Below are positions 1 through 64,000 of a DNA stretch of 64,000 nucleotides, piece by piece. This DNA comes from Bacillus subtilis subsp. subtilis str. 168 (lineage in GTDB: Bacteria > Bacillota > Bacilli > Bacillales > Bacillaceae): the NCBI RefSeq assembly GCF_000009045.1, contig NC_000964.3:3720001-3784000 (forward strand), in the 5' to 3' direction. Numbering within the stretch: the first letter of the stretch is position 1; each line of letters starts with the position of its first letter. The position numbers and the translations under genes are program-made. Below the pieces are notes generated by a model. It was not told where the DNA came from and did not search any database. It worked only from the letters and a program-made list of their open reading frames with translations.

Positions 1-711
1 ACTTGATACAGGCGCTGCCCACTCACCCCGATGCGCTTTAAAATCATCGATTGTCATGTAACTGCCGTTATTCTGTAAATGTGAGACAATCCGCTGAGCG
101 AGATCTCCTTCATAAAATGCGCTTCTTCCTTTTTCAGCAATCAAGTTCAGACTGTCTGCAAGCTCTTTTTGCACAAACCGCTCTCCCGGGACAGGTGCTT
201 TGCCCCTTCTCGTGAAGATGTCAGCCGTGTAAGGCGTGGAAGCCAGCAGTTCAATATTCTTTTCTGTGTGACGACACTGATCAGCTGATACAGGAAACCC
301 ATTTTGGGCATAATCGCGTGCGGGCTCCAATACATCTGCAAGAGACAGACGCCCGTACTCCTTCAGGACCGCATCCCAGCTATCAACCATTCCCGGCACG
401 GTAATAGCACTGTCAATTCCCCGCAGCGGAATCGCGCTTTTTCCCTTATATACATCTCTCGTTACGTTTTTTCCTGAACGGCCGCTGCCATTGTAGACTT
501 TTACTGCCTTTGTTTCCTGGTGAAAGGTCAGCCAAAAGGAATCCCCGCCAAGTCCGGTCATATGCGGGTACACAACCGCAAGACAAGCACTCACCGCAAC
601 AGCGGCGTCAAACGCGTTGCCTCCCTTATCCAGTATGCGGTTTCCGGCTTGAGAAGCGAGATAATGCGGACTGACGACCATTTGCTTTGTACCGATGACA
701 GATTTGTTCAT
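1..711 (-). CDS. ywrD: Gamma-glutamyltransferase-family protein, N-terminal part (runs off the left edge)
   Basis: Not in the ORF track. Translated by hand from the ATG at 711: MNKSVIGTKQMVVSPHYLASQAGNRIL...GGNAFDAAVAVSACLAVVYPHMTGLGGD, a typical GGT N-terminus. Frame stays open to position 1. Confidence 0.9.
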   Translation of the reverse strand, partial: MNKSVIGTKQMVVSPHYLASQAGNRILDKGGNAFDAAVAVSACLAVVYPHMTGLGGDSFWLTFHQETKAVKVYNGSGRSGKNVTRDVYKGKSAIPLRGIDSAITVPGMVDSWDAVLKEYGRLSLADVLEPARDYAQNGFPVSADQCRHTEKNIELLASTPYTADIFTRRGKAPVPGERFVQKELADSLNLIAEKGRSAFYEGDLAQRIVSHLQNNGSYMTIDDFKAHRGEWAAPVSS

Positions 712-924
712 CACAAGTCCCCTTTTTTAAGAAATTTTCTTCAGTATAGGGAGCCTGATTTTTCACATCTACTGATCCGGCAGAAAAACTGACGAACTTT
801 CTTCTTTTCGCAAATAATAAGATATTTTCGCATTCATTTCGAAAACAAATGAAAAATTATTATTTCTATACGTAACTTTTATGATAAAATGATTGCTAAA
901 AGGCTACGAAAGCAGGTGGAGCAA

Positions 925-1401
925 TTGAGTCATGAATATCAAATCCCCAACCTTGTACTTGATGAGACTGATAAACAAATTCTCACGATTTTGCATGAAG
1001 AAGGCAGAATTTCTTATACGGATCTTGGCAAAAGAGTCGATTTGTCACGGGTCGCCGTTCAGGCCCGTATCAACCAATTAATTGAAGCCGGTGTTATTGA
1101 AAAATTCACCGCTGTCATCAATCCCGCTAAAATCGGCATCCATGTTTCCGTGTTTTTCAATGTCGAGGTAGAACCGCAATTTTTAGAAGAGGTCGCTCTT
1201 AAGCTTGAGGAAGAGCCTGCGGTCACCAGCCTTTATCACATGACAGGCCCGAGCAAGCTGCATATGCATGGGATCTTTACCAACGATCAAGAAATGGAAG
1301 AATTCTTAACAAAACGGCTGTATCCATTGCGAGGCGTCGTCAGTGTTGATTGCCAGATGCTGATCAAACGATACAAAAGCCGTATGGGAATGAAGCTGTA
1401 A
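925..1401 (+). CDS. ywrC: Lrp/AsnC-family regulator of the chromate transporter operon (ChrS)
   Basis: [33 protein letters not shown] plus AsnC C-terminal domain. TTG start at 925 follows GCAGGTGGAG; the ORF-track start at 889 is too long. Confidence 0.9.
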
Positions 1402-1414
1402 AGGAGAGAAACAA

Positions 1415-2008
1415 ATGAAAAACCATCCTTATCGGGATATGACGGCCGCAATGGTTCGCACCGGCATATTAGGGTTCGGCGGCGGACCTTCCGTGATTCC
1501 GCTGATCCGCCATGAAGCGGTCAATAAATATAAATGGATTGACGATGATGAATTCGGAGAAATATTAGCAATCGCTAATGCGCTTCCCGGACCGATTGCC
1601 ACCAAAATGGCTGCTTATCTGGGCTTTAAGCTAAAAGGCACATTAGGTGCAATTGTGGCGATCCTCGCCCACATTCTGCCTACATGTCTTGCGATGGTGG
1701 GCTTGTTTGCGGCTGTAAATGTGTTAAGCCATTCAGCAATTGTTGCAGGTATGATTGGTGCCGTCACGCCGGTAATTGCGGTCATGCTCGGAATCATGGC
1801 GTACGAGTTTGGCCAAAAAGCGCTTAAAGGTTTCGGCTGGGTTACCGGCATCCTGTTTTTTATCATCGCTTTTATCGGCCTGCAAACTTTACAGATTAAT
1901 CCCGGCCTGGTCATTATCATTTTCTTAGCTTACGGGGCGTTTCATTTTAAACTGAAAGACAAAATCACAAATAAACATTCAAAAGATAAAGGAATGTCAG
2001 CCTCATGA
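1415..2008 (+). CDS. ywrB: Short-chain chromate transporter subunit (ChrB/Chr3N)
   Basis: CHR motifs GFGGGPSV and ANALPGPIATK; hydrophobic; RBS AAAGGAG. Confidence 0.9.
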   Translation: MKNHPYRDMTAAMVRTGILGFGGGPSVIPLIRHEAVNKYKWIDDDEFGEILAIANALPGPIATKMAAYLGFKLKGTLGAIVAILAHILPTCLAMVGLFAAVNVLSHSAIVAGMIGAVTPVIAVMLGIMAYEFGQKALKGFGWVTGILFFIIAFIGLQTLQINPGLVIIIFLAYGAFHFKLKDKITNKHSKDKGMSAS

Positions 2009-2541
2009 TATCGATCTATTTATTTATGGCGTTTTTTATCGCAAACCTACTGGGATATGGCGGCGGACCTGCGTCTATCCCGCTAATGTTTGAAGAAGTC
2101 GTAAACAGATACAGCTGGCTCTCAAACGATCAATTCTCAAATATGCTCGCACTTGCGAACGCATTGCCGGGCCCGATCGCCACGAAAATCGCTGCGTATG
2201 TCGGCTACAGCGCAGGCGGGTGGCCCGGCTTCCTAATTGCCCTGATCGCAACCGTCGTACCGTCGGCGCTCGCATTGATCGTCCTGCTGCGCATCATCCA
2301 GCGCTTCCGCCAATCACCTGTCATCAAAGGCATGACGCTGTCCGTCCAGCCTGTCATCGCGGTCATGATGCTCATTCTTACCTGGCAAATCGGCGCAGAC
2401 GGCATCAAAGCGATCGGCTGGGTCCAATCGATCGTGATTACGGGAATTTCGCTCCTTGCCATGACAAAATTCAAAATGCATCCGGCATTTTTGATTATTG
2501 CGGCGTTTTTATATGGGGGCCTTGTGATCCCTTATTTATAG
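2005..2541 (+). CDS. ywrA: Short-chain chromate transporter subunit (ChrA/Chr3C)
   Basis: GYGGGPASIP and ANALPGPIATK motifs; ATGA overlap with ywrB. Confidence 0.9.
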   Translation: MISIYLFMAFFIANLLGYGGGPASIPLMFEEVVNRYSWLSNDQFSNMLALANALPGPIATKIAAYVGYSAGGWPGFLIALIATVVPSALALIVLLRIIQRFRQSPVIKGMTLSVQPVIAVMMLILTWQIGADGIKAIGWVQSIVITGISLLAMTKFKMHPAFLIIAAFLYGGLVIPYL

Positions 2542-2569
2542 AAAAAAGCACCTGGACAGGTGCTTTTTT
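2542..2569. terminator. Bidirectional intrinsic terminator, ywrA/ywqO
   Basis: AAAAAAGCACCT-GGAC-AGGTGCTTTTTT between convergent genes. Confidence 0.85.
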
Positions 2570-2789
2570 ATTTTAGCCCAGAAATGCCGTTTGATATGAC
2601 AGCTGTTTCTTCTCCTGCGTCACTCTTGATCATGTGCTTGACTTGCAGCGTGGTTCCTGCCATTCTCACAGATTGCTTCAACTGGGACGAATTGGTTTCA
2701 ACTTGTATCCAAACAGGAGGCTGGACCTTCCAAAATAAATAGAGTGCAAGAATCAGCAAGCCAGCAATGACCGACAGCAAAAACTTCAT
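2568..2789 (-). CDS. ywqO: Small protein of unknown function with an N-terminal transmembrane segment
   Basis: 73 aa; hydrophobic N-terminus; ATGA overlap with ywqN. Confidence 0.75.
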   Translation of the reverse strand: MKFLLSVIAGLLILALYLFWKVQPPVWIQVETNSSQLKQSVRMAGTTLQVKHMIKSDAGEETAVISNGISGLK

Positions 2790-3331
2790 ATCGCATCGCT
2801 TCTTTTCAGTAAGCGGCTCGCAGCGGACAGCGCCTGATGATCACGAAGAATATCGCCTGGACGATTGCCTTCTCCCAGCACATAGCCTTTAAAGGACATT
2901 CCCATAAAATGAAAAATATGTTCGAATTGCTGAATCAGCGGCAGCCCTTTTATTTTTGGATTGTCTCCGCCCACTGCTATTACATATGCCTGTTTCACTG
3001 ACATTTGCTGTTTAAAATCAGGAAATCTCGGATCTCTCAACGTCTGTGACCAGCGATCAATAAACAGCTTTAATGTCCCTGACATGCCAAACCAATAAAT
3101 TGGGGTGGCGAATATAAGAATATGGCACTGCAATATCCGTTCAATGATAGAATCGTAGTCATCTTGAACAGGACGAAAGCCGCCTTGGGCGTGACGCAGA
3201 TCTTCAATTGGTTGAATTGGATATTTCTGCAAATAAATGTGCTCCGCATCGAATCCTTGAACAGCCTTCTCCGCAAGAACATCCGTATTTCCGCCAGACC
3301 GAGTTCCGCCGTTAATAACCGCAATTTTCAT
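2786..3331 (-). CDS. ywqN: Flavodoxin-like NAD(P)H-dependent FMN reductase
   Basis: MKIAVINGGTRSGGNT and ATPIYWFGMSGTLKLFIDR motifs; start at 3331 follows AAAGGAG. Confidence 0.88.
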   Translation of the reverse strand: MKIAVINGGTRSGGNTDVLAEKAVQGFDAEHIYLQKYPIQPIEDLRHAQGGFRPVQDDYDSIIERILQCHILIFATPIYWFGMSGTLKLFIDRWSQTLRDPRFPDFKQQMSVKQAYVIAVGGDNPKIKGLPLIQQFEHIFHFMGMSFKGYVLGEGNRPGDILRDHQALSAASRLLKRSDAI

Positions 3332-3418
3332 GATGCATCTGCTCCTTTGTTTACGAATGATTTTCTTCATCATATAATGGATTCATCAATCAATACAGAT
3401 GATTATTTCGATTAATCC

Positions 3419-3435
3419 AATCGCTAAAACCGATT
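3419..3435. promoter_or_regulatory. Candidate LysR operator (T-N11-A dyad)
   Basis: AATCG-N7-CGATT between divergent ywqN and ywqM. Confidence 0.45.
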
Positions 3436-3453
3436 TAGAAAGGAAGAGAACAA

Positions 3454-4335
3454 GTGGAATTGAAGCAGCTGATCACCTTTATTACGGCGGCTGAACATGT
3501 AAACTTCACCCTAACCGCCAAAATGCTTAATTATGCACAATCAAGCGTTACCTCTCAGATCAAATCACTTGAAGAAGAAATCGGAACGCCTTTATTTGAA
3601 CGGCTCGGCAAGCGGCTTATCTTGACAGAAGCAGGAAAAACGTTCAAATCTTATGCACAGAAGATCATTGCGTTAACAGAAGAAGCGAAAATGGCCACAA
3701 ATCAAGTAAGAGAAACAACCGGAACCTTAAAAATCGGGGCGACGGAAAGCCAGTGCACATACCGCCTGCCCCCTATCATAAAAGAATTTAAACAGGCTTT
3801 TCCCCAAGTAAAGCTCATATTCAAACCATATATCTCCAATGAACAAGCGAAAGAACAGCTCTTACAGGGCCAGCTTGATATCACCTTCATCTTGGATGTA
3901 AACCGGATGGAAGACGCACTGCACGTTGAATCTTTGATTCAGGATGAGATCAAAATGGTGGCTGCTAATGACCATCCTTTTCCTGCGGATTTACCAGTAA
4001 CATTGAAGGATCTTCAAAACGAAACTCTTCTGCTGACAGAGGACGGCTGCTCGTACCGCACGCTCTTTGAGAACAATTTGCATGACTCCGGTATCTATCC
4101 TAACAAATTGGAATTCGTCAGCATAGAAGCCATCAAACAATGCGTGATGGCCGGACTTGGGATTGGAATCTTGCCTGAAATGACAGTAAAAGATGATATT
4201 GCAGCAGGCCGGATGAAAGAACTCAATTGGCAGAGCGATTGCCCCGTTTTCACTCAATTAGCATGGCATAAGGACAAGTGGATGTCTGCGCCATTAAAGG
4301 CTTTTATCGATTTGACACGGAAAACATTCAAATAA
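3454..4335 (+). CDS. ywqM: LysR-family transcriptional regulator
   Basis: HTH NFTLTAKMLNYAQSSVTSQIKSLEEEIGTPLFER; 293 aa; GTG start. Confidence 0.92.
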   Translation: MELKQLITFITAAEHVNFTLTAKMLNYAQSSVTSQIKSLEEEIGTPLFERLGKRLILTEAGKTFKSYAQKIIALTEEAKMATNQVRETTGTLKIGATESQCTYRLPPIIKEFKQAFPQVKLIFKPYISNEQAKEQLLQGQLDITFILDVNRMEDALHVESLIQDEIKMVAANDHPFPADLPVTLKDLQNETLLLTEDGCSYRTLFENNLHDSGIYPNKLEFVSIEAIKQCVMAGLGIGILPEMTVKDDIAAGRMKELNWQSDCPVFTQLAWHKDKWMSAPLKAFIDLTRKTFK

Positions 4336-4391
4336 AACCTCTCCACAAGGACGACAAGGTTTTTGAGACCAGGGCACACACATACAAAAAA

Positions 4392-4421
4392 AACACTTGA
4401 TGACTTAGAGCCCCAAGTGTT
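4392..4421 (-). terminator. Terminator of the ywqH-nfi operon
   Basis: AACACTTG...CAAGTGTT stem followed by a T-run on the minus strand. Confidence 0.65.
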
Positions 4422-5136
4422 ACACGTGATTTTTCTGATAAAACGTTCGCAAAACATGCGTCTCAAGGTCAGCCAGGCGGACAGGGATCGGCAGCCTGCT
4501 TTCTTGATTGATCAAGCTCATCGTGATCTGATAGCTGCTGTCTAAATCAATATAATTACCGCAAGACAAGAAAATAGGCTTCACGTCCCGCCGCGTTCGC
4601 AGCGCCCGTCCATATACCTCGCCGTCAATGATAATATCGGTGTATGCGCCTACTTCAATTTCAGGCGTCACGAAATCGCAGCCTTTGATTTTGAGATAGG
4701 TTTTCGCTATCCCAATCGTCGGCTTGCCCAGAAAAAAAGCCGCATGGGTGGCAACGCCCATATGATTGTAATGCAGATATCCGTTGCCATCAAACAAGAA
4801 GACATCCGGCTCCGTCTCCAGCTTTTTCGCCGCCTCGATGATCAAGGGCAGCTCGCGAAACGCAAGAAAACCGGAAACATACGGCACGCTGATTCTCCCC
4901 ATGCTGTGCACTTTTTCAATGACTTCTTTTGTATCAGCGTCAATTACGATAATACAGCACACTCCGTATGGTTCTCCATCCTGCTCCCAATAGGCCAGGT
5001 CGACGCCTGCGCAGGTGTTGATGGAGTCTGGATGGATCGTGGGGGATAGGTTGATACGATTTTTAAGGTTAAATTGCACTTGTAAAAAGTCTTGTTCCTT
5101 TTTCATATCAAATTTATGCACATCAAATACCTTCAT
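4420..5136 (-). CDS. nfi: Endonuclease V (deoxyinosine 3' endonuclease)
   Basis: AGVDLAY, YVSGFLAFRELP, FDGNGYLH, PTIGIAK and SRLPIPVRLAD are EndoV motifs. Confidence 0.95.
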   Translation of the reverse strand: MKVFDVHKFDMKKEQDFLQVQFNLKNRINLSPTIHPDSINTCAGVDLAYWEQDGEPYGVCCIIVIDADTKEVIEKVHSMGRISVPYVSGFLAFRELPLIIEAAKKLETEPDVFLFDGNGYLHYNHMGVATHAAFFLGKPTIGIAKTYLKIKGCDFVTPEIEVGAYTDIIIDGEVYGRALRTRRDVKPIFLSCGNYIDLDSSYQITMSLINQESRLPIPVRLADLETHVLRTFYQKNHV

Positions 5137-5145
5137 AACGATTGC

Positions 5146-5610
5146 TCACTCTCGACCTAAATTAATGTGAGTCTCTCTTCTCGATTCTAGTATTTCAAAA
5201 TGAGGACTATCTGTATCTATCTCGTACTTATTTAATAGATTGCCTTCTTCATCCCAATTCTTTTCAGAAATTAGTATGGAATGCTCATACTGTTGCTCAC
5301 TTTTTTTCCTGCCATTTTCAAACCAAATTATGCTTATACCGTGCAATTGCCCATATCGGTATTCTTTTTCACTTTTTTTATTCCCGTTTTCATAAAATTC
5401 ACATGTTAAACCATGGGCCAGACCATTCTTATATTTAGTAAAATAGATGATTTGACCATTTGGATATAATTCGTAAGCCAGCCCTGTAAACGGCTGGCCA
5501 TTTTCGTCTTCAGGATTATCTAAAATCTCATCACTTACCGAAGAGAACCATAAATCCTCAAAGTCCACTCCCTTTTCTTTTATACTCTTCATATCATATT
5601 CATTTTCCAT
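5146..5610 (-). CDS. ywqK: Immunity protein of the YwqJ toxin (MORN-like repeats)
   Basis: Acidic protein with repeats such as YENGNKKSEKEYRYGQLHG; overlaps the toxin stop by 11 nt. Confidence 0.85.
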   Translation of the reverse strand: MENEYDMKSIKEKGVDFEDLWFSSVSDEILDNPEDENGQPFTGLAYELYPNGQIIYFTKYKNGLAHGLTCEFYENGNKKSEKEYRYGQLHGISIIWFENGRKKSEQQYEHSILISEKNWDEEGNLLNKYEIDTDSPHFEILESRRETHINLGRE

Positions 5611-7408
5611 ACTTTAAAGCCTCCGGTATATAATTTGTATTTTGAGTTATATATTCACAATGTGGACATCTAGGCATTGGGACACCTTCTGGCATCTTTT
5701 TATTTATTTTCCTAGCACTTACTACATATACCATTAAATCTTTTAAATCCGCATCAGGTCTTTGAAGTAACGCTTCATTTAGAGCATTAACTTCGGCATG
5801 AGAACCCGCCCCTGACGTCTTTATATAACCTTCTTTAAGTTCTGTAGGCATATTTACAATTCTATCATGAATAAGTGGATGTAGTACCTTAGGTGGCTTC
5901 CCATCTATATTGTTTATTCCAAAATAATAATTGCCTGTTTTTTTGTCCAATACACCAGCTACCGCAGGGCCTCTTTGTTTTTTAGTTAGACCAGAAGATT
6001 TAATTCTACTAAGTTCGTTTAGTACTTCTGCCCTTAGATTTATTCGATGGTGAAGATCTTCTTTAGACAATACACCATGCTTATTTCTTAAATATTGAAG
6101 CCTAGTTTGTTTTTCTTCAGTAGTCTTAGCAATATTGCTAATAAGGCTTTCATTACTCACTTTATTGACATATGGAGCATTTTTTTGGTACAACCGATCA
6201 AAGTAGTGTGCCAATCCTGCTCCACCAATAATAGTAATAGCTTCCAGCGCCCCTTGCTTCCGCTTCTCCTCAGACACTTTGTTTCCGAACATATCCCGGC
6301 CTGTGACAGCTTCTGAGAATCCGTTTGACGCAACAAGGCCGTATGCGCCCATTTCTGTCATTTTGAGAATGTCTAAGGATTTGCCTGTTTTGTAGGCGTC
6401 TAATGCGTGTTCAGCAGCGATAGCTGCTTTTCCGGTTTTGTAGATGGCTTTTCCGCCTTTGAAGGCCCGGCCTGCCCAGCCGACGACTGGTATGAATCCG
6501 GCAGCGGCCATAGCTCCTGCTGTCACACGCTCCGCGGTGGAGAGTTTTTCTCCGGTAACCGGATCAACGCCTTCGGTTGCTCTTTTATAATCATAATAGC
6601 CAGTGACTTCTCCAGTAAAGTTGCAAACTCCATCCCATGTTTTTTCGTACCACGGTTTGTTTGCTTCTTCCTCGGCTTTTTCCTGGAGCCGTCTTGCTTC
6701 TGCTTGCTGGGTTTTTGCATCGATATAGGTTGTTCCTTGATTTTCTACTTCAATGACGCTTTTGTAGACTTCATTGCTGTGGAAGGCTTTTTTGTCATAG
6801 TACATAGGGGATGCGCTCTTCCCATTGCTGGTGGCCTGCATGAGAACAGAATATTTGGTGAGCACTGCGTTGTCCAGAGATTCTAAATTTTGATATTCAG
6901 TGGTCAGGGATTCATCAAGCTTATCGACAGCTGTGATTGTATCACGTCTGATTTTTTGGGCATCGCCCATCTTATCTGCATAGTCGTCAAGCGTGTACAT
7001 GTCGAGATCAATAATATCGCTGATGCCTGACAAAATAGAATCGATTTCTTCTTTATGAGCGGAGACAATCTCTGAGGCTTTCAGGTCTCCATTGGGCAGC
7101 TCATGATCCAAAAAAGAAGTTTCCACATATGAATCATTCAGTTCTTGATCTTTAATATCTCCTGAAATGCCGTTTAAAAACGCAATTTGAGCAGAGACAA
7201 GCGTCAGCCAGCTGTCTACGATTTCTGCCTGTCCCTGAAAAAAATCTTTAATATTGTCCGCGCCATTTCCTTTAAAATTATCGCCTAAATCGGCAACTCC
7301 CTGAAACGCTTTTTTCAGCGTATTCAGCTGCTCTTCAAGCGTCTCATATTGCTTTTTTCTGCTCTTCGCTTCTTCGATTAAAGATTTTGATTCAAATACT
7401 TTACTCAT
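5600..7408 (-). CDS. ywqJ: LXG polymorphic toxin (type VIIb substrate) with pre-toxin TG region and C-terminal deaminase-like domain
   Basis: N-terminal LXG region (LGDNFKGNGADNIKDFF); central GVDPVTGEKLS..ERV; C-terminal HAEVNALN...PRCPHC zinc-deaminase motif. Confidence 0.92.
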   Translation of the reverse strand: MSKVFESKSLIEEAKSRKKQYETLEEQLNTLKKAFQGVADLGDNFKGNGADNIKDFFQGQAEIVDSWLTLVSAQIAFLNGISGDIKDQELNDSYVETSFLDHELPNGDLKASEIVSAHKEEIDSILSGISDIIDLDMYTLDDYADKMGDAQKIRRDTITAVDKLDESLTTEYQNLESLDNAVLTKYSVLMQATSNGKSASPMYYDKKAFHSNEVYKSVIEVENQGTTYIDAKTQQAEARRLQEKAEEEANKPWYEKTWDGVCNFTGEVTGYYDYKRATEGVDPVTGEKLSTAERVTAGAMAAAGFIPVVGWAGRAFKGGKAIYKTGKAAIAAEHALDAYKTGKSLDILKMTEMGAYGLVASNGFSEAVTGRDMFGNKVSEEKRKQGALEAITIIGGAGLAHYFDRLYQKNAPYVNKVSNESLISNIAKTTEEKQTRLQYLRNKHGVLSKEDLHHRINLRAEVLNELSRIKSSGLTKKQRGPAVAGVLDKKTGNYYFGINNIDGKPPKVLHPLIHDRIVNMPTELKEGYIKTSGAGSHAEVNALNEALLQRPDADLKDLMVYVVSARKINKKMPEGVPMPRCPHCEYITQNTNYIPEALKYGK

Positions 7409-7426
7409 CGCACTGCCCTTTCTGTT

Positions 7427-7687
7427 CTATTTTACCGCTATCGCCTCGTCCTGCTCTTTGAGTGAATCTACGTTATCCTTTGTATCCTCGATATTTTTCT
7501 GTACCGCTTTTTTGTAATCTCCGAGCATGGTTTTGATGTTCTCCTCACGCTCATGGTATTTTTTCGTATAATCGAGGCTGTTTTTTCCGTTGGATCCTGC
7601 GGCGCCGATTGATACGTCAGCAAGCGCATCTTTGACAGAATCTAATGTTTTGATGACTGTGTCGTACTTCAGCTTAATTTCTGACAT
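7427..7687 (-). CDS. ywqI: Small helical LXG-accessory (WXG100-like) protein
   Basis: 86 aa, helical, directly upstream of the LXG toxin. Confidence 0.8.
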   Translation of the reverse strand: MSEIKLKYDTVIKTLDSVKDALADVSIGAAGSNGKNSLDYTKKYHEREENIKTMLGDYKKAVQKNIEDTKDNVDSLKEQDEAIAVK

Positions 7688-7696
7688 AAAAAAAGA

Positions 7697-8119
7697 TCAC
7701 CACCATTTTAGTTTACTAATTGTATTTCCGACTTCTTCCGCGAACTCTTCTCCCTTTTTAAGAAGATCTGCTGCACCATTTGCTATGAACAATTCCGATG
7801 CATATTTAGCTTTATCCCATTCAAGATCAAAAATTTTCCCGTTAATCGAAGCCATATACTCGTTATATTTATCATTCACAATCTTAGATGCTTCCGATTT
7901 CGCCTCTTCTCTTCCCTTGTCGAAATCATCGGCTTTTGTTCCCGTCCAATGCTTGCCCAATTCCGGTTTCACAATTTCTTTGATTTCAGTGATTGCCTCT
8001 TCTTGCAGTGTGTCTATGTCCTTTTTTGCTTTTTTCAGCTTTTCGATCTTGTCTTCCACGTCTGAAATTTTTCCGTTGAGCGAACTTTTGATATCCGCTA
8101 GCATACTTTCATAACCCAT
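7697..8119 (-). CDS. ywqH: LXG-accessory coiled-coil protein
   Basis: 140 aa from the ATG after GAGGTGA; WTG motif (HWTGTKADDF). Confidence 0.8.
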   Translation of the reverse strand: MGYESMLADIKSSLNGKISDVEDKIEKLKKAKKDIDTLQEEAITEIKEIVKPELGKHWTGTKADDFDKGREEAKSEASKIVNDKYNEYMASINGKIFDLEWDKAKYASELFIANGAADLLKKGEEFAEEVGNTISKLKWW

Positions 8120-8365
8120 CTGAATCACCTCTTAATACTCAAAAAGTCGTATGGAGGGGCTGATGAAGATAGACTTTTCCATACTTTATTTCCATATATT
8201 ATATTTTAAAATAGCCAGAAGGCGGCTTAAATAGGGTAAATGGCTTAATTTAGGCATATAACGCTCTTGAAATGTAGGTATTTGATCTTGTTTTTGTTCG
8301 TTATACAGCTAATAAAAGCGTTTTATAAAATGAAATCACCTAATGTCATAGTTATAAAGGCACTT

Positions 8366-8398
8366 GAAAGAGGCAGATGTTGTTGATCTGCCTCTTTC
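8366..8398 (-). terminator. Stem-loop downstream of ywqG
   Basis: Perfect 13-bp stem GAAAGAGGCAGAT/ATCTGCCTCTTTC; only a short U-tract. Confidence 0.55.
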
Positions 8399-8510
8399 GG
8401 CGCTGAGCTTATTGTTCATGTTTATGTTCTTCATCTGGTCGGCCATGTCTGATTTTGTCATTTGGCTTCTATTATTCCCCCCTTCTGACCCTTTGGATCA
8501 AAAGCTTGTA

Positions 8511-9296
8511 TTAGCTGCAGTCCCAGTTGTACAGAACGTTTGAAAAGTCTTTTTTCCTTAGATCTTCAGGTGTGATGAAAAAATTGGCGATGCCGACGTC
8601 TCCCCACATTGAATCGATATCATCGTCTGAATCAATTTGTAACAGCATGATGGTGTGTTCTTTATATGCGTATTCCCGGGGATCATGCTGGGTAAAAGAA
8701 GCGTATCCGCCAATTTTATGGCCAAATCCGTTTTCAGCCAGTTCATTATAAATGTCTTCTTCATCCTCGCCGAACTGACCAAAGAACTCCATTGTTTCCA
8801 TGCCCGTATACTGCTCAAATTGAAAATCTGTAGGCAGCACCCATTCCGAAGATTTCACAGGCTCGACTGCCGCTTCTGATAAAATCGGAAAATCACATTC
8901 GCCTGTGCCAATAAATGAAAAATCAGAAACAAGCTCGTCATCGTTTTCTACGATATTTTCAAAATAGATCACTCTGAAATTCTTTTGTTCACATCGATCG
9001 TCAAAATTCAATCCATAGACGTCATCATGAACAGAAATGTAGAACTGCAGGATACCTGAAGAAGGGTAGCCGTCAAGCTGGGGAATGTGCGAGAAATTAA
9101 TCTGCGCCAGAAGTTTCATCGGCTGTCCATTTTCGTCAGTCGGATATGTTTCATGCTTGGGGAAATAGGGATCACCGGCAATTTTGCTGTCATATCGTCC
9201 TGTTTTCCCCTTTCTCACATTCAGTTTCACGTATTCTTTCGCTGATTTCTCCAGCAAGTCGCGGTACGGTCTCATTTTTTCGGGCAGATGATTCAT
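8511..9296 (-). CDS. ywqG: YwqG/DUF1963-family protein
   Basis: [29 protein letters not shown] and [12 protein letters not shown] motifs. Confidence 0.85.
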
Positions 9297-9450
9297 CAGA
9301 TTCTCTCCTTTTCCGGCATCTCCAAGGTTTTATTTTCTGGTTTTCTTCTAATGTTTTTCAAACGAATGTTTAAAGAAGCCCTACTTCTGCATAATTTTCC
9401 AAACAATAGTTAAATAGTAGCAAATGTATTCAGCACCCCGCAATAGATGA

Positions 9451-9476
9451 AAAAAAGACTGGTGCGCAACCAGCCT
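9451..9476 (-). terminator. ugd terminator
   Basis: Minus strand AGGCTGGT-TGCGC-ACCAGTCT followed by a T-run. Confidence 0.65.
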
Positions 9477-9487
9477 TTCTTTTTCAT

Positions 9488-10810
9488 CTATTGAATTGCA
9501 CCTGACGGAACAACCGCCTTCCGTCCGACAGAATAATACTCCACTCCTGCAGCCAAAGCCTCATCCAATGTGTAGCAGTTTCTGCCGTCAAATATGAGCG
9601 GCGTTTCCATCAAATCCTGATAAGCCGCTAACGGGAATTGTTTAATGTCAGCCCAGTCGGTTAAAATCATGACGGCGTCAGACCCTTTGACAGCTTCCTC
9701 GATCGTCTCTTTATATTCAACAGCTTGCGGGAGAACATGCTTTGCATGGCTAACTGCAATGGGATCGTAGGCTCTGATACGGGCGTCGAGCGCAGCGAGA
9801 CGGTCTGCAATAACAATTGACGGCGCTTCTCTCATATCGTCGGTATTCGGTTTAAATGACAGGCCTAAAAGGGCAATCGTTTTTCCCGTCACCCCACCGA
9901 GCCTGTTCAGCGCTTTATCAACCAGCATCGCCTGCTGATTGTTGTTGACTTTGATAACGGATTTCAGCAGTTCAAAATCATGCTCGACATTGCCGGCAAT
10001 TTGCACGAGGGCGTTTGTGTCCTTTGGAAAACAAGAGCCGCCGTAGCCTATGCCCGCTTTTAAAAACTGGCTCCCGATCCGCTTATCCTGTCCCATCCCG
10101 TATGCGACTGCTTCAATATCGGCGCCGACCTTTTCACATATATTCGAAATTTCGTTTATAAAACTGATCTTAGTGGCCAGAAAAGCATTTGAGGCATATT
10201 TGATCATCTCGGCGCTTCTGATATCCGTTTGGTAAATCGGGATTTGAAACGGACGGAAGAGCTCCTCCAGCGTATTTGCTGTTTTCTCATCGGCCGTCCC
10301 GATCACGATCCTGTCACCATGAAAGGTATCATAGATCGCCGACCCCTCACGCAAAAATTCCGGATTGGATGCGACCGAAATACTGACAGGCTCCGCTAGA
10401 TGTTCAGTAATCAGTCCATTAATCAAATCGTTTGTCCCAACGGGCACTGTGCTTTTCGTTACCACGACTGTATCTCGTTTGACATGCTTTGCGATGCGTT
10501 TGGCCGCATCTGTAATTTGCTCCAGATTGGCGTGCCCGTCGCTTTTCTGCGGTGTGCCGACCGCTATAAAAATGATGTCTGCCTGTGCCAAGCCTTTCTC
10601 ATAGCTCGTTTCAAAGTTCAGCCGTCCATCAGCTGTATTTTTTCTCATCAGCTCTTCAAGACCTGGTTCAAATATGGGGGAAATGCCCTTTCTCATTTCA
10701 TCAATCTTGTGAGCGTCAATATCAATGCAGGTTACATGATGTCCAATCTCAGAAAGAGAAACACCTGTCACAAGACCGACATAGCCTGTTCCGATGACTG
10801 TTATATTCAT
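9488..10810 (-). CDS. ugd: UDP-glucose 6-dehydrogenase
   Basis: Rossmann GTGYVG, SNPEFLREG and catalytic GYGGSCFPKD; start at 10810 follows GGAGGG (440 aa). Confidence 0.95.
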   Translation of the reverse strand: MNITVIGTGYVGLVTGVSLSEIGHHVTCIDIDAHKIDEMRKGISPIFEPGLEELMRKNTADGRLNFETSYEKGLAQADIIFIAVGTPQKSDGHANLEQITDAAKRIAKHVKRDTVVVTKSTVPVGTNDLINGLITEHLAEPVSISVASNPEFLREGSAIYDTFHGDRIVIGTADEKTANTLEELFRPFQIPIYQTDIRSAEMIKYASNAFLATKISFINEISNICEKVGADIEAVAYGMGQDKRIGSQFLKAGIGYGGSCFPKDTNALVQIAGNVEHDFELLKSVIKVNNNQQAMLVDKALNRLGGVTGKTIALLGLSFKPNTDDMREAPSIVIADRLAALDARIRAYDPIAVSHAKHVLPQAVEYKETIEEAVKGSDAVMILTDWADIKQFPLAAYQDLMETPLIFDGRNCYTLDEALAAGVEYYSVGRKAVVPSGAIQ

Positions 10811-11004
10811 TGTTTCCCTCCAACAGTTAAATTGCTGCTTTGCAGCTTCCGTAATATCGTATGAGAACATCCTATCATGAATGCGAATGATCTCCCGCAT
10901 AGCCTGTCGGGTACAGCCTGTACAGATTTCTGAAATGTGATTCAACCATACAATACACTATTATATCGCTCTCAAAAAGAAAGTGGTGAAATGAGAATCG
11001 GCTG

Positions 11005-11769
11005 TTAAAAAAAACCAAACAATTTTCTTCTTTTGACCGGCTGCGGAGGCTGTCTGAAGATGGTCTGATTCCGCAGGAGAAGCTCTGCATTTTCCGTCAG
11101 CATATAAGGAAGTTCCGAGCCGAATTCTTTCTCTAGAACATAAAGAGCCTCTTGAGTGTGAAAATTTCTCGTTTTCACATTATGGGCATCTGAGGCTACG
11201 AAATGGATCAAATTGGCTTCAACCAGCCGGAGAGAAAATGCTTTCAGCTGCTTGCCGAAGATCCCCGCAAGACTTCCTGAAGTAATCTGAGATGCTGCTC
11301 CTTTTTCCACAAGATGATACAGCAAGGACGGGTTTTCGCGAATTTCCCTGTTGCGTTCAGGATGGGCGATAACCGGAATATATCCTTTCAGCTGCAAATC
11401 ATAAAAAAGCTGCTCCGCATATCGGGGAACGTGATCAAACGGAAACTCAATCAAGATGTATTTTGTATCATTCAGCGAAAGCAGCTGACGTTTGGCAAGG
11501 TCTTGTTCCACCTCGCCGTAGATTCTGATTTCCTGTCCCGGAAGCACATGTAAAGGAATGTCTTCTTTGATTAAACGTTTGTTTAACTGATCTGCTGCTT
11601 CTCTGACTGCGGCTGGCTCGTTTTTATACACACCGTTGTTATGATGAGGTGTCGCAATGATCGTCCGGATTCCCTGACGAACAGCTGCTCTTGCCATTTC
11701 TATGCTGTCGGCCGAATCACCTGCCCCGTCATCCATTGCGGGAAGAATGTGACAGTGAATATCGATCAT
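11005..11769 (-). CDS. ptpZ: PHP-family protein tyrosine phosphatase
   Basis: MIDIHCHILP, ATPHH, IAHPERN and ASDAH motifs. Confidence 0.95.
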   Translation of the reverse strand: MIDIHCHILPAMDDGAGDSADSIEMARAAVRQGIRTIIATPHHNNGVYKNEPAAVREAADQLNKRLIKEDIPLHVLPGQEIRIYGEVEQDLAKRQLLSLNDTKYILIEFPFDHVPRYAEQLFYDLQLKGYIPVIAHPERNREIRENPSLLYHLVEKGAASQITSGSLAGIFGKQLKAFSLRLVEANLIHFVASDAHNVKTRNFHTQEALYVLEKEFGSELPYMLTENAELLLRNQTIFRQPPQPVKRRKLFGFF

Positions 11770-11821
11770 GTCCTAGCCCCCTTTTTTCGCAAAAATAAAT
11801 AACGGGCACGATGCACGTTAT

Positions 11822-12535
11822 TTATTTTTGCATGAAATTGTCCTTGGTTCCGTAATATCCGTATTCAGAGTGCTTCGAAAGCTTTTTGCCGTTCATAATC
11901 GCCCCAAGGAGCTTGCTTTTGCACGTTGCAAGCGCCTCTTTCGCTTTTGCGGCTTGTTCTTTTTCTGTTTTCCCGCTTGAAATAACCAGAACAGAACCGT
12001 CTGCCACGTTGCCTAAAATCTGTGCATCTGCTACGGCAAGAATAGGCGGCGTATCAAAAATGACCATATCATATGCCGCACACGCTTCGTATGCAAGCTC
12101 CTTCATCCACTTCGAGGAGAGAAGCTCGGCCGGGTTTGGCGGGATCGGGCCGCTCGTCAGCACGTCAAGATGTTTTTCATTCGATGCTTGTACAGCCTGC
12201 TCCATAGAGCTTTTCTTTAATAAAACAGATGTTAAGCCAACCGTATTTTCAAGAAAAAAAGCCGTATGTACTGTTGGTTTTCGCAAATCAGCATCAATCA
12301 GGAGCACTTTTTTTCCCTGTTGGGCGAATACGACAGCCAGGTTGGCGGCCGTTGTTGATTTTCCTTCCCCCGGACAAGCCGATGTAATCATGACTGATTT
12401 CATTTGCCGGTCCACTGAAGCAAATTCTATATTCGTGCGAATCGTCCGATATTGTTCAGAGTTCAAGGATTTCGGCTCTGTCATTGCAATGACATTTCTC
12501 TGCATCCGCGAGCCTCTGTTTTTTCTAAGCGCCAA
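11822..12535 (-). CDS. ptkA: BY-kinase (bacterial tyrosine kinase)
   Basis: Walker A GEGKST, LLIDADLRKP, VIFDTPP and C-terminal Tyr cluster YGYYG; TTG start (237 aa). Confidence 0.93.
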   Translation of the reverse strand: MALRKNRGSRMQRNVIAMTEPKSLNSEQYRTIRTNIEFASVDRQMKSVMITSACPGEGKSTTAANLAVVFAQQGKKVLLIDADLRKPTVHTAFFLENTVGLTSVLLKKSSMEQAVQASNEKHLDVLTSGPIPPNPAELLSSKWMKELAYEACAAYDMVIFDTPPILAVADAQILGNVADGSVLVISSGKTEKEQAAKAKEALATCKSKLLGAIMNGKKLSKHSEYGYYGTKDNFMQK

Positions 12536-13271
12536 AATGTCCACTCCCCGTTTTTTCAGATTGGAAACCCTGTAAGGTCTTTGCTGTTTTCTGCTCATTC
12601 GCAATGGTGGAAACTGTCCCTAAAACAGGTATGTCCAGCAAGGATTCGAGCTGCTCTTCCGATTTGATCGTATTATCCAAATGCTCAAGCAGGAAGGCCA
12701 GTCCGATGCTTCCCGCCAATCCGGCCGCAAACGCGATGGCAATGTTTAGTAGCGGCTTTGGCGATACAGGGGACGGGTGTTCTGAAACCTCGGCTTTTGA
12801 CAGAATGCTGACATTGTCAACATTCATAATGGATGTGATTTTGTCTTGAAAAACAGATGCTATAGTATTGGCAATATGAGCCGCTGTTTCCGCGTTTTCA
12901 TCCCTGACTGATATGTTGACCACTTGGGAGTCCTGTTCGCTGGATACGGTAATTTTGTCATTCAGTTCTTGGGATGTCATCGACAGGCCCATTTCTTTAA
13001 TGACTTCATCTAAGATGGCAGGGCTCTTAATGATGACATTGTACGTATTGATTAACTGAAGATTGGTTTGGACATCGTTAAATTGGACTTCTTTTCGTTC
13101 ATTTTTCGATTGGTTGACCAGAATCTGAGTTGAATTTTCATAGATGGGTGTAAGTGCGAAGAAACTAATGAGTCCGCCGGCAGCAGTGGCAGCCGCGGTT
13201 ACAATCATAATCAAAAGTATGCGTTTTGTTAACGTTGATAATATCTCTTTTAAGCTTGTAGATTCTCCCAT
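12525..13271 (-). CDS. tkmA: BY-kinase transmembrane modulator (Wzz/CapA-like)
   Basis: Two TM segments, PIYENSTQILV and PVSPKPLLNIAIA; start follows GGAGG (248 aa). Confidence 0.92.
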   Translation of the reverse strand: MGESTSLKEILSTLTKRILLIMIVTAAATAAGGLISFFALTPIYENSTQILVNQSKNERKEVQFNDVQTNLQLINTYNVIIKSPAILDEVIKEMGLSMTSQELNDKITVSSEQDSQVVNISVRDENAETAAHIANTIASVFQDKITSIMNVDNVSILSKAEVSEHPSPVSPKPLLNIAIAFAAGLAGSIGLAFLLEHLDNTIKSEEQLESLLDIPVLGTVSTIANEQKTAKTLQGFQSEKTGSGHFGA

Positions 13272-13475
13272 GATACCTCCAAATCTCTTATAACATCCTT
13301 TTCCATCTACGATTATACAACGTTGAAACCGCATTTCTCCAGCTTTTCACGTGACATAATTCGACATTTTTTTACAATGCGTTATGTTAGTACTTTTTAT
13401 GTAAGCGCTATATTTACTGTGTTGACAGTGCTGTCTCATTTTCTCTTATTCGGGCAGTCACGTTCTCTCGCATAA

Positions 13476-13506
13476 AAAAATCCCGCTAAAGGCGTGCGGG
13501 ATTTTT
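13476..13506 (-). terminator. ywzD terminator
   Basis: AAAAATCCCGC...GCGGGATTTTT. Confidence 0.75.
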
Positions 13507-13648
13507 ATGTTGCATATCCATTTTTAATATGAGAAATCAAATTTTCAAGCATTTCCTTCGTCGTCATCTCAGATGACTGCTCACCAATTTCATGTGCATG
13601 CATCAAAATTTTCAGAAATTCTTCTTGATTCAATTTCTTTTCACTCAT
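13505..13648 (-). CDS. ywzD: 47-aa protein of unknown function
   Basis: Below the ORF-track cutoff. MSEKKLNQEEFLKILMHAHEIGEQSSEMTTKEMLENLISHIKNGYAT, with GAAAGG upstream and its own terminator. Confidence 0.75.
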   Translation of the reverse strand: MSEKKLNQEEFLKILMHAHEIGEQSSEMTTKEMLENLISHIKNGYAT

Positions 13649-13851
13649 CTTTTTTTTCCTTTCAGCTTCCATTAAGTTGAAAACACGATTATTATATGAT
13701 GCTGGTTATCAATTTGCAATCTCTAATACATCATTCGACACATCCTATTTTTTATGTCCTTTTTTAGGAAAAACTTTTTAAGGCCGATGTGTTGCGATAT
13801 AATAGAGAAATTGGATCTTTTTATTACGTGACTCGGTTAGGAGCGATAATC

Positions 13852-15462
13852 ATGCTTCAGAATATGATTTCCAAAGACGATGTGCTGGCATCTGCTGAAC
13901 AGTTAAAAGAACTTCTTCCTTACAATGAGGAAAATGTTCAGCTGATCAAAAAAGCCCTTATTTTATATCGGCAGGATTCAGTCTATCGTTTACAAGCAGT
14001 GAGTCCGACGGAAGTTACGGCTTACGTGCAGGATGTTGTGCCTGTGCGGGTCACATTGAACTTGTTTGTCATAGTCAAAAGCGGCTGTTCATGTCCGTCC
14101 GGAAGAATCTGCCGCCATATGCTGGCTGTGTTTTTATATGTATATGCAATGTTCGAGCGAGTGGGTACTTTTACAGAGTATTGGCTGGAGAGGGAAAAGC
14201 TTGAGGAAAGCAAAGAGCTCGTCCGCCGCCAGTTTCAGGAAAAGGTGCTGCCTAATGAAGAATCACTTTCAAGCTGGCTTGCTTTTTTTGATTCAGAGTT
14301 TTCTCTCTGGCAGGCACGTACGCCAGAAGGCAGCCAAAACATGCAGGGCCTCTATTACGGCTACCTGTCCGCATTAAAAAAACATGCGCCGAACAAGCCG
14401 GAGCTGAAAAGCCTGTATCAGATTCATTCCGCGATTGCGGTTTGGCTTCGCATGTTCACATTGATTGAAGCGGGCAAGCTAAACCCCGAACAAGATTTTT
14501 ATTCCCTCAATCCGTACGTTGAACAGCTGATGGATACAATCTACAGCTCTATTGATAAATTAAAAACGTACGCGCTGTCTTTTGCGCTTGATCCGTTTTT
14601 GGATAAAACACCGGATGTTATCCGGCATTTGCTGTTGAAAGAAGAAATTTTCCAATATGAACGCATCCGCGTCTTCGGTGAAATTTGGAGTGCGCTGCTG
14701 TCGCGGCCAAAATGGGTGGCACGCGAACAGGAGATATTGAAAAAAGAAGCAGGACGGCGTTTTTCTCCCGAATTGCAATTCGGGCGCCTGCATTTGGAAT
14801 TCCTGCAAAAAAATGATGACGTTATTTTTGAGGAAGCGGATCAATTCCCGCCGGAAGCGCTCCCTTATACATTCCAATGGCTGAGTGAAATGACTGCCAA
14901 GAAGGACTGGAAACGGCTTAAAACATGGTACCAGCAAATTGAACCAATTGCGATGGGTTATACGAAGCTGGATAAGCCGTTTAAAGAGATTCGCGATGTG
15001 ATCGGCGAGCTGTTCCTTCTGTTGAATGCCTATGTGCAGCAAACCAATGATCAAGCGCTGTTTGAGCGCTTTGCCGCGGGCTGTCTGCCGTATACGTTCA
15101 CAGAATACAGCCATCATTTATATGAAAAAAAACGCTATGCCGAGTGGATTGAAATTCATAGCCTTGTCGGCTTTTCCATCAATGAAATGGATAAAATGAT
15201 GCTCAAGGAAATTGCAGCGAGCGACCCTGAGGCGCTTATACCGGCTTACCATAGAGAAGTGGCTTTTTTCATTGATCAGAAGAACCGTAGCTCGTACAAG
15301 GAAGCCGCCCGGTATTTGAAAAAATTGCGCACCCTGTACAAAAAAGCGAAAAAGCAGAAGGTGTGGGAGCGGTATATTCAGCTGCTGAGCTCGCATTACA
15401 AGCGCCTGCGTGCGCTTCAAGAAGAACTGCAGAAAGGAAAGTTGATTGATGGCGAGTCTTAA
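13852..15462 (+). CDS. ywqB: SWIM zinc-finger protein
   Basis: CSCPSGRICRH (CxC...CxH); start at 13852 follows AGGAG. Confidence 0.88.
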   Translation: MLQNMISKDDVLASAEQLKELLPYNEENVQLIKKALILYRQDSVYRLQAVSPTEVTAYVQDVVPVRVTLNLFVIVKSGCSCPSGRICRHMLAVFLYVYAMFERVGTFTEYWLEREKLEESKELVRRQFQEKVLPNEESLSSWLAFFDSEFSLWQARTPEGSQNMQGLYYGYLSALKKHAPNKPELKSLYQIHSAIAVWLRMFTLIEAGKLNPEQDFYSLNPYVEQLMDTIYSSIDKLKTYALSFALDPFLDKTPDVIRHLLLKEEIFQYERIRVFGEIWSALLSRPKWVAREQEILKKEAGRRFSPELQFGRLHLEFLQKNDDVIFEEADQFPPEALPYTFQWLSEMTAKKDWKRLKTWYQQIEPIAMGYTKLDKPFKEIRDVIGELFLLLNAYVQQTNDQALFERFAAGCLPYTFTEYSHHLYEKKRYAEWIEIHSLVGFSINEMDKMMLKEIAASDPEALIPAYHREVAFFIDQKNRSSYKEAARYLKKLRTLYKKAKKQKVWERYIQLLSSHYKRLRALQEELQKGKLIDGES

Positions 15463-18217
15463 AGAAATTCTCATCCACGTCGAACAAATGGAAGATGGGT
15501 CATTTACGCTCTCAGCCTTTGATGAGAATGAGCAGCCTCTTCCCTACAGCCATATGAAAAAGCATTTGTTCCAATGGCATGAATCCTCATTTTACGGAAC
15601 CTTTCTAGAGGATGTCAGCTTCATCGGGACGACTGCTGTCCTTCTATCTCCATGGATGACTGTAGAGCTTCTCGGCAAAAACTCGTTCAACTCATTCAGC
15701 TCCGTGCAGCTTACAGAAGAAACGGAGCCGCTGATCGAGGCGGCATCGACCATCTATGAATTTATCGCGGACGGCGATTTTATGCCTGACTATGACGCAT
15801 GGACAAACGGTGTTTTTCGCTGGAAGGACCGCGATAATATACTGGAAGGCTTTACTGCGGAATGGTTTTCCGCTGCCGTACAGGATTACATCCAGTACGA
15901 CGATGACCTGCGGGAGAAATGGGAACATATCAAGGAAAAATCGCCTGCGGTTACGACATTCCGTGGCCATTTTCTTGATGAAGAGGATTTTCTGGAAGGC
16001 ATTGGCTGGATTGACGATCAATCTCCATTTACTGTCGGCTTGCGCTTAAATGAACCGGACTTTGACGGAGACGAATGGAAGATCGAGATGTTTTTACGCG
16101 ATAAAAAGAGCGGTGCTGTAGAATTCTTTGACGGACTGAAGAGCCTCAAAAAATCGTGGCAGGCGTACAGCGATAAAATCGCGCGTGAGCAGGACCGCTT
16201 TCACAGAACGGTTCCGTGGCTGTCGTTTGATTCCGGGACAACGCTGATCTCGGAGGAAGAAGCCTGGATCTTCCTGTCAGAAGCAAGTGAGACGCTTGTC
16301 GATATGGGGGTAGAAATCCTCCTGCCGTCCTGGTGGCAGATTGTCAGAGACAGCAACATGATGCTGAAAGCAAAGGTGTCTTCCTCCCCGCGCGGCGAGT
16401 CATTTGTCGGCATGAATGCACTGCTTGATTTCAACTGGCGGTTTGCGACAAATGGAATTGAACTGACTGAGGCTGAATTTAATGAGCTTGTCGCCAGCAA
16501 CAGGCGCCTTGTTAATATCCGCGGGCAATGGGTTAAAATCGATCCGCAGTTTATCAAACAGATGAAACGCCTGATGGAAAAAGCAGAATCAGAGGGACTC
16601 CACATGTCTGATATTCTGGCGCGGGAGCTAATGGATCAGCAGGATGGCGGACTTGAGGATTCGGACCTGATTGATACATCTGCTTTTGCCGGCATTCAGT
16701 TTGATCTGTCTAAACAGCTCAGGTCACTGATTCGAAAGCTCACTGCCGCGGAAAACCTGCCGGAGCACAAAGTCAGTCCTTCTTTCAAAGGAACGCTCCG
16801 CCCTTATCAGAAATACGGCATGAACTGGCTGCTGTTTCTGCGGGAAAGCGGTTTTGGCGCCTGTCTGGCTGACGATATGGGGCTTGGGAAAACGATTCAA
16901 ATGATCGCCTATTTCCTTCACGTGAAGGAAAGCGGCCGACAAAAAACGCCTCATTTGATTATTGCGCCGACATCCGTACTTGGCAACTGGCAGCGGGAGC
17001 TTCAAACCTTTGCCCCTGATCTGTCTGTCGCGCTCCATTATGGGCCGCGCCGGCCAAAGGGTGATGATTTCGCCGCGCATTATGAAAACGCAGACGTGGT
17101 GCTCACTTCATACGGTCTGTCACATGCCGATACTGAAGAGCTTTCTTCTGTGACATGGAACACGATCTGCCTTGATGAAGCGCAAAATATTAAAAACGCG
17201 CATACGAAGCAATCACGCGCAATCAGGAAGCTGAAGGGGCTTCACCATATCGCGCTGAGCGGCACGCCGATGGAAAACCGACTGACTGAGCTGTGGTCTA
17301 TTTTTGACTTCATGAATAAAGGCTACCTCGGCAGTTTGACCGGCTTCCATAAACGCTATGTGCTGCCGATCGAAAAAGACCGGGACGAAAAGAGAATCGG
17401 ACAGCTTCAGCAATTAATCCGGCCATTCCTTCTCCGCCGGACGAAACGGGATGAAGAGGTCGCGCTTAATCTTCCTGAGAAGCTGGAAGAAAAAGAATTT
17501 ATCCCTCTGTCAGCCGAGCAGGCATCCCTTTATGAGCAGCTCGTCAAAGACACTTTTGACCATATGACATCCCTGACCGGCATGCAGCGAAAAGCGCTGA
17601 TCCTCAGCATGCTTGGACGGCTCAAGCAAATATGCGATCATCCCGCGCTTTATTTAAAGGAAGAGCAAACCGAGCTGCTGGCCGGCAGATCAGTCAAGCT
17701 CGAAAAATTGCTGGAACTGATGACAGCGATCCGCGCCCAAAACGAAAGCTGCCTGATTTTCACGCAATACATTCAGATGGGGAACATGATGAAGCGGCTG
17801 CTTGAAAAAACGTTCGGGGAACCTGTGCAATTTTTAAATGGGAGTCTCTCCAAGCAAGAGCGGGATACACTCGTTGAGAAATTTCAAAGGAAAGAATATC
17901 CGACACTGATTCTTTCACTCAAAGCTGGAGGCACCGGACTTAATTTGACCGCCGCCAATCACGTCATCCATTATGACAGATGGTGGAACCCGGCGGTTGA
18001 AAATCAAGCGACTGACCGTGCATACCGCATAGGCCAGGAGCGCTTTGTCCACGTTCATAAAATGATTACGACAGGAACAATCGAAGAAAAAATTGATGTC
18101 ATGCTTGAATCCAAGCAAACCCTGAACGATCAAATTATCCAAAGTGAAAACTGGATTACCGAGCTTTCCACACAGGAGCTCGAAGAATTGTTTACATTAA
18201 GCGCTACAGCGCAATAA
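15449..18217 (+). CDS. ywqA: SNF2-family helicase/ATPase
   Basis: LADDMGLGKT, DEAQ, LSGTPMEN, SLKAGGTGLNL and QATDRAYRIGQ motifs. Confidence 0.95.
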   Translation: MASLKEILIHVEQMEDGSFTLSAFDENEQPLPYSHMKKHLFQWHESSFYGTFLEDVSFIGTTAVLLSPWMTVELLGKNSFNSFSSVQLTEETEPLIEAASTIYEFIADGDFMPDYDAWTNGVFRWKDRDNILEGFTAEWFSAAVQDYIQYDDDLREKWEHIKEKSPAVTTFRGHFLDEEDFLEGIGWIDDQSPFTVGLRLNEPDFDGDEWKIEMFLRDKKSGAVEFFDGLKSLKKSWQAYSDKIAREQDRFHRTVPWLSFDSGTTLISEEEAWIFLSEASETLVDMGVEILLPSWWQIVRDSNMMLKAKVSSSPRGESFVGMNALLDFNWRFATNGIELTEAEFNELVASNRRLVNIRGQWVKIDPQFIKQMKRLMEKAESEGLHMSDILARELMDQQDGGLEDSDLIDTSAFAGIQFDLSKQLRSLIRKLTAAENLPEHKVSPSFKGTLRPYQKYGMNWLLFLRESGFGACLADDMGLGKTIQMIAYFLHVKESGRQKTPHLIIAPTSVLGNWQRELQTFAPDLSVALHYGPRRPKGDDFAAHYENADVVLTSYGLSHADTEELSSVTWNTICLDEAQNIKNAHTKQSRAIRKLKGLHHIALSGTPMENRLTELWSIFDFMNKGYLGSLTGFHKRYVLPIEKDRDEKRIGQLQQLIRPFLLRRTKRDEEVALNLPEKLEEKEFIPLSAEQASLYEQLVKDTFDHMTSLTGMQRKALILSMLGRLKQICDHPALYLKEEQTELLAGRSVKLEKLLELMTAIRAQNESCLIFTQYIQMGNMMKRLLEKTFGEPVQFLNGSLSKQERDTLVEKFQRKEYPTLILSLKAGGTGLNLTAANHVIHYDRWWNPAVENQATDRAYRIGQERFVHVHKMITTGTIEEKIDVMLESKQTLNDQIIQSENWITELSTQELEELFTLSATAQ

Positions 18218-18225
18218 TCATGACT

Positions 18226-18258
18226 AAAAAAGCTGGCTCTAAAAGAGCCAGCTTTTTT
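18226..18258. terminator. Bidirectional terminator, ywqA/ywpJ
   Basis: AAAAAAGCTGGCTCT-AAA-AGAGCCAGCTTTTTT. Confidence 0.9.
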
Positions 18259-18342
18259 CCGTTCATAGCCGTCACGCCGAATTTCCAAAAAATCCGTTAC
18301 GCCGGTTATCAACAGGGTGCGCTTTTGTGGCAGCACATATAC

Positions 18343-19200
18343 TTACAACAAATGTTTCATCATATGTGCGACACCGTGTTCGTCATTGGTTAAGGTGACA
18401 GCATCGGCTATCGATTTGATGTCTTCCCGGGCATTGCCCATCGCTACACCTTTTCCCGCAGCCTCCAGCATCGATTTGTCATTTAAACTGTCACCTACAG
18501 CAGCAGTTTCCTCGAGCGGAATATTCAGCTGTTTTGCAAGCCTCTTCAGCGCCTGCCCCTTGGAAGCTTTGCGGGAAGAAAGCTCAAAGTTGTGCTCAGC
18601 CGAACTGACAAGCGTCAAATCTTCGGCATGCTCATATCTTTTCCAGCCTGCCTCAAGCTTTTCTTTGAAGAAAGAAAAGCCGAGAATATTGTAAAAATCG
18701 ATTGGCTCATCGGCTTCAAACAGCTCTTGAAAGGAGTTAATGTAAGCAAAGCCCGATTGGCTGTATTGCACCTCGGCCGCCTGCTTAAGGACAGAAAGAT
18801 CCGCTTCCGGATTTGCGCTTCTGAATCTGTCGAGCTCAACATCAAGAAGTTCTCTGCCGTTTTGCGGCGTATAAATCGCTGAACCTGTGAATACCTCATA
18901 ATAATAGTTTTCCGACTCAAGCCATGAGAGAATGTCATACGCCCGTTTCTTATCAATCGTTTCGTGATGATAAAGCCTGCCCTCGGGATCGTGAATGACG
19001 GCGCCGTTTGCACTGATGACCCATGTTTTGATCCCCAGCGGTTCAAAGATTGACATGACGTCAAAATGAGCGCGCCCAGTTGACACCACCACTTCAATGC
19101 CGTCCCGCTGCGCCTGCCGCAGTGCGTTTTCATTTTCCAAGCTTACCTGATGCTTGCTGTTGAGTAAGGTTCCATCTAAGTCAATCGCAATTAATTTCAC
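18343..19200 (-). CDS. ywpJ: Cof-like HAD phosphatase
   Basis: DLDGTLL, STGR and GDSLNDKSML motifs. Confidence 0.92.
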   Translation of the reverse strand: MKLIAIDLDGTLLNSKHQVSLENENALRQAQRDGIEVVVSTGRAHFDVMSIFEPLGIKTWVISANGAVIHDPEGRLYHHETIDKKRAYDILSWLESENYYYEVFTGSAIYTPQNGRELLDVELDRFRSANPEADLSVLKQAAEVQYSQSGFAYINSFQELFEADEPIDFYNILGFSFFKEKLEAGWKRYEHAEDLTLVSSAEHNFELSSRKASKGQALKRLAKQLNIPLEETAAVGDSLNDKSMLEAAGKGVAMGNAREDIKSIADAVTLTNDEHGVAHMMKHLL

Positions 19201-19205
19201 GTTTG

Positions 19206-19982
19206 TCAGTCCTTTCCTTCATCCTGCTCTGTCACGAGAAGCTCAACGCCGTTTCGGTCAAGCAAGTCACAAAATGCCTGATTCGGCAGCCTGTCTGTAA
19301 TCAAGAGGTCGATTTCATTCAGCTCCGCATACTGATAAAAACTGGTGCTGCCCAGCTTAGAATGGTCTGCAAGCGCAATTACCTGCTTTGCCTGCTGTAT
19401 CATTTTCCGCTTCACCATGCCATCCTCTTCATGCGCAATTGTAATGCCATGTTCGGAAATGCCGACCACACCAATCAGCGCTTTATCAACATGGTAGCTT
19501 GAGAGCTTTTCAATCACAGAGGACCCGTACAGAAAGCGGTGCTCCTTTTCCAGCTTGCCTCCCAGCAGATAAATTTCAATTCCCTCTTTATCGGACAGCA
19601 CATCCGCAAGATTAATCGAATTGGTGATTACGGTACAATCAACCGCATTCAAATGCTTTGCACATGCCTGAACAGTTGTAGAGGCGTCTAAAATCACCCG
19701 GTCTCCATCATGAATAAGCGATGCTGCAAGCCTGCCGATCTTATTTTTTTCCTCAGACACTGTTTTCAGGCGGCCGGAATAGCTTTGAATTTTCTGATGC
19801 ACAGTCGGTAAAATGGCGCCGCCTCTTGTGCGGATGATGGCATTCTGTTCCTCAAGTTTCACAAGATCTCGTCGCGCTGTATCCCTTGACACTTGCAGGA
19901 GCGTACAGATCTGCTCCGTTGTAATTCGGTTATGCTGTTTTAAAAAATCCAAAATCGCTACTAATCTTTCTTCTTGGTACAC
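19206..19982 (-). CDS. glcR: DeoR-family repressor GlcR
   Basis: VSRDTARRDL HTH and LDASTT sugar-binding domain; GTG start (258 aa). Confidence 0.92.
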   Translation of the reverse strand: MYQEERLVAILDFLKQHNRITTEQICTLLQVSRDTARRDLVKLEEQNAIIRTRGGAILPTVHQKIQSYSGRLKTVSEEKNKIGRLAASLIHDGDRVILDASTTVQACAKHLNAVDCTVITNSINLADVLSDKEGIEIYLLGGKLEKEHRFLYGSSVIEKLSSYHVDKALIGVVGISEHGITIAHEEDGMVKRKMIQQAKQVIALADHSKLGSTSFYQYAELNEIDLLITDRLPNQAFCDLLDRNGVELLVTEQDEGKD

Positions 19983-20009
19983 GCCCTCATTCCTTTTCTC
20001 AGCAATCAT

Positions 20010-20068
20010 TTATAAGTAATTATAAGTTTTTATTTGATTTTATTCAACATTAATAAGTGATTTTAAGT
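20010..20068. promoter_or_regulatory. Four phased TAAGT direct repeats upstream of glcR (candidate operator)
   Basis: TAAGT at 20013, 20023, 20054 and 20064. Confidence 0.5.
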
Positions 20069-20205
20069 AAAAATGCGTCGAGAGAACCAATTTTTCCTAA
20101 GTAGGCAAAAAGAAAGAACCAGTCTGGTCGACTGGTCAATTTTGAGGGGATGATGCGAAGATCCGGATAATAGTGAATGGATAGATAACGGGAGGAGCAG
20201 GGGTG

Positions 20206-20547
20206 TCAATCAGCAGCTTTTTCCCGGGGTTTAGGGTCCATAAAACGAACAGTGTCAGCCAACACTTCTGTTACATACACGTTAACGCCTTCCTCGTTTT
20301 CATAGCTTCTTGTCTGAATCCGTCCGCTTACGCCGACGAGAGAACCTTTTTGGCAATACAACGCCGTGTTTTCAGCTGTTTTTCTCCAAAGTGTGCAATT
20401 GACGTAATCAGCTTCGATTTCACCTGAAGCATTCTTGAAGCTGCGGTTCACCGCGAGCGTAACATGTGCAACTGCCGCACCGGCGGAAGTGTAGCGAAGA
20501 TCAGGATCTTTTGTAAGACGTCCGACAAGCATGACCTGATTGAACAT
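20206..20547 (-). CDS. ssbB: Single-stranded DNA-binding protein SsbB (competence)
   Basis: OB fold [13 protein letters not shown] and [12 protein letters not shown]; short, without the acidic tail. Confidence 0.95.
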
Positions 20548-20623
20548 GCGATTCCTCCTCTCCTTGCGGTTGTATGTATTGTAAATGATGCAACAAGAAA
20601 AGAAAAACGCTTAAAAATGGCTT

Positions 20624-21007
20624 TCAGCCTCTGTTTTTATCTTTCGTTTTCATTTTTCCTTCAGCTAAAAACATCTTTTGCTTTTTTCCTTTGAAGAAAT
20701 ATGTACTTTTTAAAAAACGGAAAAAGATTTGCTTTGTCAGCCAGTTTTGCGTATTCATGCGCACATAGGAAGAGCCATCCCACGCAAACCACTGAAAGCT
20801 CAATTTTTTTTCCGGCATTGACAGCTTGATTTTATACTGCTCCATGCCATCTTGTGTTTCGTATAAAAAACTTATTCTTCCTTTTTTGTTCAGATGAACC
20901 TCAAACACTTCTTTACGGCTTAACATATATGTTACTTCCTTTTGAATCAAATGACTTTCAGAAGGAACGCCGTCAATATAAATTTCTTTTAAACGAAATT
21001 GATTCAT
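20624..21007 (-). CDS. ywpG: Hypothetical protein
   Basis: 127-aa ORF with GGAGAG RBS; position in known gene order. Confidence 0.7.
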   Translation of the reverse strand: MNQFRLKEIYIDGVPSESHLIQKEVTYMLSRKEVFEVHLNKKGRISFLYETQDGMEQYKIKLSMPEKKLSFQWFAWDGSSYVRMNTQNWLTKQIFFRFLKSTYFFKGKKQKMFLAEGKMKTKDKNRG

Positions 21008-21181
21008 ACCACATCTCTCCGTAATCCATAGTCAGTTACAGTATAATGAAAAAATAGAAATTATTAAATGTTTCGCTCATACAAAATTCTTTAGCCCCAA
21101 CATTGCAGGATTTTTTCCTCGAAAACGTTTATGTTATAATGGAAGGCAAGAAAACTTTGGAAGTAATCGGGGTGAGAAGAA

Positions 21182-21592
21182 ATGAAAACCTTTAAACTGG
21201 TTGACCTGAATGTGGAACGAGTGGACAAGGAAGAACAATCAATTGAACAGTTTCCCCTTATTGACGGACTGATTATAAATAAAGAAGACGGTGAAAATCA
21301 CTGGCTGATTGAGGCGCTTGTACAGAAAGAACATCTGTCTTTTTTTGAACAGCTTCAAAACAGCCAATCTGAAGCCAAAGTATTTGTAACGATCACGAAA
21401 AAAAGCAATCGCCCCGCCCAGCTGACAGCAGCAGTGAAAAATATCGTCAAGCTGGAAGAAAGCATTCAGGTTTTACTCTACGGACAAATGGTCACAAGAA
21501 AACAGCAGGGCACTGAAACCATTCTCGAGTCCCTTGTAAAAGAGGGCTATACAGGAACAAAACTCATTGAGGCATTTAAGCAAAAATTATAA
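21182..21592 (+). CDS. ywpF: YwpF-family protein
   Basis: DGLIINKEDGENHWLIEAL motif; 136 aa. Confidence 0.8.
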   Translation: MKTFKLVDLNVERVDKEEQSIEQFPLIDGLIINKEDGENHWLIEALVQKEHLSFFEQLQNSQSEAKVFVTITKKSNRPAQLTAAVKNIVKLEESIQVLLYGQMVTRKQQGTETILESLVKEGYTGTKLIEAFKQKL

Positions 21593-21674
21593 ATATGAGG
21601 GGGCATGTTCCCCAAAACAGACTCAGAACCGAAGAGCATCACAATAGACATTTAGAATAGATATGTTCTGCATG

Positions 21675-21705
21675 AAAAAAGCTGCCGTTTTGAACGGCAG
21701 CTTTT
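21675..21705. terminator. Bidirectional terminator, ywpF/ywpE
   Basis: AAAAGCTGCCGTT-TTG-AACGGCAGCTTTT. Confidence 0.85.
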
Positions 21706-21731
21706 CTCTTCGTGCTTTCACTCTTGCATAT

Positions 21732-22121
21732 TTAATTTGTATGGCCAAAAGAATCAACCAATTCCCCTTTCACAACGAGGCGCCCTTCGGTTTTGACCGC
21801 CTTGTCACATGTGATTAACGTAATCTCCTTTTTGTTTGTCTCCTCAACTACATCTGCATCCATTTCCGATATGATGTCTTTCGATGTTACAGAATAGATA
21901 TAATCCTTTTTAAAATCCGTGATGACAATTTGGGCACCTGTTTTTATGTTTTCCAGAGGTCCGAACAGAAGATTCTTTTGCTTCAAATGATGGCCCGCCA
22001 ACGGATAATTTCCCTCACCCATTTTTTGATCCCGGCGCATTGTTGCCGCCCCTATCAAAAGATTTTCATTGGTTGTGCCTTTTACGATCGGAAGCTCCAG
22101 ATCGACACTTTTAATTGTTAT
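21732..22121 (-). pseudogene. ywpE: 5'-truncated sortase (catalytic His/Cys/Arg kept; no signal anchor, no proper start)
   Basis: NYPLAGHH, LITCD and GRLVV motifs. Sortase-like sequence ITIKSVDLELPIVKGTTNENLLIGAATM continues upstream of the first usable start codon. Confidence 0.8.
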
Positions 22122-22206
22122 CCGCCGCCTTGATTGTGAAGTAAAAATAAGTATATTTCACGTGCTTTCGACGTTCTCCACTTGACTGGAATGCTTTAAT
22201 GGCGAT

Positions 22207-22347
22207 CCCGGCATCTGTAGCTTCAGGCTTTCCTTCAGAGGAATCAGAAATCTCAAACTCTATTTTCTCAGTGTTCAGCACATAACCGGCTGGCGCTTTC
22301 GTTTCAACAAAAGCGTATTGTCCCGGTGCAAGGCCTGAAGCTGTGAC
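22207..22347 (-). pseudogene. Fragment of a SpaA/Cna-B-like repeat from a cell-wall-anchored surface protein
   Basis: Minus-strand VTASGLAPGQYAFVETKAPAGYVLNTEKIEFEI matches the GLxPGxYxxxETKAPxGY pattern; no start, no sorting signal. Confidence 0.75.
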
Positions 22348-23220
22348 TTGATGATGCCGGATATGACTGGTTTCGAAGTCTGTATGAAAATTCGCGAACG
22401 ATTCAGCATGGTTGATCTTCCGGTTCTGATCATTACAGCTGCCATTATCGGCCATGACAAATACAAGGCTTTTCATGCCGGAGCGAATGACATTTTGCAA
22501 AAACCCTATCATTACTCTGAATTTATGGCGCGTATTCAAAACCTGATAATGATGAAACATACAGCAAATCAAGCCACAAGAATGGAAATGGCGTTTCTCC
22601 AGTCGCAAATCAAGCCTCATTTTCTTTATAATGTATTAAACACGATTATTTCTCTCACTCATTTGGATATTGAAAAGGCCCGGGAGGTAACAGAGGAATT
22701 TACCAACTATTTAAGAATGAGTTTTGACTTTCAAAATACATCAGCCATCAGTTCCTTCAGACATGAGCTTTCGATTATCAATTCCTATCTTTCTATAGAA
22801 AAGACGCGATTCAGTAATCGGCTTGAGGTTCTTTTCGATATAGATGAAGACATTGACTTTATCCTTCCGCCTTTAATGATTCAGCCCTTGGTGGAAAATG
22901 CCGTTCTTCACGGTGTCAGCAAGAAAAGAGGCGGAGGATGGATCAAACTGACAGCTAAAAAACAAAGCAAAAATGAGTATCACATCAAAGTAGAGGATAA
23001 CGGTCCCGGGATAACTCCGGAAAAACAAATAGATCTCTTATCAACGGATTTTGATCGCAGCGTCGGATTGAAAAATATCAATCAGCGGCTGAAACATTTT
23101 TGCGGAAGCGAGTTGATGATCAGCAGCACTCCGGATGCAGGCACCTCTGTCTCAATGCTCATTCATCTCGCTGAAACAACAGGAAGCCCTAAAGAACTGA
23201 AGGACACAGAACGAACCTAA
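22345..23220 (+). pseudogene. ywpD: C-terminal remnant of a hybrid sensor kinase (partial receiver, LytS-type HisKA, HATPase_c)
   Basis: Begins at receiver DLMMPDMTGFEVC; then ITA and GANDILQKP; H-box QIKPHFLYNVLNTI, QPLVENAVLHG and EDNGPG. No RBS at the break. Confidence 0.8.
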
Positions 23221-23234
23221 ACGAAAATTGAGAT

Positions 23235-23268
23235 AAAAAAAGACGCCGTTTCTAACGGCATCTTTTTT
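23235..23268. terminator. Bidirectional terminator, ywpD/mscL
   Basis: AAAAAAAGACGCCGTT-TCT-AACGGCATCTTTTTT. Confidence 0.8.
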
Positions 23269-23659
23269 ATTCCGGCGACTTTGCTTGCTGCTTCAGCAGG
23301 TCTCTGATTTCTTTCAGCAGCTCCTCCTGCGCATCCACCGCTTCCTCCGCAGCCTCTTCTTCTGCTTCTTTTTTGCGCCTTAACCCATTCAAAGTCCGAA
23401 TGACGATAAAAATGGAGAACGATATAATTAAGAAGTTCACAATCGTCTGTATAAAGCTGCCATATTTCACTACAGCATCGCCAAACGTAAACGACAGGCC
23501 TGAAAAGTCAAGCCCTCCCAGCAGCAAACCGACCAAAGGCATAATGATATCATTTACTAGAGATGTGACGATCTTTCCGAAAGCGCCGCCTATCACAACA
23601 CCAATCGCAAGGTCTACGATATTCCCCCGCATGGCAAAGGCTTTAAATTCATTCCACAT
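23267..23659 (-). CDS. mscL: Large-conductance mechanosensitive channel
   Basis: [28 protein letters not shown] and LLKEIRDLL; start at 23659 follows AGGTGA. Confidence 0.97.
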
Positions 23660-23691
23660 ACAATCACCTGCTTTTCTATATTTGTAAAGAA

Positions 23692-23728
23692 AAAAAGACA
23701 AATGTGCCGCTGGCCATCTGCCTTTTTT
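23692..23728 (-). terminator. fabZ terminator
   Basis: Minus strand AGGCAGATG...CATTTGTCT followed by a T-run. Confidence 0.6.
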
Positions 23729-23731
23729 CAA

Positions 23732-24157
23732 TTATTCTCCGAGGGCAAAAGTCAGTTCTACTTCGCAAACGACTTCGCCATCAACTGTGGCAACGCCTTT
23801 TCCGCGCCCGATTGTGCCGCGGGCACGAATGATTTCAACCTCAAGGTGAAGCTGGTCACCAGGCTTGACTTGTTTTTTAAAGCGGCAGTTATCAATGCCT
23901 GCAAAAAAAGCCAGTCTGCCGCGGTTTTCTTCTTTAATCAACATCGCAACAGCTCCGACTTGAGCGAGTGCTTCTACGATTAATACGCCGGGCATAACCG
24001 GGTACTGAGGAAAATGTCCGTTAAAGAACTCTTCATTAGCGGTTACATTTTTATAGCCTTTTGCCCGTTTGCCCTCTTCAACTTCCGTAATCCGATCCAC
24101 AAGCAAAAACGGATAACGGTGAGGAATAATTTCTTTAATTTGCTGAGTATCAAGCAT
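23732..24157 (-). CDS. fabZ: 3-hydroxyacyl-ACP dehydratase
   Basis: [11 protein letters not shown] and [20 protein letters not shown]; start follows AAGGAG (141 aa). Confidence 0.96.
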
Positions 24158-24268
24158 TGTCTTGACATCTCCTTCATCTGCATTAGTATGTATAGCAATC
24201 ATCAAAGATCCAATCTGTACATTTGAAAAGTATATTATGAATTAATCTCTTTTTCAACCGCGCTAAAA

Positions 24269-24297
24269 TGTAACCAACTGTCAATGAGAGCCGTCAA
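24269..24297 (+). promoter_or_regulatory. ECF sigma (SigX/SigM-type) promoter of rapD
   Basis: TGTAAC-N17-CGTCAA. Confidence 0.65.
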
Positions 24298-24348
24298 AAG
24301 TTATGATATGATAATTATAGATTTTACCAATAGCAAAGAGGTAGGAAA

Positions 24349-25413
24349 ATGATTTCGAAGTTTATTGAAAAAAGAATGCTAAACATGTTAGACGAGTGGT
24401 ATTCCGCAATGAGCAAACGCAAAATGAATCACGTTTGCACACTGAAAGAGAAAATTGATCAGCACCTTCCAAAGATCAAAAAGAACACAAAACTTTGGAT
24501 GCGTTATCAATTGTTTCAGGCCCGCCATCAGCTGCTTTTTGAAAACCAGAACGGACTCGATTCATTGTTCGATGGCCTATATGGCCTGGAAGACAAAATG
24601 GATGATGAATTGAAATATTATCTGTATTTTTTCTCTGGGTTATATGAGATGGTAAAAACAGCTCCGAAACATGCAGTACATCATTTTAAAAAAGCTGAAC
24701 AGTACCTGGCCGCCATTCACAATACGTTTGAAGCCGCTGATTTATATTATCAAACCGCCGGCGCCTATTACTTGATGAAATCACCGCCGCTTTCCGTCCA
24801 ATACGTCAAAAAAGCATTACACATCTATTTGCACCAATTCGGCTATATCAAAAAGGTAATCACCTGTAAACTTTTGCTCGCCGTGAATTATATTGATCAA
24901 GAACGCTATGAAAAAGCTGAACAGCTTTTCAAAGAAATCATTAAGAAAACCCAGCAACTACATGACGAAAACCTGCTATGCCACGCTTATTATAACCTTG
25001 GCTTTTTAAAAGCGACCGAGAAAAAAGACCAGGAAGCGCTTCTTTACTTTAGAAAAGTATTAAAGAATCAAGAATTTGAAATGAATTCACCAGTCTCATA
25101 TCTTCATTGTGTGTACGAGTCTGTCAGAGCGCTTTTTAAAACAGGGAACATCACAGAAGCTAAAGCCGTCCTTCAAAAAGGAAAAGAATTATCTGAAAAG
25201 GTAGACATTCAAACCATTTATTTAAAATTAAAAACGCTTGAAGCCCTCTACACATCAGCCGAAGACCCTTATGAGCAGCTGCTCGAATATGTGCTTGAAT
25301 TAGAAAAAATCGAGGCGTGGGTGGATTTAGAAGTGCTGTTAGAAGATATTACGGAATACTACAAAAAAAAGGACGATTTCGAAAAAGCCGCTTTTTTTAT
25401 CATGCGCGGCTGA
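24349..25413 (+). CDS. rapD: Rap-family TPR regulator RapD
   Basis: Rap/TPR pattern (YYLYFFSGLYE, AYYNLGFL); no phr gene downstream. Confidence 0.9.
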   Translation: MISKFIEKRMLNMLDEWYSAMSKRKMNHVCTLKEKIDQHLPKIKKNTKLWMRYQLFQARHQLLFENQNGLDSLFDGLYGLEDKMDDELKYYLYFFSGLYEMVKTAPKHAVHHFKKAEQYLAAIHNTFEAADLYYQTAGAYYLMKSPPLSVQYVKKALHIYLHQFGYIKKVITCKLLLAVNYIDQERYEKAEQLFKEIIKKTQQLHDENLLCHAYYNLGFLKATEKKDQEALLYFRKVLKNQEFEMNSPVSYLHCVYESVRALFKTGNITEAKAVLQKGKELSEKVDIQTIYLKLKTLEALYTSAEDPYEQLLEYVLELEKIEAWVDLEVLLEDITEYYKKKDDFEKAAFFIMRG

Positions 25414-25435
25414 TTGAAAAACGCCCATTTTCTTA

Positions 25436-26245
25436 TTATCTGACTGAATTGATTAAACCGAGCATTTGATCTCCCATTGTGATCGTTCTGCTGTTCAGCT
25501 GATATGAACGCTGGGACGTGATCAAATCTGTCATTTGTTCTGAAATATCGACATTGGACATCTCAAGTGAGCCCTGCTGCATGCCGATGTTTTGTCTATT
25601 AGCGCCGTTCAGCTCTTCAAAAGCTGCCGCATTATCAATAGAGAAAAGGTTATTCCCTTCGGATTTCAGCTCTTGAGGGTTATTCACTTGGACAACGCCA
25701 AGATTAAACCGCTGAACCGCGTTTCCGTCAGATGCGGTTAAGGTGCCGTTCTTATTAATGGTGATATTCTTCATTGAGCTGTCGATGTTCACTGTATTGC
25801 CGTTCTCATCAAGTACGGGATACCCATTTCCAGTGACGAGCTGCAGCTGGTTGGCATTCGCAGCGGACGGCGTTACATACAGCGCCCCGTCCCTCGTATA
25901 CTGGCGGTTTCCATTTACATTTACCTGAAGATACTGGTATGGAGACGTAAATGCGATATCCAGATCGCGATCGGTCTTCTGAATGCTTCCTTGATCAGAG
26001 ACTAGGCGTGAACTCATCATCGCTCCGACGCCAAGGCGCAAGCCGGGCGGCGTTTTTCGGGCTTTTGCCACTTCCTCGTTTTTTTCATCAACCTGATCGA
26101 ATTGCTGTCTGACAAGCTCAGAAAAATTCGTATCTTTTGCCTTATAGCCGGTTGTGTTGCTGTTTGAAAGGTTGCTGCTGATTGTGTCAATCTGCTGCTG
26201 CAGCTGGTTTAAGGTTGTTGATGCCGTTAGCATTGACCTGAGCAT
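25436..26245 (-). CDS. flhP: Flagellar rod protein FlhP
   Basis: SNLSNSNTTGYK, YTRDG and LEMSNVD flagellar rod/hook motifs. Confidence 0.93.
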   Translation of the reverse strand: MLRSMLTASTTLNQLQQQIDTISSNLSNSNTTGYKAKDTNFSELVRQQFDQVDEKNEEVAKARKTPPGLRLGVGAMMSSRLVSDQGSIQKTDRDLDIAFTSPYQYLQVNVNGNRQYTRDGALYVTPSAANANQLQLVTGNGYPVLDENGNTVNIDSSMKNITINKNGTLTASDGNAVQRFNLGVVQVNNPQELKSEGNNLFSIDNAAAFEELNGANRQNIGMQQGSLEMSNVDISEQMTDLITSQRSYQLNSRTITMGDQMLGLINSVR

Positions 26246-26278
26246 AGTTGATGTCCCCCGTTTTTTTCTTCCGTTTTC

Positions 26279-27091
26279 TTAAATTTTTCCAATTTCATTT
26301 GCTGCTTTATCCATACTTTTATCGTAAGCCTGAATAACCTTCTGATTCGCCTCAAACGATCTGTACGCTTCAGTCATTTCTGTATAGGCGCTTGTCACAT
26401 CCACGTTTGAAAGCTCTGAGACGCCTTGTTTTAATGAATAGGCTACCTGATTATTTCCGGCTGCGCTTGGCAGATCATTACCGTCCGCCGTGCTGTACAA
26501 ATCATTTCCGTCCCGTTTGAGATTGCGGACATCTTCCGCCATTCTGACATCAATCTGGCCGGCTGTGCGTCCGTTCGTTGTCACAGTACCGTTTTCAGAC
26601 ACAGTGAAATTCTCATTATCAACAGTGATTGGCTGGCGATCCGTCGATAAAATAGGGCGTCCGTTGATCGTCAGCTGATTGTTCTCATTTAGTGAAAATG
26701 TGCTGCTTTTTGAATAACGGATTCCATCCGCTGTTTGAACCGGATAAAAAAGAGCAGCTTTTTCATTGGTTTCCGCACTCATCGGAACTTGATTTTCGAT
26801 CAATGCAATGTCTGTAGGCTGGTCTGTGGACTTCAGGCTTCCCTGTGTAAAGAGAGGCTTGAGCTCCTGCATATATACTCCGGTATTCACGGAACCGATT
26901 TCCGTCCTTGATGTCCCGGCCGGAGATTTTGATTCTATTCTGCTGAGCAGCATCTCAGGGAACGCGCGCATAGAGCCTTGATCAGCTTTATATCCTGATG
27001 TATTTGCGTTAGCAATATTATTTGAAAGCATTTCCGTTCTTCGCTGCTGGGCAATCATTGCGGATGTTGCTGTATATAATCCTTTTAACAA
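26279..27091 (-). CDS. flhO: Flagellar rod protein FlhO
   Basis: SNNIANANTSGYK and ELSNVD; TTG start follows AGAGGTGG (270 aa). Confidence 0.93.
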   Translation of the reverse strand: MLKGLYTATSAMIAQQRRTEMLSNNIANANTSGYKADQGSMRAFPEMLLSRIESKSPAGTSRTEIGSVNTGVYMQELKPLFTQGSLKSTDQPTDIALIENQVPMSAETNEKAALFYPVQTADGIRYSKSSTFSLNENNQLTINGRPILSTDRQPITVDNENFTVSENGTVTTNGRTAGQIDVRMAEDVRNLKRDGNDLYSTADGNDLPSAAGNNQVAYSLKQGVSELSNVDVTSAYTEMTEAYRSFEANQKVIQAYDKSMDKAANEIGKI

Positions 27092-27175
27092 ATTTCCCAC
27101 CTCTAAAAATGGCATTTTTTCCAGTTGTCATATAGGAACGTTCGTTCTATAATAAAAACTCAGTATTTTATCCTA

Positions 27176-27203
27176 TTATCGTCATTTAACATCTTTTCGT
27201 GAA
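27176..27203 (-). promoter_or_regulatory. Candidate SigD promoter of flhOP
   Basis: Minus strand TTCA-N16-GACGATAA versus consensus TAAA-N15/16-GCCGATAT. Confidence 0.45.
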
Positions 27204-27218
27204 GGCTTTTTCATAAAA

Positions 27219-27247
27219 AAACCTCATTCTTTTTCAGAATGAGGTTT
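27219..27247 (-). terminator. mbl terminator
   Basis: AAACCTCATTCT-TTTTC-AGAATGAGGTTT. Confidence 0.8.
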
Positions 27248-27253
27248 GTGAAA

Positions 27254-28255
27254 TCAGCTTAGTTTGCGTTTAGGAAGCTTGTCCATATTATCAAGCATGA
27301 CACCTGTGCCGATGGCTACGCAATCCATAGGATTTTCAGCAACGAGGACCGGTACCTTCAGCTCTTCAGCAAGCAGCTGGTCAAGGCCGTTTAAGAGCGC
27401 GCCTCCGCCGGTAATAATAACGCCGCGGTCAATAATATCAGCAGAAAGTTCAGGCGGTGTTCTTTCGAGCACTTGTTTTGCAGCCTGAACAATAACAGCG
27501 ACAGATTCACGAAGGGCTTCTTCAACTTCTTTACTGTTTACTGTAATTGTTCTTGGAAGACCGGAAACCATGTCCCGTCCGCGAATGGAAATTTCCTCGT
27601 GACGTGCGTCTGGGAAAACAGTTGCGACTTTAATCTTAATATCCTCCGCAGTACGTTCGCCGATCAGCAGCTTGTACTCGCGTTTGATATAATTTAAGAT
27701 TTCCATGTCAAACTTGTCCCCAGCCATTTTAATAGAAGAGGAGGTGACAATATCGCCCATTGAAATAACCGCGATATCCGTCGTCCCGCCTCCGATGTCT
27801 ACAACCATGTTACCGCTTGGCTGGAATATTTCCATACCCGCGCCGATAGCGGCAACTTTAGGTTCTTCTTCAAGGTACACATGTTTCCCGCCGCTTTTTT
27901 CTGCAGCTTCTTTAATTGCTTTTTGCTCAACGGATGTAATATTCGTCGGGCAGCAAATGAGCATGCGCGGCTTTGAGAACAGGCCTTTTACATTCAGCTT
28001 GTTAATAAAATGTTTCAGCATTGCTTCTGTTACTTCAAAGTCAGCAATAACTCCGTCTTTCAGCGGGCGAATCGCAACAATATTCCCAGGTGTACGTCCA
28101 ACCATTCGTCTTGCCTCTTCGCCAACCGCCAGCACTTTGCCGCTGTTTTTATCAAGTGCAACAACGGAAGGTTCATTCAGAACAATTCCTTTACCTTTAA
28201 CATGGATCAGTACATTTGCAGTACCGAGGTCAATACCAATATCCCTTGCAAACAT
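27254..28255 (-). CDS. mbl: MreB-like actin homologue Mbl
   Basis: GIDLGTAN, VVDIGGGTTD and TGGGALL motifs. Confidence 0.97.
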   Translation of the reverse strand: MFARDIGIDLGTANVLIHVKGKGIVLNEPSVVALDKNSGKVLAVGEEARRMVGRTPGNIVAIRPLKDGVIADFEVTEAMLKHFINKLNVKGLFSKPRMLICCPTNITSVEQKAIKEAAEKSGGKHVYLEEEPKVAAIGAGMEIFQPSGNMVVDIGGGTTDIAVISMGDIVTSSSIKMAGDKFDMEILNYIKREYKLLIGERTAEDIKIKVATVFPDARHEEISIRGRDMVSGLPRTITVNSKEVEEALRESVAVIVQAAKQVLERTPPELSADIIDRGVIITGGGALLNGLDQLLAEELKVPVLVAENPMDCVAIGTGVMLDNMDKLPKRKLS

Positions 28256-28420
28256 CTATTTATATCCTCCTTGAAAATCTGTTTCACAGTAAATATCCAC
28301 ATTGTGCCCTAATTATATATATTATCATAAAATATAGAAAAAAAGTTGGAAGCACAATAAGTTCTTTACAAATTTTTGCGGATGTTTTATGAACGATTTC
28401 AAGAAGGCAATGCCAGGTGA

Positions 28421-28702
28421 TTACGATTGCTGAACAGGCTCTCCTTCGAGAATTTCATCTTTTTTATATTTGAGCTTTGTCGCTTCTCCTCCTCTTAAAT
28501 GCCTGATGGATTTATGATAATCGAGTATTTCTTTCACTTCGTTTGCCAAGTCGGGGTTAATTTCAGGCAGACGCTCTGTTAAATCCTTGTGTACTGTACT
28601 TTTGGAAACACCAAATTCCTTCGCAATGACACGAACGGTTTTCTTTGTCTCCACGATGTACTTCCCTATCTTGATTGTTCGCTCTTTGATGTAATCGTGC
28701 AC
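28421..28702 (-). CDS. spoIIID: Mother-cell transcription factor SpoIIID
   Basis: HDYIKERTIKIGKYIVETKKTVR...GVSKSTVHKDLTERL; GTG start. Confidence 0.97.
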   Translation of the reverse strand: MHDYIKERTIKIGKYIVETKKTVRVIAKEFGVSKSTVHKDLTERLPEINPDLANEVKEILDYHKSIRHLRGGEATKLKYKKDEILEGEPVQQS

Positions 28703-28716
28703 ACCACTCGACCTCC

Positions 28717-28827
28717 CTAAAATGGATGTGAGAAGTGTGAAATGAGATCCGTATTCTGTAAAGAGTCGTTCATTATGCCGCTTCTTCGTTGTATGGTTTT
28801 AAAAGTAAGTTTGTGAAATATGCCCAC
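28717..28827 (-). CDS. usd: Leader peptide Usd (translational coupling to spoIIID)
   Basis: Not in the ORF track. GTG start follows GAGGTGAGGG; MGIFHKLTFKTIQRRSGIMNDSLQNTDLISHFSHPF; the TAG stop overlaps the spoIIID RBS (TAGGGAGG). Confidence 0.85.
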   Translation of the reverse strand: MGIFHKLTFKTIQRRSGIMNDSLQNTDLISHFSHPF

Positions 28828-28867
28828 GATCCCTCACCTCAAACACTCTCTTTGTTAGGTTTGTAAC

Positions 28868-28896
28868 AGTGTATTAGCATTCTTTTGGGAATATGC
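28868..28896 (-). promoter_or_regulatory. SigE promoter of usd-spoIIID
   Basis: Minus strand GCATATT-N14-AATACACT. Confidence 0.7.
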
Positions 28897-28974
28897 TAAA
28901 AACTCAATAAGGACAAGGGGTGAAACGAACTTTTTCAGATTCAGCAAACTATTTCGCGTCACTAAATTTTCATC

Positions 28975-29032
28975 TTTACAACTATTGATCGCTCCTGTAA
29001 AATGAAATAAGCAATTAGTTACTTAGGTAAGT
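28975..29032 (+). promoter_or_regulatory. SigA promoter of ywoH with a downstream dyad (candidate MarR operator)
   Basis: TTTACA-N17-TAAAAT (28975-29003); ACTTA-GG-TAAGT at 29021-29032. Confidence 0.55.
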
Positions 29033-29051
29033 TTTTTAGAAGGAGACCGAC

Positions 29052-29465
29052 ATGTCCTACGTCAACAGACACCTCATTCATCAAATCAACCAAAGCGCCC
29101 GCCTGATTGCCAAGAAAGCCAATGAACAGCTAGAGCCATTCGGCCTTTATTCATCTCAATGGTCAGTTTTATATTGTTTGCGTACGATCGGACCAATGAC
29201 TCAAAAAGAGATTTGGTCCTATTTAAATGTGGAAGCGCCGACTGTGACTCGGACGATCAAACGCCTGGAGGAGAACGGCTGGGTTCAGAGACGGCAAGGT
29301 GAAGACAAACGGGAAAAACTTGTTGTCCTCACAAAAGAAGCCGAGAAAAAATACGAAGAAATCAATGTGAAAATGTTGAAATTCGAGGAAGAGCTGCTTG
29401 CAGATTTCCGGGATGAAGATAAAGAAGCTTTTTCTCATTTATTCCGCATGTTTTTACAACAATGA
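29052..29465 (+). CDS. ywoH: MarR-family regulator
   Basis: LNVEAPTVTRTIKRLEENGWVQR...DKR.KLVVLT. Confidence 0.92.
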   Translation: MSYVNRHLIHQINQSARLIAKKANEQLEPFGLYSSQWSVLYCLRTIGPMTQKEIWSYLNVEAPTVTRTIKRLEENGWVQRRQGEDKREKLVVLTKEAEKKYEEINVKMLKFEEELLADFRDEDKEAFSHLFRMFLQQ

Positions 29466-29486
29466 AAATAAGGAAGTGACATACAT

Positions 29487-30677
29487 TTGAAAAAAGCGGA
29501 TGCGATATGGACCAAGGATTTTATTATGGTCCTGCTTGTCAATTTATTTGTGTTTGTGTTCTTTTATACATTTTTAACTGTATTGCCGATCTATACACTG
29601 CAAGAGCTTGGCGGCACAGAATCACAAGGCGGGCTTTTAATCAGCCTGTTCCTTCTGTCTGCGATCATTACACGGCCTTTCTCCGGAGCCATCGTTGAGC
29701 GTTTCGGGAAGAAAAGAATGGCGATTGTATCAATGGCGCTCTTCGCCCTATCATCTTTTCTGTATATGCCGATTCATAACTTTTCCCTGCTGCTCGGATT
29801 GCGGTTCTTCCAAGGGATTTGGTTCAGCATTTTAACGACTGTTACAGGTGCAATTGCCGCTGATATTATTCCAGCCAAACGGCGCGGTGAAGGGCTTGGA
29901 TACTTTGCCATGTCTATGAACCTCGCTATGGCGATCGGGCCTTTCCTTGGCCTGAATTTGATGAGAGTGGTAAGCTTTCCTGTATTCTTTACAGCCTTTG
30001 CGCTGTTTATGGTTGCGGGCTTACTTGTTTCGTTCTTGATAAAAGTGCCGCAAAGTAAGGACAGCGGCACGACTGTATTCCGTTTTGCGTTCTCGGATAT
30101 GTTTGAAAAGGGCGCACTCAAAATTGCGACGGTCGGTTTGTTTATTTCTTTCTGTTATTCAACAGTCACATCATATCTGTCTGTATTCGCCAAATCAGTT
30201 GACCTTTCGGATATCAGCGGATATTTCTTTGTTTGTTTTGCGGTGACAATGATGATTGCACGCCCGTTCACAGGGAAATTGTTCGACAAAGTCGGACCGG
30301 GCATTGTCATTTATCCATCAATCCTGATTTTCTCTGTCGGACTCTGCATGCTGTCCTTCACACATAGCGGCTTAATGCTTCTGCTTTCAGGGGCGGTTAT
30401 CGGTCTTGGCTACGGATCAATCGTTCCTTGCATGCAAACATTGGCGATTCAGAAATCTCCGGCTCACCGCTCCGGTTTTGCGACGGCAACGTTCTTTACC
30501 TTCTTTGACAGCGGAATTGCTGTAGGATCGTATGTATTCGGATTGTTTGTAGCATCTGCCGGCTTCTCTGCCATTTATTTAACAGCGGGGCTGTTCGTTT
30601 TAATTGCTCTGCTTCTCTACACGTGGAGCCAGAAAAAACCTGCAGAGGCTGAAGGAAAAGTGTCTATTGCAGAATAA
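29487..30677 (+). CDS. ywoG: MFS efflux transporter
   Basis: About 12 TM segments; [11 protein letters not shown] and GKLFDKVG loops. Confidence 0.9.
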
Positions 30678-30683
30678 CTTGTC

Positions 30684-30714
30684 AGACTGCCGGGAAATCC
30701 CGGCAGTCTTTTTT
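30684..30714 (+). terminator. ywoG terminator
   Basis: AGACTGCCGGG-AAAT-CCCGGCAGTCT followed by a T-run. Confidence 0.88.
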
Positions 30715-30767
30715 CCATTAAAACACGGCGCCCTCTCGGTTGAACGAGAGAACGCCGCTTATAGCAA

Positions 30768-32174
30768 TTATTCAATGACAGGCCGCGCAGGTGAATCAGG
30801 ATCTAACGAAAAATCATAGGACGCTTCATCACGAAACATCGGATCGGCATATATGGATTGTTGATCGTTTTTTGTTGCTTTTCGATACGAAGAAAATGAA
30901 TCATATTCTTTCTTTTTCCACATCCATATGCCGTCTTGATCCGCTTCCTTGTGGTACACGTTATGATTGACCGTATTACCTTCGTTTTCTGTAAAGTCGT
31001 TTCCGATAAATAATCTGGAATCACCGGCCGTCAATATATTCTTTTCAATTGTGTTGTTTTTCGTATCGTACTGCAGCAGCAGCTGTCCGCCGTACAGTCC
31101 CTTTGTGTCATTCCGGTACATAATATTGCGGGCAATCAGAGAATTGCTGGTGCCGCCCCGCTTTTTGTCATATCCTCCGATTGAAATACCGGTGTACGCA
31201 TTGTTGTACACTTTGTTGTCTGTGATCTGAATGGCATTTGCATACTTTCCTTTGTGTTCAGACGTTGCTTCAATCCCAATATCGTTATCGTAAACTGTGT
31301 TGTTCTTAATTTCGATATCGTGTCCTCCATCGACATAAATCCCGCCCGCTGAGTATTCATCTCCATAAGCAGGATTGCCGTAAGTCGAGTTTTGATAAAC
31401 TGTATTGTTTTCTACGACTCCGTTTCGCACGTAATCGTTTTTATCCGCGGTTCCCTCATAACCAATTAGATCAATCCCGATGTTATTATTGTTGCGGACC
31501 ACATTGCCTGCAACTGTGAAGCCGTCGATATTACCGTTCAGCACAACTGCTTCACTCGCTCCAAGCGTCAGTTTCTCAACTGTATTGTCCTCGATTCGGA
31601 TGTCTTTCATGCTGCCAGTCCCATAAACTGCGATTCCGTGAGCATTTCCTTCATCCGCTGTTGTCTTAATCCCCCGGATGTGATTATCCTTAATGGCGAT
31701 ATGACTGCTGGACCCTGATACATAAATCCCTATAGCAGTTGCTTCCTCAGATGAAACAGAAAGATCTTGAATTGTTAAACCGCTGATGGCAATGTCATGT
31801 TTATCGTGAATACGAATAAGCGGTGTTTCATATTCAGCGTTCGCAACGGATTCACCGCTAATCACGACGTTTTCATTTTCATAGTTTCGGAATGTGATAG
31901 GCTTTCCGTCCGTACCGCTGTGCTTTACATCAAGGGTCTCATGATACGTGCCCTCCCGAATCATGACAGTTGTGCCGGCAGCAGCCTTCTCAGATGCGTG
32001 TGCCAATGTACGAAACGGCTTTTCTTTTGTTCCTTCATTTTGATCACTGCCATTTGGCGAAACATACAGATAATCCCCAGATCCTTCCTCATTCGCTTTT
32101 GTCTTATCATAAACGAAAGCGAGGATGACAGACGTTAAAACACCCGCCAAAAGAATAAAATACCATTTTCTCAT
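30768..32174 (-). CDS. ywoF: Exported right-handed beta-helix (pectin-lyase-like) protein
   Basis: N-terminal anchor; YVSPNGSD...GT.EKPFRTL; repeated I.NN.V.NN motifs; start placed at MRKWYF (468 aa). Confidence 0.82.
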   Translation of the reverse strand: MRKWYFILLAGVLTSVILAFVYDKTKANEEGSGDYLYVSPNGSDQNEGTKEKPFRTLAHASEKAAAGTTVMIREGTYHETLDVKHSGTDGKPITFRNYENENVVISGESVANAEYETPLIRIHDKHDIAISGLTIQDLSVSSEEATAIGIYVSGSSSHIAIKDNHIRGIKTTADEGNAHGIAVYGTGSMKDIRIEDNTVEKLTLGASEAVVLNGNIDGFTVAGNVVRNNNNIGIDLIGYEGTADKNDYVRNGVVENNTVYQNSTYGNPAYGDEYSAGGIYVDGGHDIEIKNNTVYDNDIGIEATSEHKGKYANAIQITDNKVYNNAYTGISIGGYDKKRGGTSNSLIARNIMYRNDTKGLYGGQLLLQYDTKNNTIEKNILTAGDSRLFIGNDFTENEGNTVNHNVYHKEADQDGIWMWKKKEYDSFSSYRKATKNDQQSIYADPMFRDEASYDFSLDPDSPARPVIE

Positions 32175-32279
32175 TTTCGATTCCCATTTCGTTTTAGAAT
32201 AGATTTCTAAAACCATTATAAATGTTCTATTTATGGAAAACCATTTCAAAAATATGAAAATATACCGTCTAAATAGATC

Positions 32280-33752
32280 TTATTCAGCCTGGCGGACCTG
32301 CGCATGTTCAACTGTTTCAATTGCCAATGATGCAGGCGGGTGAACACGCATCAGAACAATGTAGAAAAGAAAGGAAATCAGCACACCTACAAACCAAGAA
32401 ATATCGTATAAGCTCTTCAATACAGGAACATACATGCCAATCAGCGAAATCAGCGCTCCTAACATTGTGGCTGCAAACGCACGGTAATTGTAGCCCTTCC
32501 AATACACATACCGTCCTGTTTCGGAATACAGGTCATCTACCGAGAGCTCACGTTTGCGAATGATAAAATAGTCGGCCATCATCACGCCTGCCACCGGTCC
32601 AAGCATGCCGCCTATTAAGCCAAGAAACGCATACACGCTTGTCGCGCTCTCCATCAGCTTCCACGGAACCGTAAATAAAGCGAGCAACGCTGTGATAAAG
32701 CTGCCACGTTTGAAATTGATATATTTCGGCAGGGCATTCGCTATATCATAAGCGGGTGATACGATATTCGCCGCGACATTTACAGAGATCGTGGCGATGC
32801 AGAGTGTGATCACGGACAAGACGATGACATAAGGGTTATCAAACCGCGCCAAAATATCGACAACATCCCAAATCGGCTCTCCGAACGCGACCTGCGAGCC
32901 GGAGGTCACCGTAATACTTGCGAATGCGAACAGCGCAAACGTTCCCGGCAAACCGTAAAATTGTCCTTTGATTTGCTCTTTTTGTGTTTCAGCAAACCGT
33001 GTAAAATCAGGTATATTTAAGATCAATGTCGCCCAGATGCCGATGATGCCAGTAACTCCGGCAGCAAACGGCCAGAATGTTTCTGAAAACGTATGAAACT
33101 TTCCTGGTTGAGAGTATATCGGGCCCAATCCTCCAGCAATATCAACGGCCCACCATACCATGCCGCCAAATACCAGATACACTAAAGGCCCTGCCCACAC
33201 CTCAAAACGTTTAATCGACTCCATGCCGTGATGCAATACGAGTAAATGAATGGCCCAAAAGAATACAAAGGAAAGCAAACCGGACAAGTGAATGCCGAGA
33301 ATGTTCCACTCGCCGCCAATTTCTCCCCAACCTGGCCACATATTCAAAAGCAAAATGTTCAGTGCCGTGCTACCCGCAAAGGTCTGGATGCCAAGCCACA
33401 TGATAGCTGTAAACGCCCTTAGAAGCGCGGGGATATTCGCGCCGTATATCCCGTAAGAAGCCCGAATGATCACTGGAAACGGCAGCCCGTATTTTGTCCC
33501 CGCATGGCCGTTTAAGGCAAGAGCGCCAAATAGGATAAGTGATGCCGTAATAATGATCGCCAGCACCTGCCAAGGCGAAAGGCCGATCGCAATTAATCCT
33601 CCCACGGTCGCGTAGGTCGGTATGTTATGTATACATCCCATCCAAATGGAGGCAAAGTTCATTGCTTTCCACGTCCGTTTTTCCTGTCCCAAAGGCACCA
33701 GATCTTCATTGCTCAGCCTGTTGGATTGCTGCTGACTCTCTTTTAATTTCAT
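32280..33752 (-). CDS. pucI: Allantoin permease (NCS1 family)
   Basis: WMGCIHNIPTY, GTKYGLPFPV and LNIPDFTRFA NCS1 motifs. Confidence 0.93.
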   Translation of the reverse strand: MKLKESQQQSNRLSNEDLVPLGQEKRTWKAMNFASIWMGCIHNIPTYATVGGLIAIGLSPWQVLAIIITASLILFGALALNGHAGTKYGLPFPVIIRASYGIYGANIPALLRAFTAIMWLGIQTFAGSTALNILLLNMWPGWGEIGGEWNILGIHLSGLLSFVFFWAIHLLVLHHGMESIKRFEVWAGPLVYLVFGGMVWWAVDIAGGLGPIYSQPGKFHTFSETFWPFAAGVTGIIGIWATLILNIPDFTRFAETQKEQIKGQFYGLPGTFALFAFASITVTSGSQVAFGEPIWDVVDILARFDNPYVIVLSVITLCIATISVNVAANIVSPAYDIANALPKYINFKRGSFITALLALFTVPWKLMESATSVYAFLGLIGGMLGPVAGVMMADYFIIRKRELSVDDLYSETGRYVYWKGYNYRAFAATMLGALISLIGMYVPVLKSLYDISWFVGVLISFLFYIVLMRVHPPASLAIETVEHAQVRQAE

Positions 33753-33900
33753 AGCCGGCTCCCCTTTCCATATTGTCTATATGTCGTCACACGTTATGTT
33801 TTTTGACATTAGATGTCACTTAATATAACTGAAGAGTCAGACAATAACACTGGCTATGATATACAATTTTCCCGTTTGTATTTGAACAGCTTAAACAAGA

Positions 33901-33931
33901 AAAAGAGACAGACCTCAGAGCCCGTCTCTTT
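33901..33931 (-). terminator. ywoD terminator
   Basis: Minus strand AGAGACGGGC...GTCTGTCTCT followed by TTT. Confidence 0.65.
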
Positions 33932-33932
33932 C

Positions 33933-35291
33933 TTAAGATGCAGTTTTCATTAATGCAGCAAATCTCACAGCCATTAACAGGCTTGCTCCGCCCGCTATAA
34001 TCATAATGATTCCCATCATATCAAAATGGGCTGCCGTGATTTCTTTACCAAAAAGAATGCCAAGGATCACCGAAGACAAAATCGATCCTAGGTAACGGCA
34101 GGTTTGAAACAGGCCTGAAGTCGTTCCTACCATGTTGGAAGGACTCGTTTCCAGCATCGCTGCCTGAAGCGCGACATTGCCCAGTCCGTAGCCTATACCC
34201 AAGAGCGACAGAATGAGGCCTTTACCGATGGTCTGGACATTGATAAAAAAGATGGTTAAGAGCACGGCTCCAGCCGTCATCAAAAGCGCTCCCGCAAAGA
34301 TCGGCTTGACGACACCAGATCGGTCGATCCATTTGCCGGTTAGAGGTGACACAACGATGCTCATTCCAGACATAAACAGCATAAACAGGCCGCTCGTTTG
34401 AACAGAAAGATGCATTTCATCCTGAAAGTAACTTGGCAAACCAAAAAATAAACAATAGAAGAAAACATTCAATAAAATAAACTGAACATACACGGCTGAC
34501 AGGTTTCGCTGTGTTTTAAACAGACGGACATCAATAAACGGCTTATCCGTTTTCAGCTCGCGCCAGACAAACGCACAGAGCAGAAGCAAGCCAAGCACAC
34601 CTTCAACCGCATGCGGCGACGTGCTGAACGACAGCAAAAAGGATAGAAGGAAAATGATTCCCCCGGCAAATAAAACAATTCCAAGAATATCGAGCTGCCG
34701 AATAATGGTTTTGATTCCTGCCCCTTTTTTCTGATCTTTCGGGAACATATACAGGCCCAATAAGAAGCTGAGGATAATAAACGGCAAATTAACGATAAAG
34801 ATCGCCGGCCAGCCTCCCCATACAATCAAAAACCCGCCGGCTGTCGGCCCCAGCGCCGTCATGGCGGACGCAAAAATAGAGAGTACAGCCAAGGCTGAAG
34901 CTTGGCGCTCATGAATATGATTCCGAATCAAGCCGACACCTGACGGATAAATCGCACTGCTCCCCACCGATTGAAACAGCCGCATGACCAATAATGTCAT
35001 AAACGTCGGCGCAAACGGCGCCCCGATGGCAGAAACCGCAACAAGAATAAGCCCGAATAAAAACAAGCGTTTCCGCCCAATCAAATCACCGAGCTTTCCC
35101 GTTACGGGCTGCGCTACGGCACTCGCCAAGTAAAACGAGGAAATCAGCCAGGAAACCGTTGTAAACGAGAGGTGAAACTCATGCTGGATGCTATGGAGCG
35201 CAAGAGAGATCATAGACGAGTTCAGCGGATTCAGCATTGTTCCCGAAGCCACAGCTGTTAAAAAAACAGCTCGGCTTTTTTTCGATAACAT
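33933..35291 (-). CDS. ywoD: MFS drug-efflux transporter (DHA2-like)
   Basis: GKLGDLIGRKR and GPTAGG; about 14 TM segments. Confidence 0.9.
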   Translation of the reverse strand: MLSKKSRAVFLTAVASGTMLNPLNSSMISLALHSIQHEFHLSFTTVSWLISSFYLASAVAQPVTGKLGDLIGRKRLFLFGLILVAVSAIGAPFAPTFMTLLVMRLFQSVGSSAIYPSGVGLIRNHIHERQASALAVLSIFASAMTALGPTAGGFLIVWGGWPAIFIVNLPFIILSFLLGLYMFPKDQKKGAGIKTIIRQLDILGIVLFAGGIIFLLSFLLSFSTSPHAVEGVLGLLLLCAFVWRELKTDKPFIDVRLFKTQRNLSAVYVQFILLNVFFYCLFFGLPSYFQDEMHLSVQTSGLFMLFMSGMSIVVSPLTGKWIDRSGVVKPIFAGALLMTAGAVLLTIFFINVQTIGKGLILSLLGIGYGLGNVALQAAMLETSPSNMVGTTSGLFQTCRYLGSILSSVILGILFGKEITAAHFDMMGIIMIIAGGASLLMAVRFAALMKTAS

Positions 35292-35860
35292 CATTTCACT
35301 TGTTCCAGAAACTCTTCCGTTGTCCGCGATTTACCGATTCTCGGGAAAATAAAGCGCAGTGTGGCTTCATGCTCTTCATCGCTAAATGTGGACATGGCAT
35401 CTGTAATAAAAATCTGCTGATAGCCAAGCTGAAATGCCTCCCGTGCTGTGCTTTCCACCCCGATATTCGTTGCGATGCCGCACAATACAATCGTATCAAT
35501 GCCGCGACGTCTCAGCTGCAAGTCTAAATCTGTGCCAAAAAAAGCACCCCATTGCCGTTTTGTCACAGTATAATCGCCATCCTGCACACCGATTTCCGGA
35601 ACAAATTCGGCCCAGTCCGCCGGCATTTCCCCTGAACCTCCCTGCGCAGGCTCATCCGTTTGCGGCTTCAGGGCGTCCGCTCCATCATGAAAGGCTACAT
35701 TTACAAAGCTGATGAACCCGTTATGTTTCCGAAATTCATCTACGAGCTTTTTCGCGTTCGGGACAACCTGGCCGCTTTGATCAATCGGCACAATTCCCTT
35801 TTGTAAATCAATGATAACCAATGCTGTTTTTTGAAAATCAATGTTGAGTGTATTCATCAT
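35291..35860 (-). CDS. ywoC: Isochorismatase/cysteine hydrolase family protein
   Basis: LVIIDLQKG, KRQWGAF and GIATNIGVESTAR; start follows GGAGGAG. Confidence 0.9.
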   Translation of the reverse strand: MMNTLNIDFQKTALVIIDLQKGIVPIDQSGQVVPNAKKLVDEFRKHNGFISFVNVAFHDGADALKPQTDEPAQGGSGEMPADWAEFVPEIGVQDGDYTVTKRQWGAFFGTDLDLQLRRRGIDTIVLCGIATNIGVESTAREAFQLGYQQIFITDAMSTFSDEEHEATLRFIFPRIGKSRTTEEFLEQVK

Positions 35861-36043
35861 ACGTCTCCTCCTGATACTGTTAGTGTTTCTCACATTGCAT
35901 ATTTTACTCTTCACACTGCCTAAGTTCTTTTATGATGCTTGTGAAATTCTCAGAAGGAGCGTTTTCTCATGATTTTTCTTTTATGTAGTAGTAACAGGTT
36001 GTGCATACGAACAAACCGGCAAGCACTGTAATCATAAAGGGCG

Positions 36044-36508
36044 TCATCGCTTCATCACCTGCCTGCTGTCTATCGGTTCCTGCCTGAAAATGCCCATGAA
36101 TTTGCGGCGGTCCATCCAAAGCAGGATAAGACACATAACCATTAATATCGTGCTAAGATCCTGCACGCCAATATCAAAACAATAGTTAATCAAGACGATG
36201 TTCACAATAATGGGCATAAAAATAACCGCCCCTAATGCAGCCGTTCGCGGAATCAGTAATAAAACAGCTGCCAGGATTTCACCAAAACCTATAAACAGTT
36301 CATAGACATGAGAATAACCGAAAAATGTCCACGCGATCGTAAACCCCTTCCCGGCAGCCGCCTCGATTTCAGGCGTCACCTCGCCAAACTGGCCAATTAC
36401 CACTTTCGCCAGACCGTACACGAAAAAATTAAAGGCTAAAAACAATCGGAACGTCGCGGGAATCGACTTGCGTACCGCTTTCCTCAGCCTGCCGCCTTTA
36501 TTCATCAT
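36044..36508 (-). CDS. ywoB: Membrane protein (DoxX-like)
   Basis: YGLAKV..GQF and WTFFGYS; 4 hydrophobic segments; RBS GAGGGGG. Confidence 0.8.
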   Translation of the reverse strand: MMNKGGRLRKAVRKSIPATFRLFLAFNFFVYGLAKVVIGQFGEVTPEIEAAAGKGFTIAWTFFGYSHVYELFIGFGEILAAVLLLIPRTAALGAVIFMPIIVNIVLINYCFDIGVQDLSTILMVMCLILLWMDRRKFMGIFRQEPIDSRQVMKR

Positions 36509-36687
36509 ACATCCCCCTCAGTGTATTATTTGATGTAGTACACTTAATACAGTATAGAGTATTCTAATTAATGTCAATTCCCTTTTCAGCTCATATGAAT
36601 AGTTTCTTTTATAGATACAAAGTCTTATATCGCAAAAAATGCCATTCTCCTTCCTTTCCATCCCTCGATAACATTTCTCAAAAACCA

Positions 36688-36704
36688 TGTCAGGAAATCT
36701 TACA
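36688..36704. promoter_or_regulatory. TnrA box of amtB-glnK (nrgAB)
   Basis: TGTCA-GGAAATC-TTACA matches TGTNA-N7-TNACA. Confidence 0.9.
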
Positions 36705-36789
36705 TGAAAATGTTTTATCATTCTTTTTTCTCTATAATGAAGAAATATAATAATTGCTTTTTATTCTGAAAGATACGGAGGAATGAGAC

Positions 36790-38004
36790 ATGCAAATGGG
36801 CGATACAGTTTTTATGTTCTTTTGCGCTTTACTCGTGTGGCTGATGACCCCGGGATTAGCGTTATTTTATGGAGGAATGGTAAAGAGCAAAAATGTGCTG
36901 AGCACTGCCATGCACAGTTTCTCTTCCATTGCCATCGTTTCCATCGTTTGGGTGCTGTTCGGATATACACTTGCCTTCGCACCAGGCAATTCAATCATCG
37001 GCGGGCTGGAGTGGGCAGGCCTCAAAGGGGTCGGATTTGATCCGGGAGATTACAGCGATACCATCCCCCACTCGTTATTTATGATGTTCCAAATGACGTT
37101 CGCCGTTCTGACTACAGCGATTATTTCCGGGGCTTTCGCAGAGCGGATGCGATTCGGCGCTTTTCTTTTATTCTCGGTTTTATGGGCCTCTTTGGTTTAC
37201 ACACCCGTAGCGCACTGGGTATGGGGCGGCGGCTGGATCGGCCAGCTTGGAGCGCTCGATTTCGCTGGCGGCAATGTTGTTCATATTTCCTCCGGGGTGG
37301 CAGGACTTGTTCTTGCCATTGTGCTCGGCAAACGGAAAGACGGTACAGCGTCTTCTCCGCATAACCTCATTTACACCTTCTTAGGAGGAGCTTTGATTTG
37401 GTTCGGCTGGTTCGGCTTTAACGTCGGCAGCGCATTGACCTTAGATGGTGTGGCCATGTACGCGTTCATCAACACAAACACCGCGGCTGCAGCCGGGATC
37501 GCCGGCTGGATCTTAGTAGAATGGATCATTAACAAAAAACCGACAATGCTCGGAGCGGTATCTGGGGCAATCGCCGGGCTTGTCGCCATTACGCCGGCTG
37601 CCGGATTTGTCACACCGTTCGCTTCCATTATTATCGGCATCATCGGCGGAGCTGTTTGTTTCTGGGGAGTATTCTCGCTTAAAAAGAAATTCGGATACGA
37701 CGACGCGCTTGACGCCTTTGGCCTGCACGGGATCGGCGGCACATGGGGCGGAATCGCAACAGGATTATTCGCAACAACCTCTGTTAACTCAGCGGGCGCA
37801 GATGGGTTATTTTACGGTGATGCAAGCTTAATCTGGAAACAAATCGTCGCCATCGCCGCCACTTATGTTTTTGTATTTATTGTCACTTTCGTTATTATTA
37901 AAATTGTAAGCCTCTTCCTTCCCCTTCGCGCAACTGAAGAAGAAGAGTCACTTGGGCTTGACTTAACGATGCACGGGGAAAAAGCATATCAAGATTCTAT
38001 GTGA
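36790..38004 (+). CDS. amtB: Ammonium transporter AmtB (NrgA)
   Basis: FQMTFA, DFAGGNVVH, WFGWFGFN and DDALDAFGLHG motifs. Confidence 0.97.
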   Translation: MQMGDTVFMFFCALLVWLMTPGLALFYGGMVKSKNVLSTAMHSFSSIAIVSIVWVLFGYTLAFAPGNSIIGGLEWAGLKGVGFDPGDYSDTIPHSLFMMFQMTFAVLTTAIISGAFAERMRFGAFLLFSVLWASLVYTPVAHWVWGGGWIGQLGALDFAGGNVVHISSGVAGLVLAIVLGKRKDGTASSPHNLIYTFLGGALIWFGWFGFNVGSALTLDGVAMYAFINTNTAAAAGIAGWILVEWIINKKPTMLGAVSGAIAGLVAITPAAGFVTPFASIIIGIIGGAVCFWGVFSLKKKFGYDDALDAFGLHGIGGTWGGIATGLFATTSVNSAGADGLFYGDASLIWKQIVAIAATYVFVFIVTFVIIKIVSLFLPLRATEEEESLGLDLTMHGEKAYQDSM

Positions 38005-38015
38005 GGAGTGACGCT

Positions 38016-38366
38016 ATGAGCGGTCAAATGTTCAAGGTAGAAATTGTAACGCGTCCGGCAAATTTTGAAAAGCTGAAGCAGGAACTCGGAAAAATCGGAG
38101 TGACCTCTCTGACTTTCTCCAATGTACACGGCTGCGGCCTTCAAAAAGCACATACGGAGCTCTATCGAGGGGTAAAAATAGAAAGCAATGTATACGAGCG
38201 TTTAAAAATAGAAATTGTGGTCAGCAAGGTTCCTGTTGATCAAGTGACAGAGACCGCTAAAAGGGTGCTGAAAACGGGATCACCAGGTGACGGTAAAATA
38301 TTTGTCTATGAAATCAGCAATACGATCAACATCCGCACAGGCGAAGAAGGACCTGAAGCACTTTAA
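38016..38366 (+). CDS. glnK: PII protein GlnK (NrgB)
   Basis: GCGLQK..TELYRG and TGSPGDGKIFV; start at 38016 (116 aa). Confidence 0.96.
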   Translation: MSGQMFKVEIVTRPANFEKLKQELGKIGVTSLTFSNVHGCGLQKAHTELYRGVKIESNVYERLKIEIVVSKVPVDQVTETAKRVLKTGSPGDGKIFVYEISNTINIRTGEEGPEAL

Positions 38367-38375
38367 TATCGGTAC

Positions 38376-38405
38376 GAGATTCGGACACTCCGGATCTCTT
38401 TTTTT
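38376..38405 (+). terminator. nrgAB terminator
   Basis: GAGATTCGGA-CAC-TCCGGATCTC followed by a T-run. Confidence 0.85.
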
Positions 38406-38488
38406 GTGCACAGAATCCCCCCAGAAACCGCGATTCCTCTTCGAATTCTCTTCAAGCGCCGTTATTTCAGACAATCTCTATTTTTATT

Positions 38489-38517
38489 TGAAACTTTTCA
38501 TGAGTAAGATTAGTCTA
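38489..38517 (+). promoter_or_regulatory. SigM/SigX promoter of bcrC
   Basis: TGAAAC-N17-AGTCTA. Confidence 0.75.
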
Positions 38518-38546
38518 CTAAATATAAAAATGTAAAAGGTGATTAT

Positions 38547-39128
38547 TTGAACTACGAAATTTTTAAAGCAATCCATGGACTATCTCATCACAATTCAGTT
38601 CTCGATTCCATTATGGTCTTCATCACGGAATATGCCATTGTCGCCTATGCCCTTATCCTATTGGCAATCTGGCTGTTTGGGAACACACAAAGCAGAAAAC
38701 ATGTGCTATACGCAGGCATCACAGGAATTGCAGGCCTTGTGATCAACTATTTGATTACGCTTGTTTATTTCGAACCGCGCCCGTTCGTTGCGCATACAGT
38801 GCATACACTGATTCCGCATGCTGCGGATGCTTCATTTCCAAGTGACCATACGACAGGTGCATTAGCGATTTCTATTGCGATGCTTTTCAGAAACCGCAAA
38901 ATCGGCTGGCCGCTTGTCATTTTTGGGCTTTTGACAGGCTTTTCGAGAATTTGGGTGGGACATCACTATCCGGTAGATGTATTGGGCAGCCTCGTTGTCG
39001 CCATCATTATCGGGTTCCTTTTCTTTAGATTTTCAGATCTGCTTCGCCCGTTCGTCGATTTGGTCGTGAGGATCTACGAAGCCATTATCAATAAACTGAC
39101 GAAAAAACCAACCGATCAAAATTTCTAA
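38547..39128 (+). CDS. bcrC: Undecaprenyl-pyrophosphate phosphatase (PAP2)
   Basis: RP, SFPSDH and SRIWVGHHYPVD motifs; TTG start. Confidence 0.95.
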   Translation: MNYEIFKAIHGLSHHNSVLDSIMVFITEYAIVAYALILLAIWLFGNTQSRKHVLYAGITGIAGLVINYLITLVYFEPRPFVAHTVHTLIPHAADASFPSDHTTGALAISIAMLFRNRKIGWPLVIFGLLTGFSRIWVGHHYPVDVLGSLVVAIIIGFLFFRFSDLLRPFVDLVVRIYEAIINKLTKKPTDQNF

Positions 39129-39135
39129 GAAAGAC

Positions 39136-39170
39136 AAAAGCCGGCGTCTGAAATCAAGACAGCCGGCTTT
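39136..39170. terminator. Bidirectional terminator, bcrC/ywnJ
   Basis: AAAGCCGGC-GTCT...AGAC-A-GCCGGCTTT. Confidence 0.75.
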
Positions 39171-39591
39171 AATATTTCTCATACATCTCTTGTTTTCTTC
39201 GCTTCGCCAACACATATAAACCATAAAACAACCCAATTCCAACAGCATCGATGAGCACATCCCGGATACAACCATTCCTGCTGAAGAAGAGCTGAAGAAC
39301 TTCTGTGAAAAAAGCAAACGCAAATGAGCCGGCTGCAGCTGATCTTATGCTGCCCCGCTGTTTCCACAGCAAATATGTCAGCACAAAGAAGGAAAACGCG
39401 TGTCCGATTTTTTGAATAAACGCTTCAGGTACAGTAAGCTCAGTAAAATCCATAACTAAAAATTGAGACAGATCAGGGTGCGGCTGAAAATGAAAAGCCA
39501 CCGTTTGCGATACGACCATGCCGCTGAAGCTTTCCGTACAGACAGAAAGCAGGATAAAAAAGATCCAGCCTGCGAGCAATAGGCGGTTCAT
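39169..39591 (-). CDS. ywnJ: VanZ-like membrane protein
   Basis: QKIGHAFSFFVL, TEVLQLF..R and DVLIDAVG; start follows AAAGGAGG (140 aa). Confidence 0.85.
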   Translation of the reverse strand: MNRLLLAGWIFFILLSVCTESFSGMVVSQTVAFHFQPHPDLSQFLVMDFTELTVPEAFIQKIGHAFSFFVLTYLLWKQRGSIRSAAAGSFAFAFFTEVLQLFFSRNGCIRDVLIDAVGIGLFYGLYVLAKRRKQEMYEKY

Positions 39592-39634
39592 GACATAACC
39601 TCCTTTATAACGTACGTGCCTACATGTAACTACA

Positions 39635-39663
39635 TAGACGGTAAAACAAAGCAAAAAGTAACA
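39635..39663 (-). promoter_or_regulatory. Candidate ECF (SigM/X/W-type) promoter of ywnJ
   Basis: Minus strand TGTTAC-N17-CGTCTA. Confidence 0.5.
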
Positions 39664-39701
39664 GAAAAAAACGCCCATCACAAGGATAGACGTTTTCTTC
39701 A

Positions 39702-40553
39702 TTAAGACTGTTCAGTGTCTTCTGTTGTGCTGCTTTCTTTAGAACCAGATTTGTCAGTTGAATCATCCTTTTTCTCACCGGATTTTTCTTCTGTTCCTTT
39801 TTCAGTTGATCCGTCCTTTTTCTCGGAAGATTGCTGAATGGATTCTTCTGTTTCTTGGGTGGCAGCTTTTTCAATAGAAGAAACTGGTTTGTCCATAAAG
39901 TTTAACGGATTCATTGCAACCCCATCTTTACGGATTTCAAAGTGCACGTGGTTTCCGCTGTCTTCACTGTAAAGGTTCTTGCCAGATTTTCCGATCACTT
40001 GATTTTGTTTTACTTTGTCACCTTGCTCTACGCTTACTTCGGAAAGAGATTGATACACAGTCGATAAACCGTCGGCATGTTCTACTTCCACAACATATCC
40101 CAGCACTGGATCTTTTTCAGCTTTAACAACCGTACCGCTCAGAGAAGCAGAGACATCGAAATCTTTTCCGTCTTTCTCAGCTAAGTCAATTCCTTTGCTT
40201 AGGCTGTACGTGTTATTATAGGTAACGAGTGCTGCTTCTTTCTCTTCTTTTGCGGCATCGGTTTCATAGAACTTTTTCACAACAGAAACGTTTTCAGAAT
40301 CAACAACCGGCATTGCGACATTTTCCATTGACTTTCCTACTTCAACTGCATCGTCGTTGTTGTCATATGCGGAGTTTCCGCCGTTATCAGCCAACTGATC
40401 CTTTACCTCATCATTTGATACTGATTGATACCAAAGGACAGCTGTTAAAATGACGGCCGCACTGACTAAGTAAATTGCAGGGAACACCCAGCGTTTACGA
40501 AAAAACTGCTGAAGTTTTTTGACTTGAGAAGTTTTCTTTTCTTCCTCTCTCAT
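39702..40553 (-). CDS. spoIIQ: Forespore engulfment/channel protein SpoIIQ (degenerate M23/LytM)
   Basis: RKRWVFPAIYL, SKGIDL, YQSL and HVHFEIRK motifs. Confidence 0.96.
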   Translation of the reverse strand: MREEEKKTSQVKKLQQFFRKRWVFPAIYLVSAAVILTAVLWYQSVSNDEVKDQLADNGGNSAYDNNDDAVEVGKSMENVAMPVVDSENVSVVKKFYETDAAKEEKEAALVTYNNTYSLSKGIDLAEKDGKDFDVSASLSGTVVKAEKDPVLGYVVEVEHADGLSTVYQSLSEVSVEQGDKVKQNQVIGKSGKNLYSEDSGNHVHFEIRKDGVAMNPLNFMDKPVSSIEKAATQETEESIQQSSEKKDGSTEKGTEEKSGEKKDDSTDKSGSKESSTTEDTEQS

Positions 40554-40572
40554 TGTTTCATCACCTCAGCAA

Positions 40573-40602
40573 CATTCTGAACACTTTTCTGAAAATATAT
40601 AC
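40573..40602 (-). promoter_or_regulatory. SigF promoter of spoIIQ
   Basis: Minus strand GTATA-N15-GTTCAGAATG. Confidence 0.65.
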
Positions 40603-40687
40603 AACCTATCCAAAAAAACTTTTTTAGATGTAGTTTGCACAGACTGAACGAAAATATGTATTTTTTTGAGAGGAGTGCCAAAAACGT

Positions 40688-41185
40688 ATGAACATGACAT
40701 TGCGTCTTGCTGAACATAGAGACTTGGAGGCTGTTGTGGCGATTTATAATTCAACGATTGCTTCTCGAATGGTAACAGCCGATACCGAACCGGTAACTCC
40801 TGAAGACCGGATGGAATGGTTTTCGGGACATACAGAGTCACGTCCGCTCTATGTGGCCGAGGATGAAAACGGAAACGTCGCTGCCTGGATCAGCTTTGAA
40901 ACATTTTATGGAAGGCCAGCCTATAATAAAACAGCGGAAGTCAGCATATACATTGACGAAGCATGCCGCGGCAAAGGTGTTGGATCATATTTGCTTCAAG
41001 AAGCGCTCCGCATTGCCCCGAATCTTGGCATCCGCTCACTTATGGCCTTCATTTTCGGGCATAATAAACCAAGCCTGAAGCTGTTTGAAAAGCACGGGTT
41101 TGCAGAATGGGGACTATTCCCCGGCATCGCCGAAATGGACGGGAAAAGATACGATTTAAAAATTTTAGGGAGAGAGCTTTCATGA
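40688..41185 (+). CDS. ywnH: GNAT acetyltransferase (phosphinothricin acetyltransferase-like)
   Basis: EVSIYIDEACRGKGVGSYLL and N.PSLKLFEKHGF; the true start may be 40694. Confidence 0.9.
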   Translation: MNMTLRLAEHRDLEAVVAIYNSTIASRMVTADTEPVTPEDRMEWFSGHTESRPLYVAEDENGNVAAWISFETFYGRPAYNKTAEVSIYIDEACRGKGVGSYLLQEALRIAPNLGIRSLMAFIFGHNKPSLKLFEKHGFAEWGLFPGIAEMDGKRYDLKILGRELS

Positions 41186-41700
41186 TTAGTCTGGATAAAG
41201 ATGAAAACGAAATTGAACATCATAATGAAGAAAATAGCCTTGTTGAACAGGAGACTGCACCTGTTGGACAGGAGAGCCGCCAGCTGAGCGCCTCCGCTGT
41301 CAAGTCGCTATCCGACATTGCCAAGTGGGGCAAAATTTCTGGCATCTTGTTAATCATTATGGGATCGCTTGTCACTCTGTCTGTTTTGATGACAGTGATT
41401 GGCGCCATCCCGGGCGTACTGCTCATTATTTCAGGCGTATTTTTGATGCGCTCAGCAAAAGCAGCCGCGGAAGCCGAAGGAAATCTAACCGGCAGCGCTG
41501 GCGAAAGCATGCTTGAAAATTACGGGACATTTATAAAAATGCAGCTGTTTTATGCAGCATCCAGTATCGTTACTGTCCTGATCGGGATCATTGTAGCCAT
41601 TTTCGTGCTGGTGGTAATCGGCATTGCTGCTTTTGAGAACACGCCTTCGTATGATGATCCGGATTCTTATTATTATGAGGATGATCCGGTGTTTGAATAA
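41182..41700 (+). CDS. ywnG: Membrane protein (DUF5362-like), paralogue of YwnC
   Basis: KWGKISGIL and ISGVFLMRSA; ATGA overlap with ywnH. Confidence 0.8.
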   Translation: MISLDKDENEIEHHNEENSLVEQETAPVGQESRQLSASAVKSLSDIAKWGKISGILLIIMGSLVTLSVLMTVIGAIPGVLLIISGVFLMRSAKAAAEAEGNLTGSAGESMLENYGTFIKMQLFYAASSIVTVLIGIIVAIFVLVVIGIAAFENTPSYDDPDSYYYEDDPVFE

Positions 41701-41716
41701 TGATGAGACAGGACAG

Positions 41717-41753
41717 GGCATGAGTTCCATATAAACGGAACCATGCCTATTTT
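41717..41753 (+). terminator. ywnHG terminator
   Basis: GGCATG-A-GTTCC/GGAAC-CATGCC stem followed by TATTTT. Confidence 0.6.
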
Positions 41754-41932
41754 ATTTGACTATTCAAAGCAGGCCGGCGTAAACACCAAATCCTGAAGCA
41801 AGCATACAATAGACATCTCTAGTAGAGGAAATCAACAAAGCAACGCTGTTACCCAGAAATGAATATCAAAAAAACGGATGAAGTCGGAATCAATCCGAAA
41901 CCGCACTTTTTATTTCGGGTGTCTGCATGCAA

Positions 41933-41976
41933 AAAAACACACCCGGATCGTCTGGAAAATCTCAACAATCCGGGTG
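41933..41976 (-). terminator. ywnF terminator
   Basis: CACCCGGAT/ATCCGGGTG stem with a T-run on the minus strand. Confidence 0.6.
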
Positions 41977-41986
41977 CAGATCTTCT

Positions 41987-42421
41987 TTAATACATTTTTT
42001 TGCGTCTGTCTTCCTCAGTCAAAAATTCAACAAAACTCCGCATCGCAAAAGGCTCTTCCTTTATTTGTCGTGCGTAGGAGCTTTTCCGCTCTTCTGAAAG
42101 GATTTCGCTCTTTTTGATCCTGTTCAGCATATAGATGTGAACCGTTTTTTGGATTTGTTTATGCTGATAGCCTGCCTCTTTAAAAAATGCGAGCCCGAGC
42201 GCCGCCAAAAGGGCGAATATGCCTGCGCTGATCAGGGACTCCCTGTCAGCTGAAGCATGAAATAGAAAAGCAGCTAAATTAAAGAGAGAGAATGCAGCAA
42301 GCGGAATAGCAAGAAAACGGTAAATGACGGTTTTTTTCATGAAAGGCTGTACGGCCTTTTGAATTTTTTGCATTTCTGTTTTGATGAACCCCGGCATTTG
42401 TTCGACTCTGTAAAAGTTCAT
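41987..42421 (-). CDS. ywnF: Membrane protein of unknown function
   Basis: Two TM segments; start MNFYRV follows AAGGGGAGG (144 aa). Confidence 0.8.
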   Translation of the reverse strand: MNFYRVEQMPGFIKTEMQKIQKAVQPFMKKTVIYRFLAIPLAAFSLFNLAAFLFHASADRESLISAGIFALLAALGLAFFKEAGYQHKQIQKTVHIYMLNRIKKSEILSEERKSSYARQIKEEPFAMRSFVEFLTEEDRRKKMY

Positions 42422-42663
42422 ATAATCCTCCCCCTTTATTTGATGTTTCAAGCTTCACGAACGTTATCATATGTGTTTATTTTAACGCAGGTGCAAGCTG
42501 GTTTTAAAGAAATCTGCCCGTATTTTTCACGAAGAATCTGGATCGCCGCTCTTTATTCTTTTAAAATGTGAGTGTTATAATTTGTAATGGGAATCAGATC
42601 ACTGTTATTCATGGAATACTAATGGCAATCTTCTTGATAAATATGAATGAGCGGGGTTACAAA

Positions 42664-44112
42664 GTGAGTATTTCTTCCATCCTTTTATCACTTTTTTTCA
42701 TTTTAAATATTCTTTTGGCCATCATTGTCATCTTCAAAGAACGGCGCGATGCCAGTGCATCTTGGGCGTGGCTGCTTGTTCTTTTCTTTATTCCCGTTTT
42801 AGGCTTTATTTTATACTTATTATTCGGCCATAATCTCAGACGCAAGCATTTGTTTCAATGGGAAGACCGGAAAAAGATTGGAATTGAAAGGCTGCTGAAG
42901 CATCAGCTTGAAGATTTAGAAACCAAGCAATTTCAGTTTAACAACCGGGCAACCTTTGATAACAAAGATTTAATTTATATGCTGATTATGAATAACCATG
43001 CTGTGTTTACAGAGGATAATTCAGTTGACGTCATTACAGATGGACGGGATAAATTTCAGCGGCTGCTGAGTGACATTTCAAAGGCTAAGGATCATATCCA
43101 TTTACAGTATTATATTTATAAAGGCGATGAATTAGGCAAAAAATTGCGGGACGCTCTCATCCAAAAGGCGAAAGAAGGTGTTCAGGTCAGAGTGCTTTAT
43201 GATGAACTCGGGTCCAGAACGCTGAGAAAAAAGTTTTTTAAAGAGCTTCGCGAGGCTGGCGGGCATGTGGAGGTCTTTTTCCCGTCAAAGCTCAGGCCGA
43301 TTAACCTGCGGCTGAATTACCGGAACCATCGAAAGCTTGTGATCATAGACGGTATGACCGGTTATGTCGGAGGCTTTAACGTCGGAGATGAGTATCTAGG
43401 GCTTAATCCGAAATTCGGTTATTGGCGGGATACGCATATCCGGCTGCAAGGAACGGCCGTGCACGCCATCCAAACACGATTCATCCTTGACTGGAACCAA
43501 GCTTCTCATCACCATACGCTGACATATATTCCAAATCACTTTCCTGATTACGGCCCAAAAGGCAACGTCGGGATGCAGATTGTCACAAGCGGCCCTGATT
43601 CGGAATGGGAACAAATTAAAAATGGCTACATCAAAATGATTTCGAACGCCAAGCGTTCCATTTTGATACAAACACCTTATTTTATCCCAGATGCAAGCCT
43701 GCTGGATGCTTTAAGGATCGCTTGCCTTTCGGGCATTGACGTTAACATTATGATTCCGAACAAGCCCGATCACGCCTTTGTATACTGGGCGACACTTTCG
43801 TATATCGGCGATCTGCTGAAAGCCGGAGCCACTGTCTATATTTACGATAACGGCTTTATTCACGCGAAAACCATCGTGGTGGATGACGAAATCGCTTCAG
43901 TCGGCACAGCGAACATTGATGTCCGAAGCTTCAGGCTGAATTTTGAGGTTAATGCATTTATTTACGATATCACCATTGCTAAAAAACTGGTTTCAACTTT
44001 TAAAGAAGATTTGCTAGTATCCAGAAAATTCACCTATGAGGAGTATCTGCAGCGCCCGTTGTGGATTCGAATAAAAGAATCCGTCTCGCGGCTGTTGTCG
44101 CCGATCTTATAA
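42664..44112 (+). CDS. clsA: Cardiolipin synthase
   Basis: Two HKD motifs (NHRKLVIIDG, HAKTIVVDD); GTG start at 42664 (482 aa). Confidence 0.96.
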   Translation: MSISSILLSLFFILNILLAIIVIFKERRDASASWAWLLVLFFIPVLGFILYLLFGHNLRRKHLFQWEDRKKIGIERLLKHQLEDLETKQFQFNNRATFDNKDLIYMLIMNNHAVFTEDNSVDVITDGRDKFQRLLSDISKAKDHIHLQYYIYKGDELGKKLRDALIQKAKEGVQVRVLYDELGSRTLRKKFFKELREAGGHVEVFFPSKLRPINLRLNYRNHRKLVIIDGMTGYVGGFNVGDEYLGLNPKFGYWRDTHIRLQGTAVHAIQTRFILDWNQASHHHTLTYIPNHFPDYGPKGNVGMQIVTSGPDSEWEQIKNGYIKMISNAKRSILIQTPYFIPDASLLDALRIACLSGIDVNIMIPNKPDHAFVYWATLSYIGDLLKAGATVYIYDNGFIHAKTIVVDDEIASVGTANIDVRSFRLNFEVNAFIYDITIAKKLVSTFKEDLLVSRKFTYEEYLQRPLWIRIKESVSRLLSPIL

Positions 44113-44119
44113 GATGCGT

Positions 44120-44149
44120 AAACCCCCGGCCTTTACGGCCGGGGGTTTT
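44120..44149. terminator. Bidirectional terminator, clsA/mta
   Basis: AAACCCCCGGCC-TTTAC-GGCCGGGGGTTTT. Confidence 0.9.
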
Positions 44150-44906
44150 CCTGATGGTCACAGTAAATGATGATTGCCTCCCGCAAAAAAGCGGCAAGAC
44201 CTTCTCCATATTGATTGATTGAATCGGTAAATCGCTCGTCAGTGATATACACTTCCCCGAGTCCTCTGAAAATGTCGAGTGTGCAATCGTAATGATATTG
44301 GCAAATATGATCGCGAAATGCCCCCACAGCGGCCTGAATCTCTGCATCATCGGGCCCATGCTTCATTCGCGCCGCAATTCGTCTGTAAATCGAATCAAAT
44401 TCAGCCATGATCGTGCGCCAATCATCTGCCGAGTATGCAGATGTCCTTTTCTCTGTTTCTTCTGCGATTTCCTTTCCATACAGCTTTCTGACTTCATCAG
44501 CGTATGTCTGCTGGTGCTCTTCAATGTCTTTCATGCTTAATCCGGCAAATAAATCCCTCTTATTCATCGTTTCCCCTCCATCAACGGACAAAAGCGTCCT
44601 GTCAATTGTTTGAATCATCTCATCCATTCTTTGTTTTTTCTTCATCAATATCTCCTTTTGCGACTGAAGTGCCGCTTTCCGGTCAAAATTCGGATGATCC
44701 AGCATCTCTTTAATCTCATCCAGACGAAACCCGATTTCCTTGAAAAATAAAATCTGTTGCAGTCTTTCCAGGTCTGCGTCACTGTACAAACGATACCCAG
44801 CATCAGTAAGCGCTGAAGGATTCAGAAGCTCAATATTGTCATAGTGATGAAGCGTCCGAATGCTAACGCCTGATATCTCCGCCACTTGTTTAACTTGATA
44901 TTTCAT
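44133..44906 (-). CDS. mta: MerR-family multidrug activator Mta
   Basis: VAEISGVSIRTLHHYDNIELL...GYRLY plus TipAS-like C-terminus; start follows GGAGG. Confidence 0.95.
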   Translation of the reverse strand: MKYQVKQVAEISGVSIRTLHHYDNIELLNPSALTDAGYRLYSDADLERLQQILFFKEIGFRLDEIKEMLDHPNFDRKAALQSQKEILMKKKQRMDEMIQTIDRTLLSVDGGETMNKRDLFAGLSMKDIEEHQQTYADEVRKLYGKEIAEETEKRTSAYSADDWRTIMAEFDSIYRRIAARMKHGPDDAEIQAAVGAFRDHICQYHYDCTLDIFRGLGEVYITDERFTDSINQYGEGLAAFLREAIIIYCDHQENPRP

Positions 44907-44927
44907 ACATAACACCTCCTCTTTTTT

Positions 44928-44958
44928 ATCGTAAACAATCACGCAACGTTAGGGTCAA
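44928..44958 (-). promoter_or_regulatory. MerR-type 19-bp-spacer promoter/operator of mta
   Basis: Minus strand TTGACC-CTAACGTTGCGTGATTGTT(19 nt)-TACGAT. Confidence 0.85.
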
Positions 44959-45050
44959 TCCCCAAAATGTTATTTTCTATATACAAAACTTCTCACAAAT
45001 AGTGTATAAAAGAAAAGTGAGTATTTTTTTGTAAAGGGGAGCCAGTATAC

Positions 45051-45434
45051 ATGAATCCTGAAACAATGAACAAAACCCTCATCAGCATTTCGAAATGGGG
45101 AAAAGCTACAGGCATTTTATTTATTATTATGGGCGCAATTACCGCGCTTTCAGGCGCGTTCTTTTTTCTAATCGGTGCCGTGCCAGGCGTACTGCAAATT
45201 ATTTCCGGTATCTTTTTGATGAGGTCAGCTAGGGAAGCAGGCCAAATGGCTGAACACAATAGCGGACAGTCTGAAGACTTAATGCTGGAGAATTACGCGA
45301 AATTCGTAAAGATGCAAGGGATTTATTTGATCGTAAGCATTGCTGTATCCATTCTTGCGATTATCGCCTTCTTCATCTTTTTAATGCTTGGGATTGCTGA
45401 CGGCCTTTTCAGCGATACGTACAGCACTTATTAA
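45051..45434 (+). CDS. ywnC: Membrane protein (DUF5362-like), paralogue of YwnG
   Basis: KWGKATGIL, ISGIFLMRSA and MLENYAKFVKMQ. Confidence 0.82.
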   Translation: MNPETMNKTLISISKWGKATGILFIIMGAITALSGAFFFLIGAVPGVLQIISGIFLMRSAREAGQMAEHNSGQSEDLMLENYAKFVKMQGIYLIVSIAVSILAIIAFFIFLMLGIADGLFSDTYSTY

Positions 45435-45438
45435 TGAG

Positions 45439-45467
45439 AAAAACCCGGAGCTGGCTCCGGGTTTTTT
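45439..45467. terminator. Bidirectional terminator, ywnC/ywnB
   Basis: AAAAACCCGGAGC-TG-GCTCCGGGTTTTTT. Confidence 0.88.
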
Positions 45468-45468
45468 A

Positions 45469-46110
45469 TTATTCCGCTTCGCTTACCACTGTGAAGCGTT
45501 CATTTTTGTGTTCGGGATGTTCAAGCTCGTCCAACACGGCAATGGCATAATCTGCATAGCTGATATAGCTGTCTCCTTTTGCATTTACGATGACATTGTC
45601 TTTTCCTTTTTGGTAAGAGCCAGTCCGTTTTCCTGCTGGATCAAAAAATGCCGCAGGACTGAGGAACGTCCAGGAAATGGAGTCTGTCTGCTGCAAATCT
45701 TTCAGGTTCTCGCCTTGATTTGATGCAGTTGGCAAATATTCTTTCGGAAATTCCGGCGTATCCATTAAACGGGTTGTTTTGGCTTCATCAACAAACAGGC
45801 TTCCCGCTCCGCCAACAACAAGCAATCTTGTGTGCTTCGCGTCCTTTAAAATGCTGATGAGTGCTCTTCCTGCTTCAACATGAAGATGTTCTTGGCCGGG
45901 TGCTGCTCCAAAAGCGTTTACGACCGCGTCGAAAGGCTTGATGTCTTCCGCAGTCAGTTCAAACACATCTTTTTCCAAAATCGCTACGTCTTGCTCCTGC
46001 ACTTTTGAAGCGTTTCTGACGATGGCTGTCACTTCATGGCCTCTTTTTTTCGCTTCTTTCAAAATCTCGTTTCCCGCTTTCCCGCTTGCGCCTATAATAC
46101 CAATTTTCAT
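45469..46110 (-). CDS. ywnB: NAD(P)-binding Rossmann oxidoreductase
   Basis: MKIGIIGASGKAG, VVGGAGSL and WTFLSPA. Confidence 0.9.
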   Translation of the reverse strand: MKIGIIGASGKAGNEILKEAKKRGHEVTAIVRNASKVQEQDVAILEKDVFELTAEDIKPFDAVVNAFGAAPGQEHLHVEAGRALISILKDAKHTRLLVVGGAGSLFVDEAKTTRLMDTPEFPKEYLPTASNQGENLKDLQQTDSISWTFLSPAAFFDPAGKRTGSYQKGKDNVIVNAKGDSYISYADYAIAVLDELEHPEHKNERFTVVSEAE

Positions 46111-46129
46111 TTTTCATTTCCTCCTTATT

Positions 46130-46148
46130 TGTAACAATTTTAGTTACA
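46130..46148. promoter_or_regulatory. Candidate YwnA operator upstream of ywnB
   Basis: TGTAAC-AATTTTA-GTTACA. Confidence 0.7.
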
Positions 46149-46177
46149 TGTTAGCGGTGAGAAGTCATCCCTTTTGA

Positions 46178-46579
46178 TTAAAAGAGATGATTCATAACAT
46201 CTTTTAATGACTTGCTTGCCAGTTCATTTTCCATCGCTCTTTGCACACTTTCAAACGTTTCATCCAGAGCGTTCTGAATTTTTTTCCCTACCGGACATTT
46301 CGGATTCGGGTTTTCATGAACCGCAAAGAGTTCTTCTTGCTTTTGGACAGCCCGGTACACTTCTAAAAGAGAAATATCAGCAGGATCTTTTTTGAGGCTT
46401 GCACCCGGCACCCCGGCGCGTGATGTGAGAATATCAGCTTTTTTCAGCAGGCTGATCATTCTTCGCACAACTACCGGATTCGTGTTGACACTGTCTGCAA
46501 TGATTTCTGAAGATGTTTTTTCATCCATCGAGATGAGGGATAAAATATGAATGGCAACAGCAAGACGGCTGTTAATCAT
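46178..46579 (-). CDS. ywnA: Rrf2-family regulator
   Basis: SRLAVAIHIL, SVNTNPVVVRR and single-Cys HENPNPKCPVG. Confidence 0.92.
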   Translation of the reverse strand: MINSRLAVAIHILSLISMDEKTSSEIIADSVNTNPVVVRRMISLLKKADILTSRAGVPGASLKKDPADISLLEVYRAVQKQEELFAVHENPNPKCPVGKKIQNALDETFESVQRAMENELASKSLKDVMNHLF

Positions 46580-46595
46580 GTTTTTTCACCACCGT

Positions 46596-46614
46596 TGTAA
46601 CTATAATAGTTACA
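46596..46614. promoter_or_regulatory. Candidate YwnA operator upstream of ywnA
   Basis: Perfect 9-1-9 palindrome TGTAACTAT-A-ATAGTTACA. Confidence 0.75.
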
Positions 46615-46685
46615 TTTGATTCGTTTGTCAACATCTAATATACACTAAATACATGGGTTTTGTGCACCGTTTTTAGTCAATAGAA

Positions 46686-46706
46686 CGGCCGGATGCACTC
46701 CGGCCG
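46686..46706 (-). terminator. Stem-loop after ureC
   Basis: CGGCCGGA-TGCAC-TCCGGCCG. Confidence 0.6.
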
Positions 46707-46713
46707 CGTCTTA

Positions 46714-48423
46714 TCAAAATAAGAAATATCTTTGTCCAAGTGGGACATAATCGACAGGCTGGCAAGACAATTCCTCCCCGTCAGCAAAGACCTGATAGGT
46801 TTTTGGATCAATCTCAATCTTCGGCAAAGCCGAATTCAGCTTCATATCCAGCTTGCTCAGCTTTCTGATATTTTTGACTGGAGAAATCCTTTTTTCCAGC
46901 CCTAAGCTTTCCGCCACACCACGCTCTATGCTTGCCTGAGACATAAATGTAATCGAGGTTGAGCGGTTGGCTTTTCCGTAAGACGCATACATTTGGCGCA
47001 TGAAAACCGGTTCAGGAGTCGGGATGGACGCGTTCGGATCTCCCATTTGCGCACGTGCAATCATGCCGCCCTTTAAGACCAGTTCCGGTTTCACGCCGAA
47101 AAATACCGGGTCCCACAGAACGAGATCAGCAAGCTTCCCTTTTTCCACCGAGCCGACCTCATGGCTGAGCCCGTGCGTAATTGCCGGATTAATCGTGTAT
47201 TTGGCAATGTACCGTTTTGCGCGCACATTGTCATTCCCGTTTTCACCGGCAAGAGCGCCGCGCTGTTTTTTCATTTTATCGGCTACCTGCCATGTTCGGA
47301 TGATCACTTCACCGACCCGCCCCATCGCTTGGGAATCCGATGATGTCATGCTGATCGCACCTATATCATGGAGAATATCCTCCGCGGCAATCGTCGCCGC
47401 CCTGATTCTGGAATGGCTGAATGCCACATCTTCAGGCACTTTCGCATCTAAATGGTGGCAGACCATCATCATGTCAAGATGCTCATCCATCGTATTAACG
47501 GTATAAGGAATGGTTGGCGTTGTAGATGACGGCAGAATGTTCGCGTAAGAGGCGAGCTTCATAATATCCGGAGCGTGACCGCCGCCTGCCCCTTCAATGT
47601 GATAAGTATGAATAACCCGGTCCCCGATCGCGTCGAGCGTGTTTTCCAAAAAGCCCGCTTCGTTAATCGTATCGGTATGGATGGCAACTTGAATATCAGC
47701 CTCGTCCACGACTTCCATACACGTTTTAATGGCGCTTGGCGTCGTTCCCCAGTCTTCATGGAGCTTAAGACCGATGGCGCCTGCTTCCACCTGCTCGATC
47801 AGCGGCGCTTTATCGGATGCATTCCCTTTTCCTAAGAAGCCGACATTGATCGGAAACTCCTCGGCCGCTTCCAGCATCCTCGCCATATACCACGCCCCGG
47901 ACGTACATGTTGTCGCTTTGCTTCCTGTAGCGGGTCCTGTTCCGCCTCCCAAAAGGGTCGTCACACCTGAAGAAAGCGCAACTTCCATCTGCTGAGGACA
48001 AATAAAATGAATGTGCGTGTCCACTCCCCCGGCTGTTAAAATTTTGCCTTCACCGGAAATCACCTCTGTCCCCGCTCCGATGACCATGTGCGGATCGACT
48101 CCATCCATGATATCAGGATTTCCGCTTTTTCCGACACCGACAATCCGGCCGTCTTTCACACCGACATCCGCTTTGACAATGCCTGTGTAATCCAATAGCA
48201 CGACGTTGGTGATAACCAAATCCAAAGCGCCGTCCTTCCCTGTGATTCTGCCGTTTTGGCCCATGCCGTCTCGGATAGTTTTTCCGCCGCCAAAGATCAT
48301 TTCTTCACCGTATACTGTGAAATCCTTTTCGACTTCGATCCATAAATCCGTGTCGCCCAATCTGATTTTATCGCCCGTTGTCGGGCCAAACAGTTCCGCA
48401 TATTCCTCCCGTGACATTTTCAT
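46714..48423 (-). CDS. ureC: Urease alpha subunit
   Basis: [27 protein letters not shown] and SSDSQAMGR motifs. Confidence 0.98.
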
Positions 48424-48794
48424 CGGATTACACCCTCCATCCAGCCGGCTTGTTTTAAGTTGGCCAACGTTTTTTCTTTGCCGCGTTCATCGATAAACGT
48501 GTCGGCCATTCCGTTCAGCCCTCTAATTGTCTTGCGTCCTCTGATTTCCACTAGTGAGACCGTTTTCTGCTCTCCCGGCTCAAAACGGACCGACGTGCCT
48601 GATGGAACATCAAGACGCATGCCGATCGCCAGCTCACGGTCAAATAATAAAGCCCCGTTGGCCTCCGCAAAATGAAAATGCGAACCGACTTGAATGGAGC
48701 GTGATCCGGTGTTTTTTACCGTTACCTCCCGTATCTCACGGCCTTCATTAATCGTAATGGTTCCCTCAGCAATTTGAAATGCTCCCGGCTTCAT
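48420..48794 (-). CDS. ureB: Urease beta subunit
   Basis: [17 protein letters not shown] and GTSVRFEPG. Confidence 0.97.
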
Positions 48795-49108
48795 GACTTC
48801 ACCTCCGCAGAAATTGGCTGATGTACCGTAACAAGCTTTACACCATCCGGAAATGTGGCCTCCACCTGAATGCTGTCCAGCATCTCAGGCACACCCTCCA
48901 TCACATCTTTTTCCGTTAATACATGGCGGCCGGCTTCCATCAGCTCTGCTACTCCCTTCCCATCACGTGCGCCTTCCATAATAAAGCAGGTGATATAAGC
49001 AGCAGCCTCAGGATAGTTCAGCAGAACGCCCCGCGCCTTTCGCTGTTTGGCTAATTCCCCCGCTGCAAAAATGAGCAATTTCTCTTGTTCAACTGGTGTC
49101 AGTTTCAT
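48791..49108 (-). CDS. ureA: Urease gamma subunit
   Basis: [18 protein letters not shown] and [14 protein letters not shown]; start follows AAGGAGG. Confidence 0.97.
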
Positions 49109-49208
49109 CTGTAGTCCTCCTTCTTTTGTCATATAAAGCAGATGCGGCTACTACGAATTTGCGGAACAGTCAGGCGGGACATCACCTCCCTTTCTTCGAG
49201 AATGGGGG

Positions 49209-49638
49209 TCATACGGTAAGATGCCTTTCAAAGCGGCATGCCGTTTCTTCATCAGCCTTGCCATGGTCAACAACCGTTCCCCTGTCGATCACGGAAAGAT
49301 CAGATTAACGCGTTTTCCAGACTGCGCTCGACTAAGATAACAAATGTCTTTTTTTCTGGAAATTTCTATAATAACTTGTCTGACTAGTTCGACAATTAAA
49401 ATCTGAATTCCTTCCAATTGTTTATTAAGTAAAATATTTTTCAGATTTACCATCAGCGCTCTGGTGATTGCAAGCTGCTGCTGTTGACCGCCTTTTCGTT
49501 TTGAACAAACGTTTGATTAAAACAAATAGCCCCCTCTGTTTAGCCGGAGTCGGCCTAATACAGCGACAATCTGCCCCGGGCGAAGCTAAGGCTGTGCAAA
49601 ACCATCGATTGATCATAACCAGACGTTACATTCCTGAT
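49209..49638 (-). pseudogene. Fossil of a urea ABC transporter ATPase (UrtE/LivF-like), deleted and frameshifted
   Basis: Pieces in different frames: [17 protein letters not shown] (49585-49635), PGQIVAVLGR (49550-49579), GGQQQQLAITRALMVNLKNILLNKQLEGIQ (from 49492), VILVERSLE, and VIDRGTVVDHG...HLTV-stop (49209-49292). Confidence 0.82.
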
Positions 49639-49640
49639 GG

Positions 49641-49893
49641 CAGCCCGTTGTTTTGCTCCGCAACCGGAAGCATGGCATGGAGGCCAGTCTGAGGCGCCGA
49701 CCTCCACGATACCGAGAACCCGACTATTGCCATTAACTCCGCATCATGGACGGTCACTTCGCTGATCGCCACCGTTCCTCTTAATGAGTGAAGAATTCCG
49801 GCCTTCACTGAATCCCCGCTTGTGTCGATATCAACTGTTTTCTCGCACTCCCGTGGCTTCCGACACTTTCTTCGGTGCAGTACATTCCGTCAT
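49641..49893 (-). pseudogene. Fossil of a urea ABC transporter substrate-binding protein (UrtA), 5' pieces
   Basis: [32 protein letters not shown] (49725-49820); [13 protein letters not shown] in a shifted frame; [12 protein letters not shown] (49641-49676); RBS AAAGGGG before the ATG at 49893. Confidence 0.82.
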
Positions 49894-49924
49894 CAAAACC
49901 CCTTTGTTTGATTTCTTCAAATGA

Positions 49925-49941
49925 TGTTATAAAAGTTTACA
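49925..49941. promoter_or_regulatory. GlnR/TnrA box upstream of the urt fossil and ure operon
   Basis: TGTTA-TAAAAGT-TTACA matches TGTNA-N7-TNACA. Confidence 0.8.
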
Positions 49942-50058
49942 ACTTATGTCATCATTATATAGAAGAGGCCTATTAATTCAAAGAATATTTAAAAAATTTA
50001 GTTACCTTGACCAAATCAGCTTCTTTTTTTGTTATATTTATTCACATCAGAAAAAGCG

Positions 50059-50092
50059 AAAAAAAAGACAAGAAACATTTCGTTTCCTGCCT
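50059..50092 (-). terminator. csbD terminator
   Basis: Minus strand AGGCAGGAAAC-GAAAT-GTTTCTTGTCT followed by a T-run. Confidence 0.7.
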
Positions 50093-50103
50093 CTTCCGTA
50101 CGA

Positions 50104-50292
50104 TTAATCTTTATCTGAAAATTTATCCTTGGCTTTCCCGATATCCTTTTGGATTTCGCCTTTTGCCTTATCTTTTTTGCCTTCAGCCTGCATGTCCGTT
50201 CTGTCAGCCATATCTCCGACTTTATCCTTCACTTCTCCTTTGGCTTTATTGAAGCCGCCCTTCATTTTGTCTTTTACACTATCGTTACCCAT
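50104..50292 (-). CDS. csbD: General stress protein CsbD
   Basis: DKMKGGFNKAKGEVKDKVG...QAEGKKDKAKG. Confidence 0.95.
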   Translation of the reverse strand: MGNDSVKDKMKGGFNKAKGEVKDKVGDMADRTDMQAEGKKDKAKGEIQKDIGKAKDKFSDKD

Positions 50293-50330
50293 GTTAATTC
50301 TCCCCTCTCAATTATGTGTGTACTTGTTAA

Positions 50331-50355
50331 CTTCCCGATCTGAGAGGCAATAAAC
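50331..50355 (-). promoter_or_regulatory. SigB promoter of csbD
   Basis: Minus strand GTTTAT-N13-GGGAAG. Confidence 0.75.
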
Positions 50356-50364
50356 ATTCTAATG

Positions 50365-50844
50365 TTATTTATCGATTTCGTAGCGCTCTCCGTAACGGAG
50401 CACCTTGTATATCGCCAGCCCGTCTGATGACTTTTTCTCCGAATATCGGACCGGCAGCAGGGCAAAAAACACATAATACGTAGAAAAATAGACAAACTGA
50501 TAGAAAAACACATTCGGCTTTAATACACTGTGTATAATCAGCAGATTGATTGCAAAAATCGTGATGAGGTTAAACAAGCAGCCCCCTGCATACACGAGTG
50601 CATTTGAGAATCGATTGTCAATTTTCAACTCCCCGTACCGGCAAAAAGAATCGATAAAATAAATCGTTCTGAACCGTATGGGTCCAATTTTAAGCAGCGT
50701 TTTTCCCATGCCTATATCCAACGATCCCTTTCCGCCAAAAATAAAAGCCATAAAGCTGTGCCCTGAAACATGTATAATCTGTACAAGCGGCAGAACAATG
50801 AGGAAAGACCACAGAAACTTCACCATATCATTAAAACCAAACAT
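50365..50844 (-). CDS. ywmF: Membrane protein resembling M50 peptidases, with a degenerate zinc motif
   Basis: Start follows GAGGGGG (159 aa); IIHVSGH at the HExxH position; LLPV...SSDG at the NLxPxxxxDG position. Confidence 0.75.
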   Translation of the reverse strand: MFGFNDMVKFLWSFLIVLPLVQIIHVSGHSFMAFIFGGKGSLDIGMGKTLLKIGPIRFRTIYFIDSFCRYGELKIDNRFSNALVYAGGCLFNLITIFAINLLIIHSVLKPNVFFYQFVYFSTYYVFFALLPVRYSEKKSSDGLAIYKVLRYGERYEIDK

Positions 50845-50965
50845 TGAATTCCCCCTCACATGCATATCTGCATCCCAAAACGGCTTTTGTTCAAAAAACA
50901 GTGCTGTAGCGATTTTTCCTGTTCTCCCCGGAAATAAACGTTCCGATGCTCCCCTTTTTTTGCAT

Positions 50966-50996
50966 AAAAAAAAACCATCTGCCAGCAGATGGTTTT
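50966..50996 (-). terminator. rapB terminator
   Basis: AAAACCATCTGC-CA-GCAGATGGTTTT. Confidence 0.85.
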
Positions 50997-50999
50997 GTC

Positions 51000-52205
<1,206 letters not shown>

Positions 52206-52281
52206 TTACAATGATTCCTTCTTTATGCCTATCCTTATATATTTCGGTTTTTCTACGTATTTTTTGCACTCGGATTCTAAT

Positions 52282-52315
52282 AAAAAAGCTTACCGGACAG
52301 TGCCGATAAGCTTTT
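52282..52315 (-). terminator. moaA terminator
   Basis: AAAAGCTTA...TAAGCTTTT. Confidence 0.65.
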
Positions 52316-52324
52316 GACTTCAAA

Positions 52325-53350
52325 TTAACCGCCAATATAAGACATTTCCACTTTCTTTTTGCCAGATGCTTTTGATAGCGTACGATCGACTGAATACTGA
52401 TCGATCCGATTTTTCCATACTGTCCCGATCATTTCTGATAGTTCGTCATCACTTAATTCCTGGCGAACCGGAGCTCTGAGGTCAAATCCGCTTGAAGCGA
52501 ATAAGCAGGTAAACAGCTCTCCTCTCGCAGAAAGACGGGCTCTGTTGCAAGATCCGCAGAATGCATCAGATACAGATGATATGACGCCAATTTCTCCGGA
52601 GCCGTCCAAGTAGCGGAATCTGGAAGCCACTTCGCCTATATAATTAGGCGCTATCGGCTCAACCGGCATGTGTTTATTGATCAAATCTATGATTTCCGCC
52701 TTTGTCATGACGTCTTTCTTTTCCCATTGGTTGGTGTTGCCTACGTCCATAAATTCAATGAATCTCAGGATATGCCCTTTTTCTTTAAAATAACGGGCCA
52801 TAGGCAGTATATCTTTTTCATTGACGCCCTTTTGAACGACCATATTGATTTTAACACCGAGCCCCGCTTGCTTCGCCGCTTCAATGCCTTCCAGCACCTT
52901 GCTGACAGAAACACCGCGCCCGTTTATCTTCTTAAAACGCTCGTCTTCTAAAGAATCAAGGCTGATCGTAACCCTTTTCAGCCCAGCCTCCTTGAGCCTC
53001 TTAGCATAAACAGGCAGCAGTGATCCGTTTGTCGTCATCGCGATGTCACGAATACCCGGTATGCGGGCCAGTTTTTTGATTAATTCCGGCATATCCTTTC
53101 TCATGAGGGGCTCTCCGCCGGTCAAGCGGATTTTTTCAACGCCAAATCTTGTGACAAACAATGTCGCAAGCCGTTCCAGCTCCTCAAATGAAAGCAGCTC
53201 CTCTTTCTTTAAAAAAGGATAATCCGGGCCGAATAATTCGGCGGGCATACAGTACGTGCATCGGAAGTTGCAGCGGTCTGTAACAGAAATGCGAAGGTCT
53301 CTCAGCGGTCTGTTTCTTTTATCCAACATCTGACGCGACTCTGTAATCAT
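52325..53350 (-). CDS. moaA: GTP 3',8-cyclase MoaA (radical SAM)
   Basis: [25 protein letters not shown] and C-terminal MSYIGG. Confidence 0.96.
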
Positions 53351-53365
53351 AGCTACAGCCCCTTC

Positions 53366-54154
53366 CTACTCCCTGATTCTCTCAGGGTGTGTATATACAT
53401 TAAATGATCCGTTTCTGACAAATCCAATCGCTGTGATATTCAATTCTTCAGCCATTTGAATCGCAAGCTCCGTCGGGGCCGATTTGGAAATGACAATCGA
53501 CACGCCGATTTTGGCCGCTTTTAACAGGACCTCTGATGAGATTCTGCCGCTGAACACAATCAGTTTGTCGCGTACGGACATCCCGTTTAGAAGGCAGTGT
53601 CCGTATAGTTTATCAAGTGCGTTGTGCCGACCGATATCTGTGCGCATCAACAGAAGCTTCTCTGTGTCGCAAAGCGCCGCATTATGGACGCCTCCCGTAT
53701 CCTGAAACGTCCCGCTCCCTTGCTGCATGTCTTTCATAAGCGCCAGACATGCCTCAGGCGATATCTTGATTTGGCTGACAGCCGTCTTGGCTGTTTTGAC
53801 ATCCTGCTGAAAATAAAAATGACGGCCCTTTCCGCAGCATGAGCCGATCACCCGTTTCGTATAATCCTTTTGATCCAATGTCTCAGGGTGAACGAGGTCG
53901 ACATATACAAAACCGAGACTTTCATCTATTGTAAACCTTTTAATTTCTTTTTGAAATCGTATAACACCCTCTGATGCGAGAAATCCGATGACAAGCTCTT
54001 CGATATGCTCAGGCGTACAAACGAGCGTCACAAATTCACTGCCATTCAGTATCACTGTCAAAGGGAATTCCGTCACCATCCGGTCTTCTACTTTGCTTAT
54101 TTCCCCTTGTTCATAGCGCCATACATCCCTGACCGCAGTTACTTTATCGTTCAA
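53366..54154 (-). CDS. fdhD: Sulfur carrier FdhD
   Basis: GSCCGK, TGGVHNAAL, DIGRHNALDKL and SGRISSE; TTG start. Confidence 0.95.
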   Translation of the reverse strand: MNDKVTAVRDVWRYEQGEISKVEDRMVTEFPLTVILNGSEFVTLVCTPEHIEELVIGFLASEGVIRFQKEIKRFTIDESLGFVYVDLVHPETLDQKDYTKRVIGSCCGKGRHFYFQQDVKTAKTAVSQIKISPEACLALMKDMQQGSGTFQDTGGVHNAALCDTEKLLLMRTDIGRHNALDKLYGHCLLNGMSVRDKLIVFSGRISSEVLLKAAKIGVSIVISKSAPTELAIQMAEELNITAIGFVRNGSFNVYTHPERIRE

Positions 54155-54229
54155 TGTCTCTTCCCCTCCGCAATGTTCCTGCCTTTATATTTTTTCACAC
54201 TCCTCGGATTTTGTCGAATTCTGAGACAC

Positions 54230-54258
54230 AAAAAGAGCCCTCTATATAAAGGGCTTTT
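54230..54258 (-). terminator. Terminator between ywmE and fdhD
   Basis: Minus strand AGCCCT-TTATATAG-AGGGCT followed by CTTTTT. Confidence 0.6.
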
Positions 54259-54399
54259 ACAGGATGTGATGACGGCGGTGTTTAGGCAGGACGCCTAAGC
54301 ATTTAGCCGCCGTTCCTTTTATAACACGTGAGCACCAATGTGCATTGACAACGAACGCGGGGTTTGTCGACACGCTGAGACACCTCTGTATAAAGGACT

Positions 54400-54561
54400 C
54401 TATGTTTGATTATGCTGATTCTTTTTCAGAACCGTAAACAGCACAATAGCTGCGATCAAGGTGAGAATGCTGACAAAAAAGAAGGCTGCCAGTTTTAGAA
54501 GAACACCAAGCAATATAAATGCAACGGTGGCTATAAGAAAAATCATTCCGAATAATTTCAT
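54400..54561 (-). CDS. ywmE: 53-aa two-TM membrane protein
   Basis: Not in the ORF track. MKLFGMIFLIATVAFILLGVLLKLAAFFFVSILTLIAAIVLFTVLKKNQHNQT, with an AAAGGGG RBS. Confidence 0.85.
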   Translation of the reverse strand: MKLFGMIFLIATVAFILLGVLLKLAAFFFVSILTLIAAIVLFTVLKKNQHNQT

Positions 54562-54586
54562 ATGTTCAACCCCTTTTTAGGGTATC

Positions 54587-54611
54587 ATTCCCGCCCAAAC
54601 TGTTTTTAAAC
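54587..54611 (-). promoter_or_regulatory. SigB promoter of ywmE
   Basis: Minus strand GTTTAA-N13-GGGAAT, near consensus. Confidence 0.8.
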
Positions 54612-54615
54612 CAAT

Positions 54616-54640
54616 AAAAAAGGCGCCTGGGGGAGCGCCT
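54616..54640 (-). terminator. ywmD terminator
   Basis: Minus strand AGGCGC...GCGCCT followed by a T-run. Confidence 0.65.
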
Positions 54641-54654
54641 GATCTTTAGGTTCC

Positions 54655-55329
54655 TTACTCAGTAAATTTTTGTGCTTCTTTTTCCCAAGCCTGTTCGAAC
54701 TCATCCGCACTGTTCGCTGAAATATATTCTCCGCCGCCAGCGACAGCTGCTTGTTTCATCTCTTCATTACCCTTGACATCAAAGTTGAAGCCAATGATGT
54801 TTACAATCGTATCCACATTTGATGCACGGAGCTTTTCGATTTCCGCCGCAGGGTCTCCGCCGCACGTTTCTTCACCGTCAGTGATTAAATACACCACGTT
54901 TTTCCCGTCTGCGTCAAATGCTTCAAATTCTTTTCTTGTGTCTGCAAGTGCTTTGGCAATCGGTGTCCATCCAGTCGGCTTGAGCTCACTCAATGAATTG
55001 TCAAACAGAGACCCTTCATATGGATGAAGGCCGTAAATGGTTTCCGTCGTACTGCACGAAAGGGCTTTACCGGACAGTTTATTGTTCCCTGCATGCCCGA
55101 AAACGCGAAGCATAAGATTTGTATCCTTTGGAAGAAGTTCGGCAAAAGATTTTACTGATTTTTTGGCAATGTCTATTTTGCGCTCTCCTCCTGTTTTTTG
55201 AACCATGCTTCCGCTTCCGTCAAACAAAACAGCTACATTTGTATCAGCCTGTTTCTCAGCGGCAAAAGACGGGGAGGCAATGGAAACAGTCAACAATCCA
55301 ATGATACCGGCAGCCAGCAATTTTTTCAT
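54655..55329 (-). CDS. ywmD: Secreted von Willebrand factor A domain protein
   Basis: Signal peptide (..SFA-AE); MIDAS DGSGS, GWTP and TDG; start follows AAAGGAAG. Confidence 0.88.
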   Translation of the reverse strand: MKKLLAAGIIGLLTVSIASPSFAAEKQADTNVAVLFDGSGSMVQKTGGERKIDIAKKSVKSFAELLPKDTNLMLRVFGHAGNNKLSGKALSCSTTETIYGLHPYEGSLFDNSLSELKPTGWTPIAKALADTRKEFEAFDADGKNVVYLITDGEETCGGDPAAEIEKLRASNVDTIVNIIGFNFDVKGNEEMKQAAVAGGGEYISANSADEFEQAWEKEAQKFTE

Positions 55330-55619
55330 ATGATTACTTCCTTTCTTTTTCATATTTTCCAACTATATGTTGGATTCTTCTTTATGCTAGAATACGAAAA
55401 TGCAAAAAGATATAGGACATGCTGCCTTTTGTGCTGCTTTCACGATCTGTCCAAAATCGCTTGAAATGCCGTTCATTTTTAGCCATTTCCGCCCAGAAAG
55501 CATAAACAGCTTGTGTGATCATTCATTCTTTTTTCGCCTTGATTATGACAGAAAAACGGAAATCTGCTACTATGCTACAGGCAGACAGCTAATTAGTTTT
55601 GAAGTTTTTGTTACATACA

Positions 55620-55651
55620 AAAAGAGGCTGACCATCACCAGCCTCTTTTTT
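55620..55651 (-). terminator. ywmC terminator
   Basis: AAAGAGGCTG-ACCATCAC-CAGCCTCTTT. Confidence 0.8.
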
Positions 55652-55652
55652 C

Positions 55653-56336
55653 TTATTTAGATAACATTAGTGATTGCTGAGTGAAAATTTTCTCAACATC
55701 TTTTTGGGTATAAGCCGGGAAGTATTCACCGCCGCCTACTTTCGCAATTGCGTTCAGCTGGCCTTTGTATCCCTCTTTATAATCAAAGCCGATCACATTA
55801 ACAGTGATATTGTCTTTTTGCAGTTCCTTTGCTGTTTTAATCGGGTTTCCTCCGCACGTTTCCTCACCGTCTGTCAACAGATACACCACTTTTTCCCCTT
55901 TTGCATCAAGCTGGTCAAAAGAAGATTTCGCCTCGTTCAGCGCTTTGGCAATTGGCGTCCAGCCAGTCGGCCCAATTGTATTGAGAGAATTGAGGAAGCT
56001 TTGCTCGTTAAAGCTTTGGAAGCCGTATACGTTGCGAATGGCTTCACATGACTGAACTTTTCCGGAATTTTTATTGTTTCCTTCAGAGCCAAACACGCTC
56101 ATTTTCACCTGAGTTCCTTCTGGCAATGAGCTCGCAAACTTTGAAATTTCTTTTTTGGCTGAATTAAATTTAGATACACCATCTATTCTTTTCGCCATAC
56201 TTCCGCTGGCATCAAGCAAGACCGCCACGTTCGCCGGCGCTTTAGCCTCCGTTTCTGTCTTTTCAGCTGCAAAAGCAGGTGAAGTTAATCCAAAAAGCAA
56301 TCCTGTCATCATGATCAGTGAAAATCTTTTCTTCAT
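55653..56336 (-). CDS. ywmC: Secreted von Willebrand factor A domain protein
   Basis: Signal peptide (..AFA-AE); MIDAS DASGS, GWTP and TDG. Confidence 0.88.
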   Translation of the reverse strand: MKKRFSLIMMTGLLFGLTSPAFAAEKTETEAKAPANVAVLLDASGSMAKRIDGVSKFNSAKKEISKFASSLPEGTQVKMSVFGSEGNNKNSGKVQSCEAIRNVYGFQSFNEQSFLNSLNTIGPTGWTPIAKALNEAKSSFDQLDAKGEKVVYLLTDGEETCGGNPIKTAKELQKDNITVNVIGFDYKEGYKGQLNAIAKVGGGEYFPAYTQKDVEKIFTQQSLMLSK

Positions 56337-56694
56337 GTTCGTACCCCTTTACCAATTTGTTTCTGCGTGCAGATGTTCAACGCTGAACATAATCTATCGT
56401 AATCAACAAAAACCGAGAAATAAATAGGGCGGGCTTCCCCATTGCTGTTGTTTACTTTTGCATAGAAACCTATGTTTTTATTAGTGATTTCCACCTAACG
56501 CCCCTATGAAAAGAGAAGATTGTCCGCCTTTCGGCTTTCGTTATATGAGTCTGTCGAAGTCTGTCGACAAATGTGGATGACTTTACCACAATCTCAAAGC
56601 CTGAAATCAGGAAAAAAGGACTGATCCTTAAAGACGGTCAGAAGCTCCTCTAAACCGTTTCAGCTACTCTTAGATAAAAGATATTCAGGAACAG

Positions 56695-56721
56695 AAAAAG
56701 ACGCCCAATGAGCGTCTTTTT
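56695..56721 (-). terminator. spoIID terminator
   Basis: AAAAAGACGC-CCAATGA-GCGTCTTTTT. Confidence 0.8.
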
Positions 56722-57753
56722 CTACTTTTTCGCCATATATTTATTCAAAAACGCATCTGCCTCAGAAATTTGTGTGCCTTGGTAATAGTACTTTACAATG
56801 TCATCAACCGTTTTGCCTTCTTTGGCCATAAAATTCGCTCCGTATTGGCTCATCCCCACACCGTGGCCAAATCCTCTCGTCGTGACTGTAATTGTGTCTC
56901 CATTTCGCTTCCATTCAAAATCGGCGGAGTTGAGACCCAACTTTTCACGTATGTCTCTTCCTTTCAGCGTCTTGCCGTTAATGACGGCAGTTGCGACCTG
57001 GTGGCCCGGTGTCTCGCCGGTAATCTTCCCTACTGCGCTAGATCCATCCAGCTTGACGCCAAGCTTTTGCTGAAATTCTGCCGCTGTAAAGGTTTTCGTT
57101 GCCTTATATTTCGGAGACTTTTTATCCCATGGGCTTTTGACGCTTTTTAAATATGGGATAGCACTTGTCCAATAAGCTTCTGCATTCTCTGTGTAGCCGT
57201 TGCTTGTGGAGAAAAAGGATGCTTCAATCGGCTGGTTGTTGTACGTTAAGATTTTGCCTTGCGTACTGGCTACCGCATCTGTGATTTTCTTCAGTTTTGT
57301 CTCATAGCTTGTGCCCCACTGTTTTTTCAGCTCCGCTTTGCTTTTATACACCTGGAACATCTGTGTATCATCCACCAGTGAGCCTTTAGGAGCTTCTACC
57401 GCTGAATTTGACACCATCAGTCTGACAATAAATGTTCTGGCGGCAAGCGCCTGGGCTTTCAGCGCTTCAGGTTTAAAGGTTGCCGGCATTTCGGAGGCGA
57501 CGACTCCAATCACATACTCTTCAAGCGGAATGTTTTCTACGGATTGATTTGCGGTTCGATAGACGGGAATAGAAACAGGTGATGCTTTCAATGTTTCTGC
57601 TCCTTTCGATGCTGGTTTCGTGCTGACTGCTGTCTTTTCTGATTCTACGCTGGCCCCCGCTTCCTTATTATGCTGGAATGGTATAACCAAGAGTGTGGGA
57701 ACCAAGAGAATCAATGCACATAGTACGGATAGTGTGATTGCGAATTGTTTCAT
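56722..57753 (-). CDS. spoIID: Engulfment lytic transglycosylase SpoIID
   Basis: LEEYVIGVVASEMP, EALKAQALAART, FFSTSNG and GFGHGVGMSQYGA motifs. Confidence 0.97.
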   Translation of the reverse strand: MKQFAITLSVLCALILLVPTLLVIPFQHNKEAGASVESEKTAVSTKPASKGAETLKASPVSIPVYRTANQSVENIPLEEYVIGVVASEMPATFKPEALKAQALAARTFIVRLMVSNSAVEAPKGSLVDDTQMFQVYKSKAELKKQWGTSYETKLKKITDAVASTQGKILTYNNQPIEASFFSTSNGYTENAEAYWTSAIPYLKSVKSPWDKKSPKYKATKTFTAAEFQQKLGVKLDGSSAVGKITGETPGHQVATAVINGKTLKGRDIREKLGLNSADFEWKRNGDTITVTTRGFGHGVGMSQYGANFMAKEGKTVDDIVKYYYQGTQISEADAFLNKYMAKK

Positions 57754-57790
57754 ATTCAGCTGCCTCCTGCTCGGGATTCGACTCTAGTCT

Positions 57791-57819
57791 AGTCTATGGG
57801 CAGGGACAAGCTAATATGA
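57791..57819 (-). promoter_or_regulatory. SigE promoter of spoIID
   Basis: Minus strand TCATATT-N14-CATAGACT. Confidence 0.85.
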
Positions 57820-57904
57820 CTCTCGTTTTGGACAGAAACTTTATTTGTCATTTACGTATTCTTTTTTGCTATTTTGCGCATAATGATGATAATACACAAA
57901 AAAT

Positions 57905-57939
57905 AAAAAACCAGTATGCCAGAGTGACATACTGATTTT
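57905..57939 (-). terminator. murAA terminator
   Basis: CAGTATG/CATACTG stem with flanking A and T runs. Confidence 0.65.
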
Positions 57940-57948
57940 CAAGTAAGT

Positions 57949-59259
57949 TTATGCATTTAAGTCAGAAACGACTTCTTTATTCTCTTGCTCAGAAGCAGAC
58001 TCATCATTTACACGTTCGATGTCTGCGCCCAGAGCGGCAAGCTTCTGATGGAAATCAACGTAACCGCGGTCTAAGTGCTTCAATTCAGTAACACGTGTGT
58101 GACCTTCAGCCACTAACCCCGCAAGAATCAGCGCTGCACCTGCACGCAAATCAGTCGCTGCAACTTCAGCTCCCTGAAGCTGTACAGGACCGTTAATGAT
58201 GACAGAACGTCCTTCAATCTTGATATCACCATTCATACGGCGGAATTCTTCCGCATGCATAAAACGGTTTTCAAAAACGGTTTCTGTAATCATGCTTGTG
58301 CCGCTTGCACGAAGCAGAAGCGCCATCATTTGTGACTGCATATCAGTCGGGAAGCCCGGGTGAGGCATTGTTTTGATGTCAATCGGTTTAAGCTCTTTCG
58401 GGCCGATGACACGCAGACCTTCACCTTCATCCTTAATTGTTACACCCATCTCTTCCATTTTTGCAATTAAAGAGGTGAGGTGCTCAGGAACCGCTCCTTT
58501 TACTAATACGTTTCCTTCAGTGATTGCAGCAGCAACCATAAATGTGCCCGCTTCAATACGGTCAGGAATAATATGGTGTTTTACGCCGTGAAGCTTTTCG
58601 ACTCCTTCAATTTTGATGGTGCCGGTGCCAGCTCCGCGGATTTTTCCGCCCATGCCGTTGATATAGTTTGCTAAATCAACGATTTCGGGTTCTTTTGCCA
58701 CGTTTTCCAGCGTTGTTGTTCCTTCAGCTAGAGCGGCTGCCATAATCAGGTTCTCTGTAGCTCCTACACTTGGGAAGTCCAGATAAATTTTTGCGCCTTG
58801 CAGTCGGCCTTTTACTTCAGCTTCAATGAAGCCATTACCGACTTTGATTTCTGCGCCCATTGCTTCAAAACCTTTTAAATGCTGATCAATCGGTCTGGAA
58901 CCAATTGCGCATCCGCCCGGAAGTGCAACTCTTGCATGACCTGTACGCGCAAGAAGCGGCCCCATGACAAGCACAGACGCACGCATTTTACGAACATATT
59001 CAAAAGGTGCTTCAGTTTGCAAAGCGTATGAAGCATTTACAGTCACTTCATTATTTTCAAAATGCACATCTGCTCCTAAATGACGCAACACTTCGTTAAT
59101 TGTATATACATCGGAGAGCGTAGGTACATCACAAATTACGCTTTTTTCTTCACTTGCTAATAAAGATGCAGCGATAACAGGTAAAACGGCATTTTTAGCG
59201 CCTTCAACTTTGACTGTGCCGTTTAACTTCTGACCGCCGCGGACGATGATTTTTTCCAA
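57949..59259 (-). CDS. murAA: UDP-N-acetylglucosamine enolpyruvyl transferase
   Basis: [26 protein letters not shown] and DLRAGAAL motifs. Confidence 0.97.
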
Positions 59260-59292
59260 GGTATTCCCCTCCGCGTCCCTAAATTCTCTATA

Positions 59293-60033
59293 TTAATATT
59301 CAGTCGTAACGATTGGTGTGCCAACCGTAACGGTATGTTTTCCGCCCATTCCTGCACTTCTAAGTGCAATTTGCAAATTCATTTTATGTTTCGAGGTCAT
59401 AATGTACTCTTCCCACTCATCTGTAAACGCAGAAATAGAAACGAAATTTGGCTCAACTACATGTTCTACTGATCTTGCTTGAAATTCATTTAATAACTGA
59501 TTTGCTTTTTTTTGCAAAACAATATTCATATTATCATCTAAGTGACCATTTAGACAAGTAAAAATAACTACTTTTTCTTGGAATATCCCAAGTGTCTCCC
59601 GTTCAAACTGTTCATATGTATCATTCCAGCTATCCGGTGTCTCTAGACTCATTTGCTCATATAATAAATACGAAGTTGGATTGTGTTTTTTGAGGGTTGT
59701 GACAAGCTGCAGTCTAAAAGAAGTACGATTTTTTTTGTCAGTATATGTGCCAATTGCCTTTATCATTTTATCTTCCCGTGCAATCACCCAATCATATTGA
59801 CGATACTCTTGTTTTAAACGTTGCACTTTTTGATAAAATTCTTTTTCGGTCAGTGACAAGTTTTGTTTTGCATGCAATGTCCACTTATCTATTGACACAT
59901 CTTGACGTTCCATCCCCTCTGCCATCTGTGCTAACGGCGTTAATTCACTCGCATGAATGGTATGGAAAACAGCAATGACGAAGCTTAACATGACGGAAAT
60001 GATAATAGCGTGGCTTACTTGTTTTTTCTTCAT
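59293..60033 (-). CDS. ywmB: YwmB-family exported protein
   Basis: N-terminal signal/anchor; C-terminal NLQIALR...TVGTPIVTTEY; start at 60033 preferred on RBS spacing. Confidence 0.82.
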   Translation of the reverse strand: MKKKQVSHAIIISVMLSFVIAVFHTIHASELTPLAQMAEGMERQDVSIDKWTLHAKQNLSLTEKEFYQKVQRLKQEYRQYDWVIAREDKMIKAIGTYTDKKNRTSFRLQLVTTLKKHNPTSYLLYEQMSLETPDSWNDTYEQFERETLGIFQEKVVIFTCLNGHLDDNMNIVLQKKANQLLNEFQARSVEHVVEPNFVSISAFTDEWEEYIMTSKHKMNLQIALRSAGMGGKHTVTVGTPIVTTEY

Positions 60034-60161
60034 GTTCATCTCTCCCCCTTATCCCCAGTTTTACCGGAGGCAAGAGGCGCCATACGTAAAAATCTTCGTC
60101 AAAACTCGAGCTATTCGCTTCAACCCGCTTCTCCCAACCATTTAATAATGTTCAAAACCTA

Positions 60162-60392
60162 TTAAAATAGATAGGGAAGCTGCTGTGAATAATTGAGGTA
60201 ATCTAAAAAGAAATTGGCAACGGCCGTTCCAATGGCGATTGTCAGCAAAATCATCAGGAGTCTTGCCTGCACGACTTTGCCTTTTTTGATTAACGGATCT
60301 ATATTGACGGCTTGCAACGCCCACCAAGTCACTGCTATAAAAATCAGGTGAACGACAATGCCGATTGCAGCCTGCTGTCCCAATACACTCAT
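60162..60392 (-). CDS. ywzB: Small membrane protein (DUF1146-like)
   Basis: 76 aa, two TM segments, QARLLMILLTIAIG motif. Confidence 0.82.
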   Translation of the reverse strand: MSVLGQQAAIGIVVHLIFIAVTWWALQAVNIDPLIKKGKVVQARLLMILLTIAIGTAVANFFLDYLNYSQQLPYLF

Positions 60393-60561
60393 CTATTACA
60401 CTCCTTTCTCTGCGTTCATACCCTTTCTTATTATATAAGAAGCACAGATAAAGATGATACATTTTATACAGAACGGAATAATCAGCCAAATCTAGGGCTA
60501 ATCCCCGCTTAAAGTGCGATTCTTTTACATGGTATACTTTATTGGAAAGGAGCTGGCAAAT

Positions 60562-61035
60562 GTGAATCATTCTTTTTTTCAGCCTGAAAAGCAATATGGT
60601 GAGGACCTGCCAATTTTTGATCAGGAATGGGAAGCAATTGCATTCTATTATGATTATAGACAGTCACAGATTGAAGAACTGAATGAATTGTGTCAGTTTT
60701 TTAACATTTCTCTTACCTATACGAGAGAAAGCCTTGAAGAGCTTGAAAACCTCTATTTTCAAAGTATACAAGAACTTTTGCTTGCTGATTGGAATCTTCC
60801 TATTGAAGAATTCGAGAAAATGATCAGTGTTTATCTTATAGATTGTGTGATTGCCCGCCATGAAGATGCTGAATGGGTTGTAAAACCTTATCCCTATAAA
60901 GACGGCGCTTATACACTTGGCTTTAGAAGACATCGCAAATCGTGGCATACAATGAATGCCTGTGATGGTTTATACCTGCGTCCAAAAGAGGATCGCCCGT
61001 TGCTGTCGCTGTTTGATTCTCTTGTGCGTTCATAA
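60562..61035 (+). CDS. ywmA: Hypothetical protein
   Basis: GTG start follows AAAGGAG (157 aa); convergent with atpC. Confidence 0.75.
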   Translation: MNHSFFQPEKQYGEDLPIFDQEWEAIAFYYDYRQSQIEELNELCQFFNISLTYTRESLEELENLYFQSIQELLLADWNLPIEEFEKMISVYLIDCVIARHEDAEWVVKPYPYKDGAYTLGFRRHRKSWHTMNACDGLYLRPKEDRPLLSLFDSLVRS

Positions 61036-61067
61036 AAAAATCCTTCTCATAAAGAGAAGGATTTTTT
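61034..61067. terminator. Bidirectional terminator, ywmA/atp operon
   Basis: AAAAAATCCTTCTC-ATAAA-GAGAAGGATTTTTT. Confidence 0.9.
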
Positions 61068-61068
61068 C

Positions 61069-61479
<411 letters not shown>

Positions 61480-61490
61480 CTAGGACCAGA

Positions 61491-63822
<2,332 letters not shown>

Positions 63823-63877
63823 TCATCTGCGTAAAAAGAGAGAAAAAGAGAACCTTTTTCTCTCATCAGCATTCGAG

Positions 63878-64000
63878 TTAGTTGCTTGGTGCAAATGTGC
63901 GTTTGAAGCCTTCGATTGCAGCTTTGAAGTCTTCATCAGCAGGAAGGTTTCCTGTTTTCGCAATTCCGTCAAGCAGGTCTTTATGGTTTTGGTCAAGGTA
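63878..64000 (-). CDS. atpA: ATP synthase alpha subunit, C-terminal 40 aa (gene runs off the right edge)
   Basis: Hand translation YLDQNHKDLLDGIAKTGNLPADEDFKAAIEGFKRTFAPSN-stop, directly upstream of atpG. Confidence 0.9.
   Translation of the reverse strand, partial: YLDQNHKDLLDGIAKTGNLPADEDFKAAIEGFKRTFAPSN

What the first reader, a model, noticed from the sequence alone, without database searches (positions are those of the whole stretch)
22111..23220. Collapsed adhesin, sortase and sensor-kinase locus with one breakpoint joining two divergent gene stumps
Seen: at about 22345-22350 a minus-strand SpaA/Cna-B-like repeat fragment (VTASGLAPGQYAFVETKAPAGYVLNTEKIEFEI) meets back to back with a plus-strand fragment that begins exactly at a receiver-domain phosphoacceptor motif (GAC TTG ATG ATG CCG = DLMMP). 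The plus fragment continues into a LytS-type kinase core. Neither stump has a promoter, RBS or N-terminus. The adhesin stump also lacks a sorting signal and runs into the truncated sortase, and no response regulator follows ywpD. Inference: the ancestor had a divergent arrangement, [hybrid kinase +/- regulator] versus [large repeat adhesin or pilin + dedicated sortase]. That is a two-component-controlled, sortase-anchored surface system, reduced by at least two deletions. The intact version in wild relatives would be the system to study.
Basis: partly seen in the sequence, partly recalled or inferred. Interest (0 to 1): 0.68.

Follow-up and report, generated by a model that had tools for sequence, protein, structure and literature searches.

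The report
Wreck of a sortase-adhesin-kinase island
The ywpE-ywpD interval of this Bacillus subtilis genome is the 1.5-kb wreck of an 11-kb gene island (sortase, giant collagen-binding wall adhesin, regulator and an unusual double sensor kinase) that is intact in sister species, which explains why YwpD is an orphan kinase and YwpE a headless sortase.

Summary
At 22345-22349 a minus-strand SpaA/Cna-B repeat fragment (Pfam E 2e-10) abuts a plus-strand fragment that starts at the receiver phosphoacceptor Asp and runs into a LytS-type kinase core.

The inference is supported. Eleven Bacillus species, seven of them at the same ywpF-mscL site, carry an intact four-gene module:
- a 212-aa SrtA-like sortase;
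- a ~1990-aa LPKTG adhesin (Big_8, Collagen_bind, SpaA repeats);
- a 358-aa REC-wHTH regulator;
- a divergent 1026-aa kinase (7TMR-DISM, HisKA-HATPase, REC, LytS-type His_kinase-HATPase).

About 9.9 kb is missing here.

Corrections:
- A 70-bp regulator-gene piece lies between the sortase and adhesin stumps.
- The four pieces are out of order (sortase, regulator, adhesin, kinase; intact order is sortase, adhesin, regulator, kinase).
- They are joined at three 2-5-nt microhomology junctions, so plain collinear deletions cannot explain the result.

Two environmental contigs 0.8-1.4% diverged from the window share all three junctions, so the wreck predates domestication.

Prior literature: the ywpE deletion (mBio 2021) and an intact sortase with Cna-type proteins in strain BSP1 (2013) are published. 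I found no report of the YwpD truncation, the lost regulator or the mosaic.

The double kinase and its regulator recur across Bacillota, often beside giant surface proteins.

The parts
21732..22126 (-). Piece A: sortase (ywpE) remnant. The whole catalytic domain is retained from RITIKSV (residue ~83 of the intact 212-aa enzyme) to the stop. The membrane anchor and linker codons 1-82 are gone, and the first usable starts (TTG 22058, ATG 22040) cut into the domain.
   Evidence: Pfam Sortase E 2e-20. Stop-to-stop frame 21732-22157. Collinear with the intact loci up to L022:2710 / L036:2118. Intact protein. LAGHH, TLITC and GRLVV motifs are readable.
22127..22194 (-). Piece B: about 70 bp from inside the response-regulator gene (codons ~152-175, wHTH domain; reads IPVKWRTSKAREIYLFLLHN). 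It is out of frame with both neighbouring pieces.
   Evidence: blastn 97% identity to B. stercoris L036:9292-9361, E 3e-28, and 91-93% to B. spizizenii. Three-frame translation compared with the intact regulator.
22195..22349 (-). Piece C: about 155 bp of one SpaA/Cna-B repeat plus linker from the LPXTG adhesin gene.
   Evidence: Pfam SpaA E 2e-10. blastn 85-90% identity to the best of three tandem ~282-bp repeats in the intact genes (L036:3872-4025, L022:4436-4588). Intact adhesin.
22345..23220 (+). Piece D: ywpD stub, equal to residues ~736-1026 of the 1026-aa double kinase. It holds the second half of the receiver (from the phosphoacceptor Asp codon), a complete LytS-type His_kinase domain and HATPase_c.
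   Evidence: Pfam. 90% amino-acid identity to the B. spizizenii kinase over residues 736-1024. 97% DNA identity to B. stercoris.
22124..22128 (.). Junction A/B (sortase codon ~82 joined to the regulator interior), with imperfect 2-5-nt microhomology (CC/GCC).
   Evidence: Parental alignments.
22193..22196 (.). Junction B/C (regulator piece joined to the adhesin repeat), with TT microhomology and one orphan base (C at 22194).
22345..22349 (.). Junction C/D (adhesin repeat joined to the kinase receiver), with 5-nt microhomology GACTT.
   Evidence: The junction is identical in two environmental contigs.
22111..22620 (-). Chimeric 169-codon ORF and not a gene: ywpD antisense, then the SpaA piece, then the out-of-frame regulator piece.

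Best explanation
Window 21732-23220 is the non-functional remnant of an ~11.3-kb four-gene island. In relatives the island encodes four things. (i) A class-A-like sortase with an N-terminal membrane anchor. (ii) A ~1990-aa wall-anchored adhesin with a signal peptide, Big_8, five Collagen_bind domains, at least eight SpaA/Cna-B repeats and an LPKTG sorting signal. (iii) A 358-aa response regulator with a LytR/BtsR-like receiver, an OmpR/SARP-type winged helix and a C-terminal extension. (iv) A divergent 1026-aa sensor kinase: 7TMR-DISM membrane sensor, HisKA-HATPase core, internal receiver, then a second LytS-type His_kinase-HATPase core. In this genome 10.1 kb of that interval is replaced by 218 bp. 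Four pieces remain: sortase C-part, 70 bp of the regulator, 155 bp of one adhesin repeat, and the kinase C-part. They are joined at three junctions with 2-5 nt of microhomology, and the two middle pieces are in the reverse of their original order. This points to illegitimate recombination with template switching, or to a duplication followed by deletions, rather than two clean deletions. The event happened once, in a wild ancestor of this B. subtilis lineage. Inferred working of the intact system: the 7TM sensor drives the first kinase core. That core phosphorylates the internal receiver. The receiver gates the second, LytS-type core. The second core phosphorylates the regulator, which turns on the adhesin-sortase operon. 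The sortase then links the adhesin to peptidoglycan at LPKTG. In this genome YwpD has lost its sensor, first core and half its receiver. YwpE has lost its anchor and start. The regulator and adhesin are gone. The two annotated genes are therefore relics.
For: Shown: domain hits on the stumps. The intact module and its domains in B. spizizenii. The same module and order in 11 named Bacillus species. The four-piece mosaic with B and C swapped, against all 11. Junction microhomologies. The three minus-strand fragments lie in three different frames. Among 49 species representatives of the genus, 16 have a (near) full-length kinase and only this genome has a stub. Two metagenome contigs, 98.6% and 99.2% identical to the window over 8-9 kb, carry all three junctions; one has a further 12-bp deletion in piece B. 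The sortase is closest to solved class A sortases, E 5e-37 to 9e-33. The regulator's receiver best matches BtsR/LytR, the partners of PF06580 kinases. The double kinase occurs full-length in 29 of 400 sampled Bacillota genomes. A homologue of the 358-aa regulator lies next to the kinase in 25 of 29 loci. Three of the four loci without one lack the second kinase core (matches end near residue 810), and the fourth is an N-terminally partial match. Literature: the 168 deletion in ywpE and its upstream gene (PMC8092201), intact YwpE with Cna-type proteins in BSP1 (PMC3569322), no ywpE transcript on Northern blot (PMC3222306), YwpD listed as a kinase with unknown regulator (bioRxiv 10.1101/2022.04.05.487122). 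Weak support for relaxed constraint: 168-lineage changes in the stub are 8 nonsynonymous to 5 synonymous, against 26 to 54 pooled over six intact lineages.
Against: The ywpD stub is still an open 290-codon frame in all three collapsed alleles. Its transcript is measurable in a published RNA-seq study. Its DHp His, N box and G boxes are readable. A residual activity as a soluble kinase is therefore not excluded. The substitution counts are too small to prove relaxed selection. The phosphorelay order inside the double kinase and the regulon of the regulator are inferred and not shown. No intact allele from B. subtilis sensu stricto could be fetched here, so the ancestral gene order is inferred from 11 other species, the nearest being B. 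stercoris at 97%. Single event versus several events cannot be decided from three identical collapsed alleles.
Confidence: 0.88

Rival explanations
1. The mosaic arose in one complex event: serial microhomology-mediated template switching during replication or repair. Copying left the sortase gene at codon ~82 and jumped 7.2 kb forward into the regulator gene for 70 nt. It then jumped 5.5 kb back into an adhesin repeat for 155 nt, then 8.2 kb forward into the kinase receiver.
For: There are three junctions, each with 2-5 nt of microhomology, and the two patches are short (70 and 155 nt) and locally templated with orientation kept. All three collapsed alleles available have all three junctions and no intermediates were seen.
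Against: Only three collapsed alleles were examined, all from one clade, so intermediates could simply be unsampled. The adhesin patch is only 85-90% identical to any repeat in the relatives, so its exact source copy is unknown.
Confidence: 0.45
2. The mosaic arose stepwise. A tandem duplication of the 5.5-kb adhesin-to-regulator segment created the regulator-to-adhesin joint. Two independent deletions followed, one from sortase to regulator copy 1 and one from adhesin copy 2 to kinase. Alternatively, a deletion was followed by a second illegitimate event using DNA from an intact donor taken up by competence.
For: The geometry fits exactly. Progressive decay of this island is seen elsewhere: the B. 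stercoris representative has the adhesin in three ORFs and a frameshifted kinase, and L042 has a later 12-bp deletion.
Against: It needs three independent rare events in one 10-kb locus, all fixed before the sampled lineages diverged by ~1.4%.
Confidence: 0.4
3. The stubs are not dead. YwpD is a soluble orphan kinase that has been kept for cross-talk with another regulator, and YwpE is a small cytoplasmic protein with a new role.
For: The frames are open in three diverged alleles. The kinase catalytic motifs are intact. The ywpD transcript changes in a transcriptome study. A low ywpE-lacZ activity has been reported.
Against: There is no sensor, no complete receiver, no adjacent partner and no convincing RBS. 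No ywpE transcript was seen on Northern blot. A sortase without its anchor and first strands cannot reach its substrate, and the only LPKTG substrate of this module is deleted. The nonsynonymous share is raised in the collapsed lineage. An 870-nt frame staying open at ~1% divergence is expected by chance.
Confidence: 0.1
4. This lineage never had the island. The pieces were imported as junk DNA into an empty ywpF-mscL site.
For: The island is mobile on an evolutionary scale. It sits in at least three chromosomal contexts. Some relatives have an empty site or other cargo, such as a 270-aa penicillin-binding/beta-lactamase-like gene.
Against: Pieces A and D are continuous with ywpF and mscL at exactly the island boundaries seen in seven relatives that carry it at this site. 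Their identity matches the flanks: 93-97% to B. stercoris.
Confidence: 0.04

Closest known systems
Published description of the ywpE deletion in strain 168 (Gago-Cordoba et al., mBio 2021, PMC8092201) and of the intact YwpE with Cna-type proteins in B. subtilis BSP1 (Genome Announc 2013, PMC3569322)
   Same: It is the same locus. The loss of the first 81-82 sortase codons and of the upstream adhesin gene, and the existence of an intact sortase-adhesin set in a wild strain, are already stated there.
   Different: Those papers do not mention that ywpD is a truncated 1026-aa kinase or that a regulator gene was lost. They also do not mention the regulator and adhesin fragments that survive, their swapped order, or the three microhomology junctions.
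Cna-type MSCRAMM collagen adhesins with a class A sortase (S. aureus Cna/SrtA; SrtA of Listeria and B. anthracis, PDB 5hu4, 2kw8)
   Same: The intact adhesin has Collagen_bind (PF05737), Cna-B/SpaA repeats, LPKTG, a hydrophobic stretch and a basic tail. The sortase is closest to solved class A enzymes.
   Different: The adhesin has five Collagen_bind domains and a dedicated adjacent sortase under its own two-component system, and it sits in a non-pathogenic soil/gut Bacillus. Collagen binding was not tested. In the window only 38 of 91 positions of one repeat remain.
B. subtilis YhcS-YhcR sortase-substrate pair
   Same: A sortase gene lies next to its wall-anchored substrate in the same species (PMC3222306).
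   Different: YhcS is class D with an LPDTS substrate. YwpE is class-A-like with an LPKTG substrate. A 2025 review groups both as class D (PMC12445088), which one search does not support.
LytS/LytR, BtsS/BtsR and YesM/YesN (PF06580 kinases)
   Same: The stub's DHp and catalytic core belong to PF06580 plus HATPase_c. The lost regulator's receiver best matches BtsR/LytR.
   Different: There is no 5TM-Lyt sensor. The PF06580 core is the second kinase in one polypeptide and sits behind an internal receiver. The regulator's output is a winged helix (Trans_reg_C), not LytTR or AraC.
Hybrid histidine kinases (TorS, ArcB, BarA, RpfC) with 7TMR-DISM sensors
   Same: The N-terminal 800 residues of the intact protein are 7TMR-DISM_7TM, HisKA, HATPase_c and REC, with the best NCBIfam partial hits to TorS and ArcB.
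   Different: No Hpt domain was found. A whole second kinase core follows the receiver instead.
SARP-type activators (wHTH plus BTAD, such as AfsR and EmbR)
   Same: The regulator has Trans_reg_C followed by a ~130-aa helical extension. The Lachnoclostridium homologue scores BTAD PF03704 at 30 bits.
   Different: It has an N-terminal receiver, and BTAD is not detected in the Bacillus protein itself.

Membership tests
Sortase (PF04203), class A | Sortase catalytic domain with His, TLxTC Cys and Arg | tested here: met
   Pfam E 2e-20 on the stub and 1e-25 on the intact protein. LAGHH, TLITC and GRLVV are readable.
Sortase (PF04203), class A | N-terminal membrane anchor and a usable start | tested here: not met
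   In the window, homology starts at residue ~83 with no in-frame start. The anchor MIITMFILLGLLLICSPFL is present only in the intact orthologue.
Sortase (PF04203), class A | Class assignment | tested here: inconclusive
   The closest solved chains are class A, E 5e-37 to 9e-33, against 1.5e-11 for class C and 2e-7 for a class D-type entry. The substrate motif is LPKTG. NCBIfam class C, D and E models all score below their cut-offs. No class A model appeared in that scan.
SpaA/Cna-B repeat (PF17802) | Match to the family profile above the gathering score | tested here: met
   41 bits against a 23.1 cut-off, but only profile positions 43-80 of 91, so it is a fragment.
LPXTG wall-anchored adhesin (MSCRAMM, Cna-like) | Signal peptide, ligand-binding A region, and an LPXTG sorting signal with hydrophobic and basic tail | tested here: not met
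   None of these is in the window. All are present in the intact 1987-aa orthologue: Big_8, Collagen_bind x5, and Gram_pos_anchor with LPKTG.
LPXTG wall-anchored adhesin (MSCRAMM, Cna-like) | Binds collagen | not testable with these tools
   Only domain homology (PF05737, E 6e-65) is available.
Response regulator receiver (PF00072) | Complete alpha/beta fold with acidic pocket and phosphoacceptor Asp | tested here: not met
   The stub covers profile positions 50-111 only. The Asp codon lies in the junction, upstream of any start codon.
LytS/YesM-type histidine kinase (PF06580 + HATPase_c) | DHp domain with the conserved His, plus the ATPase domain | tested here: met
   His_kinase 1-81/81, E 1e-21. 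HATPase_c E 8e-13. KPHFLYN, ENAVLHG and DNGPG are readable.
LytS/YesM-type histidine kinase (PF06580 + HATPase_c) | Membrane sensor domain and an adjacent cognate regulator | tested here: not met
   Both are absent in the window. In the intact form the sensor is 7TMR-DISM_7TM and sits two modules upstream, and the regulator is encoded divergently.
Hybrid histidine kinase | HisKA-HATPase_c followed by a receiver in one chain | tested here: met
   Met for the intact orthologue only: HisKA 429-496, HATPase_c 543-650, REC 690-801. No Hpt domain was detected.
SARP-like regulator (wHTH + BTAD) | Trans_reg_C plus BTAD | tested here: inconclusive
   Trans_reg_C scores 29.9 bits against a 26.2 cut-off. 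There is no BTAD hit in the Bacillus protein even at E 10. BTAD scores 30.2 bits against 22.1 in the Lachnoclostridium homologue, but BLASTP aligns only residues 3-231 between the two.

The most novel reading that the evidence does not exclude
The YwpD-type protein (7TMR-DISM sensor, HisKA kinase, receiver, then a second LytS-type kinase in one ~1030-aa chain) and its REC-wHTH partner form a widespread, uncharacterised signalling pair in Bacillota. Its conserved job would be to switch on a neighbouring giant cell-surface adhesin, whatever the anchoring chemistry: LPXTG and sortase in Bacillus, SLH domains in others. On this reading the 'orphan kinase' YwpD of the model strain is its dead remnant. 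The remnant itself would be a rare, cleanly readable bacterial example of a multi-jump, microhomology-mediated template-switch rearrangement.
Probability: 0.4. Interest if true: 0.6.

Novelty: new member of a known kind. Interest (0 to 1): 0.4.

Why it matters
YwpD and YwpE are still listed as an orphan sensor kinase with unknown regulator and as one of two sortases of the model Gram-positive bacterium. This analysis shows that both are relics, names the missing partner genes and says where intact copies can be studied. That removes two misleading entries from the B. subtilis two-component and sortase inventories. It corrects the sortase class from D to A-like. It also points to an unstudied double-kinase signalling architecture that seems tied to giant surface adhesins in many Bacillota. 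Finally, the out-of-order mosaic is a compact natural record of how illegitimate recombination destroys an island.

Tried and rejected
I could not pull other B. subtilis strains such as BSP1 to see an intact allele of the species itself or to look for intermediates.
- Fabret et al. 1999 (PMID 10094672, PMC93607) is not held. Its treatment of YwpD is cited only second-hand through the preprint.
- The promoter/terminator consensus scan was uninformative: 6 promoter-like sites against 3.1 +/- 1.8 in shuffles.
- BTAD could not be confirmed in the Bacillus regulator.
- Lineage-specific substitution counts lean towards relaxed constraint, but the numbers are too small to carry weight.
- The ESM Atlas look-up only confirmed that ~1010-1050-aa clusters with Response_reg, His_kinase, HATPase_c and HisKA exist in Bacillota. 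No structure search was available.
- The plain 'two collinear deletions' model was rejected because piece B (regulator) precedes piece C (adhesin), while all 11 intact loci have C before B.
- 'Domestication artefact of strain 168' was rejected because two environmental contigs 0.8-1.4% diverged from the window share the junctions.
- The big protein searches, structure prediction and complex prediction were not needed and were not run.
- My sortase-stub translation was out of frame and is disregarded.
Full report
**What is in the window.**

The window is a Bacillus subtilis-type chromosome segment with the gene order glcR, ssbB, ywpF, ywpE, ywpD, mscL, fabZ, rapD.
- The minus-strand peptide VTASGLAPGQYAFVETKAPAGYVLNTEKIEFEI matches SpaA/Cna-B (PF17802, positions 43-80 of 91, E 2e-10). 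It is the only SpaA match in the genome.
- The plus-strand frame reads SCDLMMPDM from 22339. It matches the second half of a receiver (PF00072, positions 50-111 of 111).
- A complete LytS-type His_kinase domain (PF06580) and HATPase_c follow.
- The sortase remnant matches PF04203. Its homology continues upstream of any start codon to 22126.

**The intact version exists.**

A DNA search of relatives showed that the two flanks of the finding lie about 10 kb apart in two close relatives. Those relatives were later named as B. spizizenii TU-B-10 and DV1-B-1.

The interval in TU-B-10 (L022) holds four genes.
- A 212-aa sortase with an N-terminal hydrophobic anchor.
- A 1987-aa protein with Big_8, five Collagen_bind domains, at least eight SpaA repeats and an LPKTG anchor signal.
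- A 358-aa regulator with a receiver, Trans_reg_C and a C-terminal extension. It is followed by its own hairpin terminator.
- A divergently transcribed 1026-aa kinase with 7TMR-DISM_7TM, HisKA, HATPase_c, Response_reg, His_kinase (PF06580) and a second HATPase_c.

The same four genes in the same order occur in 11 named Bacillus species. Seven of them carry the island between ywpF and mscL, as here. B. velezensis, swezeyi, glycinifermentans and sonorensis carry it in other chromosomal contexts.

Other relatives have a ywpF-mscL site without the island. At least one of them holds a 270-aa penicillin-binding/beta-lactamase-like gene there instead.

Among 49 species representatives of the genus:
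- 16 have a full-length or near full-length kinase;
- 32 have none;
- only this genome has a stub.

**Anatomy of the wreck.**

blastn against the intact loci splits the window into four pieces.

| Piece | Window coordinates | Source in the intact island |
|---|---|---|
| A | up to 22126 | sortase from codon ~83 to the stop |
| B | ~22127-22194 | 70 bp from inside the regulator gene (97% to B. stercoris, E 3e-28) |
| C | ~22195-22349 | 155 bp of one adhesin SpaA repeat (85-90% to the best repeat copy) |
| D | from 22345 | kinase from the receiver Asp codon to the end (97% to B. stercoris) |

On the minus strand the three fragments A, B and C lie in three different reading frames.

In all 11 intact loci the order is A, C, B, D. 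Here it is A, B, C, D, with the orientation of every piece kept.

The junctions carry short microhomologies when aligned to the nearest relative.
- A/B: CC/GCC.
- B/C: TT plus one orphan base.
- C/D: GACTT at 22345-22349.

About 10.1 kb of ancestral sequence is replaced by 218 bp.

Two plain deletions cannot give this order. The possible routes are:
- one event with three template switches;
- a 5.5-kb tandem duplication followed by two deletions;
- a deletion followed by a patch copied from another intact copy.

I cannot separate these routes with the data at hand.

**Age and spread.**

A pattern search of metagenome contigs found two long contigs, 98.6% and 99.2% identical to the window over 8-9 kb. 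Both carry all three junctions base for base, and one has an extra 12-bp deletion inside piece B.

The wreck is therefore inherited among diverged environmental B. subtilis lineages. It is not a product of laboratory domestication.

Substitutions in the ywpD stub lean towards relaxed constraint.
- On the 168 lineage there are 8 nonsynonymous and 5 synonymous changes.
- Pooled over six intact lineages the counts are 26 and 54.
- Among the collapsed alleles the counts are 11 and 14.

These counts are small, and the frame is still open in all three collapsed alleles.

**What the intact system probably does.**

Shown:
- The sortase is most similar to solved class A sortases of Listeria and B. anthracis type (E 5e-37 to 9e-33). 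Class C and D entries score far lower.
- Its neighbour ends in LPKTG, the class A motif.
- The regulator's receiver best matches BtsR and LytR, the partners of PF06580 kinases.

The kinase-regulator pairing is conserved far beyond Bacillus.
- In an even sample of 400 Bacillota genomes, 29 carry a match to the double kinase. Most are full length (32-38% identity over residues ~5-1010) and several are partial.
- 25 of those 29 loci have a homologue of the 358-aa regulator immediately beside the kinase, usually covering its whole length.
- Three of the four loci without one have matches that end near residue 810 and so lack the second kinase core. The fourth is an N-terminally partial match.

Inferred: the first core charges the internal receiver. 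The receiver gates the second core. The second core phosphorylates the regulator, which activates the adhesin-sortase operon.

**A wider pattern.**

I extended 13 of the distant loci and added a Lachnoclostridium locus, giving 14 loci. In eight of them, a very large surface protein lies next to the pair. These proteins range from 694 aa (cut by a contig end) to more than 2200 aa. They carry SLH anchors or Cadherin-like, Big_2, lectin, beta-helix, Glug/YDG or DUF11 domains.

The other six loci have unrelated neighbours: photolyase, a chemotaxis receptor, pyruvate formate-lyase and others.

There was no matched control, and some genomes are related to one another. This is a lead, not a result. 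It does fit the Bacillus arrangement, where the cargo is an LPXTG adhesin with its own sortase.

**Comparison with the literature.**
- The loss of the first 81-82 codons of ywpE and of its upstream gene in strain 168 is stated in PMC8092201.
- The presence of a functional YwpE with Cna-type collagen-binding proteins in the gut isolate BSP1 is stated in PMC3569322.
- Nguyen et al. could not detect a ywpE transcript on Northern blot (PMC3222306).
- YwpD is still treated as a kinase whose regulator is unknown.
- In the searchable library I found nothing on the ywpD truncation, the lost regulator, the surviving fragments or their order.
- A 2025 review calls YwpE a class D sortase. The comparison with solved structures does not support that.

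**Limits.**
- I therefore have no intact allele from B. subtilis itself, no survey for intermediates and no read-level expression data.
- No alternative genetic code was used.

**Verdict.**

The finding is a well-resolved case of island decay in a model genome and is partly published.

The new content is threefold: an explanation for the orphan kinase YwpD, the out-of-order microhomology mosaic, and the pointer to an uncharacterised double-kinase family.

Noticed in passing
L025:1498-2310 (+) (G004, ywpF-mscL interval): In a relative that lacks the island, the same ywpF-mscL site holds a 270-aa secreted protein with an STFK motif. It matches Transpeptidase PF00905 (E 4e-40) and looks like a class D beta-lactamase. 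The site therefore carries alternative cargo.
   Followed up: partly
L036:2467-8179 (-) and L036:10001-13071 (+) (B. stercoris D7XPN1): In the nearest species representative the adhesin is split into three ORFs (599, 1145 and 193 aa). The kinase has a frameshift near residue 918 (LMIQP then out of frame). This is either independent decay of the island or draft-assembly errors.
   Followed up: partly
L028:1610-2145 (B. inaquosorum): The sortase region is only 77% identical to the window, while the flanking ywpF and the kinase-mscL side are 92%. This suggests recombination within the island between lineages.
   Followed up: no
L042, aligned to window 22145-22156: One environmental collapsed allele has a further 12-bp deletion inside the regulator fragment, showing continued erosion after the collapse.
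   Followed up: yes
L075-L086 and the table: Several Bacillota genomes (G169, G079, G363, G214, G086, G337) carry two paralogous full-length double kinases. In two large-genome relatives (L076, L086) a DNA photolyase gene follows the regulator instead of a surface protein.
   Followed up: no
window 21732-22126 / P0004: A recent review groups YwpE with YhcS as class D. By sequence the intact enzyme is far closer to solved class A sortases, and its neighbour carries LPKTG.
   Followed up: yes
L022:9240-9290 (-): A strong hairpin followed by a T-run lies right after the regulator gene, with ~230 bp before the adhesin start. The regulator and the adhesin-sortase genes therefore look like separate transcription units.
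   Followed up: no

Follow-up and report, generated by a model that had tools for sequence, protein, structure and literature searches.

[quoted passage not shown]

The high-affinity urea ABC transporter UrtABCDE has been described in cyanobacteria and in Corynebacterium glutamicum (PMC8600894), and NCBIfam models exist for all five components (UrtABCDE: TIGR03407/03409/03408/03411/03410). The urease operon ureABC of Bacillus subtilis has a published control region with promoters P1, P2 and P3 and the regulators GlnR, TnrA, PucR and CodY (Wray 1997 and Brandenburg 2002, as cited in the passages of PMC4475385 and PMC5569456 that concern ure). Those passages take the long leader as given, name its first ORF ywzF, and offer no reading of it as decayed urt genes. 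In the literature searched, with the original ure papers (Wray 1997, Cruz-Ramos 1997, Brandenburg 2002) outside its scope, no description of the leader as a decayed urt operon was found.

The window analysed here (the whole 64,000-nucleotide stretch from B. subtilis subsp. subtilis str. 168) contains ureABC and its upstream neighbour csbD, separated by a gap of about 1 kb that holds no long ORF. Over ureC and over the csbD-ureA spacer the window matches two deposited B. subtilis genomes (L081, L086) at 100% identity, which marks it as a 168-like B. subtilis. We assign a probability of about 93% to the reading that positions 49209-49908 are the dead remnant of a urtABCDE operon that formerly lay directly upstream of ureABC.

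Intact operons at the same locus in relatives

UreA served as the anchor for comparison: 10 kb on either side of ureA was fetched from species-representative genomes, and an exact UreA look-up added further loci. A survey of the B. subtilis group for less decayed alleles had been proposed as a check, and it turned up intact operons in four sister species and in some B. subtilis strains. The sister species with a complete urtABCDE between csbD and ureA are B. tequilensis (L001), B. halotolerans (L002), B. spizizenii (L083) and B. inaquosorum (L087, L089), where the species names of L083, L087 and L089 are those carried by their deposited UrtA proteins. L001 and L002 show five co-oriented genes of 418, 300, 356, 249 and 233 codons on the way from csbD to ureA. 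The flanking genes moaA, a rap phosphatase gene, a ywmF-like gene and csbD are common to the window and the intact loci. For one intact operon (L091, positions 7001-11696 of that locus) all five products exceed the curated NCBIfam equivalog cut-offs, from UrtA (608 bits, cut-off 492.75) to UrtE (301 bits, cut-off 285.8). The original prediction had also held that urtABCDE often precedes urease genes, and the wider sample agrees: urtABC lies at most 10 kb from ureA in 18 of 80 diverse loci among the matches listed, so urt-ure linkage is common, and in 10 of those 18 loci (including the distant Bacillaceae member Aquibacillus) urt is upstream of ureA on the same strand.

The gene between rap and csbD (50365-51003, minus strand) is called as 212 aa in this genome, overlapping the end of rap, and as 159 aa in most other strains (compared with L082 and others); the 212-aa call probably starts too far upstream. 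Pfam has no match to the gene, and in one relative Peptidase_M50 matches weakly.

What is left of urtA and urtE

A blastn comparison with an intact locus gave six collinear blocks, from which global alignments yielded a base-level map (Table 1). The window is collinear with the 5' 430 nt of urtA and with urtE at 84-94% DNA identity, depending on the segment, and this similarity occurs at the same chromosomal position between like flanking genes (L001, L091), as orthology to UrtA and UrtE demands. A single deletion of 3,572 bp, with a 3-nt microhomology (TGC) at its junction, takes urtA codons 144-418, the whole of urtB, urtC and urtD, and urtE codons 1 and 2. The switch from UrtA to UrtE had been predicted at about 49640, and the junction maps to 49641/49640. 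Besides this deletion there are about 14 small indels of 1-202 bp, and the total shrinkage is from about 5,003 bp to 997 bp; the map is thus of the kind originally proposed, in which one large deletion removing urtBCD and many small ones reduced a multi-kb operon. A tblastn search of the window with the UrtB, UrtC and UrtD proteins of B. tequilensis found no trace of them.

Table 1. Coordinates of features of the ureABC upstream region (window positions unless a locus is named)
Feature	Position	Strand	Remarks
ureC	46714-48423	minus	downstream in the ureABC operon
ureB	48420-48794	minus	downstream in the ureABC operon
ureA	48791..49108	minus	first gene of ureABC
urtE-ureA intergenic spacer, with ureA RBS	49109..49208	minus	original 100-nt spacer, 93% identity to intact loci
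urtE remnant	49209..49640	minus	codons 3-233; alignment, HMM, tblastn
54-aa ORF	49453..49289	minus	deposited as 'hypothetical protein'
Candidate ure P2, sigma-H-like	49387..49412	minus	AGGAATT-N15-GAAC, read from sequence
60-aa ORF	49626..49808	minus	within the urtA remnant; deposited as 'transporter substrate-binding protein [Bacillus subtilis]'
Deletion junction	49640..49641	minus	urtA codon 143 (..NNGL) joined to urtE codon 3
urtA remnant	49641..49908	minus	codons ~3-143 of the 418-codon gene; alignment, HMM, tblastn
20-codon ORF	49831..49893	minus	opens at ATG 49893 (UrtA Met21, lipobox LMTGC)
Downstream GlnR/TnrA box	49925..49941	minus	TGTAAACTTTTATAACA; exact match to TGTNAN7TNACA
ure P3	49954..49981	minus	-35 TTGAAT (49981-49976), 16-nt spacer, -10 TATAAT (49959-49954)
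Upstream GlnR/TnrA box	50030..50046	minus	TGTGAATAAATATAACA; exact match to TGTNAN7TNACA
csbD	50292-50104		upstream neighbour of the ureABC region
B. atrophaeus urtE remnant	L003 9431-9851		upstream of ureA; urtE codons ~20-166, no urtA
B. nakamurai urtE remnant	L004 9816-9844		upstream of ureA; 30-bp shred only

The urtA part is 88-89% identical to L001 and L091 in global alignments, which place deletions of 39, 1, 1, 18, 1, 15 and 80 bp in it; two 1-bp deletions and those of 18, 15 and 80 bp break its frame. A further deletion of 16-24 bp took the urtA RBS and start codon and, together with the 39-bp deletion, removed the signal peptide; codons ~7-19 are gone, leaving a piece with no start codon, no lipoprotein signal peptide and no intact frame. 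The tblastn and alignment check suggested for UrtA and UrtE returned significant, collinear alignments. Residues 24-143 of B. tequilensis UrtA align to the window at E = 1e-17, and residues 19-143 are recovered in order. The NCBIfam UrtA model TIGR03407 matches at E = 7.3e-9 over profile positions 1-28 (35 bits, short of a full-length match above 492.75 bits), and Pfam Peripla_BP_5 reaches 23.2 bits on the urtA fragment, below its gathering score of 27. An RBS and ATG had been seen at 49893, and the letters are indeed there, but they do not mark the ancestral start: the ATG is the codon for Met21, and the AAAGGGG 6 nt upstream of it was created at a deletion scar.

In the urtE part, deletions of 7, 46, 202, 2 and 8 bp and a 2-bp insertion interrupt alignments to the intact genes at 86-94% identity, and the original TGA stop is kept (49211-49209). 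By tblastn, B. tequilensis UrtE is recovered in order over residues 3-70 and 136-233, and the urtE remnant has E values of 1.6e-28 and 5e-13. The piece running from GGQQQQ to EGIQ matches the NCBIfam UrtE model TIGR03410 at E = 1.8e-12 (47.2 bits, positions 133-186), seven orders of magnitude ahead of the next-best ABC ATPase model (E = 4.8e-5); a full-length TIGR03410 match above 285.8 bits is not reached, and ABC_tran has no Pfam match among the short fragments. Walker A (GRNGVGKST) went with the 46-bp deletion, the 202-bp deletion left only GGQQQQ of the ABC signature (LSGGQQQ), and in Walker B (LLDEP) the DEP has become NKQ. The NKQ codons AAT AAA CAA align to GAT GAA CCA, one substitution each, just as had been proposed before any intact gene was aligned. 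Every predicted UrtA and UrtE peptide block turns up when the minus strand is translated in three frames; the blocks keep the predicted order and are spread over all three frames.

The fossil had been described as not visible in the ORF track, yet annotation does not miss it entirely: two small ORFs within it are deposited as proteins, one of them as a transporter substrate-binding protein. The 60-aa ORF is probably ywzF, whose promoter has been placed on ure P3 (PMC4475385). For the cluster of the 54-aa ORF, one source calls a close variant an ABC-type branched-chain amino acid transport ATPase component. Judging by these automated names, individual pieces have already been noticed by software. 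The ORF lengths vary by strain (60, 70 or 87 aa for the one, 40 to 54 aa for the other) because of frameshifting indels.

Promoters and the leader

P3 is the best sigma-70-like site in the region, with 10 of 12 matches. From it, transcription should start near 49947, 839 nt ahead of the ureA ATG, and PMC4475385, where it quotes Wray 1997, gives the position of ure P3 as '839-bp upstream'. The GlnR/TnrA box previously proposed at 49925-49941 is an exact consensus match, one of 4 in 64 kb where 0.8 would be expected, and it is joined by an upstream box that the original prediction lacked. Two TnrA sites have been predicted in the P3 region (PMC4475385), and ChIP-chip has found both TnrA and GlnR bound there, in one study under the name 'ywzF promoter' (PMC4475385, PMC5569456). 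In an alignment of the window with four intact loci (L001, L002, L083, L091), the P3 hexamers and both boxes are kept in front of intact urtA, and this conservation extends to four species and to B. subtilis strains that have the intact allele. This argues for the earlier proposal that the distal nitrogen-regulated ure promoter is the old transporter promoter, and P3 is best read as the ancestral promoter of the urt operon.

The other two exact matches to the box in the window are at 36688-36704 and 35878-35894. One precedes, by about 90 bp, an ammonium transporter gene with a P-II gene after it (36790-38366; amtB-glnK type), and the remaining one stands at the 5' end of a divergent gene of the isochorismatase family, after which comes an MFS transporter gene (35914-33933; ywoCD-like). 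Both presumably belong to the known targets of TnrA. Directly after csbD there is a strong terminator-like hairpin (50061-50097, minus strand), which insulates P3 from upstream transcription.

The candidate P2 motif lies inside the urtE remnant and is built from the codons for EGIQ and for the IVEL after it in UrtE, the E-G-I codons making up its -35 element. The sigma-H promoter P2 of Wray's 1997 work reportedly starts 270 nt before ureA. Counted from the ureA ATG, that start is presumably position 49378, which puts the candidate motif 9-12 nt upstream of it. Every fossil allele has the motif, as does the intact urtE of L001 and L091-L096. P2 therefore probably originated as an internal promoter of urtE, and it may already have stood within the urtE codons before the operon died.

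A riboswitch, T-box, attenuator or other structured leader was considered and rejected. Rfam 15 has no family match on the leader (a search up to E = 1 gives just one chance hit of 16 bits, at 50062-50170 and so beyond the remnant), there is no terminator-like site between P3 and ureA, and the folding energy is ordinary (z = -1.68, with 3 of 20 shuffles folding as well).

Decay, alleles and rival explanations

Substitutions were polarised with five intact sequences, using an automatic alignment in which a few columns adjoining deletions are doubtful. Those on the window branch fall uniformly on codon positions 1/2/3 (18/21/15; chi-square p = 0.61), whereas the intact branch (B. tequilensis or B. 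halotolerans) has 8/2/33 (Fisher p = 1.9e-6 versus the window branch). Of the sites that do not vary among the intact genes, 8-10.6% have changed in the fossil of the window; in ureC the same measure is 2.3% over all sites and 15% at four-fold degenerate sites. The even spread over codon positions points to neutral decay, and constraint is relaxed relative to the intact orthologues, as is usual for a pseudogene. Selection on some sub-segment of the remnant was rejected, identities being flat across segments. Very roughly, the relic may have been drifting for at least half of the time since B. subtilis split from B. spizizenii and B. inaquosorum.

Seven B. subtilis fossil alleles were sampled, with ureC 98.3-100% identical to the window. 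The junction is identical in all seven, and ten other lesions are likewise common to them all. Polymorphism is seen in a 7-bp deletion, in the 32-bp extension of a 14-bp deletion, in an 8-bp deletion that is confined to the 168-type allele, and in a 4-bp insertion; since such small indels differ among strains, erosion continues.

Four further loci (L091, L092, L094, L095) carry an intact urtABCDE next to a ureC 98.4-98.6% identical to that of the window; in the three that include moaA (L091, L094, L095), moaA is 98.5-98.9% identical. Judged by these identities the four are B. subtilis proper. A sliding comparison gives the flanks of L091 and L094 98-99.6% identity to the window (44000-58000) and only 91-97% to L096, a relative of about 95% identity. 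The csbD-to-ureA tract between those flanks (about 5.5 kb) is 99.4-100% identical to L096, and 97.6% identical to B. spizizenii, closer than the flanks. On these comparisons the intact tract in B. subtilis-type strains is recombinant: either the fossil was overwritten by an imported intact operon, or lineages have swapped alleles of an old polymorphism. A broader version, in which the urt locus is a long-lived polymorphism of functional and fossil alleles and a dead operon can be restored whole by natural transformation through the csbD and ureA flanks, is offered tentatively, at somewhat less than even odds.

The operon has also been lost elsewhere in the group. In B. atrophaeus (L003) the loss is by another single deletion, equivalent to L001 5155 to 9258, and B. 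nakamurai keeps the merest piece of urtE (Table 1). A decay common to B. subtilis, B. atrophaeus and B. nakamurai was rejected, as the junctions differ. B. sonorensis and B. glycinifermentans have another upstream context at ureA. Given these differing junctions and contexts, the operon was lost at least two or three times.

An ordinary intergenic region resembling UrtA and UrtE by chance or through low complexity would fit with the fact that four of the six short fragments, too short to do so, have no HMM match on their own. The other two have specific and significant matches, and some 700 nt are collinear at 84-94% DNA identity with intact genes at the same locus, which makes chance a negligible explanation. 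It is also very improbable that the short ORFs (60-aa ywzF-like and 54-aa) encode functional small proteins derived from UrtA and UrtE. They are called and named as genes in many deposited genomes, and a plausible RBS-like sequence precedes the ATG at 49893; against this, frameshifting indels change their lengths from strain to strain, substitutions show no codon-position bias, and the signal peptide, Walker A and B and most of the binding fold are gone from the fragments. Pseudogene fragment is the annotation that these small ORFs should carry.

A less remote alternative, though still an unlikely one, is that the remnant has been exapted, that is, kept beyond neutral junk for urease regulation (P2, CodY sites, spacing or stability of the P3 transcript). 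All fossil alleles keep the sigma-H-like motif in the urtE remnant at about the published P2 distance, the remnant has never been wholly deleted despite its long age, and the leader has no internal terminator. Yet identity runs at 84-94% across segments with no island of conservation around the motif, the substitutions look neutral and the indels are polymorphic, and leader folding is unremarkable (z = -1.7). Moreover, B. atrophaeus and B. nakamurai keep ureABC after losing the -10 part of the motif or nearly all of urtE.

A neutrally decaying urt operon best accounts for the leader, very probably with the following history. The urtABCDE genes once stood directly upstream of ureABC and in the same orientation, and we infer that the two were co-transcribed from P3. 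In the lineage of most B. subtilis strains, the 168-like one of the window included, a 3.57-kb deletion fused the 5' third of urtA to urtE, and about 14 small indels and neutral substitutions eroded the remainder, a process still under way. The sigma-A promoter with its two GlnR/TnrA boxes survived as ure P3 because it still drives ureABC, and the fossil, with P3 still upstream of it, is transcribed as an 839-nt, essentially non-coding 5' leader. P2, of sigma-H type, would lie within the old urtE coding sequence, and the remnant, we infer, is now only a passive leader that also carries P2.

This history explains why the main nitrogen-regulated urease promoter sits 839 nt from ureA, behind a leader and an ORF (ywzF) with no known function. 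By implication, laboratory B. subtilis has lost a high-affinity system for urea uptake still present in natural isolates and sister species, which is relevant to growth on urea, to the engineering of urease-based biomineralisation, and to the reading of ChIP peaks 'at ywzF'. The locus also provides a natural series (intact, fossil, further-eroded, and independently lost) for the study of deletional decay and recombinational repair.

Compared with UrtABCDE systems as described, the remnant is orthologous by synteny and sequence to the urtA and urtE of sister Bacillus species, and the gene order, the link to ureABC and the nitrogen control of its operon are typical. It keeps about 15% of the operon, without the permeases or UrtD, and transport is impossible. 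The published ureABC control region is the same DNA as the remnant. Like other bacterial pseudogene relics, it combines frameshifts and neutral substitutions with one large internal deletion and many small ones, and its promoter has been captured by distal genes. The remnant is a clear case of something already known, the decay of an operon whose promoter is retained, and no new kind of element; what sets it apart from other such relics is that intact, fossil and independently decayed alleles occur here in one species complex, unusually well resolved, and that the organism is a model one and the regulatory region a textbook one.
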